The notes beneath the pieces were generated by a model. That model was not told the origin of the DNA. It searched no databases and saw only the letters and a list, made by a program, of their open reading frames with translations. 64,000 nt of DNA from Paraphysomonas bandaiensis (taxonomy: Eukaryota; Protista; Chrysophyceae): positions 186,001 to 250,000 of the forward strand of contig CBFFRP010000182.1 of the NCBI GenBank assembly GCA_965644295.1. Direction: 5' to 3'. The translations under genes were made by a program, and so were the position numbers. Positions within the stretch are counted from its first letter, which is position 1, and each line of letters opens with the position of its first letter. This document shows positions 1 through 64,000 of this stretch, one piece after another.

Positions 1-209
1 GCTGCAAAATATGTACACTATTTTAATGATATCCATAGCGGTAAGTCAAATATCTCTAGAAAATTATCAAAAGAATTCTATCTCAGTATTTTTATGAACA
101 AAAACTTATTTCAGCATTATAAACCAGCAGTTCTACTGAGGAATGAATGTGAACTCATAGTATGAACAATTAGCTGCAGTGTTCAATTAATACAACCAAC
201 ACCACCATT

Positions 210-1373
210 TCACGCAATATCAGCATCGTCATCGGAATACATGTCCTGCGTATCATCACTCTCAGGATCCATGCTTTCAATGCTACAGAGACTTGAGGTC
301 CTTCTATCCCGTGCTCGACGAACTTCCGCTGTGGTGCTTGAGAGCTGCATCTGTAGCCGTCGCACAGTTTCTTCTAAAGTCTCGGATTTGTGCTTTTCAA
401 CAAGAAGTTCACTCTCCAGTTGCTAAAACCAACATATTAGTACGGTATATTAGTACATGCGGAGTACCTCAATTCGTTTCATTGCGTATTCCTGGAGCTG
501 CGACATTCGTGCAGACATTTCTTCGACCATTGCATTCGCTCTGCTTTCATATTCTTCATTCTTAGACTTCAGCTTTTTAATTTCTTCTTTGTGTTTAGCG
601 GTCTTGTTGTACTCCTTTTCGCTGGTGTGCATGCGGTTGAGGTTCAGTGTGGATTCAAGTTCCGCAACCCGCTGGCATAAGATATCATTCATGAAAGCCC
701 AGGATTGGTTTTCTTCAAGGCTCATTTTAGCACTTTCCAGAGATTGCGACATAGCCTTCTGCGTTTGAGTTAATGCACCATGAAGTGACATATTTTGTTC
801 TTCCAATTCTGTCAATCGGCGCCGTAAATTGATTGTCTCTTCATCAGGTGTCGCAGCATCATACTGCGCTCGATTATCAGTATATTCTGATTTAAGCTTC
901 TTACAGCGAACTGGTGTATTCTCTGGACTGAAGTCATCGTTAGCAGTTACATATCCTTCGATTATAGAGCTTCTTCTACTGGTCTCTGATTTGTATTGTG
1001 GTGTTGATTGTGTGGATGATTGAGACCCCTCATCTGATCGATCATGTGAGATTGATAACTCATTAAAGTCTTTCGTAAGATTTGATTCTGTATGACGTCT
1101 CTCATTTGGATTATTATTCTCTGTTTCATGTCGTTGTAATTTACATGACTTATGAGTGGCTGTAGTCACACATGGAGTGCCTGTATATGACTGTGTTTTC
1201 TTAAATGTACATTGAGAGGAATCAAAATACTTCATCTTTCTTCTTGTTCTTTTATTTTGATTGGTTCTTGTGTTGGATGGAGCAGATGTTGAATTTTCTG
1301 CTTTTTTCGATTGTTTTAATGCTTGCCATAACTTGAGTCGTTCGGCTCGTGTGAGTGTGGGAGAGGAGCTCAT
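210..1373 (-). CDS. Hypothetical protein with low-complexity N-terminus and C-terminal coiled coil (2 exons; intron 423-467)
   Basis: ORF 450-1373 joins through a 45-bp GT-AG intron to an exon reading QLESELLVEKHKSETLEETVRRLQ...DADIA*; the C-terminal half is heptad-like and E/K/Q/L-rich. Confidence 0.7.
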
Positions 1374-1900
1374 AGTTACTTATATAAGATCGTACAAGGT
1401 GTTATATATTATAGGATAGAAGATATATTCATTACAATATGAAATATAATGCAATATAATAGTTATCAAGTGATAGTTTATGTTCTATTGATTGCTTGGT
1501 GCATATATATATATATACACAGATGTCTCTATAGATCACTGCATTGATTGCATTGCAACAAACACTCGAATTAATTTCAACGGCCAGATTTCACATACAC
1601 AGCAACTTATGAAAGGTACACATATTACAAAATCGTGAAATATTGTGTCAGAACATCACAATATAAGGTTTTTTTCATAAAAGTGGTAGTTTATATATAG
1701 TCCCTAGGATTTTTTATTATAAAAACTCGATCATTGGAGGAATTTTAGGACATCCATACAATGTACGTCAGGATCTTAGAGGACATATTTGCTGTGTTGT
1801 TATGGTGCTTGCAAGCAGCAGTATGCATGCATGTATATATATGCATGTATCTCCACTAATCACAATATTATCATCCTATCTACTCATACTACTCTTCCAT

Positions 1901-3619
1901 ATGAATAATATCCCTCTCTCACCATATATTGATCTTAATCAATCCTCTGTTGTCTCTGATGTTCTCCATATCTATCAAACAGGGTGTCCAGTCATACTAG
2001 CTGTAGATGTAGGGTGTGGTAAGACACGTATGGCTCTCTCATGTATACAACACATTAAAAACATATGCAATCAAGCTATTATCAATGTATTAATCATACT
2101 ACCAGCTACACTTATTGGTCAATGGATACATGAGATGATAACGACTCAGGCGGCTACAGAGGATGCATACTGTGTATATCATGCAAAAAATCGTATGTAT
2201 AAACTAGATGAATTTTTAAATCAATCCAATGCTTCCATACGATATGTATTATCAACAGCACGTACAGTACTAAACGATTGTGATTATTTGCTATCTAAAA
2301 GATGGGATACTATGATTATTGATGAAGTGCATAAGTTACGTAATCTTAAAACTGAATCTGCTGCAGCTATACGACAATTCCCTTGTAATAAGATTGGATT
2401 GACTGCAACACCTGCTATTAAAGATGGATATAAAGATCTTTTAAGTATCTCATATCTTCTGAACGAAAGATGGGGTATAGCCAATGCAGAACGGTTTGGA
2501 GATCCCGAAACTTTAGACATACGTTACCAAAGCAATTTTTCCACAAATGAGCTTTCCAAGTGTGTACTTGTAACACGTTCTAAACAAGAGTTTGATTTAA
2601 GAATTTTGAATCGAAAGTATGAAAATATTTATGTTTCGTTTACTGATGAAGAGTGTGATCTCTACGAGCGTGCACTGGAACTTTGTGAGTGCAAATACAC
2701 TGCATTTTTGAACCGTAAAAATGATCTCAATCTCCACGTGGACGAAGAGAGACGTCAACTTGCTATAAAGGCAAAAGTAGAATACATTAAATCATTGGAT
2801 ATTGTTCAGGAGAGAAGTATAACGCCGCTACGTAGGAACGATATCTCAGCTGTACGTGTTCCGAATGCACCCCTTTCTTCAAAATTACAAAGAGCTGTCA
2901 CTATTATTGAAAAATTTCACTCTGATAAAGAACCGCTGCTTGTGTTTTGTAGTTTTGAATATCCTCTACAGCTAATCTCGAGTCATCTATTAATCCCTCA
3001 TCAGATGGTATCAGGATATTGTGGACTAAAGACAAGATCGACTAGTATCCAGAAATTTGTATCGGGAGAATGCGATATAATGTTACTTACAACGCGGTGT
3101 GGAGGTGTAGGCCTCAACTTAGAAAGGGCTAACCACTGTTTATTTCTAAGCGCTGAATACAATCCTCAAGACGAGGAACAGGCTATTGGGCGCATGGATC
3201 GTCGAACTCAGATTTCCGATTCTATAACTGTTATGCGATTATGTATCCCTGGCACTTTCGATTGTATACGACATACGGTACACAGAGCTAAACTTTCTCA
3301 TCTAAACAAAGCATTACGTCGAGGATATAACAAAGATGATGAATATTCATTTTGTGTATATAATACGATATGCAAGAGCTCGTTCAACTATCTGTATAAA
3401 GTACAATGGCTAAATTTATTGAAAAACTATATGAACATGAACGAAGATATACTGTGTGAAAGGATGTACCGACTCGAGACGCTTTACTACCAAAGTCAAA
3501 GTAACGTCAATGGGCATAGACAACGGGAACTAAGGTATCAAGAGGAAAATGAGTGTTACGATACTGCTTTAGACGAAGCTATGCTTTGGAATGAGTTTTT
3601 GGAAGATTTTAATCACTGA
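1901..3619 (+). CDS. Intronless minimal SNF2-family (SF2) helicase/ATPase
   Basis: Motifs I AVDVGCGKT, Ia LIILPATLIGQWIHE, II IIDEVH, III GLTATP, IV LVFC, V TTRCGGVGLNL and VI QAIGRMDR; likely start is ATG 1901. Confidence 0.9.
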   Translation: MNNIPLSPYIDLNQSSVVSDVLHIYQTGCPVILAVDVGCGKTRMALSCIQHIKNICNQAIINVLIILPATLIGQWIHEMITTQAATEDAYCVYHAKNRMYKLDEFLNQSNASIRYVLSTARTVLNDCDYLLSKRWDTMIIDEVHKLRNLKTESAAAIRQFPCNKIGLTATPAIKDGYKDLLSISYLLNERWGIANAERFGDPETLDIRYQSNFSTNELSKCVLVTRSKQEFDLRILNRKYENIYVSFTDEECDLYERALELCECKYTAFLNRKNDLNLHVDEERRQLAIKAKVEYIKSLDIVQERSITPLRRNDISAVRVPNAPLSSKLQRAVTIIEKFHSDKEPLLVFCSFEYPLQLISSHLLIPHQMVSGYCGLKTRSTSIQKFVSGECDIMLLTTRCGGVGLNLERANHCLFLSAEYNPQDEEQAIGRMDRRTQISDSITVMRLCIPGTFDCIRHTVHRAKLSHLNKALRRGYNKDDEYSFCVYNTICKSSFNYLYKVQWLNLLKNYMNMNEDILCERMYRLETLYYQSQSNVNGHRQRELRYQEENECYDTALDEAMLWNEFLEDFNH

Positions 3620-4112
3620 TGAGTACGAGCGGAATATTATCATGATGATTTCGGTGGTTATATTTCATATCAGCATACAAACATTCTCCCTGGGTAGTGT
3701 GATTGTGGGATCTATTTCAATACATTATAAGTTTTACAGTATGAACTACGAGTAAAAATAAAAATTAAATCGATGTCAAAGTTTTATTGTTTAATCAGTT
3801 TATGTGCTTGTAGTGTTGTATAGTTCAGTGGGTGTTGTGTTGCTACCACAATATATTTGACTGAATTTGTAATAATACTACAAGCTATCTATGTGCTTGG
3901 CGTAGTACATATGGCGGGATCAATATTAGCACTAATATGGAGTTATGGAGACAGGGAATCGTCTTATTATAGTTGATACCACTGGATGCAAGGTTTTTAT
4001 TACTTGATATGATGTCAGAATGATTAGCAATATATTCATGACAAAGAAAGTGTCACAAATGTTAGTTTTTTGTAAAACAGTTGACGTCAGCTTAAACCTG
4101 TTTTCAAATATA

Positions 4113-4688
4113 AACTTTTGTACTTTATTTTATTACTTAGATTGTCACCAAAAACTAGAAAAACTATTATATCAACTATTGACATATTTGAAAGAGATAA
4201 AGACTAAATTAACTGAACATGATATACACATATACACTCAATAACGCTTGAATGATAAAATACAATCAATATCACTACTTCATGTTATTCGCCAAATTCA
4301 TGTTATCGCAACTACAAACTATTTTCGTATGATCTCAGATAGACACAATCTTATACAGTTCATATATTTCAGTTTCGAATCCATGATTTTTCCTATCATC
4401 AACTTTTGTACTTTATTTTATTACTTAGATTGTCACCAAAAACTAGAAAAACTATTATATCAACTATTGACATATTTGAAAGAGATAAAGACTAAATTAA
4501 CTGAACATGATATACACATATACACTCAATAACGCTTGAATGATAAAATACAATCAATATCACTACTTCATGTTATTCGCCAAATTCATGTTATCGCAAC
4601 TACAAACTATTTTCGTATGATCTCAGATAGACACAATCTTATACAGTTCATATATTTCAGTTTCGAATCCATGATTTTTCCTATCATC
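4113..4688. repeat. Perfect tandem duplication, 288 bp x2 (4113-4400, 4401-4688)
   Basis: aacttttgtactttatt...cctatcatc occurs twice head-to-tail; the ORF track repeats with a 288-bp offset. Confidence 0.95.
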
Positions 4689-5163
4689 TCAATAGTTCAC
4701 GTCATGCTGTTTATCACTACTGTACCCTTCAAGTAACGGTCATCACTCACATATATATTTTAGAACAACAGCTGTCAATAGCTCTCAAACAACAAAACTC
4801 AACAATTTATTATTGCATACGCAATTCTGTCATACTGTATAAAGTACATCGCTGTCAAAATTTTAACTTTCTTATAGCAAGCACTGATAAAATATCGTGT
4901 ATTCAATCGTAGCAATATACTTCAGTTTTACGGTTAATAGAATTACAGGAATATTGTTATCCTACTCCTGTTTCTTTTTACTGTATTGATGATGGGATCC
5001 ACTCGTCAGGATTGTAGTCAGGAATTAAATCATTTGTACATTTCACAGTGATTACAAGGCTGTTAACAACTATAGTAGGTTACTAAATTTCAAAAATACA
5101 GTATCTAATACTGAAATTAATTCTAACAAAAAAATAGATTCGAGATAGTGATAGTTAACACAC

Positions 5164-7187
5164 TTATGCCCCACTGCTTCTTCTGGAGAGAAGAAACATA
5201 CCCAGCACCAATGCTGTTGCCGTAGCCATGGAAATGTAATACAAGGCCATCGAATCCTTGTTAATTCTTCCTCGAATAAAGCCTTTGAGAGATGACAAAG
5301 ATGGGTATACAGAGTGCGTAGATGTGGGAAGGTCTCGCAGCTCAGCTAACTCTGGGGGGGTGAGTGGTGGCAAGAGATTTTGCAAGGCAAGAGATACGGC
5401 ATCTTCAAACTTAGCGGGATGAGCAGTCGCCAAGCAGACCTACAGCATGATACTCATTCTAAATAGCTGGAGAAAGAGAGTGGCAAATCAGCATGGCATA
5501 CCGTAGTGGAGGGATCAAGGTCAAGAACCTTCATTCCTGCTACTGCAGTTGCTGTGTGTGGGCATAGCAGACAGCGCTCCTTCTCATAAACCATGCGCAT
5601 AGTGGTAATAATTTCTTCTCTGTTTGATGCGTGCGAACAAAAATCATCTCTGGCTCTGTGCAAAGTCCTGTAAGGCACAGACAGATTACCGGTCGATTCA
5701 AAGATTCGCATCCAGGAGGCCAAAACAGATGAGTTCTCATCAGCAAGGTAGTAAAGATATCTTTCGAAATTAGAAGAAATAGAGATGTCCATTGAAGGGG
5801 CAAGTGTAGGCTGAGACGGCTGCCGTATGTACATACCGGTCTCAAAAAATCTGCCCAACAATCAAGAATACACACTTATATTGGAAGGGACAAGTACAGA
5901 CACCTACTTGTGTAACACGTTATTCTCGTTAGTACAAACGGCCAGCTTTCCCACTGGAAGACCCATTGTCTTCGCATAGTATCCAGCAAGAACATTTCCA
6001 AAATTACCAGTTGGAACAGAAAAATTGACTGGAGTTGGGGTTTCAGCAGTGCAGTCCTTTACACCATCGGTCATTCTACATGCATAAGGTGAGGCGCATA
6101 TAGCTAGCGGCAGCTTCTTCACCACATGAGAGAACAAGGTGAATTAAGATAATACCTAAGCCATGCATAGAAATAATATGTCATCTGCACTAATACACGT
6201 GCCCAGTTAATGGAGTTCACAGCTGCTAAATTCACTTCTCTGCGGAACTTTGCATCCGCAAAAGCAGCCTTTACGGTACTCTGTGCGCAATCAAAGTCTC
6301 CTATCATAAATATCTACTATTAGTAACACACTCTCATATCAGGTAAACGTCAAATAAATTATGCAGGGAATTATGTTCGGCAATATATATGTATGATCTC
6401 TAGCAGTCTGCATAACCACCTTCTTGGGCGATACAAAAAATATTGGCATCTCTTACAGTAATCATCTGCCTTTCCTGTAGTTCCGTAACCTTTCCTCGTG
6501 GGTAAAGTATGAAGCAGTTGATACCACGCTTTCCTCTCAGTCCGTGAATAGCAGCACTGCCGGTGTCTCCCGATGTCGCACCAAGAACAGTAAGAAATTT
6601 CGGCTCATTCTCTGATGCAGTAAATAAAAGATACTCAAATAAATTGCCGAGAAATTGCATCGCTACATCCTTAAAGGCCAGGGTTGGACCATGAAAGAGC
6701 TCAAGTAGCCAGAAATCATCTACTCGGACACAAGGTGTCACCTCAGGAGCACGAAAACTTCCGAAACTTTTCTCTAAAAGGGATTTTAGAATATGATGGG
6801 GTACATCTTCTGTGGAAATGTATTGCGATATAATCTCAAACGACATATCCACAAAACTAAGGCTTCTCATCTACATACAATGAATTACACACTACACTTC
6901 AGTGGGATAATGTTCTTACCTTCAGGATATCCTCAACAGGTAGTTTGGGAATATATTCTGGAATAAACAGACCACCTGTATGGATCATGTTGTTATATAA
7001 CAATATCATATGTTGTGTTGTAATGTATAGAGTAATGCTACTAATAAGGACAATAGATACAATAAAGGACAAGAAGTGAACAGGTACATAATATGAAGTT
7101 ACCATCTTTAGCTAATCCATTGAAGACAACCTCTCGAAATGATATTCCCTTTTCACCTCCTCTTGTACTCTTATAAGTCACTGGCAT
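5164..7187 (-). CDS. thrC: Threonine synthase (PLP-dependent), multi-exon, with a hydrophobic C-terminal tail
   Basis: MPVTYKSTRGG start, GLAKDGGLFIP, ELFHGPTLAFKD (PLP Lys), ATSGDTGSAA, NSINWARV, VPTGNFGN, PSMDISISSNFERYL and CLATAHPAKF, all joined by GT-AG introns. Confidence 0.95.
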
Positions 7188-8787
7188 AACACACACACTC
7201 TTCTATTTGATGAGTTATATATGTATGTATATGTTCATATGGTTCCTCTTATATGCCTATATGTGTATATACATACATCTATAAGAGTAGAGTATGTGAG
7301 ACACTTCATATATTCACTTACTTCACTTCATACACTTCGTCTTCTTCTCTCAGAGTGTGTGTGTAAACATACATACATACACACCTCAATAGATACTACA
7401 ACTTCATTATGCAGTAGGTACGACTGTAGAACTTCAATATCGAAAATGCCTATTTTTCGAACCTTTTCTATCCATAATATACAGGTTTTCACTCCATACA
7501 CTGTAATATTAATATTTTTCATATCATTGAACTCTAAAAACCGATATTTGTTTATAAGAATTACTAAATATCTCCCATTTTACCGCCATACACAACTATC
7601 CTGCCCATATGCTTTAAAGGAGCATGCATATATATGTATGTGCTGTGCCATATATATCAGCATATACAGCAATACGATAGAATCTCATCTCATTTAATAG
7701 GGAACAAGTGGGAGATCACGTTATCTAATGCAGTAATATCCCCTATAGATTACAATGCTCTGCAGCATACGCATATCACTGTTATCACTGTCATTACTGC
7801 CATTTACTGGCAATACCGCACATCAGACACTCTCTAAGAGATATTAGAGATATGGTAGAGTGACAGTGTGTTATCGATCATTACTGTCTCCTTATGAGGG
7901 GTGATGAGGGTCGGTTTGTAGTGACAATGGATGGTGTCCCTTATAGAGAGGAATATAAGATATGGTCTCTATCATCAGTGGATGGAACAAGTAGCGATGT
8001 TTTCGTATGTATTCACTCCGGGGGCATCTGACGCCTCGGGAATGTGTCACACTGAAGTCTTATGGTTCCAACCGTGCTGGTTTGGGCATTATTGCCCTCC
8101 CTCCCTCCGGGACCATACGTCATAATCAGCTATTTTCGAACGATAAATCGAAAATAACACCGAGTGGTGCATAACTATACCCCAAAGTTTGCGGTGAAAC
8201 CATTTCCATTATCTAACTCATGCAAAGGAAGTTTTGTGATGAAATATATCATCATACTTATGTATAATATTTGGAATTGAGGTATAGAAATGTACGATAA
8301 AGTATCATACAGGCATGCTGATATGTCGGTATATATGTGTATTTGCCCCATTCCGACAGTGTGGCCATAGTGTAGGCTCGCTGGAACATCACATATAACA
8401 CCAAGATTTTGCGCTGATTCTTTGTAGCCACCAACCCGCCCACCCGTTCACCATATTGCTGACCATATAGATCGGCACAGATTCTGTGAGACTCTACAGT
8501 CCCCGCCGTGTTCGCAAGAGTGATGTATGTAATTCGCACAGATTTTAGCAAATCCATGTTCACCTTCCCATCAGCTAAATTTGATTACGTGAAGCTTCTC
8601 GTGACCATGCTGCATTTGGCTCCTCCCCTAGATTGCGCGGGGTTTCTCGTATTCTCATATGGATTGGAGCTTTCTTGTCACCACACACAATAAATTTGGC
8701 GTGAGTTTAATAAGAATCTATACACTAGCACTTTCCTAGGGCACGCTCCGTAACGCCATCAGATATCAGTTAGTTTGGTAATGTCGT

Positions 8788-9154
8788 TTGCACATGGACG
8801 AATATGTTATTGTCATTGTTTAATTCTTCCCATTACATGACGACATGACAATCACCTTCCCCATCATAATATGGGTATTGCCATAAAAAATAAATAATAA
8901 TTATATTTTCAAGACCAATAATAATTAATACATATGTTGCAGTATATTGATATATAAATATTATATATTATATATTGGGCGATGAGAAGTGAAATTAGTT
9001 CGATTGGTAGTAACTGCTTAGTAGTGCGTTCGTAGTTCGTAGAGGTTACAATATGATGACAAAACCCCAATAACAATACAGCAACTAGTACTCTAAGTAT
9101 TCTAACTCTTCGTTGCTGTCGTCCCTGATGACAATAACAATCATCATGCTGCAA
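8788..9154. mobile_element. Possible degenerate MITE (also copied in tandem units 2 and 3)
   Basis: Imperfect inverted ends ttgcacatggacgaatatgttattgtcat ... atgacaataacaatcatcatgctgcaa around an AT-rich core; no TSD recognised. Confidence 0.35.
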
Positions 9155-9410
9155 TCAAAATGTGTTTATCAATCGACACTATTCGTTTCTGGTGTGATAC
9201 AAACAATTGTCGCTATATTAAGATTAATATGAAGATTCTAGTTCATAGTGCCACGACAACAACGTCGAGAAATCAAAAACAAAAGATAGTGTATATTAAA
9301 TACTGACAATTAGGTTATGTTCCAATTCTAAAATACGATATACTATTTCATGTTACATGTTAGACACTCTGTACTAGTAAAACGCTGGTCACAAAAAAGC
9401 ATACCATAAG

Positions 9411-10116
9411 TCATAGTTCTTCCACACAATCACCGTCTTCGTTTCCTTGTTTAATAGGAGTAAGAAAACCCATTGGTTTCTGCGGTCCAATGGGGGATTT
9501 AATGTGATCGTTGCTGAGTTCAATCGAACTGGCAGTGCGGAAATTATGCCTCGTGCTGCTGCTGCCTTTCGGAGTCATTGACTCAAAGCGGAAAAATCTT
9601 TTACTGTATGGATTTGATGATTGGCGGTTGCTTTCGCAGGCCTGGGGTGTCACGCACTCAATAACGGCGCGCAGCTTTCGATGGTACTCTTTATCATCGT
9701 TTTCATCGAACCCGTCAGTGTGAACAGATGATACATGAACCCGCCGTTGGCTGACGCCAAATTTCGTGATATGAAAAGCAAGAAAGAGAGAGCCTGTACA
9801 AATATAAAGTACATATTTACTCAGTGTGAGTTGACTAACCTGTGAGTGCACCCTGGAGAGCAGGCATACATGTGAGGGCGATCTGAAACGAGTTACTGTT
9901 CAGTGTATCGCTTGAGGAATGGGAGTGGTAATGAATGTCATACACCATATTTAACGTCCAAGTTACCACATATATAAGAGGGTAACCTAATAGTTGGCGT
10001 GCTAATACAAGTCGTATTCTATTCTTCGCCTCATCTATATTCGGAACAACAGACAACAGGTATATGAAACCACAGCAGTATCCAATCAAGGCTATCCATA
10101 TCCACATATAGAACGA
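9411..10116 (-). pseudogene. 5'-truncated GPCR copy (TM5-7 and tail)
   Basis: Identical to the 3' part of the gene at 12343-13531 but lacks TM1-4 and the promoter. Confidence 0.8.
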
Positions 10117-10876
10117 ATTCTCATATGGATTGGAGCTTTCTTGTCACCACACACAATAAATTTGGCGTGAGTTTAATAAGAATCTATACACTAGCACTTT
10201 CCTAGGGCACGCTCCGTAACGCCATCAGATATCAGTTAGTTTGGTAATGTCGTTTGCACATGGACGAATATGTTATTGTCATTGTTTAATTCTTCCCATT
10301 ACATGACGACATGACAATCACCTTCCCCATCATAATATGGGTATTGCCATAAAAAATAAATAATAATTATATTTTCAAGACCAATAATAATTAATACATA
10401 TGTTGCAGTATATTGATATATAAATATTATATATTATATATTGGGCGATGAGAAGTGAAATTAGTTCGATTGGTAGTAACTGCTTAGTAGTGCGTTCGTA
10501 GTTCGTAGAGGTTACAATATGATGACAAAACCCCAATAACAATACAGCAACTAGTACTCTAAGTATTCTAACTCTTCGTTGCTGTCGTCCCTGATGACAA
10601 TAACAATCATCATGCTGCAATCAAAATGTGTTTATCAATCGACACTATTCGTTTCTGGTGTGATACAAACAATTGTCGCTATATTAAGATTAATATGAAG
10701 ATTCTAGTTCATAGTGCCACGACAACAACGTCGAGAAATCAAAAACAAAAGATAGTGTATATTAAATACTGACAATTAGGTTATGTTCCAATTCTAAAAT
10801 ACGATATACTATTTCATGTTACATGTTAGACACTCTGTACTAGTAAAACGCTGGTCACAAAAAAGCATACCATAAG

Positions 10877-11582
10877 TCATAGTTCTTCCACACAATCACC
10901 GTCTTCGTTTCCTTGTTTAATAGGAGTAAGAAAACCCATTGGTTTCTGCGGTCCAATGGGGGATTTAATGTGATCGTTGCTGAGTTCAATCGAACTGGCA
11001 GTGCGGAAATTATGCCTCGTGCTGCTGCTGCCTTTCGGAGTCATTGACTCAAAGCGGAAAAATCTTTTACTGTATGGATTTGATGATTGGCGGTTGCTTT
11101 CGCAGGCCTGGGGTGTCACGCACTCAATAACGGCGCGCAGCTTTCGATGGTACTCTTTATCATCGTTTTCATCGAACCCGTCAGTGTGAACAGATGATAC
11201 ATGAACCCGCCGTTGGCTGACGCCAAATTTCGTGATATGAAAAGCAAGAAAGAGAGAGCCTGTACAAATATAAAGTACATATTTACTCAGTGTGAGTTGA
11301 CTAACCTGTGAGTGCACCCTGGAGAGCAGGCATACATGTGAGGGCGATCTGAAACGAGTTACTGTTCAGTGTATCGCTTGAGGAATGGGAGTGGTAATGA
11401 ATGTCATACACCATATTTAACGTCCAAGTTACCACATATATAAGAGGGTAACCTAATAGTTGGCGTGCTAATACAAGTCGTATTCTATTCTTCGCCTCAT
11501 CTATATTCGGAACAACAGACAACAGGTATATGAAACCACAGCAGTATCCAATCAAGGCTATCCATATCCACATATAGAACGA
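10877..11582 (-). pseudogene. 5'-truncated GPCR copy (TM5-7 and tail)
   Basis: Same as above, in the second tandem unit. Confidence 0.8.
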
Positions 11583-12342
11583 ATTCTCATATGGATTGGA
11601 GCTTTCTTGTCACCACACACAATAAATTTGGCGTGAGTTTAATAAGAATCTATACACTAGCACTTTCCTAGGGCACGCTCCGTAACGCCATCAGATATCA
11701 GTTAGTTTGGTAATGTCGTTTGCACATGGACGAATATGTTATTGTCATTGTTTAATTCTTCCCATTACATGACGACATGACAATCACCTTCCCCATCATA
11801 ATATGGGTATTGCCATAAAAAATAAATAATAATTATATTTTCAAGACCAATAATAATTAATACATATGTTGCAGTATATTGATATATAAATATTATATAT
11901 TATATATTGGGCGATGAGAAGTGAAATTAGTTCGATTGGTAGTAACTGCTTAGTAGTGCGTTCGTAGTTCGTAGAGGTTACAATATGATGACAAAACCCC
12001 AATAACAATACAGCAACTAGTACTCTAAGTATTCTAACTCTTCGTTGCTGTCGTCCCTGATGACAATAACAATCATCATGCTGCAATCAAAATGTGTTTA
12101 TCAATCGACACTATTCGTTTCTGGTGTGATACAAACAATTGTCGCTATATTAAGATTAATATGAAGATTCTAGTTCATAGTGCCACGACAACAACGTCGA
12201 GAAATCAAAAACAAAAGATAGTGTATATTAAATACTGACAATTAGGTTATGTTCCAATTCTAAAATACGATATACTATTTCATGTTACATGTTAGACACT
12301 CTGTACTAGTAAAACGCTGGTCACAAAAAAGCATACCATAAG

Positions 12343-13531
12343 TCATAGTTCTTCCACACAATCACCGTCTTCGTTTCCTTGTTTAATAGGAGTAAGAAAA
12401 CCCATTGGTTTCTGCGGTCCAATGGGGGATTTAATGTGATCGTTGCTGAGTTCAATCGAACTGGCAGTGCGGAAATTATGCCTCGTGCTGCTGCTGCCTT
12501 TCGGAGTCATTGACTCAAAGCGGAAAAATCTTTTACTGTATGGATTTGATGATTGGCGGTTGCTTTCGCAGGCCTGGGGTGTCACGCACTCAATAACGGC
12601 GCGCAGCTTTCGATGGTACTCTTTATCATCGTTTTCATCGAACCCGTCAGTGTGAACAGATGATACATGAACCCGCCGTTGGCTGACGCCAAATTTCGTG
12701 ATATGAAAAGCAAGAAAGAGAGAGCCTGTACAAATATAAAGTACATATTTACTCAGTGTGAGTTGACTAACCTGTGAGTGCACCCTGGAGAGCAGGCATA
12801 CATGTGAGGGCGATCTGAAACGAGTTACTGTTCAGTGTATCGCTTGAGGAATGGGAGTGGTAATGAATGTCATACACCATATTTAACGTCCAAGTTACCA
12901 CATATATAAGAGGGTAACCTAATAGTTGGCGTGCTAATACAAGTCGTATTCTATTCTTCGCCTCATCTATATTCGGAACAACAGACAACAGGTATATGAA
13001 ACCACAGCAGTATCCAATCAAGGCTATCCATATCCACATATAGAACGATACAATTCCCCAGAATTGAGTCAACCATTTCCCTGAATTTTCTCTGTCAGCA
13101 ATAAAGCACCAACATTCTTCTTCTCCATCATAGCATCCGAACTTATTAGTACTCAATATCAGAAATGTTAATAGCACAGGAAGAAGCCAACAAACTATAT
13201 GCGTATATAGAGATATAGGCTCTGTTCTTGTTTTGGGATCACGAAGAAAACAAATAACACTAAAAATAATCATTGTCGACCAAAAAATACTCCATAAAGG
13301 ACAAATATTAGTCAAAATAGCTTGCCACCAACAAGCCATAGACCCGTCCTCACTTACACCAATCATGAGCCCCACTGCAGTGAGCATATCAGATATAGAT
13401 ATAAAGACAAGTATTTGATTATATGAGTCTTGACGAAGAGAGGGGTTGATATTGAATATCCATAAAACGAATAGACAAACTATGCAAGATAAGCTGCCAG
13501 TGCCCAGCATCCATTGCGATACGATGTCCAT
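12343..13531 (-). CDS. 7-TM GPCR, cAMP-receptor-like/GCR1 family (intron 12726-12771)
   Basis: Seven hydrophobic segments with family-like motifs LVFISISDML, ACWWQA, SIFWS, CWLLP, ECWCFI and YPLIYVVTW; 46-bp GT-AG intron within TM7; S/R-rich tail. Confidence 0.88.
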
Positions 13532-14331
13532 AAGCACCAGAGATCCAGTTAGACAATAGATTCAGATACACTATGCTTTAGCTTGTCATTAGCTGTTAAT
13601 ATGAATATGTATGATAGATTCTGTATGTATGAAATCAGTTTTCTTTGTGGTATATATAGTTATATACTCGTTTAATGTGTAGATGTAGTTTAATGTAAGG
13701 CTCTAGCAGCACATACATATATATATATATACATAACAGCAGTCAGTATATGATGAGAAACTGCCACAATGATGACAATAAGAAAATACAGGACATAAAA
13801 TTGTTACTTTATAGGAATAAAAAATGTATATATTGTATAAGAAAACCATAACCATTCATCACAAAATGTACATATTTGATGATTGAAAGGGAAATGAGGG
13901 GTTTAGGCTAGTCTGATTCTTAAATAGTTGGGGTTTTGAGTGCTTGAAGAGGGGATTTTTTTTGTGAGTTGAATTTTTGTGAAGTGTTGTGGTCATGACA
14001 CTCTCTGATTATGCCGTATGTGTCTGTATTTGTATGTACTGTGTACCACTGGTGTATGTACGGCAGTATATGTTGCATACATACCTACATATCCATATTT
14101 CCACATACATATGTATGTATGTACTGTAGGTAGGTACGATGTAGGTGGATAGGTATATGTATACAGTAGTATATGTACGGAGGGAGCTGCTGGTTGTCTG
14201 TGAGGGAGAATTCCATCTAAATCCTCCTGCCTCGACAATCACACCAAGTTAACAATCACATCATCACACTCTCAATACATACACACATACATACATGTTC
14301 ATATCATGACCATCATACATAGACAATAAAC

Positions 14332-16807
14332 ATGAACTTAACCAGTATCTCTCATCCCGATCCCACCCGTCAGACTATTAAACTCAAACACGGTCTCCCA
14401 GACATCCCAGGTCCCTCCCTACCACTCTATCTCCATATATAACCATATATATACAGGTGTACGTCCATTATCACGTAATGAAATTAAAAAAGATATTAAT
14501 GAGATTGAATACTTCAATGAAAGTGATTCAGATTCAACTTCTAGTGTACTCAGTGACGATATATTAGTATCTACATATCCAGTAAAGCCAAGACGTCATC
14601 CTAAAACTAATTCACGTGATAAACATGAACAAAAAACAATATCTAAATCAGTAAATATAGAAACAGATCATGTGATGATGGATGATACAATTGAATTTTT
14701 AAGAATTGTTGAAACTGCACGTCCAGAAGTTTATTACGCGGAGAAAGAGAGGGAGAATCTTGAAATCCGTTATGAAGGCCTGCGTGACCGGTGTCTATCT
14801 TTGGAAGCTAAGTTTAAGAAACGCAAAGCAGAGCAGGAGGCGCTTTTGCGCGTTTTACAGACGCAGTGTCGCACAACTTGTCAGGCGTACGACATTCAGT
14901 GCTACGAGAACCTCCTTCTGCTGGACATACTTAATGCTGTACGGGACAGAAAACGAATTGTGTTCGAGCACTCAAACAAGCCCGATGATCTGACAACTCT
15001 GGAAGTACAGAGTGAGCGAGGCCCGGAATGGCTGTACACCTCACAGGTAAGGTGTTTATATGAAAGCAGCATGAGTGCATAACATTGTTCCCTCTATTCT
15101 TCCTTTATACAATGTATGAGTAGGTACTTGACATTCCTACGGGCCCCGTTAAGGTTACTTCTATCGACAAAGAGAAATCAGAAGTGACTATTCTGCCTAT
15201 TGCCTCCAGTGGAGAGCAAAAGGAGCAGCAGTTTCCTATTGGCACTGTGCTCCAGTGGCTCAGTGTCGCTAAGAGTCACCCTGACTACTACCACACGAGC
15301 AATATTTCCAAGCGGTTTAAGGAATTAGAAAAGCGTACCTTGGGTTTGACCCCTAGTCAACAGCAGCAAATTCGCTCCGCCCTAGAGAAACTTCCATCTG
15401 ACCCCATTGAGTATTCCTTAGAAGTTTCCGAGAATAAGGAGTCTGATGAAGAAGATGAGGATGAGATGCGACCCAGGACAAGGAGCAGTCGCGGAGTGCC
15501 CGTTGGGCGCAAAGAAGTACCGGATGCCTGGGAATATTCCGCTGGACAAGTAAGTCTTCGTCAGCACTTATTAACCAGAAATTTGTCATTGTTTATTCGG
15601 TAATGCGATGCCTGATATTTTCTGTAGCACGTCAAGACCGAATCTAACTCGCAAGGTCACTCTGATAATGAGGATGACAGCGATACACTCGACGAGGATA
15701 CACAAGCGATGGTGTCGTTTCCGTACCTCGATCCGTCCAAGAAGCTCCACATGCTCTTCGTGCCAGCTGGTAGGTGTATATATGTATCTCTACACGATGT
15801 TTGTACTCATTTGCTATGGTTGCTTCAGGTACGCTACCTTATATTGCTGAGAGAGATATGGAGGAAACGAGCGAGACCGAGGTTCAATACTGCTCCCAAG
15901 TCTTTAACTCTTGCTATAGGGTGAGGCGCCCCTCCATAGGCGATATTGAAGAGAGTGATGACACCACAAAGCCAATATCCAGCGCACCTACACCTCGCAC
16001 TGTGCGGGAACAGATCAAGTGTCTAAAGAGGTGTGAATCTAGTACTGTATTGATCTGTACTTATTGTTACTACCCATTCATAGGAGACTTGGCCCTCTGT
16101 TAGAGAGAATTGAGGAAATAAAGGAAGAGAAAAGACTGGCTGCTGCGCAGGTATTGTTTGGTATGTATTGGGAATGTTATTTTATACTTGTACTGCCAGG
16201 TGGAACGCTCTAAAATGGCAACGATTAAAACCTGTCAAAACATTAGCGCCGCGCGATTGGGAATGTTTACTTCCCGGGTGCTTCACAGGTAAACTTCAAT
16301 TTAATCCTTTATGTGTGGCAATAATGCGTTGTCTACGAAGGCAAGCAATGGGAAATTTTAGTCCTGACGAGAATGCAGTCCCAGTCCAGACAACGAGGGG
16401 TAAGAATGGTACGAATGGTGGAAAAAGTGGCAGATTTACCCCTTCTCTAGCAGAGGTACGTAACGAATTTCACTTGCTTCGTAATTAATGTTTGCATGCT
16501 TTTAGAATGGTAACAGCACTTCAGCCCCTAAGCCGAGTCGCCGTACGCAGAGAGCCCCTGTCCAGTTGTCCCTCGATGAAGCGCCAAGCCGTGGTACTCG
16601 AAGGTATTGATATACTTTCGTACAAGTTATACTGTTTGCTTAACTAGTATGCTTAGGAGGAAGGCAGAGAGCATTGAGACTGTGCAAGGAAATGACTCGT
16701 CCACCGAAGTAGCCGCCGGTGACAGTCAGTCGTCTCAAAACGACACAAACTCATCTGCTACAGTCGTTAGCTCCACTCAGAGAAAACCGAAGCGAGCACG
16801 CCGGTGA
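14332..16807 (+). CDS. Multi-exon hypothetical protein (coiled coil, acidic tracts, basic C-terminal NLS-like RKPKRARR)
   Basis: Chain of + strand ORFs linked by GT-AG introns; no family recognised and exact exon structure is uncertain. Confidence 0.6.
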
Positions 16808-17724
16808 ATGTGCGTTTCCCATTCGCGTCACATACGTCTCAGTCGTGGTGATTATTGTCATATGTATTTTCAACTTTCTATGTGCCTAAGCTGTTGCGAT
16901 TGATAGCGATAGATCTCGTTTGTAATATGCGTGGTGCTTGAGGTGACGATAATAATCAGACGTTTTATTGATGTTCGTGGGAATAGGGCATAGCTTATAT
17001 TGACAAGTTGTCCCCGCGTACTAGTACTCACACCGCCCTCACAATATATTTTACCATGTTATATTGTACGATAGATATAAGTACCATTTACTTGTTTTCT
17101 GTCGGTAGCTGTTGTGATGTGATGCTTAGAATACGGAACAAAACTAGACTGTGAGGGGTGTCGTCAAGATTACTATTCTTACGATGATTCCTCGCTGTGC
17201 ACCTAGCCGTTTGGAAATTTATGGGGGCATACGGAAAGAGAATGTCATAGATATGCACACAGTGTAATAAACTGTTATCGTGTATCGGTTACTTTTATGT
17301 TTAATTTTAGGTTTATTGGTTCCAGTCGTTCAAAAACGTGTGAAATGTTTAGCAAAATATGATTCTTGGTCGACTACTTTCGTATCCCTAATCTATATGT
17401 TGTACTTACAATAAAGTATAGCTACTGTTAAAATGGGACAGCCACGGAAATCATATACTTCCAAGAAAAGATAGATCACAAAACATTATGTATTATGTAA
17501 CATACGTTCTCATTAAATAAGTTTATCCTATGTTCACCAGTCTATCCAATAGCCATAAATATTTTATATAGACATACATCAGCAGCTGAAATTACTTCCT
17601 TTGTAATTATATTCACCCTTTACTATTACTGTTGGTTTTGCCCAGCCATTTCACCTTTTCACTCAACAGCTAAAACAATACAGATACAAATATTTACAAA
17701 GCTATGCATTATAAAAATATCTGA

Positions 17725-18798
17725 TTAGTAGTTAATACGAGAAGAAGGTAAGTCATACAAAGGAACACCAAAATAACTACCTAATGTGGGTGGAGGACAA
17801 TCATAAGAGTTGGAGCCCCAACCATACAGTATTGTAGAAGCATTTGCTAACAATGCAGCAAGAACGTAAACCTTACCTATTTCAAACATTTGTATTTTCT
17901 GAATGCGATGATTTCTAACGTAATTAAACTCAGTGCCAACCTTGTTGAAGCACCATTCAGAGGTTACTCTGTGAGGTGAAATTGCAATGTTCTCATAAAC
18001 CATTTCCTGAGGCAAATCTCGACCTCTGTACGCGATATTGATGTGAGTCTTTGCAACGCATCCCTTGTCAGCATATGCCTTGTACTGAACTGCATTTCCC
18101 ACTTGACAAGCGGCCAACCGTTCATTGAGTAGGCTAGTACAATATACCAGCTGATCATGACGTGGGCCTGCAAGTGGTCCATAAAAATCTACTACCATAC
18201 CATCTGGTGCACTACACCCTTGAAATTGTAAACAGTGCACACTATGGTGTCCATTGTACACCTGTGCTTGAGCACCACCAGGCCTACAAACTTCAAGTGA
18301 GGTACCATCGACAAACAATGCTGTGTCCACTGCAGCTGCACAAAGAGGATAACCATCCCTAAGCATTCTTTCTCTAATTTTTGCATTATACATTCTAAAT
18401 CGAGGTTCAAAATAGGCAATATTGTCGAATATAAGATAATGATTTCGAGCAACAACTTCTGTGACCATTGCATTGAAGATACAGTTAATTTCATCAGAGC
18501 TTCTTCCAAAATCGACTTCTATATCAGTCAAAGGAGTAAATCTAGCCATTCTATACAACATAATCAGAAACGCTTCTTCTGTATGACATCTTAAAGTATT
18601 AGAGATTACAATCATTTCATTTCTTTCAATTTTAAAACAATCCATTAATGGATAAACATGATTCTTTAAAAACTTAAATTTGAATTGGAAATCATATTCA
18701 TTCCATCTATGTATGTATGGGTGATGTGTTGCTGTGTATGATTCATATGTATAATTCCGATATTTTTGAAAGTAATAAACTGAAAAAATTAACATCAT
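17725..18798 (-). mobile_element. PIF/Harbinger-ISL2EU-type DDE transposase (DDE_Tnp_4/HARBI1-like) ORF
   Basis: FVDGT (D1), YNGHHSVHCLQFQ, PDGM..FYGP..GPRHD, YADKG (D2) and RVTSEWCF (E); intronless; no TIRs found. Confidence 0.88.
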
Positions 18799-19586
18799 AA
18801 AATGTGAATGCCTGTGATTTCCTCGCTGACGGATTGAAAGTAATAAAAATGCGATGGATAGTATTAAATATCGTTTTTCTTAATCTCTCATGTGTGTGTT
18901 GTATAGGGAGATTATTGTTTGGTGGTTGTATGGGGTTCATTGCTATGTGTATGTATGTATGTATGTATGTATGTATGAAGCTGTGTATGTAAGTATGTAT
19001 GTATATGAAGCTGTGTGTATGTATATGAAGCTGTGTGTGTGTATGTATGTATGTATGTACGAAGTGATTTTATTAAAGTCAAATGGGTCAATTTTCATAC
19101 TTCACAATACGTGAATTAGTTCAGTGAGGTTACTTATATATAGCAGCTACAGGAGAGTTGAGTGACCTGTGAAGACACTTCTATGCATGAATGCATATCT
19201 ACTGAAGATATAGTGGTGTGGAGGAGTAGATACACTATCTTCGATATACTAGAGTTTTTTGTTGGATTCGGTGTTTTGATGAACAAAATATTATACAAAT
19301 CACGAAAAAGGGTGATTTTTTTTACCTGATCGACATATTGAACCCCACAAGGTACGTATATACAGTATATGTAGTATGGAGAAAATGATGTACTGCTGCT
19401 GTACATGTATTGCATGTATGTACTGCTGTACATAGCAGTGTGTAGTGCTGTACTCTTTATAGTGGTACAGTACACTATACAGCAGTATACATGTCCTGTA
19501 ACTGTTACATATGCACAGTGCATGCAACATATATATACATCTGGAACACATCATATATTCACATATCTATCACTTACAGTACCCAC

Positions 19587-20510
19587 ATGTCCACAGAAGT
19601 GCCTCCAAACGATGAAGAAGATACAGACTTGCATAAAGACATTACAGATGATGAGAATAACGTGAAACATGACTCAAATGAGGCAACAGATGCATCTAGT
19701 ACATTACCAACACAGCCTGTAAAGAGAAATCAAGTTACTCCCAATATAACGAGCCTTGAGGAACTATGCGGATCTACACCTGTCTCACATGGACCTTGCA
19801 GACAGAATCCTGCTCCCCCTGCTACTATGCTAGATGGTGAGTATGAGGGGTCTGTAGATGAGGAGGGTAACAGAAAGGGACAAGGAAAACTAGTGTTAAG
19901 AAATGGGGACATACTTACTTGTATGTGGTTGAATAATCTACCCCATGGAAGTGGATGTATGACGTTTGTTGATGGTAGTACTTTTCGTGGCAATTGGAAA
20001 GAAGGAATTTTAACTGGTTACGGTGAATATCGCAGCAGTACTGTAACTGCGAAAGGATATTTTCTCAATAATTTCGGAAAGGGTACAGTGCGCAAAGAGG
20101 ATGAATCGGTATACCGAGGAGAATTTGATTGGCGAGGTAAGTATCATGGAACAGGGATATTGCACTATCGTACAGGTCCCATGAATCTATGGGCAAGCAA
20201 AGAGGGTACATGGATGTCTGGTCGCCCACATGGAATCATCACCTGGGTAACTCCTGTTGGAAATGTTGTTAAATCACTTTATATTAAAGGTCATGTTACA
20301 AACCGCGCAAAGGGTAAATATCGAGGACAGGTCCTGGCTATTCCAGGTTCTTATGACGCCAATCTCTTCCGGAAATCGTACTATGGTATTTATCAAATTC
20401 TTAATAGACAAGGGAGCTGTTGCAGCTGTATGGGGTGTATAATATGTACATTAGTGTGCCGATCGGTGTGTTGTGGCTGTCAAACGAATAAATCTACGTT
20501 TCCTGCATGA
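19587..20510 (+). CDS. MORN-repeat protein with Cys-rich C-terminus
   Basis: MORN units YEGSVDEEGNRKGQG, FRGNWKEGILTGYG and YRGEFDWRGKYHGTG; tail GSCCSCMGCIICTLVCRSVCCGC. Confidence 0.85.
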   Translation: MSTEVPPNDEEDTDLHKDITDDENNVKHDSNEATDASSTLPTQPVKRNQVTPNITSLEELCGSTPVSHGPCRQNPAPPATMLDGEYEGSVDEEGNRKGQGKLVLRNGDILTCMWLNNLPHGSGCMTFVDGSTFRGNWKEGILTGYGEYRSSTVTAKGYFLNNFGKGTVRKEDESVYRGEFDWRGKYHGTGILHYRTGPMNLWASKEGTWMSGRPHGIITWVTPVGNVVKSLYIKGHVTNRAKGKYRGQVLAIPGSYDANLFRKSYYGIYQILNRQGSCCSCMGCIICTLVCRSVCCGCQTNKSTFPA

Positions 20511-21148
20511 CACACGACACACACAGTAACTTACGTTAGATTACTAGTATCGCTATTTATTGTGTACATTTCATTTTTCTGTATTGTAATATATCAGTTA
20601 TCAGTTCATTTATCGACATTGTGTTCAGATCATAGCCCTAGATATTCAGCTTAACGTATATGTTCTGGAGGTTTGCAAACGAATATATTCTGATTTCTGC
20701 CCACTTTACGTATTCTCTCACGACAAGCACAATTTATCGCAACCACTGATATGGATATTTCCGCAGTATAAATTATTACGATATTTCACAGCTTCAGGAA
20801 AATTATTGAAGAATCCTTTTTTCTAGTCATGCCTGTACTGGTACATTACTACTGCATTCTTGAGTACATAGCACAAGTTTTAATTATTAATCGGTTATTC
20901 AATAATCATATGTTACTAAAGGTGCTGGTATCATGCATTACATAATACATTATTATATCTTATATCTATCCTTCTCACATGTATGGCTTATACCGTCATA
21001 CCCTTCAACATGCCGAAATAGTTAATTAACCAATTGAATTCGAACTAGCTAAAGCTTAGAAAACGGCATACCACATGATAACCTTACACACGAAGAAATA
21101 CCATAAATACCAATGGATTTCTAACGTTGATGTCGCTGTAAATATTTC

Positions 21149-24100
21149 TTATCGCATCTTCCTACCCAATTTCTTTAGACCCTTTCTTGTTTTTTTAGCA
21201 CCTTTAGCACCTTGTCTTGCTGCTTTTCTTAAGTTTCGACGAGCTATTCGTTCAGCTTTCCTCTGCATTCTCTGTTGTCTGCGCCGTCTTGCTTCCTCGG
21301 AGTCATCATCATCATCAGATTCGCTGGATGAATCAGAAGACGATGAGTCAGATGATGAAGATGATGATTCAGAGGACGATGACGAGTCTGAGCCATCTGC
21401 TGCTTGTGCCTCCGCTTCCGCTATACGCGCTGCGGCCTCTTCTTCCTGTCGTCTCATTTCAATTCGTGCTTGCTCGCGCTCTGCAGCTAACTTCGCCTCC
21501 ATCTCCACTCGCGCTGCCTCAGCAGCTTCTTCAGCTTCTTTGGCCGCTTCCAAACGCTGCCTCAGCTCCTCAGCTTCAGCCTCCAAACGAGCCTGCTTTT
21601 CAGCTGCTTCAGCCTCTTCCTTCATTCGTTCTTCGACTGCTCTGGCTGCCTCAATTGCTCGTTCCTCTGCTTCCTGTCTAGCTCGCTCCTCATCAGCAGC
21701 CCTAGCAGCCTCAATAGCATCTGTTTCGTCTTGTTGACGTGCCATCTCCACTTCCTCTCTCAATATCTCTGCAGCGGCTGCAGCTTCCGCAATATCTTGC
21801 TCCCGTACCGCCTCAATCTCATCCATAGAGAGCTCTACTCCATCTGTAGGATCCGGGCGCTTGACATAAGACACAACCGCATGTTTATAATCCCCCGACA
21901 AATTATCGGACAAAATCGTCAGTAAATCAACGTCGTATTTTTCGAAATAGCGAGCTGCAATGTTCTTCACAACCTTTTTATCGTTACCGCCAATGATTCG
22001 GTTAACAGTTTTCTTGTCTACTCCAAGGGTACCATTGAGCGCATCTTTCAGGCGACGGCAGTAGGTATCTGTAGGGTTACAGAGGAGAGCTGACAGCGCG
22101 ACTTCAAGGTTTCCACTAAACTCAGACTGCACCGCTTGCGCGAGAGAGCACCCATACATTGCATCGTATGTCACCATCACCTGCTGAATCTGCTCGAGTG
22201 TATGGCCAGTAAATATTTCCACTATAGTGTCTTCGTCCGTACCCAGTTTTCCCGCTCCACTGTCATATATACGACTCGCTAAAAAACATCAGCACTATTA
22301 TTAAAATGGTAATTCAACATCGCAGTAGGATATTGCCATACCTACAGCTTCTGAGTCGAATTCTTCTTCTGATACTCCACCCCTGGGGCCAAGCAATAAG
22401 CGAACGCATAGGCGTTGAAGTGGGCCAGCCATTTCGCTGCGCACCCTGTCCAGCAAGTTTTTGTCGGTACGGTTCTCGAAGTACTCCCTATATTTCGCAA
22501 TTTAATTGCAGCATTAGACAATATGCAACACGTATCCACACAATAAAGTATTAAGTGAATAGTTCCATACAAATCAAAGGTGAACGCGCGCATTCACAAT
22601 GCTACCTGGCTGCCTTGATTCGATGAAAGGGTCTAGTACACAAAACCTCTACTACCACACCTTTATTGCATCCAATACCGGAAAAAGAGTCCATTAGGAT
22701 ATATGAGTCAAATTCTGCCTCAGACATCTGGGTGAAGGCTAGAAACTGTGCAAGATTTCCGCCCATCTCCTTCTCACAATACTCTTTCAGTGTAGGGCCA
22801 TATCGTGACCTATACACCTGGGGTAACAGCATAAAACACAACTACAGTAATACAAATAAGACACACTTCGTCAATGGCATTCAGCTGCGCTTTCGTGCGT
22901 GAGCATAGAACTTGAACTACCATGCGTTCGTCTGATTCCATGGATGAAATAGAAAATGGCATTCGAAATATACCACAGCTTACCAGTGCCCAGTCCTTCC
23001 TTCGCCATGTACAGAAGGTCCGAATCAAGTGAGGCAATTGCACGCTTCACATATATAGTATTAGAATGCATCAGTACGCGAGTGATTGTCCCACACCTTG
23101 ACATTACACACAGCCTGAACTATCAAGTCCTCGTCCTCTGTACCCTCTAACCCACCAGTCGGGTCAGACTCAGTAATCCAGGCAATAAGCGCCTGTTGGA
23201 AGTGCATCCCAGTATTTGCTTTGATGTCCCCAACGAGGTCCGTGTTATACTTTTCTTGATAACGAGATGAGATTTGATTCACCTCTGGCTTGTCTTTTCC
23301 TCCCAAAATGCGTGAAAGAGCGTCGCCATCGCATGTCATACCGAAGGCCTATGAATTTTCAATCGTCACCACGAATATTAATAATTAATTAACTAACATT
23401 TTTAATTTTGACACATGCTGCATCAGTTGGATCTGTAATAAGCAGAAGACAAGCATTTCCAAGGTTTTCCGGCATTTTCTCTTTCAGCACTGCCTCTAGA
23501 GATTTGTCCATATAACCTGCAGCATCCCAAGCGGCTGCGATTTCGACAACTAATTAAAGAAGTCTTATGGCATATGAAATATCACCTTTAACAAGTTGAC
23601 ACTGTGCAGGGGATTGTTTGCGAAGTATGTCTGATATCTTTCCTTGTTGTCCCTCCTTGATACCACCAAGCATACTTGCCCCTTTCACGAATTTGGCGTG
23701 AAGTTTTTCAGCAGTGGCGGCTGCGGCTGCTTCATCAACAGGGCCATCACCTCGACCATTAATAAGCAATGACAGTATGAGATCTTCGTGCACTCCACCC
23801 AACCAAGCACGTAGTTGATCAGGTAGATTACTATCAGTGAGCTGCTCATATACAGTCCGCATCTCACACAGATCCTTATAAGAATGCATACAAAATATCT
23901 CATTGATAAGACTTTTATCACAAGTAAGACCACTCATTGCAGTTTTTAATCTATCTGCAAGAAATCTTCCACGTGGCATTGTTAAATATTGAAGAAAATT
24001 CCCGAAATTTCCACCACATTCACTTGATAATGTTGTCTTAAGTGCATATCCTGAACGAGTTTGATATTCAGTATCAATTGCTTTAATTTGTAATTTAGTA

Positions 24101-24289
24101 CGTGAGCATATGATTTTAATTAATAGATCATCATTACATCCAACACCTGCACAAGCATACTGTATATAAGAATTAATAGATGAGTTCATATATATGTGAA
24201 TATATAGAAGAAAAAGGACTTACTTCGATTATTTTGGCATCTCTACGAGCCACATAATTCAATAAATTCATTAGTTCTAATGAAGACAT
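21149..24289 (-). CDS. Annexin with 8 repeats plus charged helical, acidic and basic C-terminal extension (multi-exon)
   Basis: Annexin repeat starts GVGCND, GLTCDK, GMTCDG, GLGTDE, GIGCNK, KLGTDE and TLGVDK, with closing E.xG.[FLY] motifs; exons join through GT-AG introns. Confidence 0.9.
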
Positions 24290-24924
24290 GATAGAATTGT
24301 TGTTTGGTTATGTATATATAGCAAGAGTGTTAAGATGTTAAGTTATGTGGATTGTGTTAAGATTGCTATGAAGAATGCTGTAAGATATGCATGTATATAC
24401 ATACATACGTAAACATGAATAAGAAGATAAGAAGTCAATCAATCAATTGGTCAAATGTACGTATAAATTTCTATAGAGAAGAGGGAAGAGAAGATTCACT
24501 TCATATCCTTACTTTCACTTTACTTTACTTTTCAGTTTATTACTTTGATAGTAGTGTAGCCCGTTTGTTTTGGATGGAGAGAAGATACGGAAGTAGTCGT
24601 AGGAATTCCTATAATTGGATAACAAGATGACAATTGTGATGTAGCCGGTATGTAGCCGTATATTAGTCTAGTAGCAGTCTATATATGCATCAACTGTCAA
24701 AGTAGTATGATATATGGAACATAACACGCTATGCTTCTATCCTCATATATATCCCATATACACACTTAACTAAACCAAACAAGAGTATCTACATACATTT
24801 TCATGTTAAACTTATCACCCCTACTATACTCCATCACCTCTGACAGTCTCTAAAGGGCTCATTACCTCATCCTTGACCTCCAATACACACACTAGCACAT
24901 ACATACTAATATAACAACACATAC

Positions 24925-27243
24925 ATGTTACTATCTAAAACTAACACTCAATTAGTATATATATACACTATTAGTCTTATTGTAGTCTTCATTTTTGTGT
25001 TTTATATCGAATATATTCATTATAGTAGTACCAGCTATGTGTCTGTTCAAGATACTGGACACTGCACTGAAGTATATCATACACATACTGGTCGTTATTA
25101 TGTGGGTCCTGACAAGTGGGAAAGTGAATATGGATTTAATTACCAAAATGCTCCTTATAAACTGCAGTTTTCTGACTATAGGATTGATGCATATGATTCT
25201 GACTCAAAGCAACTGGTGGATCGTTCCACACAGCTTAGAAGCACTATGAATAGCACGGATATTTCTCATAATCTGGTGTTTCTGTCTCATTATCGTGATG
25301 CTTATATCTCCGGCTTATTGCTGTCACTGACGGCATGTGCCAACGATGTATTCAACATTCCTAATAGGGAGGCTGGAGTGGTGTATTCATCGCACGAAGT
25401 TGGTGCAGATGCGGTTGGTTACTCTAAATCAGATGGGGTGATGACTTTATTTTTTCATAATACTAGTTCAATGAATATCAGTGGAAGTGCTGATATTGAT
25501 ATCGTATCACTCACACTGGCAGTGTACATAAACTCCCGTGGTTCTGAAGTACTACGTAACTTTAAAACTCTGGAGTCTAAACTTCTTCCTTTCGAATCGT
25601 TGGTTTATAATGGTGATGAGTATAGCTGTAGACTTGTTGTCAACCCAGACTACCCTCGTATGTCCCCCATATTCTGTGTGACCAATTTTGATAGTACCAA
25701 TGTGTATTGTTTTTTGTTGTCGAGGGGGCTCCCTACACTACCTATAATATCCCACTCAAGTGAGACTTGTTTGCGCTGCAGTCAGAGCCGAGAAAACTCT
25801 ACATGCTCCAAATTTGACTTCACAACATCGGTACTGCGCGTTAGGGACCATTCATATGATAATAGTGGTGTGATCAATTTTAGTAACTCTACTGAACCGT
25901 ATCATGATCTGAAGGCACATTTGGCAGGGGCTTTGCATATTGTCCATGGGGTGTATGGAGGATACTCTGATAGTGTGAGAGAAGCCGCACTACGTAGTGT
26001 TAAAAATCACAGTGACCCGGATGGCTTAGTCACGACATCTGTCAGTGAACTGGGAAATGGTGAATTGCAGTACGTAAGGCAGCATGAGTCCGGGTTTGAT
26101 CTTAGAATCGTTTCTCCTAATGGTCTCTCTGTCGATCGAGGTCACTGCAATGACTTAATTCCGTCCATTTCTGCGCTATCTACCCCATTACCCCATTCTG
26201 TAGCACCAGATCTCTACGAATGTGACCACGAGGAATACGAAACAGTTTTAGTGGGCGTGGGACATGCCATAGCAATCACGACTGGTGTCGCTATAGTTTT
26301 GGCCTTAATTTACATGTGCTGTATTACATGTATGTGCAATAACCCACAATCAACAGAAACCAACGGTGATGGAAATAGCCCTCCACTGCTCCCGTCGTCC
26401 GATGATAAATCAGCGGATGATGATAGCATTTACGGTGGATCCTCTGGGGATGAAGGTGTACTCAATTACCGTCGCGAGAAGCAACGCAAAGCTGAACTTG
26501 CCGCTTTGAAAACTGCATCCAATGATGCCAATGTTTCACACAGTAATGTTTCTTACAAACCATTATCAGGTGGGGTTCTTATTCCTAATGGAACCGGTGT
26601 GCTTAGCATGGAGGGTATTGAAATGCTTTCTGCAGAAGGGCACGATTTGACAACGCCAACTGCACAAGGCACACAACAGGAATCAAGCGCTGTTCATTCA
26701 AGCGGGCCTGTTCATATTTCGGTTGAAGATGCAGACTACACGGAAATGTCCGAAGCTGCTTCGTTGTCACCTCCTTCCGACCGCACTAACCAGGAGGACC
26801 ACCAGAGAGAGTTATTATTCAGTGCAGCTGCAGTCGGCAGCCCAGTACATATTCGTGTCGAGGGCACTTCAACCACCGACATTTCTAGAGACGAGTCGGA
26901 GACAAGTAACGTATTGCCGCTTGAGAATTCTACTATGAATGACGGGGATGTTTTTCTATCATTTTCGGACAGTGATGACCAGAATGTGTACGATTGCAAC
27001 GCATTGGAACGAAGTGAATCCTTCAAGCAATTGGATAACAGTTTTAACTCAGTGGACGGTCTGCCACATGACTGGGATAGATCGTTACTGTCATTGACAC
27101 CCAGTCAGAACCACAGAACGACTGTGCGCCGGTCACAGACAACACATGTTCAACTCAACTCAGGGCAGGGTGATAGCACGGATTCTGACGAGGACGTGTC
27201 TGTCCCAGTGCGAGTATTAGTGTCGAGAGGGTACACCCTTTGA
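24925..27243 (+). CDS. Intronless membrane protein with two TM helices, a large Cys/N-glycosylation-site-rich loop and a disordered acidic tail
   Basis: 772-aa ORF with TM at about aa 10-30 and about aa 440-470; many NxS/T sites in the loop. Confidence 0.75.
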   Translation: MLLSKTNTQLVYIYTISLIVVFIFVFYIEYIHYSSTSYVSVQDTGHCTEVYHTHTGRYYVGPDKWESEYGFNYQNAPYKLQFSDYRIDAYDSDSKQLVDRSTQLRSTMNSTDISHNLVFLSHYRDAYISGLLLSLTACANDVFNIPNREAGVVYSSHEVGADAVGYSKSDGVMTLFFHNTSSMNISGSADIDIVSLTLAVYINSRGSEVLRNFKTLESKLLPFESLVYNGDEYSCRLVVNPDYPRMSPIFCVTNFDSTNVYCFLLSRGLPTLPIISHSSETCLRCSQSRENSTCSKFDFTTSVLRVRDHSYDNSGVINFSNSTEPYHDLKAHLAGALHIVHGVYGGYSDSVREAALRSVKNHSDPDGLVTTSVSELGNGELQYVRQHESGFDLRIVSPNGLSVDRGHCNDLIPSISALSTPLPHSVAPDLYECDHEEYETVLVGVGHAIAITTGVAIVLALIYMCCITCMCNNPQSTETNGDGNSPPLLPSSDDKSADDDSIYGGSSGDEGVLNYRREKQRKAELAALKTASNDANVSHSNVSYKPLSGGVLIPNGTGVLSMEGIEMLSAEGHDLTTPTAQGTQQESSAVHSSGPVHISVEDADYTEMSEAASLSPPSDRTNQEDHQRELLFSAAAVGSPVHIRVEGTSTTDISRDESETSNVLPLENSTMNDGDVFLSFSDSDDQNVYDCNALERSESFKQLDNSFNSVDGLPHDWDRSLLSLTPSQNHRTTVRRSQTTHVQLNSGQGDSTDSDEDVSVPVRVLVSRGYTL

Positions 27244-28709
27244 AACGTGATTCAATATTATATACTATAGATAATACTAAATTTACCAATATACAAGCTC
27301 TTTTCAACATCAATGTGTATAATTGGTTGCTGCTCTTAAACTTCACCAGTTTTTGGCATATATAATATATAGAAACTAATACTCGACGAAATTGATGTTA
27401 AACTAATGATTTCGTTCTTGGTTAATAGGATAATATATAAAAAATTTCTCTGCGTAAATATTCTTTTCTTCGACAAGCGTTTATGCTTAACCGCATACTT
27501 AAACTCAGTAGTGAATGTCTTAGTATTATTAATAGGCGTGTAAGAGTCATAACCAACAAAGTCGCGTTGCGACTTCAAGTATCACTTTTACAGCTACTAA
27601 ATTTTTCACTAGTTCCTACTATTCGATTAGCACTTACCATTGCAACATTGGCGCTGGTGCTTCAAATGCATACATGGCTGCTTCTTCGCATGAAGTCCAT
27701 GGCCGTGGCAAGCTGTGGAACGGTGGAGCCCCAGACAGAATATCTACATACACGTGTCGCCTAGTATCTACATATTTATCCCTTCATCTAATTCCCTAGC
27801 GATTGAGTTACCTCGTAGCTTACTCGGCACTGTGTTAGTACGTGCGTACCACTGCTAACTTTTAGTTTTAGTAGGTTTGAATGTAATTTTAAAATAGCTG
27901 AAGTATTTAGCAGGCTCAACTACTATTATTAGCAAGAAAGAAATAAGGTTTATATCTAATCTTAGTGTTCAGTGTTCAATGAAATATGTACTTCGTATTA
28001 TTTAAAAGGTAAAGATTGATTATAATAAACTTGACATGAAGAATAAAGCCTAGTAGTATAATAGCAATACACGGTAGAATAGAGCAATAGAACCAATCAT
28101 ACATTAGCGTATCTAGTACAGAGTACAGTCGCGTATCGTGTATAGTCTGTCAATTATTCAGTCAATTGATATTTCATTGCATTATTTTGTTGCACTCACG
28201 AGTTAAGGAATATACGTGAATCAATTAATCTTAATAGTAAGATCAGATGAAATATTTAGTAGGAACATAAACTACATATTGCTGTGATTTCAGATATAAC
28301 TCTTAATTAAAATAATTTTCTTAAAAGTACTTCATGATAGCGTTTCACCTAAAGGTATTTAATTCTATCTCGTTGGAGTGCCAATACTGATATTGTGATC
28401 AAATGACAAGGTTGGTGTAAATATACTAGTATGTTCCCTGAATACAAGTTACCAATATATTCAACTTTGTCGATTAATATGTTCTTATATTATATGTATA
28501 GCAAACGTAACATCAAGCTCTGCAAGGATTGGGCGTAGAACAATATTTTGATACTTAAACTACTTGATACATCCTTGAATGCTTTCTAGTTGAACTGGAG
28601 ACATAAACCTCGTTTTTATTCCTGAGACTGTACTCTTCATTCCGGGTGTGGTAATGATATATATTTTAAATTTATCTTGGTTGTTTTCTTTCCATTGCGT
28701 CAGCGATAT

Positions 28710-29498
28710 TTACGCCGTAATTTGGGACACTTTCACCCAGTCAATCACATGTGTTGCGGGATAAACAGCATTTGGTCCAGGTGGCATATACCAAGCCACA
28801 GCAGTATCAAGGATGAAATACATCGGGGAAGTAGGAAATATGACATCATTAGATGACACTGTCTCATATTCGACTCCATCCACACTGAATATAAGCTCTG
28901 TTTCAGTCCATTCCACCGCAAATACATGAAAATCTGCTGACCAATCAATTTCAGGTGATCCCAAAGGAGGATATGCAGCACCAGGCAATATCTGCTCATC
29001 CTCTGTACATTCAGTTCCCCATCTATACGATCCATATATTTGATTAACAAATGGATTTGATGTTGCTTCCATGATATCAATTTCACCACCAGTTGGCCAA
29101 CATTGATCACTATCAGGCATAAGCCAATGTGCTGGCCATGCACCTGTAGCAGATTGTGGTGGTAATTTTGCACGTACTTCAAATTTACCCAAATAAAAAG
29201 TTTTTGATCCTACTATCCAACCAGATGTATAATTAAACTCCTCATTGGATGGACCACCTACTACAGTCTCCTTCATTGTAGTAATAGTCAAATACCCATC
29301 ATTAACTTGTACGTTTTTTTCAAGATATAAACTAAGTTCACATGGACTACAGTGTATTGTATTATTGTATATAGTCCATGAAGTGGTATCTATTGAAGTA
29401 CCATCAAAGTCATCGAAATATACAACTTCATAATCGGCGGTAGATAAAGTGTATATGATTGAGAGGATAGTGAGGGTGAAGAAAGTGTTATGGAACAT
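28710..29498 (-). CDS. Secreted glycoside hydrolase family 16 (laminarinase-like beta-1,3-glucanase)
   Basis: Signal peptide, FDDFDG, YTSG, WPAHWLMP, catalytic GEIDIME, DFHVFAVEW and IDWVKV. Confidence 0.93.
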   Translation of the reverse strand: MFHNTFFTLTILSIIYTLSTADYEVVYFDDFDGTSIDTTSWTIYNNTIHCSPCELSLYLEKNVQVNDGYLTITTMKETVVGGPSNEEFNYTSGWIVGSKTFYLGKFEVRAKLPPQSATGAWPAHWLMPDSDQCWPTGGEIDIMEATSNPFVNQIYGSYRWGTECTEDEQILPGAAYPPLGSPEIDWSADFHVFAVEWTETELIFSVDGVEYETVSSNDVIFPTSPMYFILDTAVAWYMPPGPNAVYPATHVIDWVKVSQITA

Positions 29499-29602
29499 TT
29501 TTAGTAAGGTAGAGTGTGGGATATTTATTTAGATAACCAGATATAGATATACTATGCTTAATAGTAACAATAATATGTATAATAAACCCGCAGCCCAGCC
29601 CG

Positions 29603-30108
29603 CATACATACATACATACATACATACATACATACATACATACATACATACATACATACATACATACATACATACATACATACATACAAACATACATACA
29701 TACATACATACATACATACATACATACATACATACATACATACATACATACATACATACATACATACATACATACATACATACATACATACATACATACA
29801 TACATACATACATACATACATACATACATACATACATACATACATACATACATACATACATACATACATACATACATACATACATACATACATACATACA
29901 TACATACATACATACATACATACATACATACATACATACATACATACATACATACATACATACATACATACATACATACATACATACATACATACATACA
30001 TACATACATACATACATACATACATACATACATACATACATACATACATACATACATACATACATACATACATACATACATACATACATACATACATACA
30101 TACATACA
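29603..30108. repeat. (CATA)n microsatellite, about 126 units
   Basis: Pure tetranucleotide array with a single CAAA variant near 29688. Confidence 0.99.
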
Positions 30109-30352
30109 GCATATTCCACTAATTCTCCTTGAGTAAGCTAACCACTAATTCACATATCCATGCCATACCGTCTAAACATCATGTTCATTACAAAGCATTT
30201 ACAGCATCACTTCTTATCTAACACTCTGTTATAGTATCTCTCTTATATTGTATTACTTAAGAATACATCCTCTGTATATCACATACATACATACATACAT
30301 ACATATCCTACTAACACACACATATCACACACATACATACATACATCTTAAC

Positions 30353-32385
30353 ATGACAATAGAATCTAATGAAATCTTATATCAAGGATGGTTAATAAAA
30401 AAAGGTTCCTTTATAAAAAACTGGAAAAGAAGATGGTTTCTATTAACGCTGAACTCCTTAAACTACTATGTCTCTGATACTAACATGAGGACCTTTAAAG
30501 GATCCATTGAGATTAATGAATCAACAGTATTATTACATCGTGATGGTAGACGACATTATTATAAATTTGGTATACAAACAGGAAATCGTATATTAGAGTT
30601 ATCTGCTGATGATGAGGATGAGAGATCTCAATGGATTCATGCGATACAGAGTGTAATTAGAAGACATATATCACATAATACCAATCAACATATACATCAT
30701 ACATTATCAAATAGTACTAATGAATTATCTTCATCTAATGAGATTATTGAAGTGGGTTGGTTACAGAAAAAAGGATCAGTAGTAAAGAACTGGAAAAGAA
30801 GATGGTTTGTGTTGAAAAAACACACACTGGAGTACTTTTTCTTTGAATCTGAAACTCCTAATGAGTTTAATCAAAGAGGATTCATCGACTTGGACAGTAG
30901 TACGAAAGTATTAATTCAAGATGGAATTCAACAACATCAGTTCATATTTGGTGTGCAAACAGGCAAACGTGTTCTCGAGCTATCCGCCGAATCAGACATG
31001 GAGCGGCTACGATGGATGGATGCTATTCACCGCGTAATAAATATGCACTCTACTGATATGAATTCAAAGGGGAGTAAGAAAGTAGGTGTCGTTCTCAGTA
31101 GTGTGCTGTCAAAGAAATGCTCTATGGAGGAAGACACGCTTATGAATAGAGCACTTATGGGACAGCGAGTTAAACCTCCACCCGTAGCTACCTCGGAAAC
31201 GACGGCAACCTGCTCTTCCGCCGTTCACGCTAGACGGAAGCGTACAACTGGAGGAAAGCCAATGCGGTCAAGAGGGCGACTGACCCATACACACAATGGC
31301 AAGACAGCTGAAGAACCACAGTCAGAGAACCGTGGTGATTCCAGTGATGAAAGTAAACATGATGACAGAAGAGATCATATACGTGCTGAACCTCAAGATG
31401 AAATTCAAAGCAAATTTTCAACACAATCGAAAAATTCTTCAGAGGATGTGAACACTCTTCCTGGAAAGCAGTCCGATTTACCTTCTCCTACAACTGAGGC
31501 AGAAAGTACTTCTACTACTGTATCAAATGAAACCAAGGCTCCCTCCTTTTCTCCAGAAATAGAGTGTGAATCTGATATTCCTCCTGGCTGGGAGGCAGTT
31601 CAGACAGAGGATGGGCGGACATATTATTATCATACTGTTACTCGTATATCTCGGTACGAATATTTTTTGCATGACCACCATTTCAAATGCTAATAATATT
31701 TTCTATGCAGATGGGATTTACCTTCAGGGCATGTAACATCTGCACTTAATCAGCGGCTAGATGAGAGTAAAAAGTATACAGATGAGAAAATTGAGGTATG
31801 ATCTATTTATATAGTGATAGTATCATAGGACTGATGAATACGATAGAGAAGGAGAGTGGAGCTAGAGCAAGTAAGACTCGAGGAGGAACGTATAGCGGCA
31901 GAGATGGAGAAATTAAAGGTAAATAGATCACAAGCAGCTATTTTTTACTAACTGTAGCGAGTAGGCTGGTGTGCGATTAGCCATTGAACGTTGGCGACAT
32001 CCGACTGATATGAAACGACCACGCTCTCTTGGTGAACTCCTTTCCAATATCCCTGACCTGCTAGGGCCAACTATATGCCCAGAGTTTAGCATCAGTAGAT
32101 CGCCTCTCACTCTTTCCACGTCTCCCACAGAGGTAAACGATTTGAGAGTATGTTTATTTCCCAATCCTGATTGAGTATTAGATAAAGAAAGCATATCTCA
32201 AGGCTGTTCGACTAGTTCATCCAGACAAACTAGCAGGTATGTAGCTACTGTTGCAATGCTACTTCAATCTTGATGCGGTGTGTATAGCTGTGGACGTTGA
32301 TATAGAGAAGAAAATGCTTGCACATGAGGTATTTATTCGGATATCTGAGGAATATGTATTGTTCAGGAAAGCTCATGACCTTTAG
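30353..32385 (+). CDS. PH-PH-WW-coiled coil-J-domain protein (auxilin-like J domain), multi-exon
   Basis: Two PH domains (GWLxKKGS..KNWKRRWF), a WW domain (PPGWEAVQTEDGRTYYYHTVTRISR|WDLP) and a spliced J domain KKAYLKAVRLVHPDKL...KMLAHEVFIRISEEY. Confidence 0.88.
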
Positions 32386-32942
32386 CATACACTACATATA
32401 TATATAATGGATTATGTGTTCAGTGATTACATTATTGCAGTTCTTAGTGGACTGCTTCGTCTGTGATTACAACCAGTACTATTGAGACACATTATATTGG
32501 AAAATTTGTCTGATGACTACGTTGTATAGACAGTCAATAGTATGTAGAGGGTGAATTATATTATTTCATAGTAACAATTTATGAAATATTTTTATATTAT
32601 AGTTTTGGATGGCATATATATTCTTCTGTACCTGTGTCAAGTGATTTTAATATAAACGTAGTTGTAAAACGTCGCATCTTACGTCTAGACTCTAGACTAG
32701 TAAATATGTTAACTACTATTAGTAGAAAGTATAAATCGTGGCCCTCTGCTTGCTACAATATATTTTACATTCTACTCATGCTATTTAGGTCCCTATTGTA
32801 TGTTCTATTCAATAAAAGCCATACATCAGATATCAGATGTGTATAATATCTAATATCTCTAGACCCTCAACAAAGTCGGACTCGCACGTTTTTGTTGTGT
32901 TAGGAGACAAGTACCAGAGATGTTTCTCTGGGAAACTAACAT

Positions 32943-33334
32943 AGGGAAATATTTTTTAGTCCAGGGCTTGGTAACCGTTAATGGTAATTGTGGCATTAAT
33001 GGTCATTAACGCCCATTATAATTGCCGGGACATTTTTCATTAACGACATTATAATTGCCGGGAACTGGACTACCATTAATGGGTCATTAATGGTTACCAG
33101 GCCCTGATTCAGGGTAGTCAAATTTATGTAATTTCTTAATCACACTATTTTTTGTGTAAACATACCTAGCCAAAGTAATAAATGATTCAACCTAGTCCAT
33201 TTTAGTTATAAACCTAGTCAAAAATTATTGCATGTGACTAGGTTTATAACTAAAATGGACTAGGTTTTTACACCTCTAATTTGGTGTGACTAGGACATTA
33301 CACCAAATTGACTATAGGTTGAATAATACATCCC
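32943..33334. mobile_element. Fold-back MITE with GACTAGG subrepeats (family also at 45814-45883 and 55043-55165), interrupted by a nested hAT-type MITE
   Basis: Left end agggaaatatt...cctagtc repeats and right end gactaggtt...gaataatacatccc; the left arm matches the reverse complement of 55043-55165. Confidence 0.7.
32962..33106. mobile_element. hAT-type MITE (145 bp)
   Basis: TIRs cagggcttggtaacc / ggttaccaggccctg (1 mismatch); internal cattaatg and ataattgccggga subrepeats. Confidence 0.8.
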
Positions 33335-34131
33335 ACTAGCGTAAGCCGCATAATATATATAGTCAGCATATATAATTTTCTCTCCCACTCATGGAAAAAT
33401 AAGTGAAACGTGTGTGATGCAAGGGACACCAATTGCTAACAATAAGACTCACTACTAATGCGAATATCTAGATACAGTATGTCATTTTTAGTGAAAGTAG
33501 TGTTAGTGTACGTCATATCTATAGATTTGTAACAAACGCACTGTTGAGTAAAGTTTTTGTCGATTGAATATATACTACTTTCTTATTTATACTAAAATTT
33601 ATGATTTGTTCCTGTTATGAAAAATCATACAACAAAATATATACATTCTAAAAAAGCAAAACCGTTTGTATCATTTTCTTTATCTTATTTTTAAAACGTT
33701 TAAGGGTTTTTGATAAAGTTATTGTTTTGAGACATGTGAGAGCAACTATCAACACCAATGTTTAATTAAGCCATCTATTTTGATAGATGCTGTGATACTG
33801 TGTACTGTAGTCGTTTACCTTCTTTGTACACTTTCCTTATTCTTATATTACTGCAGTTATCAATTTTTGGTATACCATTGCAACAAAAGTATACATAGTA
33901 GCAACAAATACCAATGGTACATTCATGCATTCATGTACTAGAGTAGGTTGTGTTCTTATACATATAATCCCATTGCTTAGTTTTTTAGAAATGTTCGAGT
34001 AAACGTTTTTATGTTATATTCTTCGTAGTTACGATTCGTAGTCTGTTGTCTGTTATTACACGAAATTATTAATTAAGGGAGCACCACACTATATCTATTA
34101 TGAGCGGTATTATCTATTATCTACATATTGG

Positions 34132-34229
34132 TATTAATAGCAATTAATGGGCCATTATGATAATTGCCGCGATATTTTTCAATTATAATTGACGGGAACT
34201 GGATTACCACTAATGGCTACGAGGCCTGA
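34132..34229. mobile_element. Degenerate partial copy of the 32962-33106 MITE
   Basis: ataattgccgcg...ataattgacgggaactggattaccactaatggctacgaggcctg resembles the right half of that element. Confidence 0.6.
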
Positions 34230-34578
34230 ATTGAATATCCTATATATTCTTTTTATCGCCATATACAAAGTAAAAATATATATTCAAGTAAGTATAAAGG
34301 GTAATACAACTCGATAAGCAAAACCAAGCTACCAACTATCAAGGAATGAAGAATTTATTATAAAATTTAGAAGTGCACTACATTGAGTCCTGTAGATATA
34401 TATCTAGATGGAAGGCACCTTTCAACTCGTCACATAAAAATAGAAGAGGTTTAGGGCGATAGACTGTAACTGAACCTTTGCCTCTTATATGTCGTGACAA
34501 ACGACACTGTGTTGTTTTACAGTCTATAAACCACACATGACATTGGACAATACTCTCTAAAGAAATTGCAATACACCT

Positions 34579-37208
34579 TCACCCATTTATGATAGCGTAA
34601 ATCATAATTGCAAAATACACCATGATATAATAGTAAGACATCCTGTGAAGTATAATTAACACAGAAGATATGTGAAATTGAAATAAGCTATCAACTCACC
34701 ATAGTCGTATTTGCCACTTGTGCAGCATGACAACAACATAGAAGGCAATTAGTACCGCGAGCAAAAGCAGTAACATAAATACAATCCCGTCGTCCTGCAT
34801 TTTATCGTAGGCTTTAAATCCGTCCGTTAGCACATGCACCAACCACGGAAGTCCAAGGGCAATGCATATGTTGAATGTATTAGACCCAAAAGCGTTACTA
34901 ACCGCCATATCTCCAAGTCCCTGCCTTGCAACTAACATCGAACTGGGGCATAATGGCGTTAAAAATAAAAGGTATAGTAAAGAAATATACCTCCATAGAT
35001 TAGGAAAAGACGTCCCAATAGCAGAGAGAGTGAGTCCCATTACTACAAAAGTGTGCTTAGTATAGCCTCAAAGGATGTATAATAAACAATTCCCAAAATC
35101 TAAAATATAACCTATTCTACAAAACATACCGATAGGTGACGCCCCTATGAATGCACCAAGGTTGTCGCAGCACTGAATCATAAGGAAAGAGAGCAGTGCT
35201 AACCACACTACAGACATCAATAGGCACAGTATGTACTTTCCACGTCCGCCAGGAACAAGAACATTTGGAAGTGTATGGTACAGCATGAATTTGAGAGGGT
35301 ATATCGTCCAGTGCCAACATAATGACAACGAGGACATGGGATCTCCAGGTTTAACCTTTGGTTCCTCAAGGAGGTCACCATGGTGTAGTTCCTCCCCATT
35401 TGTCCCAACATCACACCCACCATCAAGCGTTCTCCTATATATCAATTTAATCTGAGCAATGCACCATATCCAAGCACCAACCTTGCAATCTTGGCCGCCT
35501 CGTTCCTGATTTCCATCGTGTGCATTTTCACAGCTGCTACAAGTCCTTCCAGTCTCTCTACCGTAGCTACCAGAATATCTGTATTTGGTGCTTTGAATTC
35601 CACTGGTCTCCCTTCAGACCGGTTGATCATAAATTCTCCATTGTCGCGATTAGTTACTACAACCGAGTGCACACTCGTCATGTCCACTATCTGTATATGT
35701 GGACCTCGAGGAGCACTTGTGCGCTCCTTTCTTGAGTGAAACCCATATTGATCAATAGTAAAGTAACGAAGGGACCATTTCTTGTGCTCTGGGAGACATG
35801 ACATGCGATAAAAGGATGAACGCTCATACAAGTACACCGATAAGGACTGCTGGCTCACCACCATTGTCGATATCTCCTTCCTATCTGGGCCAGGGAACAG
35901 CCAATGCATACAAGAGGGAAGACCACTGGCAGAGGTAGTAGTAGCTACGCGAACTGCATTTTCTCCACATTCTTCCGGCAGGTTGTCGAAACGTATTGCT
36001 GATGATCGCCAAGTGTAGAGCGGAGTATCGGCAACGAATGTTGCCCTGCTCTGTGACCAGTCTACTGTTGTCAATCGTGATGACTCGTCCTGAAGTTTGC
36101 TGACACCCTCGGGGAGATACTTTGCAGCTCGCTGGACTTGAAGAGAACGTCGGAGAGAAGACGGTTCACCTATGGTGAGACGATCTGAGGCGGGCGTCCA
36201 GGTTGTACGAGAAGCAGTGCCTCCAACGCTCACTTCCGCCTGATCTGAACTCATTGCTGTGGCTAACATGAGCGCAATCCGATCCTCTTCCGTTTGCCCA
36301 TTAGTGCTTCTCTCAGGATCACCGTCTGACGTCAACGCTGCGGTGGCCATGCAGAAAGACGAGTTGAAGCTGTTTACATCTGGGTCTGGATCAGAATTAG
36401 GCATCGGGCACATTAACGCAATGAGACGCTGGAAATTTCCAGAAACAATTGCATAGACCACATACAGACCCACCAGACCCGATGCATGGCCTACTGTAAC
36501 GTGAAGACACTTCTCCCTTTCACCAGAGTCAAACATATGTGGAATCGCTTTCACCACTGAACCTGTATAAACCATATCAGGACAAACTCATAAGTTTGTA
36601 CGAGTAAAGCGTATCCCAAACCTTTCAGTGCCCAGATCAAAAACAGCAAGGAGAAGAAGTAAGCAGCTACATCTCGACTAAAAACACGCTTTTCGAGCTG
36701 CAGAACTCCAGTTTTCGAATACATTACACTACCAGCACATATAACCATATGATTAAATATCTCAGACCCGACCACAGTTCCAACTCCAATAGCAGAGTGA
36801 TTAACAAACAATGCAATAAATGAAGTAAACATCTCTGGTGAAGATGCCCCTAATATATAATAATGATAATATATTCTATATAATGAGATATATATATACA
36901 CACCTGCAGCCATAAATGTGGCACCTGCAACATCATCCGGTACATTTAACTCCTCACACATAATGTTTAATGCTGGTACAAAGTATTCTTCACATACTAC
37001 AGCTAAACCCCAAAACATGGCACATACACCAAGTAAAAGAATTAAAAAACCCCTGTTTTAATATATATAAGATGATGATTCTTGTCATATATATGGATAT
37101 CTACCCATCATTAACCCAACGTGGAGATTCATCCGTTTCACTAGCATTATCACATTGTGAAGCAAAACTAGTTGATAAGAATAAAAATACTAGAATAAAT
37201 GATACCAT
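34579..37208 (-). CDS. K+-dependent Na+/Ca2+ exchanger (NCKX/SLC24-like) with a PH domain in the central loop, multi-exon
   Basis: Alpha-1 motif AGATFMAAG|ASSPEMF...GTVVGSEIFN and alpha-2 motif GLTLSAIGTSFPN...GDMAVSNAFGSNTFNI; signal peptide MVSFILVFLFLSTSFA. Confidence 0.92.
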
Positions 37209-37726
37209 AATTATGTTGTTTAATGGATTACTTCATTGTTTGAATGTCAATGTTGGGTTTGATCATATATATATATATGTATGTGTAGGTGATACAATGA
37301 TGGCATCAACTCCATACATATATACAGCAGTATATATGTACACATATATAGTACTGCTCCTATAGATACACTATACACAAGTAGATTTTGATTTTTATTG
37401 GTTTACAAAATCCTATTTTTAGCACTAATAGTTACAGAATTTTGGAAGATTTGGTCTATTCATATTATTTCAAGAGATTTTTAAGAATAAAGTAGTCTAT
37501 CTGCTGTAGATATCCGGATATCCAGCTACCCCTCTGCTGTATCCGTAGTATGTTAAGGAAGATCACCCAAAAAGTGGACAGTCCCACTAGTACTTCGTAG
37601 TATGGTATATGCACATATCTCTGCAGCAATCAGCACTCTGCACTCTGCAGTATACTGACACAGACACAAGCTAGTTCTTGAACTACCATACGCTTCATTC
37701 ACAGATTGACGATAACTTTACGAGCA

Positions 37727-40700
37727 ATGGCTGATATCAACGAGGCCGCTGACATCACAGAAGATGATCCTGACTTTGGGTGGGACTTAAATGCCGAATA
37801 TGAGTTTGACTCTGACTCTGATCTTGAGTTTGACTCTGATCTTGCTTATGACTGGCTCTTTCGTATCAGTGGTGATAACTCCATGAGTGCTTCTTCTAAT
37901 GAGATGCATGAAGGGGCTGTCAATGGGCATCTCTCACTCTACAGAGGTGATAACTCCATGAGTGCTTCTTCTAATGAGATGCATGAAGGGGCTGTCAATG
38001 GGCATCTCTCACTCTACAGAGGTGATAACTCCATGAGTGCTTCTTCTAATGAGATGCATGAAGGGGCTGTCAATGGGCATCTCTCACTCTACAGAGGTGA
38101 TAACTCCATGAGTGCTTCTTCTAATGAGATGCATGAAGGGGCTGTCAATGGGCATCTCTCACTCTACAGAGGTGATAACTCCATGAGTGCTTCTTCTAAT
38201 GAGATGCATGAAGGGGCTGTCAATGGGCATCTCTCACTCTACAGAGGTGATAACTCCATGAGTGCTTCTTCTAATGAGATGCATGAAGGGGCTGTCAATG
38301 GGCATCTCTCACTCTACAGAGGTGATAACTCCATGAGTGATTTTCAGGATGATGTAGATCAGGATACACTAAATCGAGTAGACGAAGCAAATGATAGTGA
38401 TACTCCCGTTGCTGTAAATCAGGACGCAATAAATGGGGAACGAGGAGATTACGGTAACTCTCATGTAAGAAACAGTAAGAACGAAATATATCGTATCGAA
38501 GATCGGGATATCGATATCATGTGGACTCATTTCAAATTTCTCCGCACTGAGATCAAAACAAAGAAATGGAGTGAATATGATCTTTTCAGACGTGATAAGG
38601 AAAGTCGAATAATTCTGACGGCTACATGTAAGAAATATTTTATTCCTGAGATTATCATGAAGAAATACGTAACACAAAAAGAAATTCGTATACATGATGG
38701 GAACCAGATAACTTTGGATAAAATTATGGGAAGAGTGACGGATCTTGTTAATGCATGTTGTCGTCCATCCGCCGAATCAAGACTAAACACCGAATCAAGA
38801 GTAACGGCCAATGATGACCGCTTCGATGTAAATGAAATGTTGCCGTCAAAGAAAGGTATTATGATATTGATGGCTATTTGGAGCAAGACGCTTCTGAGGA
38901 TACGAGATGACATTCTTCGTATTCGAAACTCTAGTATTGAGCCCTATGATGGCATGACAATGGATGACATTATCCGGGACATGAAACTTGGTCATGTGCT
39001 ACCTCGTGGACATTATTTGAGGAGTAGGGTTTCTAAACGAGCTAAACGAAAAATAATGGAGCGTGATGATATCGATGCGGATGCGTGTAAGCGTTCCCAT
39101 CTTCGCAGACGAGTTGGTTCTTTCGAACACGAGCATTTCGTGTTTAAGCCTCATGAGGTAGAAGTGGTTGAAGCCGAACTTAAAGGTAGAATGGAGGCTC
39201 ACGGGATACCCACGACTTCAACCAATTCGGAAGGCGGAGGAAACGGCCACTCTCTGGACATGCAAAGCAACAAGCCTAAATTTTCTGACATCTATACTCC
39301 AGCATGCAGAAAACAGGTTACAACTAATGGGGGAGGCCAAGATAACGGTCACTCTCATATAAGAAACAGTAAGAACGAAATATATCGTATCGATGATTGG
39401 GATATATATGTCATGTGGACTCATTTCAAATTTCTCCGCACTGAGATCAAAACAAAGAAATGGAGTGAATATGATCTTTTCAGACGTGATAAGGAAAGTC
39501 GAATAATTCTGACGGCTACATGTAAGAAATATTTTATTCCTGAGATTATCATGAAGAAATACGTAACACAAAAAGAAATTCGTATACATGATGGGAACCA
39601 GATAACTTTGGATAAAATTATGGGAAGAGTGACGGATCTTGTTAATGCATGTTGTCGTCCATCCGCCGAATCAAGACTAAACACCGAATCAAGAGTAACG
39701 GCCAATGATGACCGCTTCGATGTAAATGAAATGTTGCCGTCAAAGAAAGGTATTATGATATTGATGGCTATTTGGAGCAAGACGCTTCTGAGGATACGAG
39801 ATGACATTCTTCGTATTCGAAACTCTAGTATTGAGCCCTATGATGGCATGACAATGGATGACATTATCCGGGACATGAAACTTGGTCATGTGCTACCTCG
39901 TGGACATTATTTGAGGAGTAGGGTTTCTAAACGAGCTAAACGAAAAATAATGGAGCGTGATGATATCGATGCGGATGCGTGTAAGCGTTCCCATCTTCGC
40001 AGACGAGTTGGTTCTTTCGAACACGAGCATTTCGTGTTTAAGCCTCATGAGGTAGAAGTGGTTGAAGCCGAACTTAAAGGTAGAATGGAGGCTCACGGGA
40101 TACCCACGACTTCAACCAATTCGGAAGGCGGAGGAAACGGCCACTCTCTGGACATGCAAAGCAACAAGCCTAAATTTTCTGACATCTATACTCCAGCATG
40201 CAGAAAACAGGTTACAACTAATGGGGGAGGCCAAGATAACGGTCACTCTCATATAAGAAACAGTAAGAACGAAATATATCGTATCGATGATTGGGATATA
40301 TATGTCATGTGGACTCATTTCAAATTTCTCCGCACTGAGATCAAAACAAAGAAATGGAGTGAATATGATCTTTTCAGACGTGATAAGGAAAGTCGAATAA
40401 TTCTGACGGCTACATGTAAGAAATATTTTATTCCTGAGATTATCATGAAGAAATACGTAACACAAAAAGAAATTCGTATACATGATGGGAACCAGATAAC
40501 TTTGGATAAAATTATGGGAAGAGTGACGGATCTTGTTAATGCATGTTGTCGTCCATCCGCCGAATCAAGACTAAACACCGAATCAAGAGTAACGGCCAAT
40601 GATGACCGCTTCGATGTAAATGAAATGTTGCCGTCAAAGAAAGGTATTATGATATTGATGGCTATTTGGAGCAAGACGCTTCTGAGGATACGAGATGACA

Positions 40701-43700
40701 TTCTTCGTATTCGAAACTCTAGTATTGAGCCCTATGATGGCATGACAATGGATGACATTATCCGGGACATGAAACTTGGTCATGTGCTACCTCGTGGACA
40801 TTATTTGAGGAGTAGGGTTTCTAAACGAGCTAAACGAAAAATAATGGAGCGTGATGATATCGATGCGGATGCGTGTAAGCGTTCCCATCTTCGCAGACGA
40901 GTTGGTTCTTTCGAACACGAGCATTTCGTGTTTAAGCCTCATGAGGTAGAAGTGGTTGAAGCCGAACTTAAAGGTAGAATGGAGGCTCACGGGATACCCA
41001 CGACTTCAACCAATTCGGAAGGCGGAGGAAACGGCCACTCTCTGGACATGCAAAGCAACAAGCCTAAATTTTCTGACATCTATACTCCAGCATGCAGAAA
41101 ACAGGTTACAACTAATGGGGGAGGCCAAGATAACGGTCACTCTCATATAAGAAACAGTAAGAACGAAATATATCGTATCGATGATTGGGATATATATGTC
41201 ATGTGGACTCATTTCAAATTTCTCCGCACTGAGATCAAAACAAAGAAATGGAGTGAATATGATCTTTTCAGACGTGATAAGGAAAGTCGAATAATTCTGA
41301 CGGCTACATGTAAGAAATATTTTATTCCTGAGATTATCATGAAGAAATACGTAACACAAAAAGAAATTCGTATACATGATGGGAACCAGATAACTTTGGA
41401 TAAAATTATGGGAAGAGTGACGGATCTTGTTAATGCATGTTGTCGTCCATCCGCCGAATCAAGACTAAACACCGAATCAAGAGTAACGGCCAATGATGAC
41501 CGCTTCGATGTAAATGAAATGTTGCCGTCAAAGAAAGGTATTATGATATTGATGGCTATTTGGAGCAAGACGCTTCTGAGGATACGAGATGACATTCTTC
41601 GTATTCGAAACTCTAGTATTGAGCCCTATGATGGCATGACAATGGATGACATTATCCGGGACATGAAACTTGGTCATGTGCTACCTCGTGGACATTATTT
41701 GAGGAGTAGGGTTTCTAAACGAGCTAAACGAAAAATAATGGAGCGTGATGATATCGATGCGGATGCGTGTAAGCGTTCCCATCTTCGCAGACGAGTTGGT
41801 TCTTTCGAACACGAGCATTTCGTGTTTAAGCCTCATGAGGTAGAAGTGGTTGAAGCCGAACTTAAAGGTAGAATGGAGGCTCACGGGATACCCACGACTT
41901 CAACCAATTCGGAAGGCGGAGGAAACGGCCACTCTCTGGACATGCAAAGCAACAAGCCTAAATTTTCTGACATCTATACTCCAGCATGCAGAAAACAGGT
42001 TACAACTAATGGGGGAGGCCAAGATAACGGTCACTCTCATATAAGAAACAGTAAGAACGAAATATATCGTATCGATGATTGGGATATATATGTCATGTGG
42101 ACTCATTTCAAATTTCTCCGCACTGAGATCAAAACAAAGAAATGGAGTGAATATGATCTTTTCAGACGTGATAAGGAAAGTCGAATAATTCTGACGGCTA
42201 CATGTAAGAAATATTTTATTCCTGAGATTATCATGAAGAAATACGTAACACAAAAAGAAATTCGTATACATGATGGGAACCAGATAACTTTGGATAAAAT
42301 TATGGGAAGAGTGACGGATCTTGTTAATGCATGTTGTCGTCCATCCGCCGAATCAAGACTAAACACCGAATCAAGAGTAACGGCCAATGATGACCGCTTC
42401 GATGTAAATGAAATGTTGCCGTCAAAGAAAGGTATTATGATATTGATGGCTATTTGGAGCAAGACGCTTCTGAGGATACGAGATGACATTCTTCGTATTC
42501 GAAACTCTAGTATTGAGCCCTATGATGGCATGACAATGGATGACATTATCCGGGACATGAAACTTGGTCATGTGCTACCTCGTGGACATTATTTGAGGAG
42601 TAGGGTTTCTAAACGAGCTAAACGAAAAATAATGGAGCGTGATGATATCGATGCGGATGCGTGTAAGCGTTCCCATCTTCGCAGACGAGTTGGTTCTTTC
42701 GAACACGAGCATTTCGTGTTTAAGCCTCATGAGGTAGAAGTGGTTGAAGCCGAACTTAAAGGTAGAATGGAGGCTCACGGGATACCCACGACTTCAACCA
42801 ATTCGGAAGGCGGAGGAAACGGCCACTCTCTGGACATGCAAAGCAACAAGCCTAAATTTTCTGACATCTATACTCCAGCATGCAGAAAACAGGTTACAAC
42901 TAATGGGGGAGGCCAAGATAACGGTCACTCTCATATAAGAAACAGTAAGAACGAAATATATCGTATCGATGATTGGGATATATATGTCATGTGGACTCAT
43001 TTCAAATTTCTCCGCACTGAGATCAAAACAAAGAAATGGAGTGAATATGATCTTTTCAGACGTGATAAGGAAAGTCGAATAATTCTGACGGCTACATGTA
43101 AGAAATATTTTATTCCTGAGATTATCATGAAGAAATACGTAACACAAAAAGAAATTCGTATACATGATGGGAACCAGATAACTTTGGATAAAATTATGGG
43201 AAGAGTGACGGATCTTGTTAATGCATGTTGTCGTCCATCCGCCGAATCAAGACTAAACACCGAATCAAGAGTAACGGCCAATGATGACCGCTTCGATGTA
43301 AATGAAATGTTGCCGTCAAAGAAAGGTATTATGATATTGATGGCTATTTGGAGCAAGACGCTTCTGAGGATACGAGATGACATTCTTCGTATTCGAAACT
43401 CTAGTATTGAGCCCTATGATGGCATGACAATGGATGACATTATCCGGGACATGAAACTTGGTCATGTGCTACCTCGTGGACATTATTTGAGGAGTAGGGT
43501 TTCTAAACGAGCTAAACGAAAAATAATGGAGCGTGATGATATCGATGCGGATGCGTGTAAGCGTTCCCATCTTCGCAGACGAGTTGGTTCTTTCGAACAC
43601 GAGCATTTCGTGTTTAAGCCTCATGAGGTAGAAGTGGTTGAAGCCGAACTTAAAGGTAGAATGGAGGCTCACGGGATACCCACGACTTCAACCAATTCGG

Positions 43701-45487
43701 AAGGCGGAGGAAACGGCCACTCTCTGGACATGCAAAGCAACAAGCCTAAATTTTCTGACATCTATACTCCAGCATGCAGAAAACAGGTTACAACTAATGG
43801 GGGAGGCCAAGATAACGGTCACTCTCATATAAGAAACAGTAAGAACGAAATATATCGTATCGATGATTGGGATATATATGTCATGTGGACTCATTTCAAA
43901 TTTCTCCGCACTGAGATCAAAACACAGAAATGGAGTGAATATGATCTTTTCAGACGTGATAAGGAAAGTCGAATAATTCTGACGGCTACATGTAAGAAAT
44001 ATTTTATTCCTGAGATTATCATGAAGAAATACGTAACACAAAAAGAAATTCGTATACATGATGGGAACCAGATAACTTTGGATAAAATTATGGGAAGAGT
44101 GACGGATCTTGTTAATGCATGTTGTCGTCCATCCGCCGAATCAAGACTAAACACCGAATCAAGAGTAACGGCCAATGATGACCGCTTCGATGTAAATGAA
44201 ATGTTGCCGTCAAAGAAAGGTATTATGATATTGATGGCTATTTGGAGCAAGACGCTTCTGAGGATACGAGATGACATTCTTCGTATTCGAAACTCTAGTA
44301 TTGAGCCCTATGATGGCATGACAATGGATGACATTATCCGGGACATGAAACTTGGTCATGTGCTACCTCGTGGACATTATTTGAGGAGTAGGGTTTCTAA
44401 ACGAGCTAAACGAAAAATAATGGAGCGTGATGATATCGATGCGGATGCGTGTAAGCGTTCCCATCTTCGCAGACGAGTTGGTTCTTTCGAACACGAGCAT
44501 TTCGTGTTTAAGCCTCATGAGGTAGAAGTGGTTGAAGCCGAACTTAAAGGTAGAATGGAGGCTCACGGGATACCCACGACTTCAACCAATTCGGAAGGCG
44601 GAGGAAACGGCCACTCTCTGGACATGCAAAGCAACAAGCCTAAATTTTCTGACATCTATACTCCAGCATGCAGAAAACAGGTTACAACTAATGGGGGAGG
44701 CCAAGATAACGGTCACTCTCATATAAGAAACAGTAAGAACGAAATATATCGTATCGATGATTGGGATATATATGTCATGTGGACTCATTTCAAATTTCTC
44801 CGCACTGAGATCAAAACACAGAATTGGAGTGAATATGATCTTTTCAGACGTGATAAGGAAAGTCGAATAATTCTGACGGCTACATGTAAGAAATATTTTA
44901 TTCCTGAGATTATCATGAAGAAATACGTAACACAAAAAGAAATTCGTATACATGATGGGAACCAGATAACTTTGGATAAAATTATGGGAAGAGTGACGGA
45001 TCTTGTTAATGCATGTTGTCGTCCATCCGCCGAATCAAGACTAAACACCGAATCAAGAGTAACGGCCAATGATGACCGCTTCGATGTAAATGAAATGTTG
45101 CCGTCAAAGAAAGGTATTATGATATTGATGGCTATTTGGAGCAAGACGCTTCTGAGGATACGAGATGACATTCTTCGTATTCGAAACTCTAGTATTGAGC
45201 CCTATGATGGCATGACAATGGATGACATTATCCGGGACATGAAACTTGGTCATGTGCTACCTCGTGGACATTATTTGAGGAGTAGGGTTTCTAAACGAGC
45301 TAAACGAAAAATAATGGAGCGTGATGATATCGATGCGGATGCGTGTAAGCGTTCCCATCTTCGCAGACGAGTTGGTTCTTTCGAACACGAGCATTTCGTG
45401 TTTAAGCCTCATGAGGTAGAAGTGGTTGAAGCCGAACTTAAAGGTAGAATGGAGGCTCACGGGATACCCACGACTTCTCCAGGATAG
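37727..45487 (+). CDS. Giant intronless tandem-repeat protein of unknown family (~2,586 aa: acidic N-terminus, 6x25-aa repeats, 8x298-aa units)
   Basis: Uninterrupted ORF; the domain is conserved with a paralog at 62073-63929, which supports real coding function. Confidence 0.8.
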   Translation: MADINEAADITEDDPDFGWDLNAEYEFDSDSDLEFDSDLAYDWLFRISGDNSMSASSNEMHEGAVNGHLSLYRGDNSMSASSNEMHEGAVNGHLSLYRGDNSMSASSNEMHEGAVNGHLSLYRGDNSMSASSNEMHEGAVNGHLSLYRGDNSMSASSNEMHEGAVNGHLSLYRGDNSMSASSNEMHEGAVNGHLSLYRGDNSMSDFQDDVDQDTLNRVDEANDSDTPVAVNQDAINGERGDYGNSHVRNSKNEIYRIEDRDIDIMWTHFKFLRTEIKTKKWSEYDLFRRDKESRIILTATCKKYFIPEIIMKKYVTQKEIRIHDGNQITLDKIMGRVTDLVNACCRPSAESRLNTESRVTANDDRFDVNEMLPSKKGIMILMAIWSKTLLRIRDDILRIRNSSIEPYDGMTMDDIIRDMKLGHVLPRGHYLRSRVSKRAKRKIMERDDIDADACKRSHLRRRVGSFEHEHFVFKPHEVEVVEAELKGRMEAHGIPTTSTNSEGGGNGHSLDMQSNKPKFSDIYTPACRKQVTTNGGGQDNGHSHIRNSKNEIYRIDDWDIYVMWTHFKFLRTEIKTKKWSEYDLFRRDKESRIILTATCKKYFIPEIIMKKYVTQKEIRIHDGNQITLDKIMGRVTDLVNACCRPSAESRLNTESRVTANDDRFDVNEMLPSKKGIMILMAIWSKTLLRIRDDILRIRNSSIEPYDGMTMDDIIRDMKLGHVLPRGHYLRSRVSKRAKRKIMERDDIDADACKRSHLRRRVGSFEHEHFVFKPHEVEVVEAELKGRMEAHGIPTTSTNSEGGGNGHSLDMQSNKPKFSDIYTPACRKQVTTNGGGQDNGHSHIRNSKNEIYRIDDWDIYVMWTHFKFLRTEIKTKKWSEYDLFRRDKESRIILTATCKKYFIPEIIMKKYVTQKEIRIHDGNQITLDKIMGRVTDLVNACCRPSAESRLNTESRVTANDDRFDVNEMLPSKKGIMILMAIWSKTLLRIRDDILRIRNSSIEPYDGMTMDDIIRDMKLGHVLPRGHYLRSRVSKRAKRKIMERDDIDADACKRSHLRRRVGSFEHEHFVFKPHEVEVVEAELKGRMEAHGIPTTSTNSEGGGNGHSLDMQSNKPKFSDIYTPACRKQVTTNGGGQDNGHSHIRNSKNEIYRIDDWDIYVMWTHFKFLRTEIKTKKWSEYDLFRRDKESRIILTATCKKYFIPEIIMKKYVTQKEIRIHDGNQITLDKIMGRVTDLVNACCRPSAESRLNTESRVTANDDRFDVNEMLPSKKGIMILMAIWSKTLLRIRDDILRIRNSSIEPYDGMTMDDIIRDMKLGHVLPRGHYLRSRVSKRAKRKIMERDDIDADACKRSHLRRRVGSFEHEHFVFKPHEVEVVEAELKGRMEAHGIPTTSTNSEGGGNGHSLDMQSNKPKFSDIYTPACRKQVTTNGGGQDNGHSHIRNSKNEIYRIDDWDIYVMWTHFKFLRTEIKTKKWSEYDLFRRDKESRIILTATCKKYFIPEIIMKKYVTQKEIRIHDGNQITLDKIMGRVTDLVNACCRPSAESRLNTESRVTANDDRFDVNEMLPSKKGIMILMAIWSKTLLRIRDDILRIRNSSIEPYDGMTMDDIIRDMKLGHVLPRGHYLRSRVSKRAKRKIMERDDIDADACKRSHLRRRVGSFEHEHFVFKPHEVEVVEAELKGRMEAHGIPTTSTNSEGGGNGHSLDMQSNKPKFSDIYTPACRKQVTTNGGGQDNGHSHIRNSKNEIYRIDDWDIYVMWTHFKFLRTEIKTKKWSEYDLFRRDKESRIILTATCKKYFIPEIIMKKYVTQKEIRIHDGNQITLDKIMGRVTDLVNACCRPSAESRLNTESRVTANDDRFDVNEMLPSKKGIMILMAIWSKTLLRIRDDILRIRNSSIEPYDGMTMDDIIRDMKLGHVLPRGHYLRSRVSKRAKRKIMERDDIDADACKRSHLRRRVGSFEHEHFVFKPHEVEVVEAELKGRMEAHGIPTTSTNSEGGGNGHSLDMQSNKPKFSDIYTPACRKQVTTNGGGQDNGHSHIRNSKNEIYRIDDWDIYVMWTHFKFLRTEIKTQKWSEYDLFRRDKESRIILTATCKKYFIPEIIMKKYVTQKEIRIHDGNQITLDKIMGRVTDLVNACCRPSAESRLNTESRVTANDDRFDVNEMLPSKKGIMILMAIWSKTLLRIRDDILRIRNSSIEPYDGMTMDDIIRDMKLGHVLPRGHYLRSRVSKRAKRKIMERDDIDADACKRSHLRRRVGSFEHEHFVFKPHEVEVVEAELKGRMEAHGIPTTSTNSEGGGNGHSLDMQSNKPKFSDIYTPACRKQVTTNGGGQDNGHSHIRNSKNEIYRIDDWDIYVMWTHFKFLRTEIKTQNWSEYDLFRRDKESRIILTATCKKYFIPEIIMKKYVTQKEIRIHDGNQITLDKIMGRVTDLVNACCRPSAESRLNTESRVTANDDRFDVNEMLPSKKGIMILMAIWSKTLLRIRDDILRIRNSSIEPYDGMTMDDIIRDMKLGHVLPRGHYLRSRVSKRAKRKIMERDDIDADACKRSHLRRRVGSFEHEHFVFKPHEVEVVEAELKGRMEAHGIPTTSPG
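37871..38339 (+). repeat. In-frame 75-bp minisatellite, 6 perfect copies plus 19 bp
   Basis: Unit ggtgataactccatgagt...ctctacaga encodes GDNSMSASSNEMHEGAVNGHLSLYR. Confidence 0.97.
38450..45477 (+). repeat. In-frame 894-bp tandem array, 8 units (last lacks the linker)
   Basis: Shadow ORFs recur at 38527, 39421 ... 44785; the only variants noticed are at the start of unit 1 and at 43925, 44819 and 44824. Confidence 0.97.
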
Positions 45488-45813
45488 CCATTAGGCATGA
45501 AATGGTGCTTACACCAATGTTGGAATACATCATGCAGTGTGTAACTACCATTTCGCGTTGTGGCAAACTATATACTTTGTAGTCTAAGAAAAACAAAATA
45601 TATGCTATATTGCTTGAAACTGAGATATCATAAGTATTTAAAGTACTTTAAATGAAATATGGTTAAGGAATAGGGAAGTATACAAAATATAAATAAATAT
45701 GTGTATTTCTGAACTAGATTTTTTCTTCTGTTCATTTCATTTCTCTAAACTTTGTACCTCGTGAGCATACATGAATTTATAGTCTGGTGAAGTAGTTGTC
45801 CTCCTTGTTGAAA

Positions 45814-45883
45814 TTGACTAGGTTGAATTATTTATTACTTAGACTAGGTATTTACACCAAGAATAGTGTGACTAGGAAATTTC
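45814..45883. mobile_element. Fragment of the GACTAGG fold-back element
   Basis: ttgactaggttgaattatttattacttagactagg...gtgtgactagg matches 55065-55130. Confidence 0.65.
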
Positions 45884-45989
45884 CGTTTCATTGCATGTTT
45901 TCTATCTATTCCGGTTGATATATATAGATTTTGTAGGCTCTATATTTCATTGCTACATAGAATACCGGATGGTTACTAGCGATAAACAT

Positions 45990-46108
45990 CAGGGCTGCGT
46001 AACAATTATTTGTATTGCAATAATTGTAATTATAATTGCGCCAGCATATCTAACAATTTCAATTTATTTGCTAAAAAGCATTTTCAATTTAATTGTTACG
46101 CAGCCCTG
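45990..46108. mobile_element. hAT-type MITE (119 bp)
   Basis: Perfect 19-bp TIR cagggctgcgtaacaatta; 8-bp TSD ataaacat/atacacat (7 of 8 match). Confidence 0.9.
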
Positions 46109-46436
46109 ATACACATCAACAAGCAACAAATACATACTATGTACTATGGAGTAGGTTGTAGTTAATGGATAAAAGCCACGAATACTATAGGCTAGTACAG
46201 ACAAAACCAATGTGTATAATTAGTATAATATATTGCAGACTACTATCCTACTAATTCTTATAGAAATAGCTTTTTCAAGCATCTATCAGTATCAATTGTT
46301 CCATTCTCCCTAAAAAATATCAATGACATTTTCAAGACAATATGTTGTTCCCAGGTGAGGCCTACTCCGAAGTGAAAGAAATAGGTGTGAGAATAGGTAT
46401 GTTCTAAAAGTATATTACTTTATATATATTCTAATT

Positions 46437-47602
46437 CTACACACACAGAATTTTCCTTTGCTTCATCGCACTTCTGGTATATTCAATAATCAAGAGGACA
46501 TACACCAAACACATTGCGAGGCCTGAGAAAAAGAGATAGTTGGCATTGCCTGAACCCTTATCCACCCACAGAGACAATACATGTGGGCTTAACACAGCGG
46601 TACCGACAACTATAACAAATATATACTCTTTGTATCTAATTTGAGCTATAACTGTATCGAACGTGAGAAAACATGATATGACGAGTACGATGTCAGCAAA
46701 TGAAGTTGTCTCACAGTACATATAAATTACGGCCATGGCGATGTAACCCTACGAAATACATCAACATAATATAAAAAACAGGAATCACTCACCGATATTG
46801 TGGGTGATTGAGGAAGGCGAATGCAGAGCACCAGCGGAAACATGTACGGCTGTGAATTCAATAGAATTTTGAAGTAAAGAGAATATTTCTCGAACATTTG
46901 TGCATCAAGATACCACCGTATACCGAATGATGGTATAAAAGTTCTAGTTATTGTCGACGGATAACTGAGGGTGTATGATGACGTAGGTGGGAGGTTGTAG
47001 CAGCAAGCAAACGCGACTGAGAATATGAAGAAAAGGGCAGATATAGACGTAGTCCTAAATGTGAAAATCCCGCCACTAAGCAACGCTGTGACCGGTGCTA
47101 TGAGTGGAATAAAATCATGCTGTATATATACCATAACAGAAAATAACACAATGGCGACAGTCACAAATTTCTTCCTTGATGCATGCATAACGCATAGTAA
47201 CAAAAAATGAATGGCACTTGGAATTGGGGACAGCGCACATGATAGACATGTAATAGGATTCAGCCAGTAAAAGTATGCAGCTGTTTGGGTTGCAGATGTT
47301 GCCACAGTTCGACTGTTACGAAGAAGTATATAGCAAAACAGCTGACAACATATGCTGAATACAGCACGTGACCATACAGACACAATCATAAGAGAAACAA
47401 ATGGGAGATTCATGAATCTTGGACAGATATCTGCTAGATAATCCATGTTTCTTGATTGTAAGAATTGGCATTCGAGTAATACATCTGTTTGTTGCAGTGG
47501 ATGTACTATAAAGCTATTGATATGCCATGGTATCATATGTATATATATATGAGCCATACATCGTATGAATAATCCAATTGATATAACTAGAAGATCATTC
47601 AT
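46437..47602 (-). CDS. PIGU: GPI transamidase subunit PIG-U (2 exons)
   Basis: FYWLNPITCLSC, PSFGIRWYLDAQMFEKY and LWVDKGSGNANYLF match the PIG-U/Gab1 motifs; polytopic hydrophobic protein. Confidence 0.85.
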
Positions 47603-48532
47603 GATATGAGGTTTTAGTGGGTTATAACATGATACTGTTTTGAGGTGTGAGTTTGATGTGGATAATGATATATCTTGCAGTAATATGTATGTGTATATGT
47701 GATCTGTTGTCTATTAACATCTACAGGCAGAGTACACAGTAGCTATACTCATATCTCATATATAATATACGTACATACTGTATATATGACAACTCGGGTA
47801 CATAAAATACCTCTATATAATCTATATTTCTTATGTTTTTATATATTAAGGATGTTTTATGTGATAAAATCAGTCTTTTTGACTCAATAAAGTAGTTAAA
47901 TATAGGAATTCCTACTGCAAAAACCTCTCTCCCAAGAGAGTCCCACACCACGTGCTCGAGCACCACGCTGTGTGGTGCCTTATCAGAATACATAAAAAAT
48001 AAACTAGAATACCATGTCATACTGTAGTTTCTCATACTTAAAAGACATGAAATTCTCTCTTATAAACATGAAAATAAGACATTTTTCTACATTTCCATAA
48101 TTTTTAAATTCAAAATTTAGAGATATTTTTTTATTTTTTTACTTTTTATCATATTTTTATATCAGAAGACATCATCATCAGCAGTTGACTAAAATGTTGA
48201 AGCAATGGACAGAATTGCAATGAAGTATTGAGATGGTTGGTAAGCCATTTAATTTCTTTCATCCTATAAATTCTACGTATATATCTATAAGTTTAAGTTA
48301 CATACATATATATATATATATTGAATGGTTACTGTGTATATATTGAGTTGGAATACCTCCTCTATCAATCAGTGACTTCCTTTGATATAATAGAATGCTA
48401 TATTGGTCTTATCATATAGAGGTTTCATATACAAGAGATCATTATAGTCTATAAGAAGAATACATACACATATATCATCATTTGCACATATTAAACCATC
48501 ATATTTTTGTATTAACTGTATTACCACAAAAA

Positions 48533-51500
48533 ATGAATCCACAAATTCAACAATTTATAGAATTACTTTCAAATTTAACGGTTCCAAACAATGAAATACG
48601 TGGAGCAGCTGAACGACAGTATGAAGCAATGCGTATAGATGAGAATTGTTTTCTTCCATTAACACTCTTATCGGTATGTATAAATAGAGAGAGTGTGGAG
48701 AATATTGTTTTATTTGATATGGATTATGGATAGGTTATTACTGAGAGTACTGTCAACTCGGATATTCGTAGATTGGCTGCAGTATTACTTCGGAGAGTTA
48801 TGATTAAAGATGAAAATAGTGCCTACAATCAGCTTGATGCATCGAGGTGAATTAATCTTGATCATCCCTAATATGATAATTTGCTATTAGACAAGGGGTA
48901 CTGAAGACCAGTCTTATTAGTGCTCTCGACAATGAGCAAGACTCGTACTTGAAGGCGAGAATATGCGATATTGTGGGAGAGTTAGCTGCTTTCATAGTTC
49001 AGGCCGATGACTGGCCCGAGGTTATCCCTTATACTTACTCTAGCATGCAGGTATTGTCTTCCCAGCAATATGTACCCTCGCACTAATAATTTTTGCAGTC
49101 GGCAGATCCACTGCAGAGGGAAATGGGTCTATCCTTACTTGGTATGCTGGCCGAGCAAGCCGGGGCTTTACTCTCTGGAGACGTCGGTCGTCCTGTTGCG
49201 GAGCAGGTGGTATCAGTCTACGCATCCTGCCTCGTGGACCAGAGTAACGGTGGGAGAGTGATGCTGGCTGCTGTGCGGTCGCTGAACTTCCTTCTTACAA
49301 GCCTACCTCAGCAGAGCGATGTGGATCGATTCACCCCTCTTGTGGAACCACTGGTTAGAGGTCTTCAAATGTTGGCGGGATGGCCAGAGGGCGAACCTAT
49401 GGCTCTCACATATGCTGAAGCAGTAATCGAGATAGCTGAGGATTGCTCAGTATTCTTCAACCCACATCTGGGCATAATGTTTGAGGCGATGTGCGAATTC
49501 TTAAACCCTCAGAACAATGTCTCGAGTGCTTTGCAGCATATGGTGTTGGAGATCCTTATTACTCTAGCTGCTGAGTCTACTAAGCTCGTGCGCAAGCTCC
49601 GTTCCCCTACTGGTGGAGAAAAAGGATACTTTGTGATGCGACTCTTTCCCATATGCGTGCAGATGATGATGTCTATTCCAGAGGATGATAGTTGGAACTC
49701 ATCAGAGAGACCTGAGGAGAGCGCAGAGAGTGTCACGGATAGCGATGTGGCGGAGACTGCGTTGGATCGAATGTGTCGGTCCCTTGGCCTCTCCGCTACC
49801 TGGCCAGTGGTATCTGCACAGCTCAACGAGCTGCTCTCCTCATCTTCGTGGCAGAGCCTTTACACTGGACTTAGGTATTTAGGGAACTACATGGAGGTCA
49901 CCAAAAACATTCACAGTAAGAAGCAGTTGCGAGAACATGTGATGGACACTGGTACTCGCATTATGTCTTTCATTGGTCACGACCACCCTAGAGTTCGAGG
50001 TGCAGCATTCTATGCGCTTGGACAATTTTTCTCAATGCATGGTGGGACAATCACAGACGATCAAGTATCATTGGTACTCCCACATGTTTTGCATTCACTA
50101 CCTGCAGCTGCCAACCCAGCTCCCCGTGTGAGGAGATATGTGCTGGTGTGCATCATTAACATTGTCGACTCATGCTCTGCCGTAACCACCATCGAGGCAA
50201 ATGCAGGATCAATTCTTGAAGCGGTTGCTGCCTCTCTTTCTGAAGGTCCTGTTATGGTACAGGAGCTGTGTGTGGCGGTAATTATCGGGATGGCGGAGAC
50301 AACAGGCGGGAGTGTCCTTGGAAAGTATTATGACAATGTTATGCCCGTCCTACGAGGACTTCTCTCACATGCCCATGCTCTTGGGCTAGAAAGCCTTTGG
50401 GGACAGGGCATGGAGTGCTGTGCGATGGTTGGGGAGGCTTCAGGGAAAGATAAGTTTTACTCAGATGCGCTGGAGATGATGAATTCTTTGGTGGCCATGC
50501 AAAGTGAGCTGGAAGAGGGATCTGAGGCGAGAAAATATCTAATGAAGGCATGGGTTCGAATTGCGTAAGTGTTCCATCTTTTGCATTGATGCCACTTTAT
50601 GTGACGTTATTATAATGTAGGAGATGCTTGGAAGCTGACTTTCTTCCTTTTCTTGACCTGGTTATGGGTCAGCTGCTGGATGCGATGAGCCAGGAGGTAA
50701 CTGCTGATAACATGGATCCGGATGAGCTGGAGACGCGATCCGACATCCACATGGTAGAAATGGAAACAGGTTGGGTGGCAGTACGTACTGCTGCGGTGGA
50801 AGAGCAGTCATCAGCCTGTCAGCTTGTTATGCTTATCGCCGAGAGACTTCAGGAACACTTCTATGCCTACGTTGAGCCCACTGTGCGCGCCCTGGCACCA
50901 CTGCTGGAGTCCCCACATGAAGATGTGCGCTCCTTTGCGATGGTGGCAATGCCGGAGTTAGTGCGCTCCACTGCTAAGGCCACTTCACCGGAGCGCTCAT
51001 CTCTTGCTGCTCTTACAGAGTATGTTGTGGGCTTGCTTATTAAGTCGGTGGAAACTGAGGGGGGGGTCGAACTAATCATGACAGGCCTGCAGGCCTTGCG
51101 ACAGGTATTTCTGTATGCTTGTACCAACTGGGAGGAGTTGCGTCCATTCACCAACAAAGAACCCCCTAAATCAGTTCCGGAGACAAGCATTCAATTGCTA
51201 GAGCATTCTCATATGCGGGCACTCACACAGTGTGCAGCGGTTGTCCTGCGGGACAGTCTTCAGAGGCGTGCAGTTCTTCGGGCAGAAGCACAGATCACAG
51301 GGGTAGTTGATGACGATGACGAGGCGGATGAGATGATGTTTCAGCAGGAAAGCATGGAGCTACATTATAATATTGCAGAACTGCTTGGAACCATATTTCG
51401 TACACATGGACCACGATTTATGGAGGTATATTTGGAGGTTTGGCACGATACTGTTTGCACCATGGGACACGAGAACTGTCTCAAAGAAGATCGCCAGTTC

Positions 51501-52366
51501 TCATGCTTTATTATCAGTGACGTAATAGAGTTTGGCTTGTCTCCTGAGACTGTGAACGCATACTTTGATACCATTTTTCCCATCCTCATCGGCGGTTGCA
51601 TGACGCAGGACGCCGGTATTAGACAGACTTGTGCATATGCAGTTGGAATTGCTGCAGAAAAGCACCCGGGCCCTTTCCGTCCTTTTGCAGCAGCATGTTT
51701 GAACGCTCTCGCTGCATCTATTTCTATGGGTGAAGGAGAAGAAGAGCGGGGGTCTTGTACCGACAACGCTGTCTCTGCCGTAGGTATTCTGCTCGAACGC
51801 ATGGACGTATCTTCGGGGGAGGAATCAGCATCGTTGACTGAAAAATTCCCGTATGTGTGGGGGCAGTGGCTGGCTTATCTACCTTTGCGTCATGATGTGG
51901 TAAGTTAGTCGAAGATGCTATTTTGTTGTTGTACTGATAGTGTACGTAGGAGGAGGGGGGTAAAGTGCTCCGACAATTAAGTAGACTATTGAAATATAAG
52001 CATGCCACACTTTTTTGTAACGTTCAACGAGTAGAGAGAGGGGTAGAGGTTCTTCTAGAGGTACGTATGCTACTGGTGGTTTTCAAGACATGAGTAATAA
52101 GTGTTTGGTTGCAGGCACTTGGCACAGAATTAGTTGGCGACGACCTCACCCGGGAGATCGTTCATACTCTACAATTGATGCGTGTATGTGGCGGTTTACT
52201 CGGTCCACACGGCATGGAAACACTGGCCGACAAGCTGTCGGCTGAAAATGCCGTGAAGTTAAAGAAGTTTCTGAAAATGGATTTCAGCTCACCTTTACAG
52301 TCATCGTCACCTCATGCTCCAGCACCGATTCACGATGTGCTTATGCGCTCCAATATGCCATTATAG
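48533..52366 (+). CDS. IPO5: Importin-5 / karyopherin beta-3 (HEAT repeats), multi-exon
   Basis: NNEIRGAAE, RRLAAVLLRR, HPRVR, GMECCAMVGEASGKDKF, AWVRIA, FLPFLDLVM, TDNAVSAVG and WLAYLPL. Confidence 0.9.
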
Positions 52367-52638
52367 ATCTAACACATGAGTAATACTTTTGTTGGAAATT
52401 TGTTTGGGTTTCGATGCAAAAGAATAGTAGTATATATCATTGATCACCATCATGAGAAATTCCTAGATAGCTCCATGTGATAAATTTTTAGCTTTTATAG
52501 TAATGGATCATAAATAATACTAAGAGTCAAGTGTCTTTGTCGCAGTAAGTTACACTACTAGATGACTGTGGTGGTGTTTATATTGAAGTTCAATCAAGTT
52601 TAAACTTACTTAACTAAACGTGTACACTCAATATTTCC

Positions 52639-53421
52639 CAGGGATAGGGAACAATATATTGTATTGCAATACATTGTAAAATATATTGATTGGTGGACTG
52701 GTCAAATATTCCATCAATAGTGTTTCTGTTAAAAGAGCTCACAATACTATTGCAATATATTGCAATCAATATTATGATAGTCGTATAAGAGAAGATTCTC
52801 AACTGTAGGGTGCAAAATTGATATAAATAACCGAGAAATTGATTACAACATTACAAAGGATAATGAAGCTGATGTTGACTATATGCGACTAAAAACCTTC
52901 AGTCAGCTCAAAAAATTAAGAAACGTACAGATCCACGAGTCATTAACGGTTGCCTGGCCCTGGTATGTACTTCCAATACATGGGAACGTCTGTTCAGCAC
53001 AGCTAAACATATTATATCAGTGTTGCGCAAAAGTATCCATCCTACTTAATATATATGCTGTTGTTTCTGAAAGCTATTCGACAGTTATGGCCGGATACTA
53101 GCATATTTCAATTAATTCTGTGGATGAATATGGTGATGTTGATGTCACCGATGATGGCTCAGAGGATGAGGACGAGGTGGATTTTTAGTAGCTATAAGCA
53201 GCAGTTGGTTTGGTTGTCATGTGATCTTAATGACTAATACTAAAAATGAAATCTACGGATGTGTTTACCTACTGATTAGCCATACTAATATATTGCAATA
53301 CATTGACAATATATTGCAATATATTGTAATTGTATTGTAGGACCGGTTTAAAAAATCCATCAATACTATTGATGGAACGCTATCTAACAATATTATTGCA
53401 ATATATTGTTCCCTATCCCTG
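52639..53421 (+). mobile_element. Internally deleted hAT transposon (783 bp) with a C-terminal dimerisation-domain remnant
   Basis: Perfect 23-bp TIR cagggatagggaacaatatattg, perfect 8-bp TSD atatttcc and tattgcaata subterminal repeats; internal CTSNTWERLFSTAKHII..RKSIHP*/MLLFLKAIRQLW. Confidence 0.93.
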
Positions 53422-55042
53422 ATATTTCCATTATTAAAATAATTATAATCAATATCTCATCATCCACTAAATTTATATTTACCTACTAACAACCGTTTTA
53501 GATATTAGATATTTATCTACAGTATTAGATGATAGTCACCATCTTATACAGTATATTTCAGTTTCACTGGTAATAATCCAATCCTATATCATTAGTTCAT
53601 GATTCATGAAATACGAAATACTGTTATCCCCATTTTGTCTCAAAAAAAGCTTTTTTTTGACCTGATTTTGTCTCAACAAGGCGCTCATATCAGCACCGAG
53701 AAAATATAGACATTCAACTTCAATGTTCTGTTCAACAGAAGCTCACTTCTATCTTTTTTGTGATAATGACAGTCATATGTATGTGATTTCATTATAGTAC
53801 ACAATTATAGAGAAACCACAATCATAAGCAGATCAGCTAACACTCCAGGTTATATTCCATCCTTCGACTGCTATAGAAGATCATAACAAGGCCAGTGCAA
53901 GCAATCTATCTTCATAACTAGGACTTCTAAACATCTTCAAGAATATTACAGGAGAGTTTAAGTGATGCTGTACATAGGTGGTTAGGAGCAGTGACACATC
54001 GTGTTATCAGGATATTTTGTGCTTCATATTGTACACACATCATTCAAATTAGAAGAGGTTTATAGCATGTTGTACATAAATGTGATAATGATGCTAACTA
54101 AAAGGCAATAAGAAGCCTGTCGTGCGACTACAACGTTTTACAGTCATCATCACACTTATGTACGAATTTCAACACTTCGCTCTCTTGCCATTCCTTCAGT
54201 ATCCTTCTGTGATAGAAGTACATTTATTGTAGTTGATTTAGTACAATAGCTATTCTCTAAGCATAAAGTATATACAGATACATATCATTAATTTGAAACA
54301 ATATGAGTTCTCATTTGATTTCTTAATTTTAATTAGGAAACACCTATTTCATAATACAGCAAGCATGCTACAAGTAGCTATAAAATATATGTTGGATTAC
54401 GTATGGTTCTCTAAGACTGCACTGTAGAATACGTTAAATACAATGTGAAAACAGTAATACGTAGTCAATAGTCAAATACTATATAGCAATAACTGTGAAA
54501 CTGAAGTATTATATCATGACAATTCAAGATGCGGAAGTTTAGCAGTGGCTGACATGAACGAAATACTTTATCATTTTTTTACACACACAATTGTGTATGC
54601 AATAATATAATAAAAGAGTCTATCGTTTTTTTGAATGTTGGCTCTGCGTTGCCCCCTAAAATTGTAGAACATTATCAAATCACATACTCATGACAATGCA
54701 GCAATCGAAGTCATTCATTCAGTGCTGAAGTGAAGGAAGGTGAGCGCCATCACTCACAGCATATGAAGATCTCAAGATGTCCTGCGGATCATAGAGTGAG
54801 TTATACCCACAGCTTCATGAACCCTCCTCCCCATAACACTCACAGGGACCCATCGCTATATACATACATGCTATAGATAGGCTAGATAGACATACACGTA
54901 CACCTGTGTTATGTAGATATGTATATATGAGCTTATTGTTATGTTTGAGTGTTTGTTTTGATGCTCTGTAAGCCACTAATATATTGTGTGGTGCGAGATG
55001 GTATCTTAGACAGTCACAGTGTGTAATCAATGGATATAAGAA

Positions 55043-55165
55043 CGACTAGGTTGAATACCAAAGTTGACTAGGTTGAGTCATTTATTACTTTGACTAGGTT
55101 ATTCCACCAAGAATAGCGTGACTAGGTAATTCAACCAATTTGACTAGGTTGAATAATATTTCCCT
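55043..55165. mobile_element. Arm of the GACTAGG fold-back element
   Basis: Five gactagg units ending in gaataatatttccct. Confidence 0.7.
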
Positions 55166-55536
55166 TTCTGATGAGCCAAATATTGAAGTCGAATGCCCGA
55201 TGCTACTATGAGCGTTCTTTCGAACCCTATTCAGGTCAAACATCAAGCTCCAGCATCACTTGAATCAGGTTCGAGGACCAATCATTAATAATTAATACCA
55301 CTGAAAATCAAACTATCATGAGCTAAGGTTTACAAATGAAGTAAACATTACACTACATCCTAATTCAATAGAAAGATTCATCACAAAGCTTGTGGCACGT
55401 CTACAATAAAACGATAACAATGAAACACAGCACATTCAAACACTCACAACTGTACTACATATAAACAGCAAGGCTACTGGAGCCACAACCATTCCACGAA
55501 ACCCAGAGAGACATATGATGTCAACGTGCATCCCTA

Positions 55537-56704
55537 CTACCTCTTGGCAGTCAAAATCGGACGTACTGGAAGAGTTTTCGGTATAGAACTCGGAAGCCAA
55601 GCTCCTCCTTGCATCATTTTTTTTTCCCTGTCCAGTTTAGCAAGGAGTTATATAGCATACCCAGAACTATGAGGAAAAACTTACTCCGCATTTTGTAGAG
55701 CGACTGGTTTAGCTCGAGAAGACAGAGTCGCATACTTCTTTGTCTTGTCGTCATAGGGATCAGAAACATATTCGTGCTGAGAAAAGGTACCCGGGATGAC
55801 ACTCTTACGACGAATTGTAGCACTAAATGGTCGGAAACTCTCTTTGTGGTTTACTACAATAGAAGAGTCAGAGCTGCAATATATACACATTGTCATAGAC
55901 ATACCTCTGCTACTAGTGCTTGCACTTCTACAAAGAGTCGGGGCAGAGGTTGAGTTACTTCTAATATTGTTCGCCGACATCGGCCGTCGAGCATTAGTGG
56001 TGGGGTGTACCGGGAGAGATTGACTTCTCTTGATAGGACTGAACAGCATCTGCATTAACAGCTGTGAGCCGGACACTTAATCGACATCATAATGTATTAC
56101 ATCAGAGAGTGGTTTTGATAATGATTTTTCTTTAGTTGGTACTAAGAAAGGAGTCTTAACAGTCCCTTTGCTTTGAAAGAATTCCTACAATCAATACGTA
56201 TGACGTAGAGAGGTGCGGTAAGAAAAGAGCAACCTTCTTAGCTTTTTCGATAGCTCCATAGTCATCTGGAATATAATCAACATCGTTGAAATCTTTGGAT
56301 GCAGAATTGGTATAAAAATTACGCGGCTCGTACGCCTTCACTTTCTCTGCAGTCTTTTTTGGGGCCTTATTCTGTGTAACGTGTTCATATGGCTTTTCAT
56401 TAAAGGTTCCGTAGTGGAGCCCCTGGCCTTTCGCAGTCTTCTTCGGTGGAGAAGTATATTTGAATCCTTCTTTAGTCAACATTTTTTCTTGTCTCTCTTT
56501 GTTATTAGAAAATACAAGTGTTGGTGCAGTGTACTCCCCCTTATGCATAACATCCATAGATACAGGCTTCTTAGAGACAGCTGTCTTAAAATGAGGAAGT
56601 CCTTTCGCCTCAATATGACCTGTCTTTCTCCGTGGATCCCATGGATCCATATATGGATCATGTGCACAGTTTGGAGGTATATATGAGAATAGAGCCCCTT
56701 TCAT
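55537..56704 (-). CDS. CFAP96/C4orf47 (DUF4586)-like cilia/flagella-associated protein, 3 exons
   Basis: GALFSYI..DPY, FKYTSPPKK, HYGTF, EPRNFYTN, GTFSQHEYVSDPYD and the C-terminal PSSIPKTLPVRPIL resemble that family as recalled. Confidence 0.6.
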
Positions 56705-57299
56705 CGTATATATATGTATGTATATATATGTGTGTGTGTACGTGTGTATATATATAACAACAGAGTGATCAGATGAGACTGTCTGTAGATATCACTCCTC
56801 GATTATATGGAGTGTTAAATGAAGAAGAGAATGAGGGATAGAGAGGATCTAATGTCGGTTTGATCTATACGGAGTGTGTGTATGTGTGTGTATGTGTGTG
56901 TATGTGTGTGTATGTGGTAGAGATAACTGTGATGATAGTCTGGTTATGTATAGTGGGAATACAGTGCTTAGTTTAATAGTAAAGGAAGGGGATTATGATA
57001 GAAGGACTATCATTCTTGTATAGGTAGAGGTGTGATTGGTTATGTGAGTGTTAATATGGATAGATGGGAGTGTAGATATAGTGACCTGTTAGCTATGAGA
57101 TCCTCTGTAGGTGTAGTATACATATCGGTATCGGCAGTCAGCATCTAATTTTTCGGAAATTAATTGAAGTAAAATTACTCTATATTACTTACATACAACT
57201 ACGGCTGTAATACACATAATTTTTGTCTCAATATTAGAGGCATATGTCAACAAAAATATACACAGGATGCCGATACGCGCGCTACTCTATACTGCTATA

Positions 57300-57790
57300 T
57301 GATACGTACACTGATGATGGCTGATGGGATGATACGTACTGCTGGGGATGATACGTACTGCTGGGGATGATACGTACTGCTGGGGTGTGTACTGCTGGGG
57401 ATGATATGTACCGCTGGGGATGATATGTACCGCTGGGGATGATATGTACCGCTGGGGATGATACGTACTGCTGGGGTGTGTACTGCTGGGGATGATACGT
57501 ACTGCTGGGGATGATATGTACCGCTGGGGATGATATGTACCGCTGGGGATGATATGTACCGCTGGGGATGATACGTACTGCTGGGGTGTGTACTGCTGGG
57601 GATGATACGTACTGCTGTGTGTCATATGTGCTGCTACTGCTGGGGTGCTGGGGACTGCTGGGGATGATGTGTACTGCTGGGGATGATACATACTGCTGGG
57701 GTGTGTACTGCTGGGCATGATATGTACTGCTGGGGATGATGTGTACTACAGTACTGGGGATGATATGTACATCAGTATGTACTGCTGTGA
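57300..57790. repeat. G-rich minisatellite of 20-bp and 15-bp variant units
   Basis: Units ggggatgatacgtactgct, ggggatgatatgtaccgct and ggggtgtgtactgct, arranged in repeated blocks. Confidence 0.95.
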
Positions 57791-58228
57791 CCGTCACATA
57801 CAGATATACGTCACACATATACAGAGACAGCATAGCAGACAGGTACGCATAATACACTCGTACTTTATCATAATACAGTCAGATCCCTTATCCCCTTTAT
57901 CATACGCACATCTGATCGTACGCACTCATCATAACATACAATTCCATACACGCTGTATTCTGATAGTAAGTCTAACGTATACATTCCAACAGCATTTTCT
58001 CTGCCATTTCCCAAAAAAAAACTTTTTTTTTGAATATCTACCGAATCTTGAATATTCACCTCCCCAAGATTCAATAAAACATAAGAATCTACAATCTGAT
58101 TGGCTGTAACTACACAAGAGAGAGAAGAGAAGTGGATGCAAATCGTTTCAGTGTATATATACACAGCCTCACTATATTCACTCATACAAACCGACCTTAA
58201 TAAGAAGCTCAATAGATCTAATTGAACG

Positions 58229-59184
58229 ATGGCAAACATAAAATCAATGACAAAGAAAGTCAAGTATGGTATGCTTATGTTTGAAGATCATCCCTATGGT
58301 GAGAATATATATATATTGCATTACTATGGCTTATAATTGTACATAGGTCGTGTTGTCCTCTCTAAGCTTCTAGCAAATGGACATGTACCAACAGTTTGTG
58401 TTGAAGAACGTAGTGCTACAAGGTATTACATTGCTACTGTATAACTATTCAAACTAACGTTGTATACAGTGCTAAGAGATGCAAGTGGTACAATCGACAA
58501 GTCATTGACATGGCTGGGATCAAGCTTCCAACTGTAGACAACTTTCGCGAAACCCAATCTTTTAAAAGGGTTATTGTGGATGATATGAATAACTCTACAT
58601 CGCTGCAGAGTCTGTTGGAAGCGGACCTAGATGTTATATTTTTGGGGGGAGCGGGGATTGTTAAGGAAAACATATTTTCTGCTGCCAAATTTGGAACACT
58701 CAACACACATCCTGGGCTACTTCCGTATATCCGCGGGTCATTACCCGTAGCCTGGTCAATCAAGAAAGATATCCCGATCGGGGTGACCTTACACACGGTT
58801 ACAGATAAGCTGGACTGCGGGCCATGGATAAAGCAAGAGAGGGTGGCTGTCGCTAGAGGGGCGACTTTCGAGCGCATCATATATGACACTTGTACTACGG
58901 CTGGGGATCTTTTTAACAGTGCAATAGAGATGATTTCTACTGAGGGCGTGATCATTGAGCACTCCCAGCTACCTCAGAGTGCATTTGGTCCTAACATGAA
59001 ATGGTCTGGGACAATTGAGAATGAGGCAAGGGAGAAACTTGCATCCGGTCAATATGCCCACTACACTAAGGAAGAAATGGCTAGTGAGGAAAATCGGTCT
59101 GCTCCTGTGGTATCTGTTTCCCGGCCACTTATTATTCCACAAACGGTTACCTCGGTCGAATCGCAGAAAAAGGCTACTGCCTGA
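58229..59184 (+). CDS. Standalone formyltransferase (Formyl_trans_N), 3 exons
   Basis: LNTHPGLLPYIRGSLPVAW, GVTLHTVTDKLDCG; two short GT-AG introns at the 5' end. Confidence 0.88.
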
Positions 59185-59735
59185 GAAAAGTGTGTAGAAG
59201 CTTTCACGCATTCACAAATTTGTAAGATAAATGTGTAAAGTGGTGTGTTAATCTGATGCAGTATAGTGTAGCCGTGTATATAAGTAGGTTATTAGCTCTG
59301 TGTTGTGCACACAGGACAATTCTCTGTGGCGTTTTAGTTTTATCATTCATAATACTGAAAAGTAATTGATTAAAGTAGTACGTATTTGTATGTTTTTATG
59401 GTTGGCCTCTGCTTTTACATTTCGAATACGGTGTTTTCTTGCATTTCGACCCAACAACTGTGATATCTATGAGATATTACCTATTATTTGAAAGCTCTAT
59501 CTGTGCTCATGAACTATATATATACTACTACGGCAAGCGTTTTTGCTTTATCATATCTTATACTTGTTGATTTGAGCGTGTCTTATCTAGTATCGGTAAA
59601 AGAAGTTTACACATACTCTAATTCATGTTTTTTAGCCTGCGTTGGGTTCCGAAGAACCCTCATATTAGCGCCGGGCTACTGACCATTTTCAGACAATGAA
59701 GATCGTTTTAAGAGAAATAAAGTGAATCAAACTAG

Positions 59736-60287
59736 TGTAGCAATCTTGGGTGTAGTGGAAATGGTGGATTACAAGGTTGTTGTGATATGAAGGCCAAGGC
59801 GAAGTAGTACAGGCAATAACATGAGATAAGAGGTAGAAGATGTTTAAGACAAGGTCAGGAGATACGAGTATTAAGGCCAGATACAGGGTTGGAGTGTACC
59901 GGGACTATCCGTACATACGGACGTAACGGACGTTTATGGTAACCCGTACAGTATTATGGTAGTATAAGTAGTATGTAGACGTTGTACGAAACAATATGGA
60001 GTAGATAGAAGGACAATAAGAGGTTGCTGTAGGGATATTTCTGGAAGTAGAAAACTAGCTATTTATGGCTAGAAACCCATCTCTAGAACAGCTATGAAAA
60101 AATAGGCTAAGTTATACGAGTTTTTAGATAGGACAGAATTATAAGGTAAAAGGATATAAAAAGCACAGTTAAGTGTTAGTGAAATTAAGCGCTATCTATC
60201 TGCCTGCTGTCTATTGCACGCATGGATAAAGAAGGTATGTCCGCTGAAACCCACATGGATGATACTCAATCATCCGACGTCGCCACA
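59736..60287 (+). mobile_element. Probable solo LTR (552 bp)
   Basis: TGT...ACA ends with imperfect inverted termini (tgtagcaa / tcgccaca), flanked on both sides by CTAG (4-bp TSD); purine-rich U3-like part and a TATA-like gatataaaaa near 60155. Confidence 0.55.
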
Positions 60288-60818
60288 CTAGATAGATTAT
60301 GCTATTATAATTGTATACACAATTGTGTTGTCAAGTAAAAACTCATCAACAACATGACAATATAATTTGTTCATGCCATCCACTGATCAATTTCCATATC
60401 TTGTACAGTCGTGGTACAATACTTCAGTTTCACAGTTATAGCTATATAGATAGTATGTTTGACTACGTATTACAATTTCTCACATTGTATTTATCGTATT
60501 CTATAGAACTATCTTAGAGAGACATACATATTCCAACGCTAATGTGCGTATTCCAACACATTCAACTTCTATATTCTGTTCGAATTTCGAATAGAAACAA
60601 TCCACCACATTGATATTGTGATTTTATTATGGATATTATACAATCGCAATGATGAGTCAATATTCAAAACGATTCCGTCATCCGTCTGAAATAGAAAATT
60701 CTAATGATGACAGTGCTAGTAATCGATCTTCGCAAAAATGTACAAATAAAGGGCGAAAGTTAAAAAGTGGAGGAAGAGGAGTATTGTTCATCCTTTTCGT
60801 TACTAACCCCTTCTTCAT

Positions 60819-60840
60819 CTAACCCTAACCCTAACCCTAA
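60819..60840. repeat. Interstitial telomere-like (CCCTAA)3+ tract
   Basis: ctaaccctaaccctaaccctaa. Confidence 0.8.
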
Positions 60841-62072
60841 TCTTCATATTACTCATCGCTCTTGGCTGTGTTATCCTAAACATTTATTGTTTTATCACCA
60901 TCAGTATAGAGTACTAACTACAAAAAGTGTGTATAAGTTCGAAGAGTATAGGAGCGGGAGGTGGGTAAACTGTGCACGGCAGTTTCATGCGATATATCCA
61001 GTAACAAGGCTGTGCCCTGAACAAGGTCGGACTCCTACATTTTCGTGGTGTTCTGGGAATAAGAAACGGAACGATTTCTTTGGGAAGCAAACATTAGCCG
61101 CTGCTTGCTTCATATATTGGGCTGTAACCGGGGTGTTTTGGGCTGCCTGCTGAAAGTCGAGCGTCCGGGATGTTCACCTTGAGGACTCGAAAATCCTGAC
61201 GTCAGCAGATGTTAGCAGGTATATCAACATTCTGCATGTTCACTACGTTTGCTTTTTGTGTGATAGAGCGTGAGTGGTTGCAACTTGGTGTTGGCGGTGA
61301 CACACAAGCAGCTTTCGTAATGATAAATAGTAGGATATTAGAGTAAAGCTCTAGTTGGTTAAATTATAATGCTAAATTAGTTCCGACTCTTACACGCCTA
61401 TTGCTAATAATAAGATATTTACTACTAGCCAGTCTGTTCTCTAGCGAGCGGTTGACTACTATTTTCATCGCTATACTAGATGTACTTGCAAGCATAACAG
61501 TTGTACGATGATACAGATTATCCATGATAAATAGTAATATTATTTTAATTAAGAAGCTTCGGTTGTGTATTGGTTACACGGTTACTGTAATATATTGTCA
61601 GCTAGTTATAACAGAAACGACTATCGACCAATCATTATAGCATTCTACAATACATTATTCCCCAGTAATGGTTTATTAGGTGGTAGTCCTTTCAAATATT
61701 CAGTGGTTCTTGCATTGAATATCTTAGGAATTAGTTTGGTAGAAAGCTTAACAATATTCTGCTCATATATATTTTAAGGGGGATAACGACTTTCTCAATC
61801 TATAAACTAATGTATGTTTTGCCAATAACAAGACATTCACTAATGTAGTTCACGAGGTACTAAGTTTAGAGGAATCAAATGATGGACAGAAGAAAAATAC
61901 TAATTCCAGTTCAGAATACATATATATACTTTGTATACTTCCCTATTCCTTAAACATATCATATTTAAAGTACTTTGAATACTTATGATACTTCAGTTTC
62001 AAGCAATATAGCATATAGTTTGCTTTTCTTCCAACATTGGTGTAAGCACAATTTCATGCCTATTTATAATGG

Positions 62073-63929
62073 CTATCCCGGAGAAGTTGTGGGCATCCCG
62101 TGAGCCCGCATTCTATCTTCAAGCTCGGCTTTAACCACTTCCACCTCATGAGGTTTGAACACAATATGCTCGTGATCAAAAGAACCCACTCGTCTGCGAA
62201 GATGGGAATGCTCATACTCATCTGCATCGATACCATCACGCTCCATTACTTTTCGTTTAGCTCGTTTAGGAACCCTACCCCTCAAAAAATGTCCACGACG
62301 TAGCACATTGTCAAGTTCCATGTCCCGGATAATGTCATCCATTGTCTTACCATTATAGTACTCTATCTTAGAGTTTCGATCATGAAGAATGTCATCTCGT
62401 ATCCTCAGAAGCGCCTTGCTCCAAATAGCCATCAATATCATAATATCATTACTTGATGGCAAGATTTCATCTACATCAAAGCGGTCATCATTGGCCTTTA
62501 CTCTTGATTCGGTGGATGGACGACAACATGCATTAACAAGGTCCGTCACTCTTCTCATAATTTTTTTTAAAGTTTTCTCGTTGCTATCAGATTTACGAAT
62601 TACATGATCATGTGCTACGTATTTCTTCATGATTCTTTCAGGAATAAAATAGTTCTTACATATACGCGATAGAATTATTCGATTATCCTTCTTATTATGT
62701 TTGAAGAGCTTAAGCGCAGTCCATTTCTCTGTTGTGATTTCAGCGCGGAGAGATTGGAAATGCGTCGACATGGCATCGATGTCCTCATCATCGATACGTT
62801 GTATTTTGTCCTTACTTTTTCTTTTAAGAGAGTGACCGTTTTCTCCTCGTTCCCCGTTTGCTGTATTCTGATTTCTGTAGCCGGGTTTATAGATGTCAGA
62901 ATATTTAGGCTTGCTGTCGTTGATGTTACAAGGTTGACCGTTTACTCCGCCTTCCGATTTTTCTGAAGCCTGTATGTCGTGAGCCCGCATTCTATTTTCA
63001 AGCTCGGCTTTAACCACTTCCACCTCATGAGGCTTAAACAGAATATGCTCGTGATCGAAAGAACCCACTCGTCTGCGAAGATGGGAACGCTTATACTCAT
63101 CCGCATCGATACCATCAAGCTCCATTATTTTTCGTTTAGCTCGTTTAGGAACCCTACCCCTCAAATAATGTCCACGAGGTAGCACATGGTCAAGTTCCAT
63201 GTCCCGGATAATGTCATCCATTGTCTTACCATCATAGTGCTCAATACTAGAGTTTCGATCATGAAGAATGTCATCTCGCATCTTCAGAAGCGCCTTGCTC
63301 CAAATAGCCATCAATATCATAATACCATTATTTGATGGCAAGATTTCATCTACATCGAAGCGGTCATCATTGGCCTTTACTCTTGATTCGGCGAATGGAC
63401 GACAACATGCATTAATAAGGTCCGTTACTCTTTTCTTAATTTTTTTTAAAGTTTTCTCGTTGCTATCACACATACGAATATCATGTTGTGTTGGTGTTTC
63501 TATTCGTGTTAAGTATTTCTTCATGATAACCTTAGGAATAAAATTTTTCTTGCATTTAGCCTTCAGAATTATTCGATTTTTCCCATCATGTCTGAAGAGA
63601 TGATCTTTTTTCCATTGCGTTGTTGTGATATCAGTGCGGAGCTTGTTAAAATGAGTGCACACGAGATCGATGTCCTCATCCTCGATATGACACACTGTAC
63701 AGAAGAAAGATTCGGTATTGACGTCCCACCTATAGTCAGGAACATCTTGTATGCTATTGTTATACCCTTTACAGACGCTAGTGGGAAAATCATGCATCTC
63801 ATTCGAAGAAGCACTCATGGAGCCATCACCGTTAATACTAGAGCGATAGTCATAAGCAAGATCAGAGTCAAAGTCAAACTCAGAGTCAAAGTCAAACTCA
63901 GATGCGGCATTAAAGTTCCTATCAGCCAT
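62073..63929 (-). CDS. Paralog of the giant repeat protein, with two diverged units (~618 aa)
   Basis: Same N-terminus (MAD...EFDSDLAYD...SMSASSNEMH), two domain copies (RVTDLxNACCRP, MILMAIWSK, SHLRRRVGSF.HEH..FKPHEVEVV) and the same PTTSPG end. Confidence 0.85.
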   Translation of the reverse strand: MADRNFNAASEFDFDSEFDFDSDLAYDYRSSINGDGSMSASSNEMHDFPTSVCKGYNNSIQDVPDYRWDVNTESFFCTVCHIEDEDIDLVCTHFNKLRTDITTTQWKKDHLFRHDGKNRIILKAKCKKNFIPKVIMKKYLTRIETPTQHDIRMCDSNEKTLKKIKKRVTDLINACCRPFAESRVKANDDRFDVDEILPSNNGIMILMAIWSKALLKMRDDILHDRNSSIEHYDGKTMDDIIRDMELDHVLPRGHYLRGRVPKRAKRKIMELDGIDADEYKRSHLRRRVGSFDHEHILFKPHEVEVVKAELENRMRAHDIQASEKSEGGVNGQPCNINDSKPKYSDIYKPGYRNQNTANGERGENGHSLKRKSKDKIQRIDDEDIDAMSTHFQSLRAEITTEKWTALKLFKHNKKDNRIILSRICKNYFIPERIMKKYVAHDHVIRKSDSNEKTLKKIMRRVTDLVNACCRPSTESRVKANDDRFDVDEILPSSNDIMILMAIWSKALLRIRDDILHDRNSKIEYYNGKTMDDIIRDMELDNVLRRGHFLRGRVPKRAKRKVMERDGIDADEYEHSHLRRRVGSFDHEHIVFKPHEVEVVKAELEDRMRAHGMPTTSPG

Positions 63930-64000
63930 TGCTCGTAAAGTTATCGTCAATCTGTGAATGAAGCGTATGGTAGTTCAAGAACTAGCTTGTGTCTGTGTTA

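Follow-up and report, generated by a model that had tools for sequence, protein, structure and literature searches.

An intact eight-unit tandem array of a lineage-restricted protein domain in a Paraphysomonas gene

The window analyzed here, a 64,000-nucleotide stretch of the Paraphysomonas bandaiensis contig CBFFRP010000182.1, holds two related genes, called A and B (Table 1). ORF A is open without interruption over 2586 codons and encodes a product with a calculated mass of 300 kDa. It contains eight copies of a 240-residue domain, repeated with a period of 894 bp (298 residues). Frame, period and an anchor motif found eight times at 298-residue spacing confirmed the 7.8-kb frame with eight near-identical units that had been described in a sequence-only reading of this DNA. 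The array is made of seven complete periods followed by an eighth domain without a linker. With unit 3 as the reference, units 2, 4, 5 and 6 show no differences, making units 2–6 identical; unit 1 differs at five nucleotides, unit 7 at one, and unit 8 at two in addition to its terminal PG-stop. Each of the remaining five frames of one unit carries 6–35 stops. The domain has a pI of 9.4 and is followed by a linker of 58 residues. The leader of ORF A has a pI of 4.2, and its first 45 residues include 17 D/E and 12 F/W/Y/L but no K or R.

Table 1. Features of genes A and B (positions are those of the window)
Feature	Position	Strand	Basis
5' flank common with gene B (70/71 nt); likely promoter/5' UTR	37658..37726	+	alignment
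ORF A, 2586 aa	37727..45487	+	open frame
Acidic/aromatic N-terminal tail	37727..37866	+	residue composition
In-frame 75-bp (25-aa) minisatellite, 6.3 copies; one copy in gene B	37867..38339	+	repeat scan
Pre-unit stretch, homologous to inter-unit linker, 83% over 106 aligned nt	38400..38494	+	alignment
Domain copy A1; first codons retain B-like residues	38495..39214	+	unit alignment
Domain copies A2–A6, starts 39389, 40283, 41177, 42071, 42965; identical 894-bp units, 58-aa linkers	39389..43684	+	
Domain copy A7, one change K to Q	43859..44578	+	
Domain copy A8, two changes, then TSPG-stop like gene B	44753..45472	+	
3' flank common with gene B, 10.5% substitutions, indels of any length	45488..45772	+	alignment
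Gene B 3' flank, homologous to that of A	61843..62072	-	alignment
ORF B: acidic leader, B1 (63686-62967), 57-aa linker, B2 (62795-62088)	62073..63929	-	
Gene B 5' flank, ended by window edge	63930..64000	-	alignment

The two-unit inverted paralogue noted in the same reading was also found. ORF B encodes 618 residues with two domains, and it is convergent with A at a distance of 16,586 bp from the stop codon of A. B1 and B2 are 76% identical to each other, and the B units are 71% identical to the A units; the linkers of A and B share only 51%. The two genes also have their flanks in common: the sequence upstream of the ATG is nearly identical as far as the window edge, and approximately 285 nt of 3' flank can be aligned. 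The divergence between A and B is higher in the coding region (15%) than in the 3' flank (10.5%) or the 5' flank (1.4%). Within A, the units are 97.5–100% identical, which, set against 71% between A and B, fits a concertedly evolving intragenic array; B1 and B2 do not fit this pattern. The end units of A retain older states. Unit 1 has a D that is also present in B and in the relative P0002, where units 2–8 have a Y, and the Q of units 7 and 8 is the state of P0002 and of a variant in runs X15 and X16.

Around A and B lie eukaryotic genes of ordinary kinds (importin, PIG-U, annexin, a PH/WW protein, GH16 and a formyltransferase). Two long open frames, 24910-27243 (+; 777 codons) and 450-1379 (−; 309 codons), have no Pfam match, and an ORF at 17725-18879 (−) encodes a Harbinger-type DDE nuclease (PF13359, E 9e-14). 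At 8648-13048, a 1,466-bp unit with an out-of-frame period is present three times with one difference, and this unit corresponds to the 3' portion of a cAMP-receptor-like GPCR gene (12767-13561, −). A small element at 45990-46108, which we take to be a hAT-type MITE, carries terminal inverted repeats without mismatch, which start with CAGGGCTG; the 8-bp duplication that flanks it is near-perfect, and its depth in the DNA runs is high. At 52639-53421, a 783-bp element is bounded by 23-bp terminal inverted repeats that match perfectly and start with CAGGGATA, and its 8-bp target-site duplication is also perfect; the element is part of a cluster (52.3–55.2 kb) with a depth hundreds of times that of single-copy sequence. 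Other repeats are a perfect 288-bp duplication (4113-4688), 126 copies of CATA (29603-30108), a 19-bp minisatellite with 24 copies (57326-57770) and three to four telomere-like CCCTAA units (60818-60840) located 1.2 kb downstream of gene B. A palindromic repeat, short and rich in GACTAGG, occurs three times (33107-33266, 45811-45881 and 55044-55154), once just beyond the 3' flank common to A and B.

The number of units was assessed by read depth in the DNA runs X1, X5 and X7, which come from three studies and have flanks matching the window; X5 may be the window's own source. In X5, the unit has collapsed to a circular contig (its joint leads back 894) that has a depth of 284.4, and the adjoining identical single-copy contig of 7,019 bp has a depth of 36.2, giving a ratio of 7.9, although contig depth is a rough measure and not in general a copy number. 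Ratios based on bins were 8.9 for X1 (bootstrap 6.5–13.8), 7.4 for X5 and 7.9 for X7 (5.7–11.9). A depth of about eight copies (7.4–8.9) in three DNA runs argues against an assembly artefact with only one or two real units, a concern that the sequence-only reading had raised. We saw no sign of variation in unit number, as all three runs with window-matching flanks gave approximately eight. Given this constancy and the out-of-frame 1,466-bp array in the same window, the earlier idea that dosage is tuned by unit count found no support.

Members of the family are transcribed. Two poly(A) runs from one marine sample contain contigs that span a unit, the linker and the next unit and that differ from A by 2–3% (X15, record 13; X18, record 9), so that transcription, on which the earlier reading had made its proposal depend, is seen across the unit junction of a close variant of A. 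X18 also contains an importin contig with no differences whose length falls short of the genomic sequence, as expected after splicing. A 241-nt piece identical to A is present in a third RNA run. RNA contigs give neither strand nor level, and the evidence consists of pieces that are shorter than an eight-unit mRNA.

A search of 1.84 billion proteins with a profile returned 20 matches at E≤0.001, one of which is a repeat artefact and two of which are fragments. The 19 relatives are mostly single-domain proteins, in most cases with the domain placed after a short or low-complexity N-terminus, and the distant ones align across the whole domain at 14–27% identity. The family thus has differing unit numbers, as had been proposed: eight in A, two in B and mostly one elsewhere. 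P0011 has one and a half domains, which is a separate partial tandem duplication. P0002, which is closest to A and B, belongs to the MMETSP1103 transcriptome (taxon 36769, genus Paraphysomonas). It clusters with A within the A/B clade (96/93), a placement that would make a Paraphysomonas-like chrysophyte the probable host. That transcriptome is also the source of P0005 and P0021, and P0006 is from an MMETSP set; the other relatives are metagenome records, unnamed or 'hypothetical', and the known taxa are limited to the sources of these four. P0027 lies on a 1.02-Mb contig. L001, the lone candidate from viral contigs, was rejected; it spans a stop codon.

The best-kept region of the domain comprises residues 149–235. 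R38, Y151, G153, T155 and G172 are held in all 21 rows of the alignment, and R176, I187, H202 and E221 in 20; a basic residue is found at position 204 in 19 rows and at 218 in 18. The A/B clade has lost several residues common in the family (H157, G180, Y217 and S67-Q68). The His and Cys residues previously listed as conserved are mostly recent, and H202 alone is held family-wide. No entry in Pfam, PHROGs, NCBIfam, PADLOC or the PDB matches the domain, in keeping with the earlier failure to recognize it. None of the 21 family members reaches a Pfam-A gathering cut-off (the best, CheR_N, has E 0.0006 over 17 residues and is below it), and the best PADLOC hit had E 0.007 in one of 21 members, giving no match to a defence family. 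We found no description of the domain in the literature. The unit has no C-x2-4-C...H-x3-H pattern and no Pfam match, and it is not a C2H2 zinc-finger repeat. Its V..LVNACCR stretch may resemble the BEN domain. RacA, MerR, Xis and AlpA are grouped as MerR-type winged-helix DNA-binding domains; hhalign gave 0.34% for a low-power MerR-type template of five sequences, and Pfam again gave no match. These results support a real, folded, expressed and lineage-restricted domain family that is absent from the libraries searched.

The sequence-only reading had taken the conserved blocks as the mark of a selected folded domain. The blocks are present in all unit versions of A and B. However, dN/dS between paralogous units of A and B is 0.85–1.34 (NG86) at a dS of 0.13–0.19, and the maximum-likelihood value is 1.15 with no region differing from 1. 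The conservation of the blocks is therefore mainly due to recent ancestry, and the average lies near 1, the value that the reading itself had named as contrary to its view. The argument is not supported in that form, and selection needed other kinds of evidence. Among approximately 171 substitutions, no stop arose (P about 0.004), and the net coding indels are all multiples of three, which those of the 3' flank are not. Invariant columns make up 64 of 84 at hydrophobic positions versus 79 of 150, beyond what was seen in 1,500 neutral simulations (p<0.001). The conserved N-terminal sites agree with P0003, a relative of 47% identity (p=0.0007); the hydrophobicity retained in P0003 is not beyond neutral expectation. 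Thus, the protein is still constrained despite the mean dN/dS of about 1, and it is on these tests that the selected domain is upheld. A site model with 9–15% fast sites beats a nearly neutral one (M2a vs M1a, p=0.005) for three sequences, part of the improvement being regained by a neutral model with rate variation. The fast sites that pass in both data sets fall within the N-terminal residues 8–67. The variants listed among close copies, a subset chosen by the tool, comprise 16 non-synonymous changes and one synonymous change.

The history of the locus is well supported: from an old single-domain family came a two-unit gene, this gene was duplicated along with its flanks, and one of the duplicates, A, then underwent amplification and homogenization. 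In this history, the two-unit gene would have been duplicated together with its promoter and 3' end, the duplicate taking an inverted position. One unit-plus-linker of copy A would then have been amplified by unequal crossing-over and homogenized, leaving older residues in the end units only. A is an intact gene, likely expanded from a two-copy, B-like ancestor, and we consider the chances about even that its product is the predicted nuclear, multivalent DNA-binding regulator. For the domain itself, nucleic-acid binding is the best guess that we can infer. The C-terminal subdomain (approximately residues 149–235; helix, helix, short helix, β-hairpin, helix) would contact DNA, and it carries the family-wide residues Y151, G153, T155, G172, R176, H202, K/R204, K/R218 and E221. 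The acidic-aromatic tail would serve as an activation or partner-binding tail, the fast-changing N-terminal residues would shift specificity, and the eight units would increase avidity for repeated sites. A bolder version, which we regard as improbable, takes the unit as a previously undescribed DNA-binding domain that belongs to chrysophyte-like flagellates and contains a MerR-like winged-helix subdomain. The A/B clade would then be a protist equivalent of arrays driven by conflict, with positively selected specificity residues and valency gained through whole 298-residue units, and it would recognize repeated viral or transposon DNA.

The strongest rival has the same history as this regulator; the sole point of difference is whether unit number matters. 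The domain is real in this account, the A/B clade is relaxed and eight copies arose by chance, with one or two units sufficing for any function; we hold it possible, if doubtful. The mean dN/dS of about 1 in every region fits, as does the loss of family-wide residues in the A/B clade. In the available portion of PMC5120217, accelerated evolution or strongly relaxed selection is commonly seen in paralogous repeats. The window has other near-perfect arrays (1,466 bp ×3, 288 bp ×2 and 75 bp ×6.3), and as the first of these is out of frame, expansions of this kind need no selection. On the other hand, stops and frameshifts have been kept out and hydrophobic sites conserved, and the unit-to-unit junction is present in the 2–3% divergent variant as well, so multi-unit genes persist. 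The remaining readings are weaker, and we name them in descending order. That A encodes an intracellular factor against giant viruses, virophages or transposons, with a diversifying recognition surface and units that expand under pressure, we judge unlikely. It would account for the fast N-terminal sites, the excess of amino-acid changes among close copies and a coding divergence above that of both flanks; repeats between A and B reach hundreds of times the single-copy depth, and the accessible text of 10.1101/2025.06.17.660233 reports that giant viruses infect chrysophytes. Yet there is no match to a defence family in PADLOC, the copy number is the same in three DNA runs, and the selection signal comes from three sequences.

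We give still less weight to a mobile or virus-derived element, including a non-autonomous one with a frame kept open merely for translation. The gene is intronless and multicopy, the common 5' region being joined near 37382 by another genomic copy, and its dN/dS is about 1. Such an origin, suggested in the sequence-only reading, found no backing: five viral-contig scans, phages, plasmids and prokaryote genomes gave no relative (distant ones are missed by pattern-based scans), the flanks of A and B, scanned separately and with the 5' end of B ended by the window edge, have no terminal repeats, and no target-site duplication, ribozyme or mobility enzyme was found for either gene. The GC content by codon position is within the range of the neighboring genes, and site-specific constraint and deep homologues speak against a sham frame. 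Very unlikely in our estimate is the earlier suggestion of a polyprotein cut into identical 34-kDa modules, like polyubiquitin or Olduvai pro-proteins. The units are identical, and single-domain relatives indicate that one unit can stand alone, but there is no 2A-like motif, protease domain of its own or conserved cleavage site in the linkers, which diverge widely between A and B; a furin-type match occurs once per unit, but the protein has no signal peptide, and cleavage by a host protease is possible. Inflation of one or two real units to eight during assembly would suit the identical units 2–6 and is largely refuted by the depth ratios in three runs of three studies and by private variants in units 1, 7 and 8.

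What is new is an old, expressed domain family in little-studied marine bacterivores, for which a first profile and testable conserved residues are now available; its unit number is seen to rise from one to two and then to eight, with support from read depth. Should it bind DNA, the domain would be a new eukaryotic DNA-binding class, and A, B and the single-unit relatives would form a natural series of valencies. Should the count be neutral, the locus is a clean protist example of array homogenization, and the interest is in the domain alone.

Comparison with the MerR-type winged helix (RacA, MerR, Xis, AlpA) gave a chance-level Z and no sequence support, and the subdomain of A is embedded in a 240-residue domain with a long helical hairpin. 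NBPF/Olduvai (DUF1220), as described in the available part of PMC13028154, is also a lineage-expanded family whose function is poorly known and whose members combine an N-terminal region with variable numbers of tandem domains. However, there is no sequence match, and Olduvai units include furin-cleaved subdomains, whereas the unit of A is one mostly helical domain in an uninterrupted frame and has no secretion signal. The zinc-finger array of PRDM9, a coding minisatellite, varies in its number of units and shows non-synonymous changes at few sites (PMC3890296, in part). A is likewise a tandem coding array; it is without C2H2 fingers, SET or KRAB, and its DNA binding is a prediction. As the units of A are 298 residues long and identical within the gene, the array would add valency and not a composite code as in PRDM9. 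The aciniform spidroin AcSp1 has large repeats that are >98% identical by intragenic homogenization and several loci per genome (accessible text of PMC3933166), but it is a secreted structural fiber under purifying selection, whereas A is intracellular with a dN/dS of about 1. The Podospora hnwd non-self recognition genes show paralogous repeat arrays, concerted evolution and repeat gain and loss (PMC2873952, from the portion available); A is without a STAND NTPase, WD40 or an effector domain beside the repeat. The pattern of the array is thus already known from NBPF/Olduvai, PRDM9, AcSp1 and hnwd, and A belongs to none of the four.
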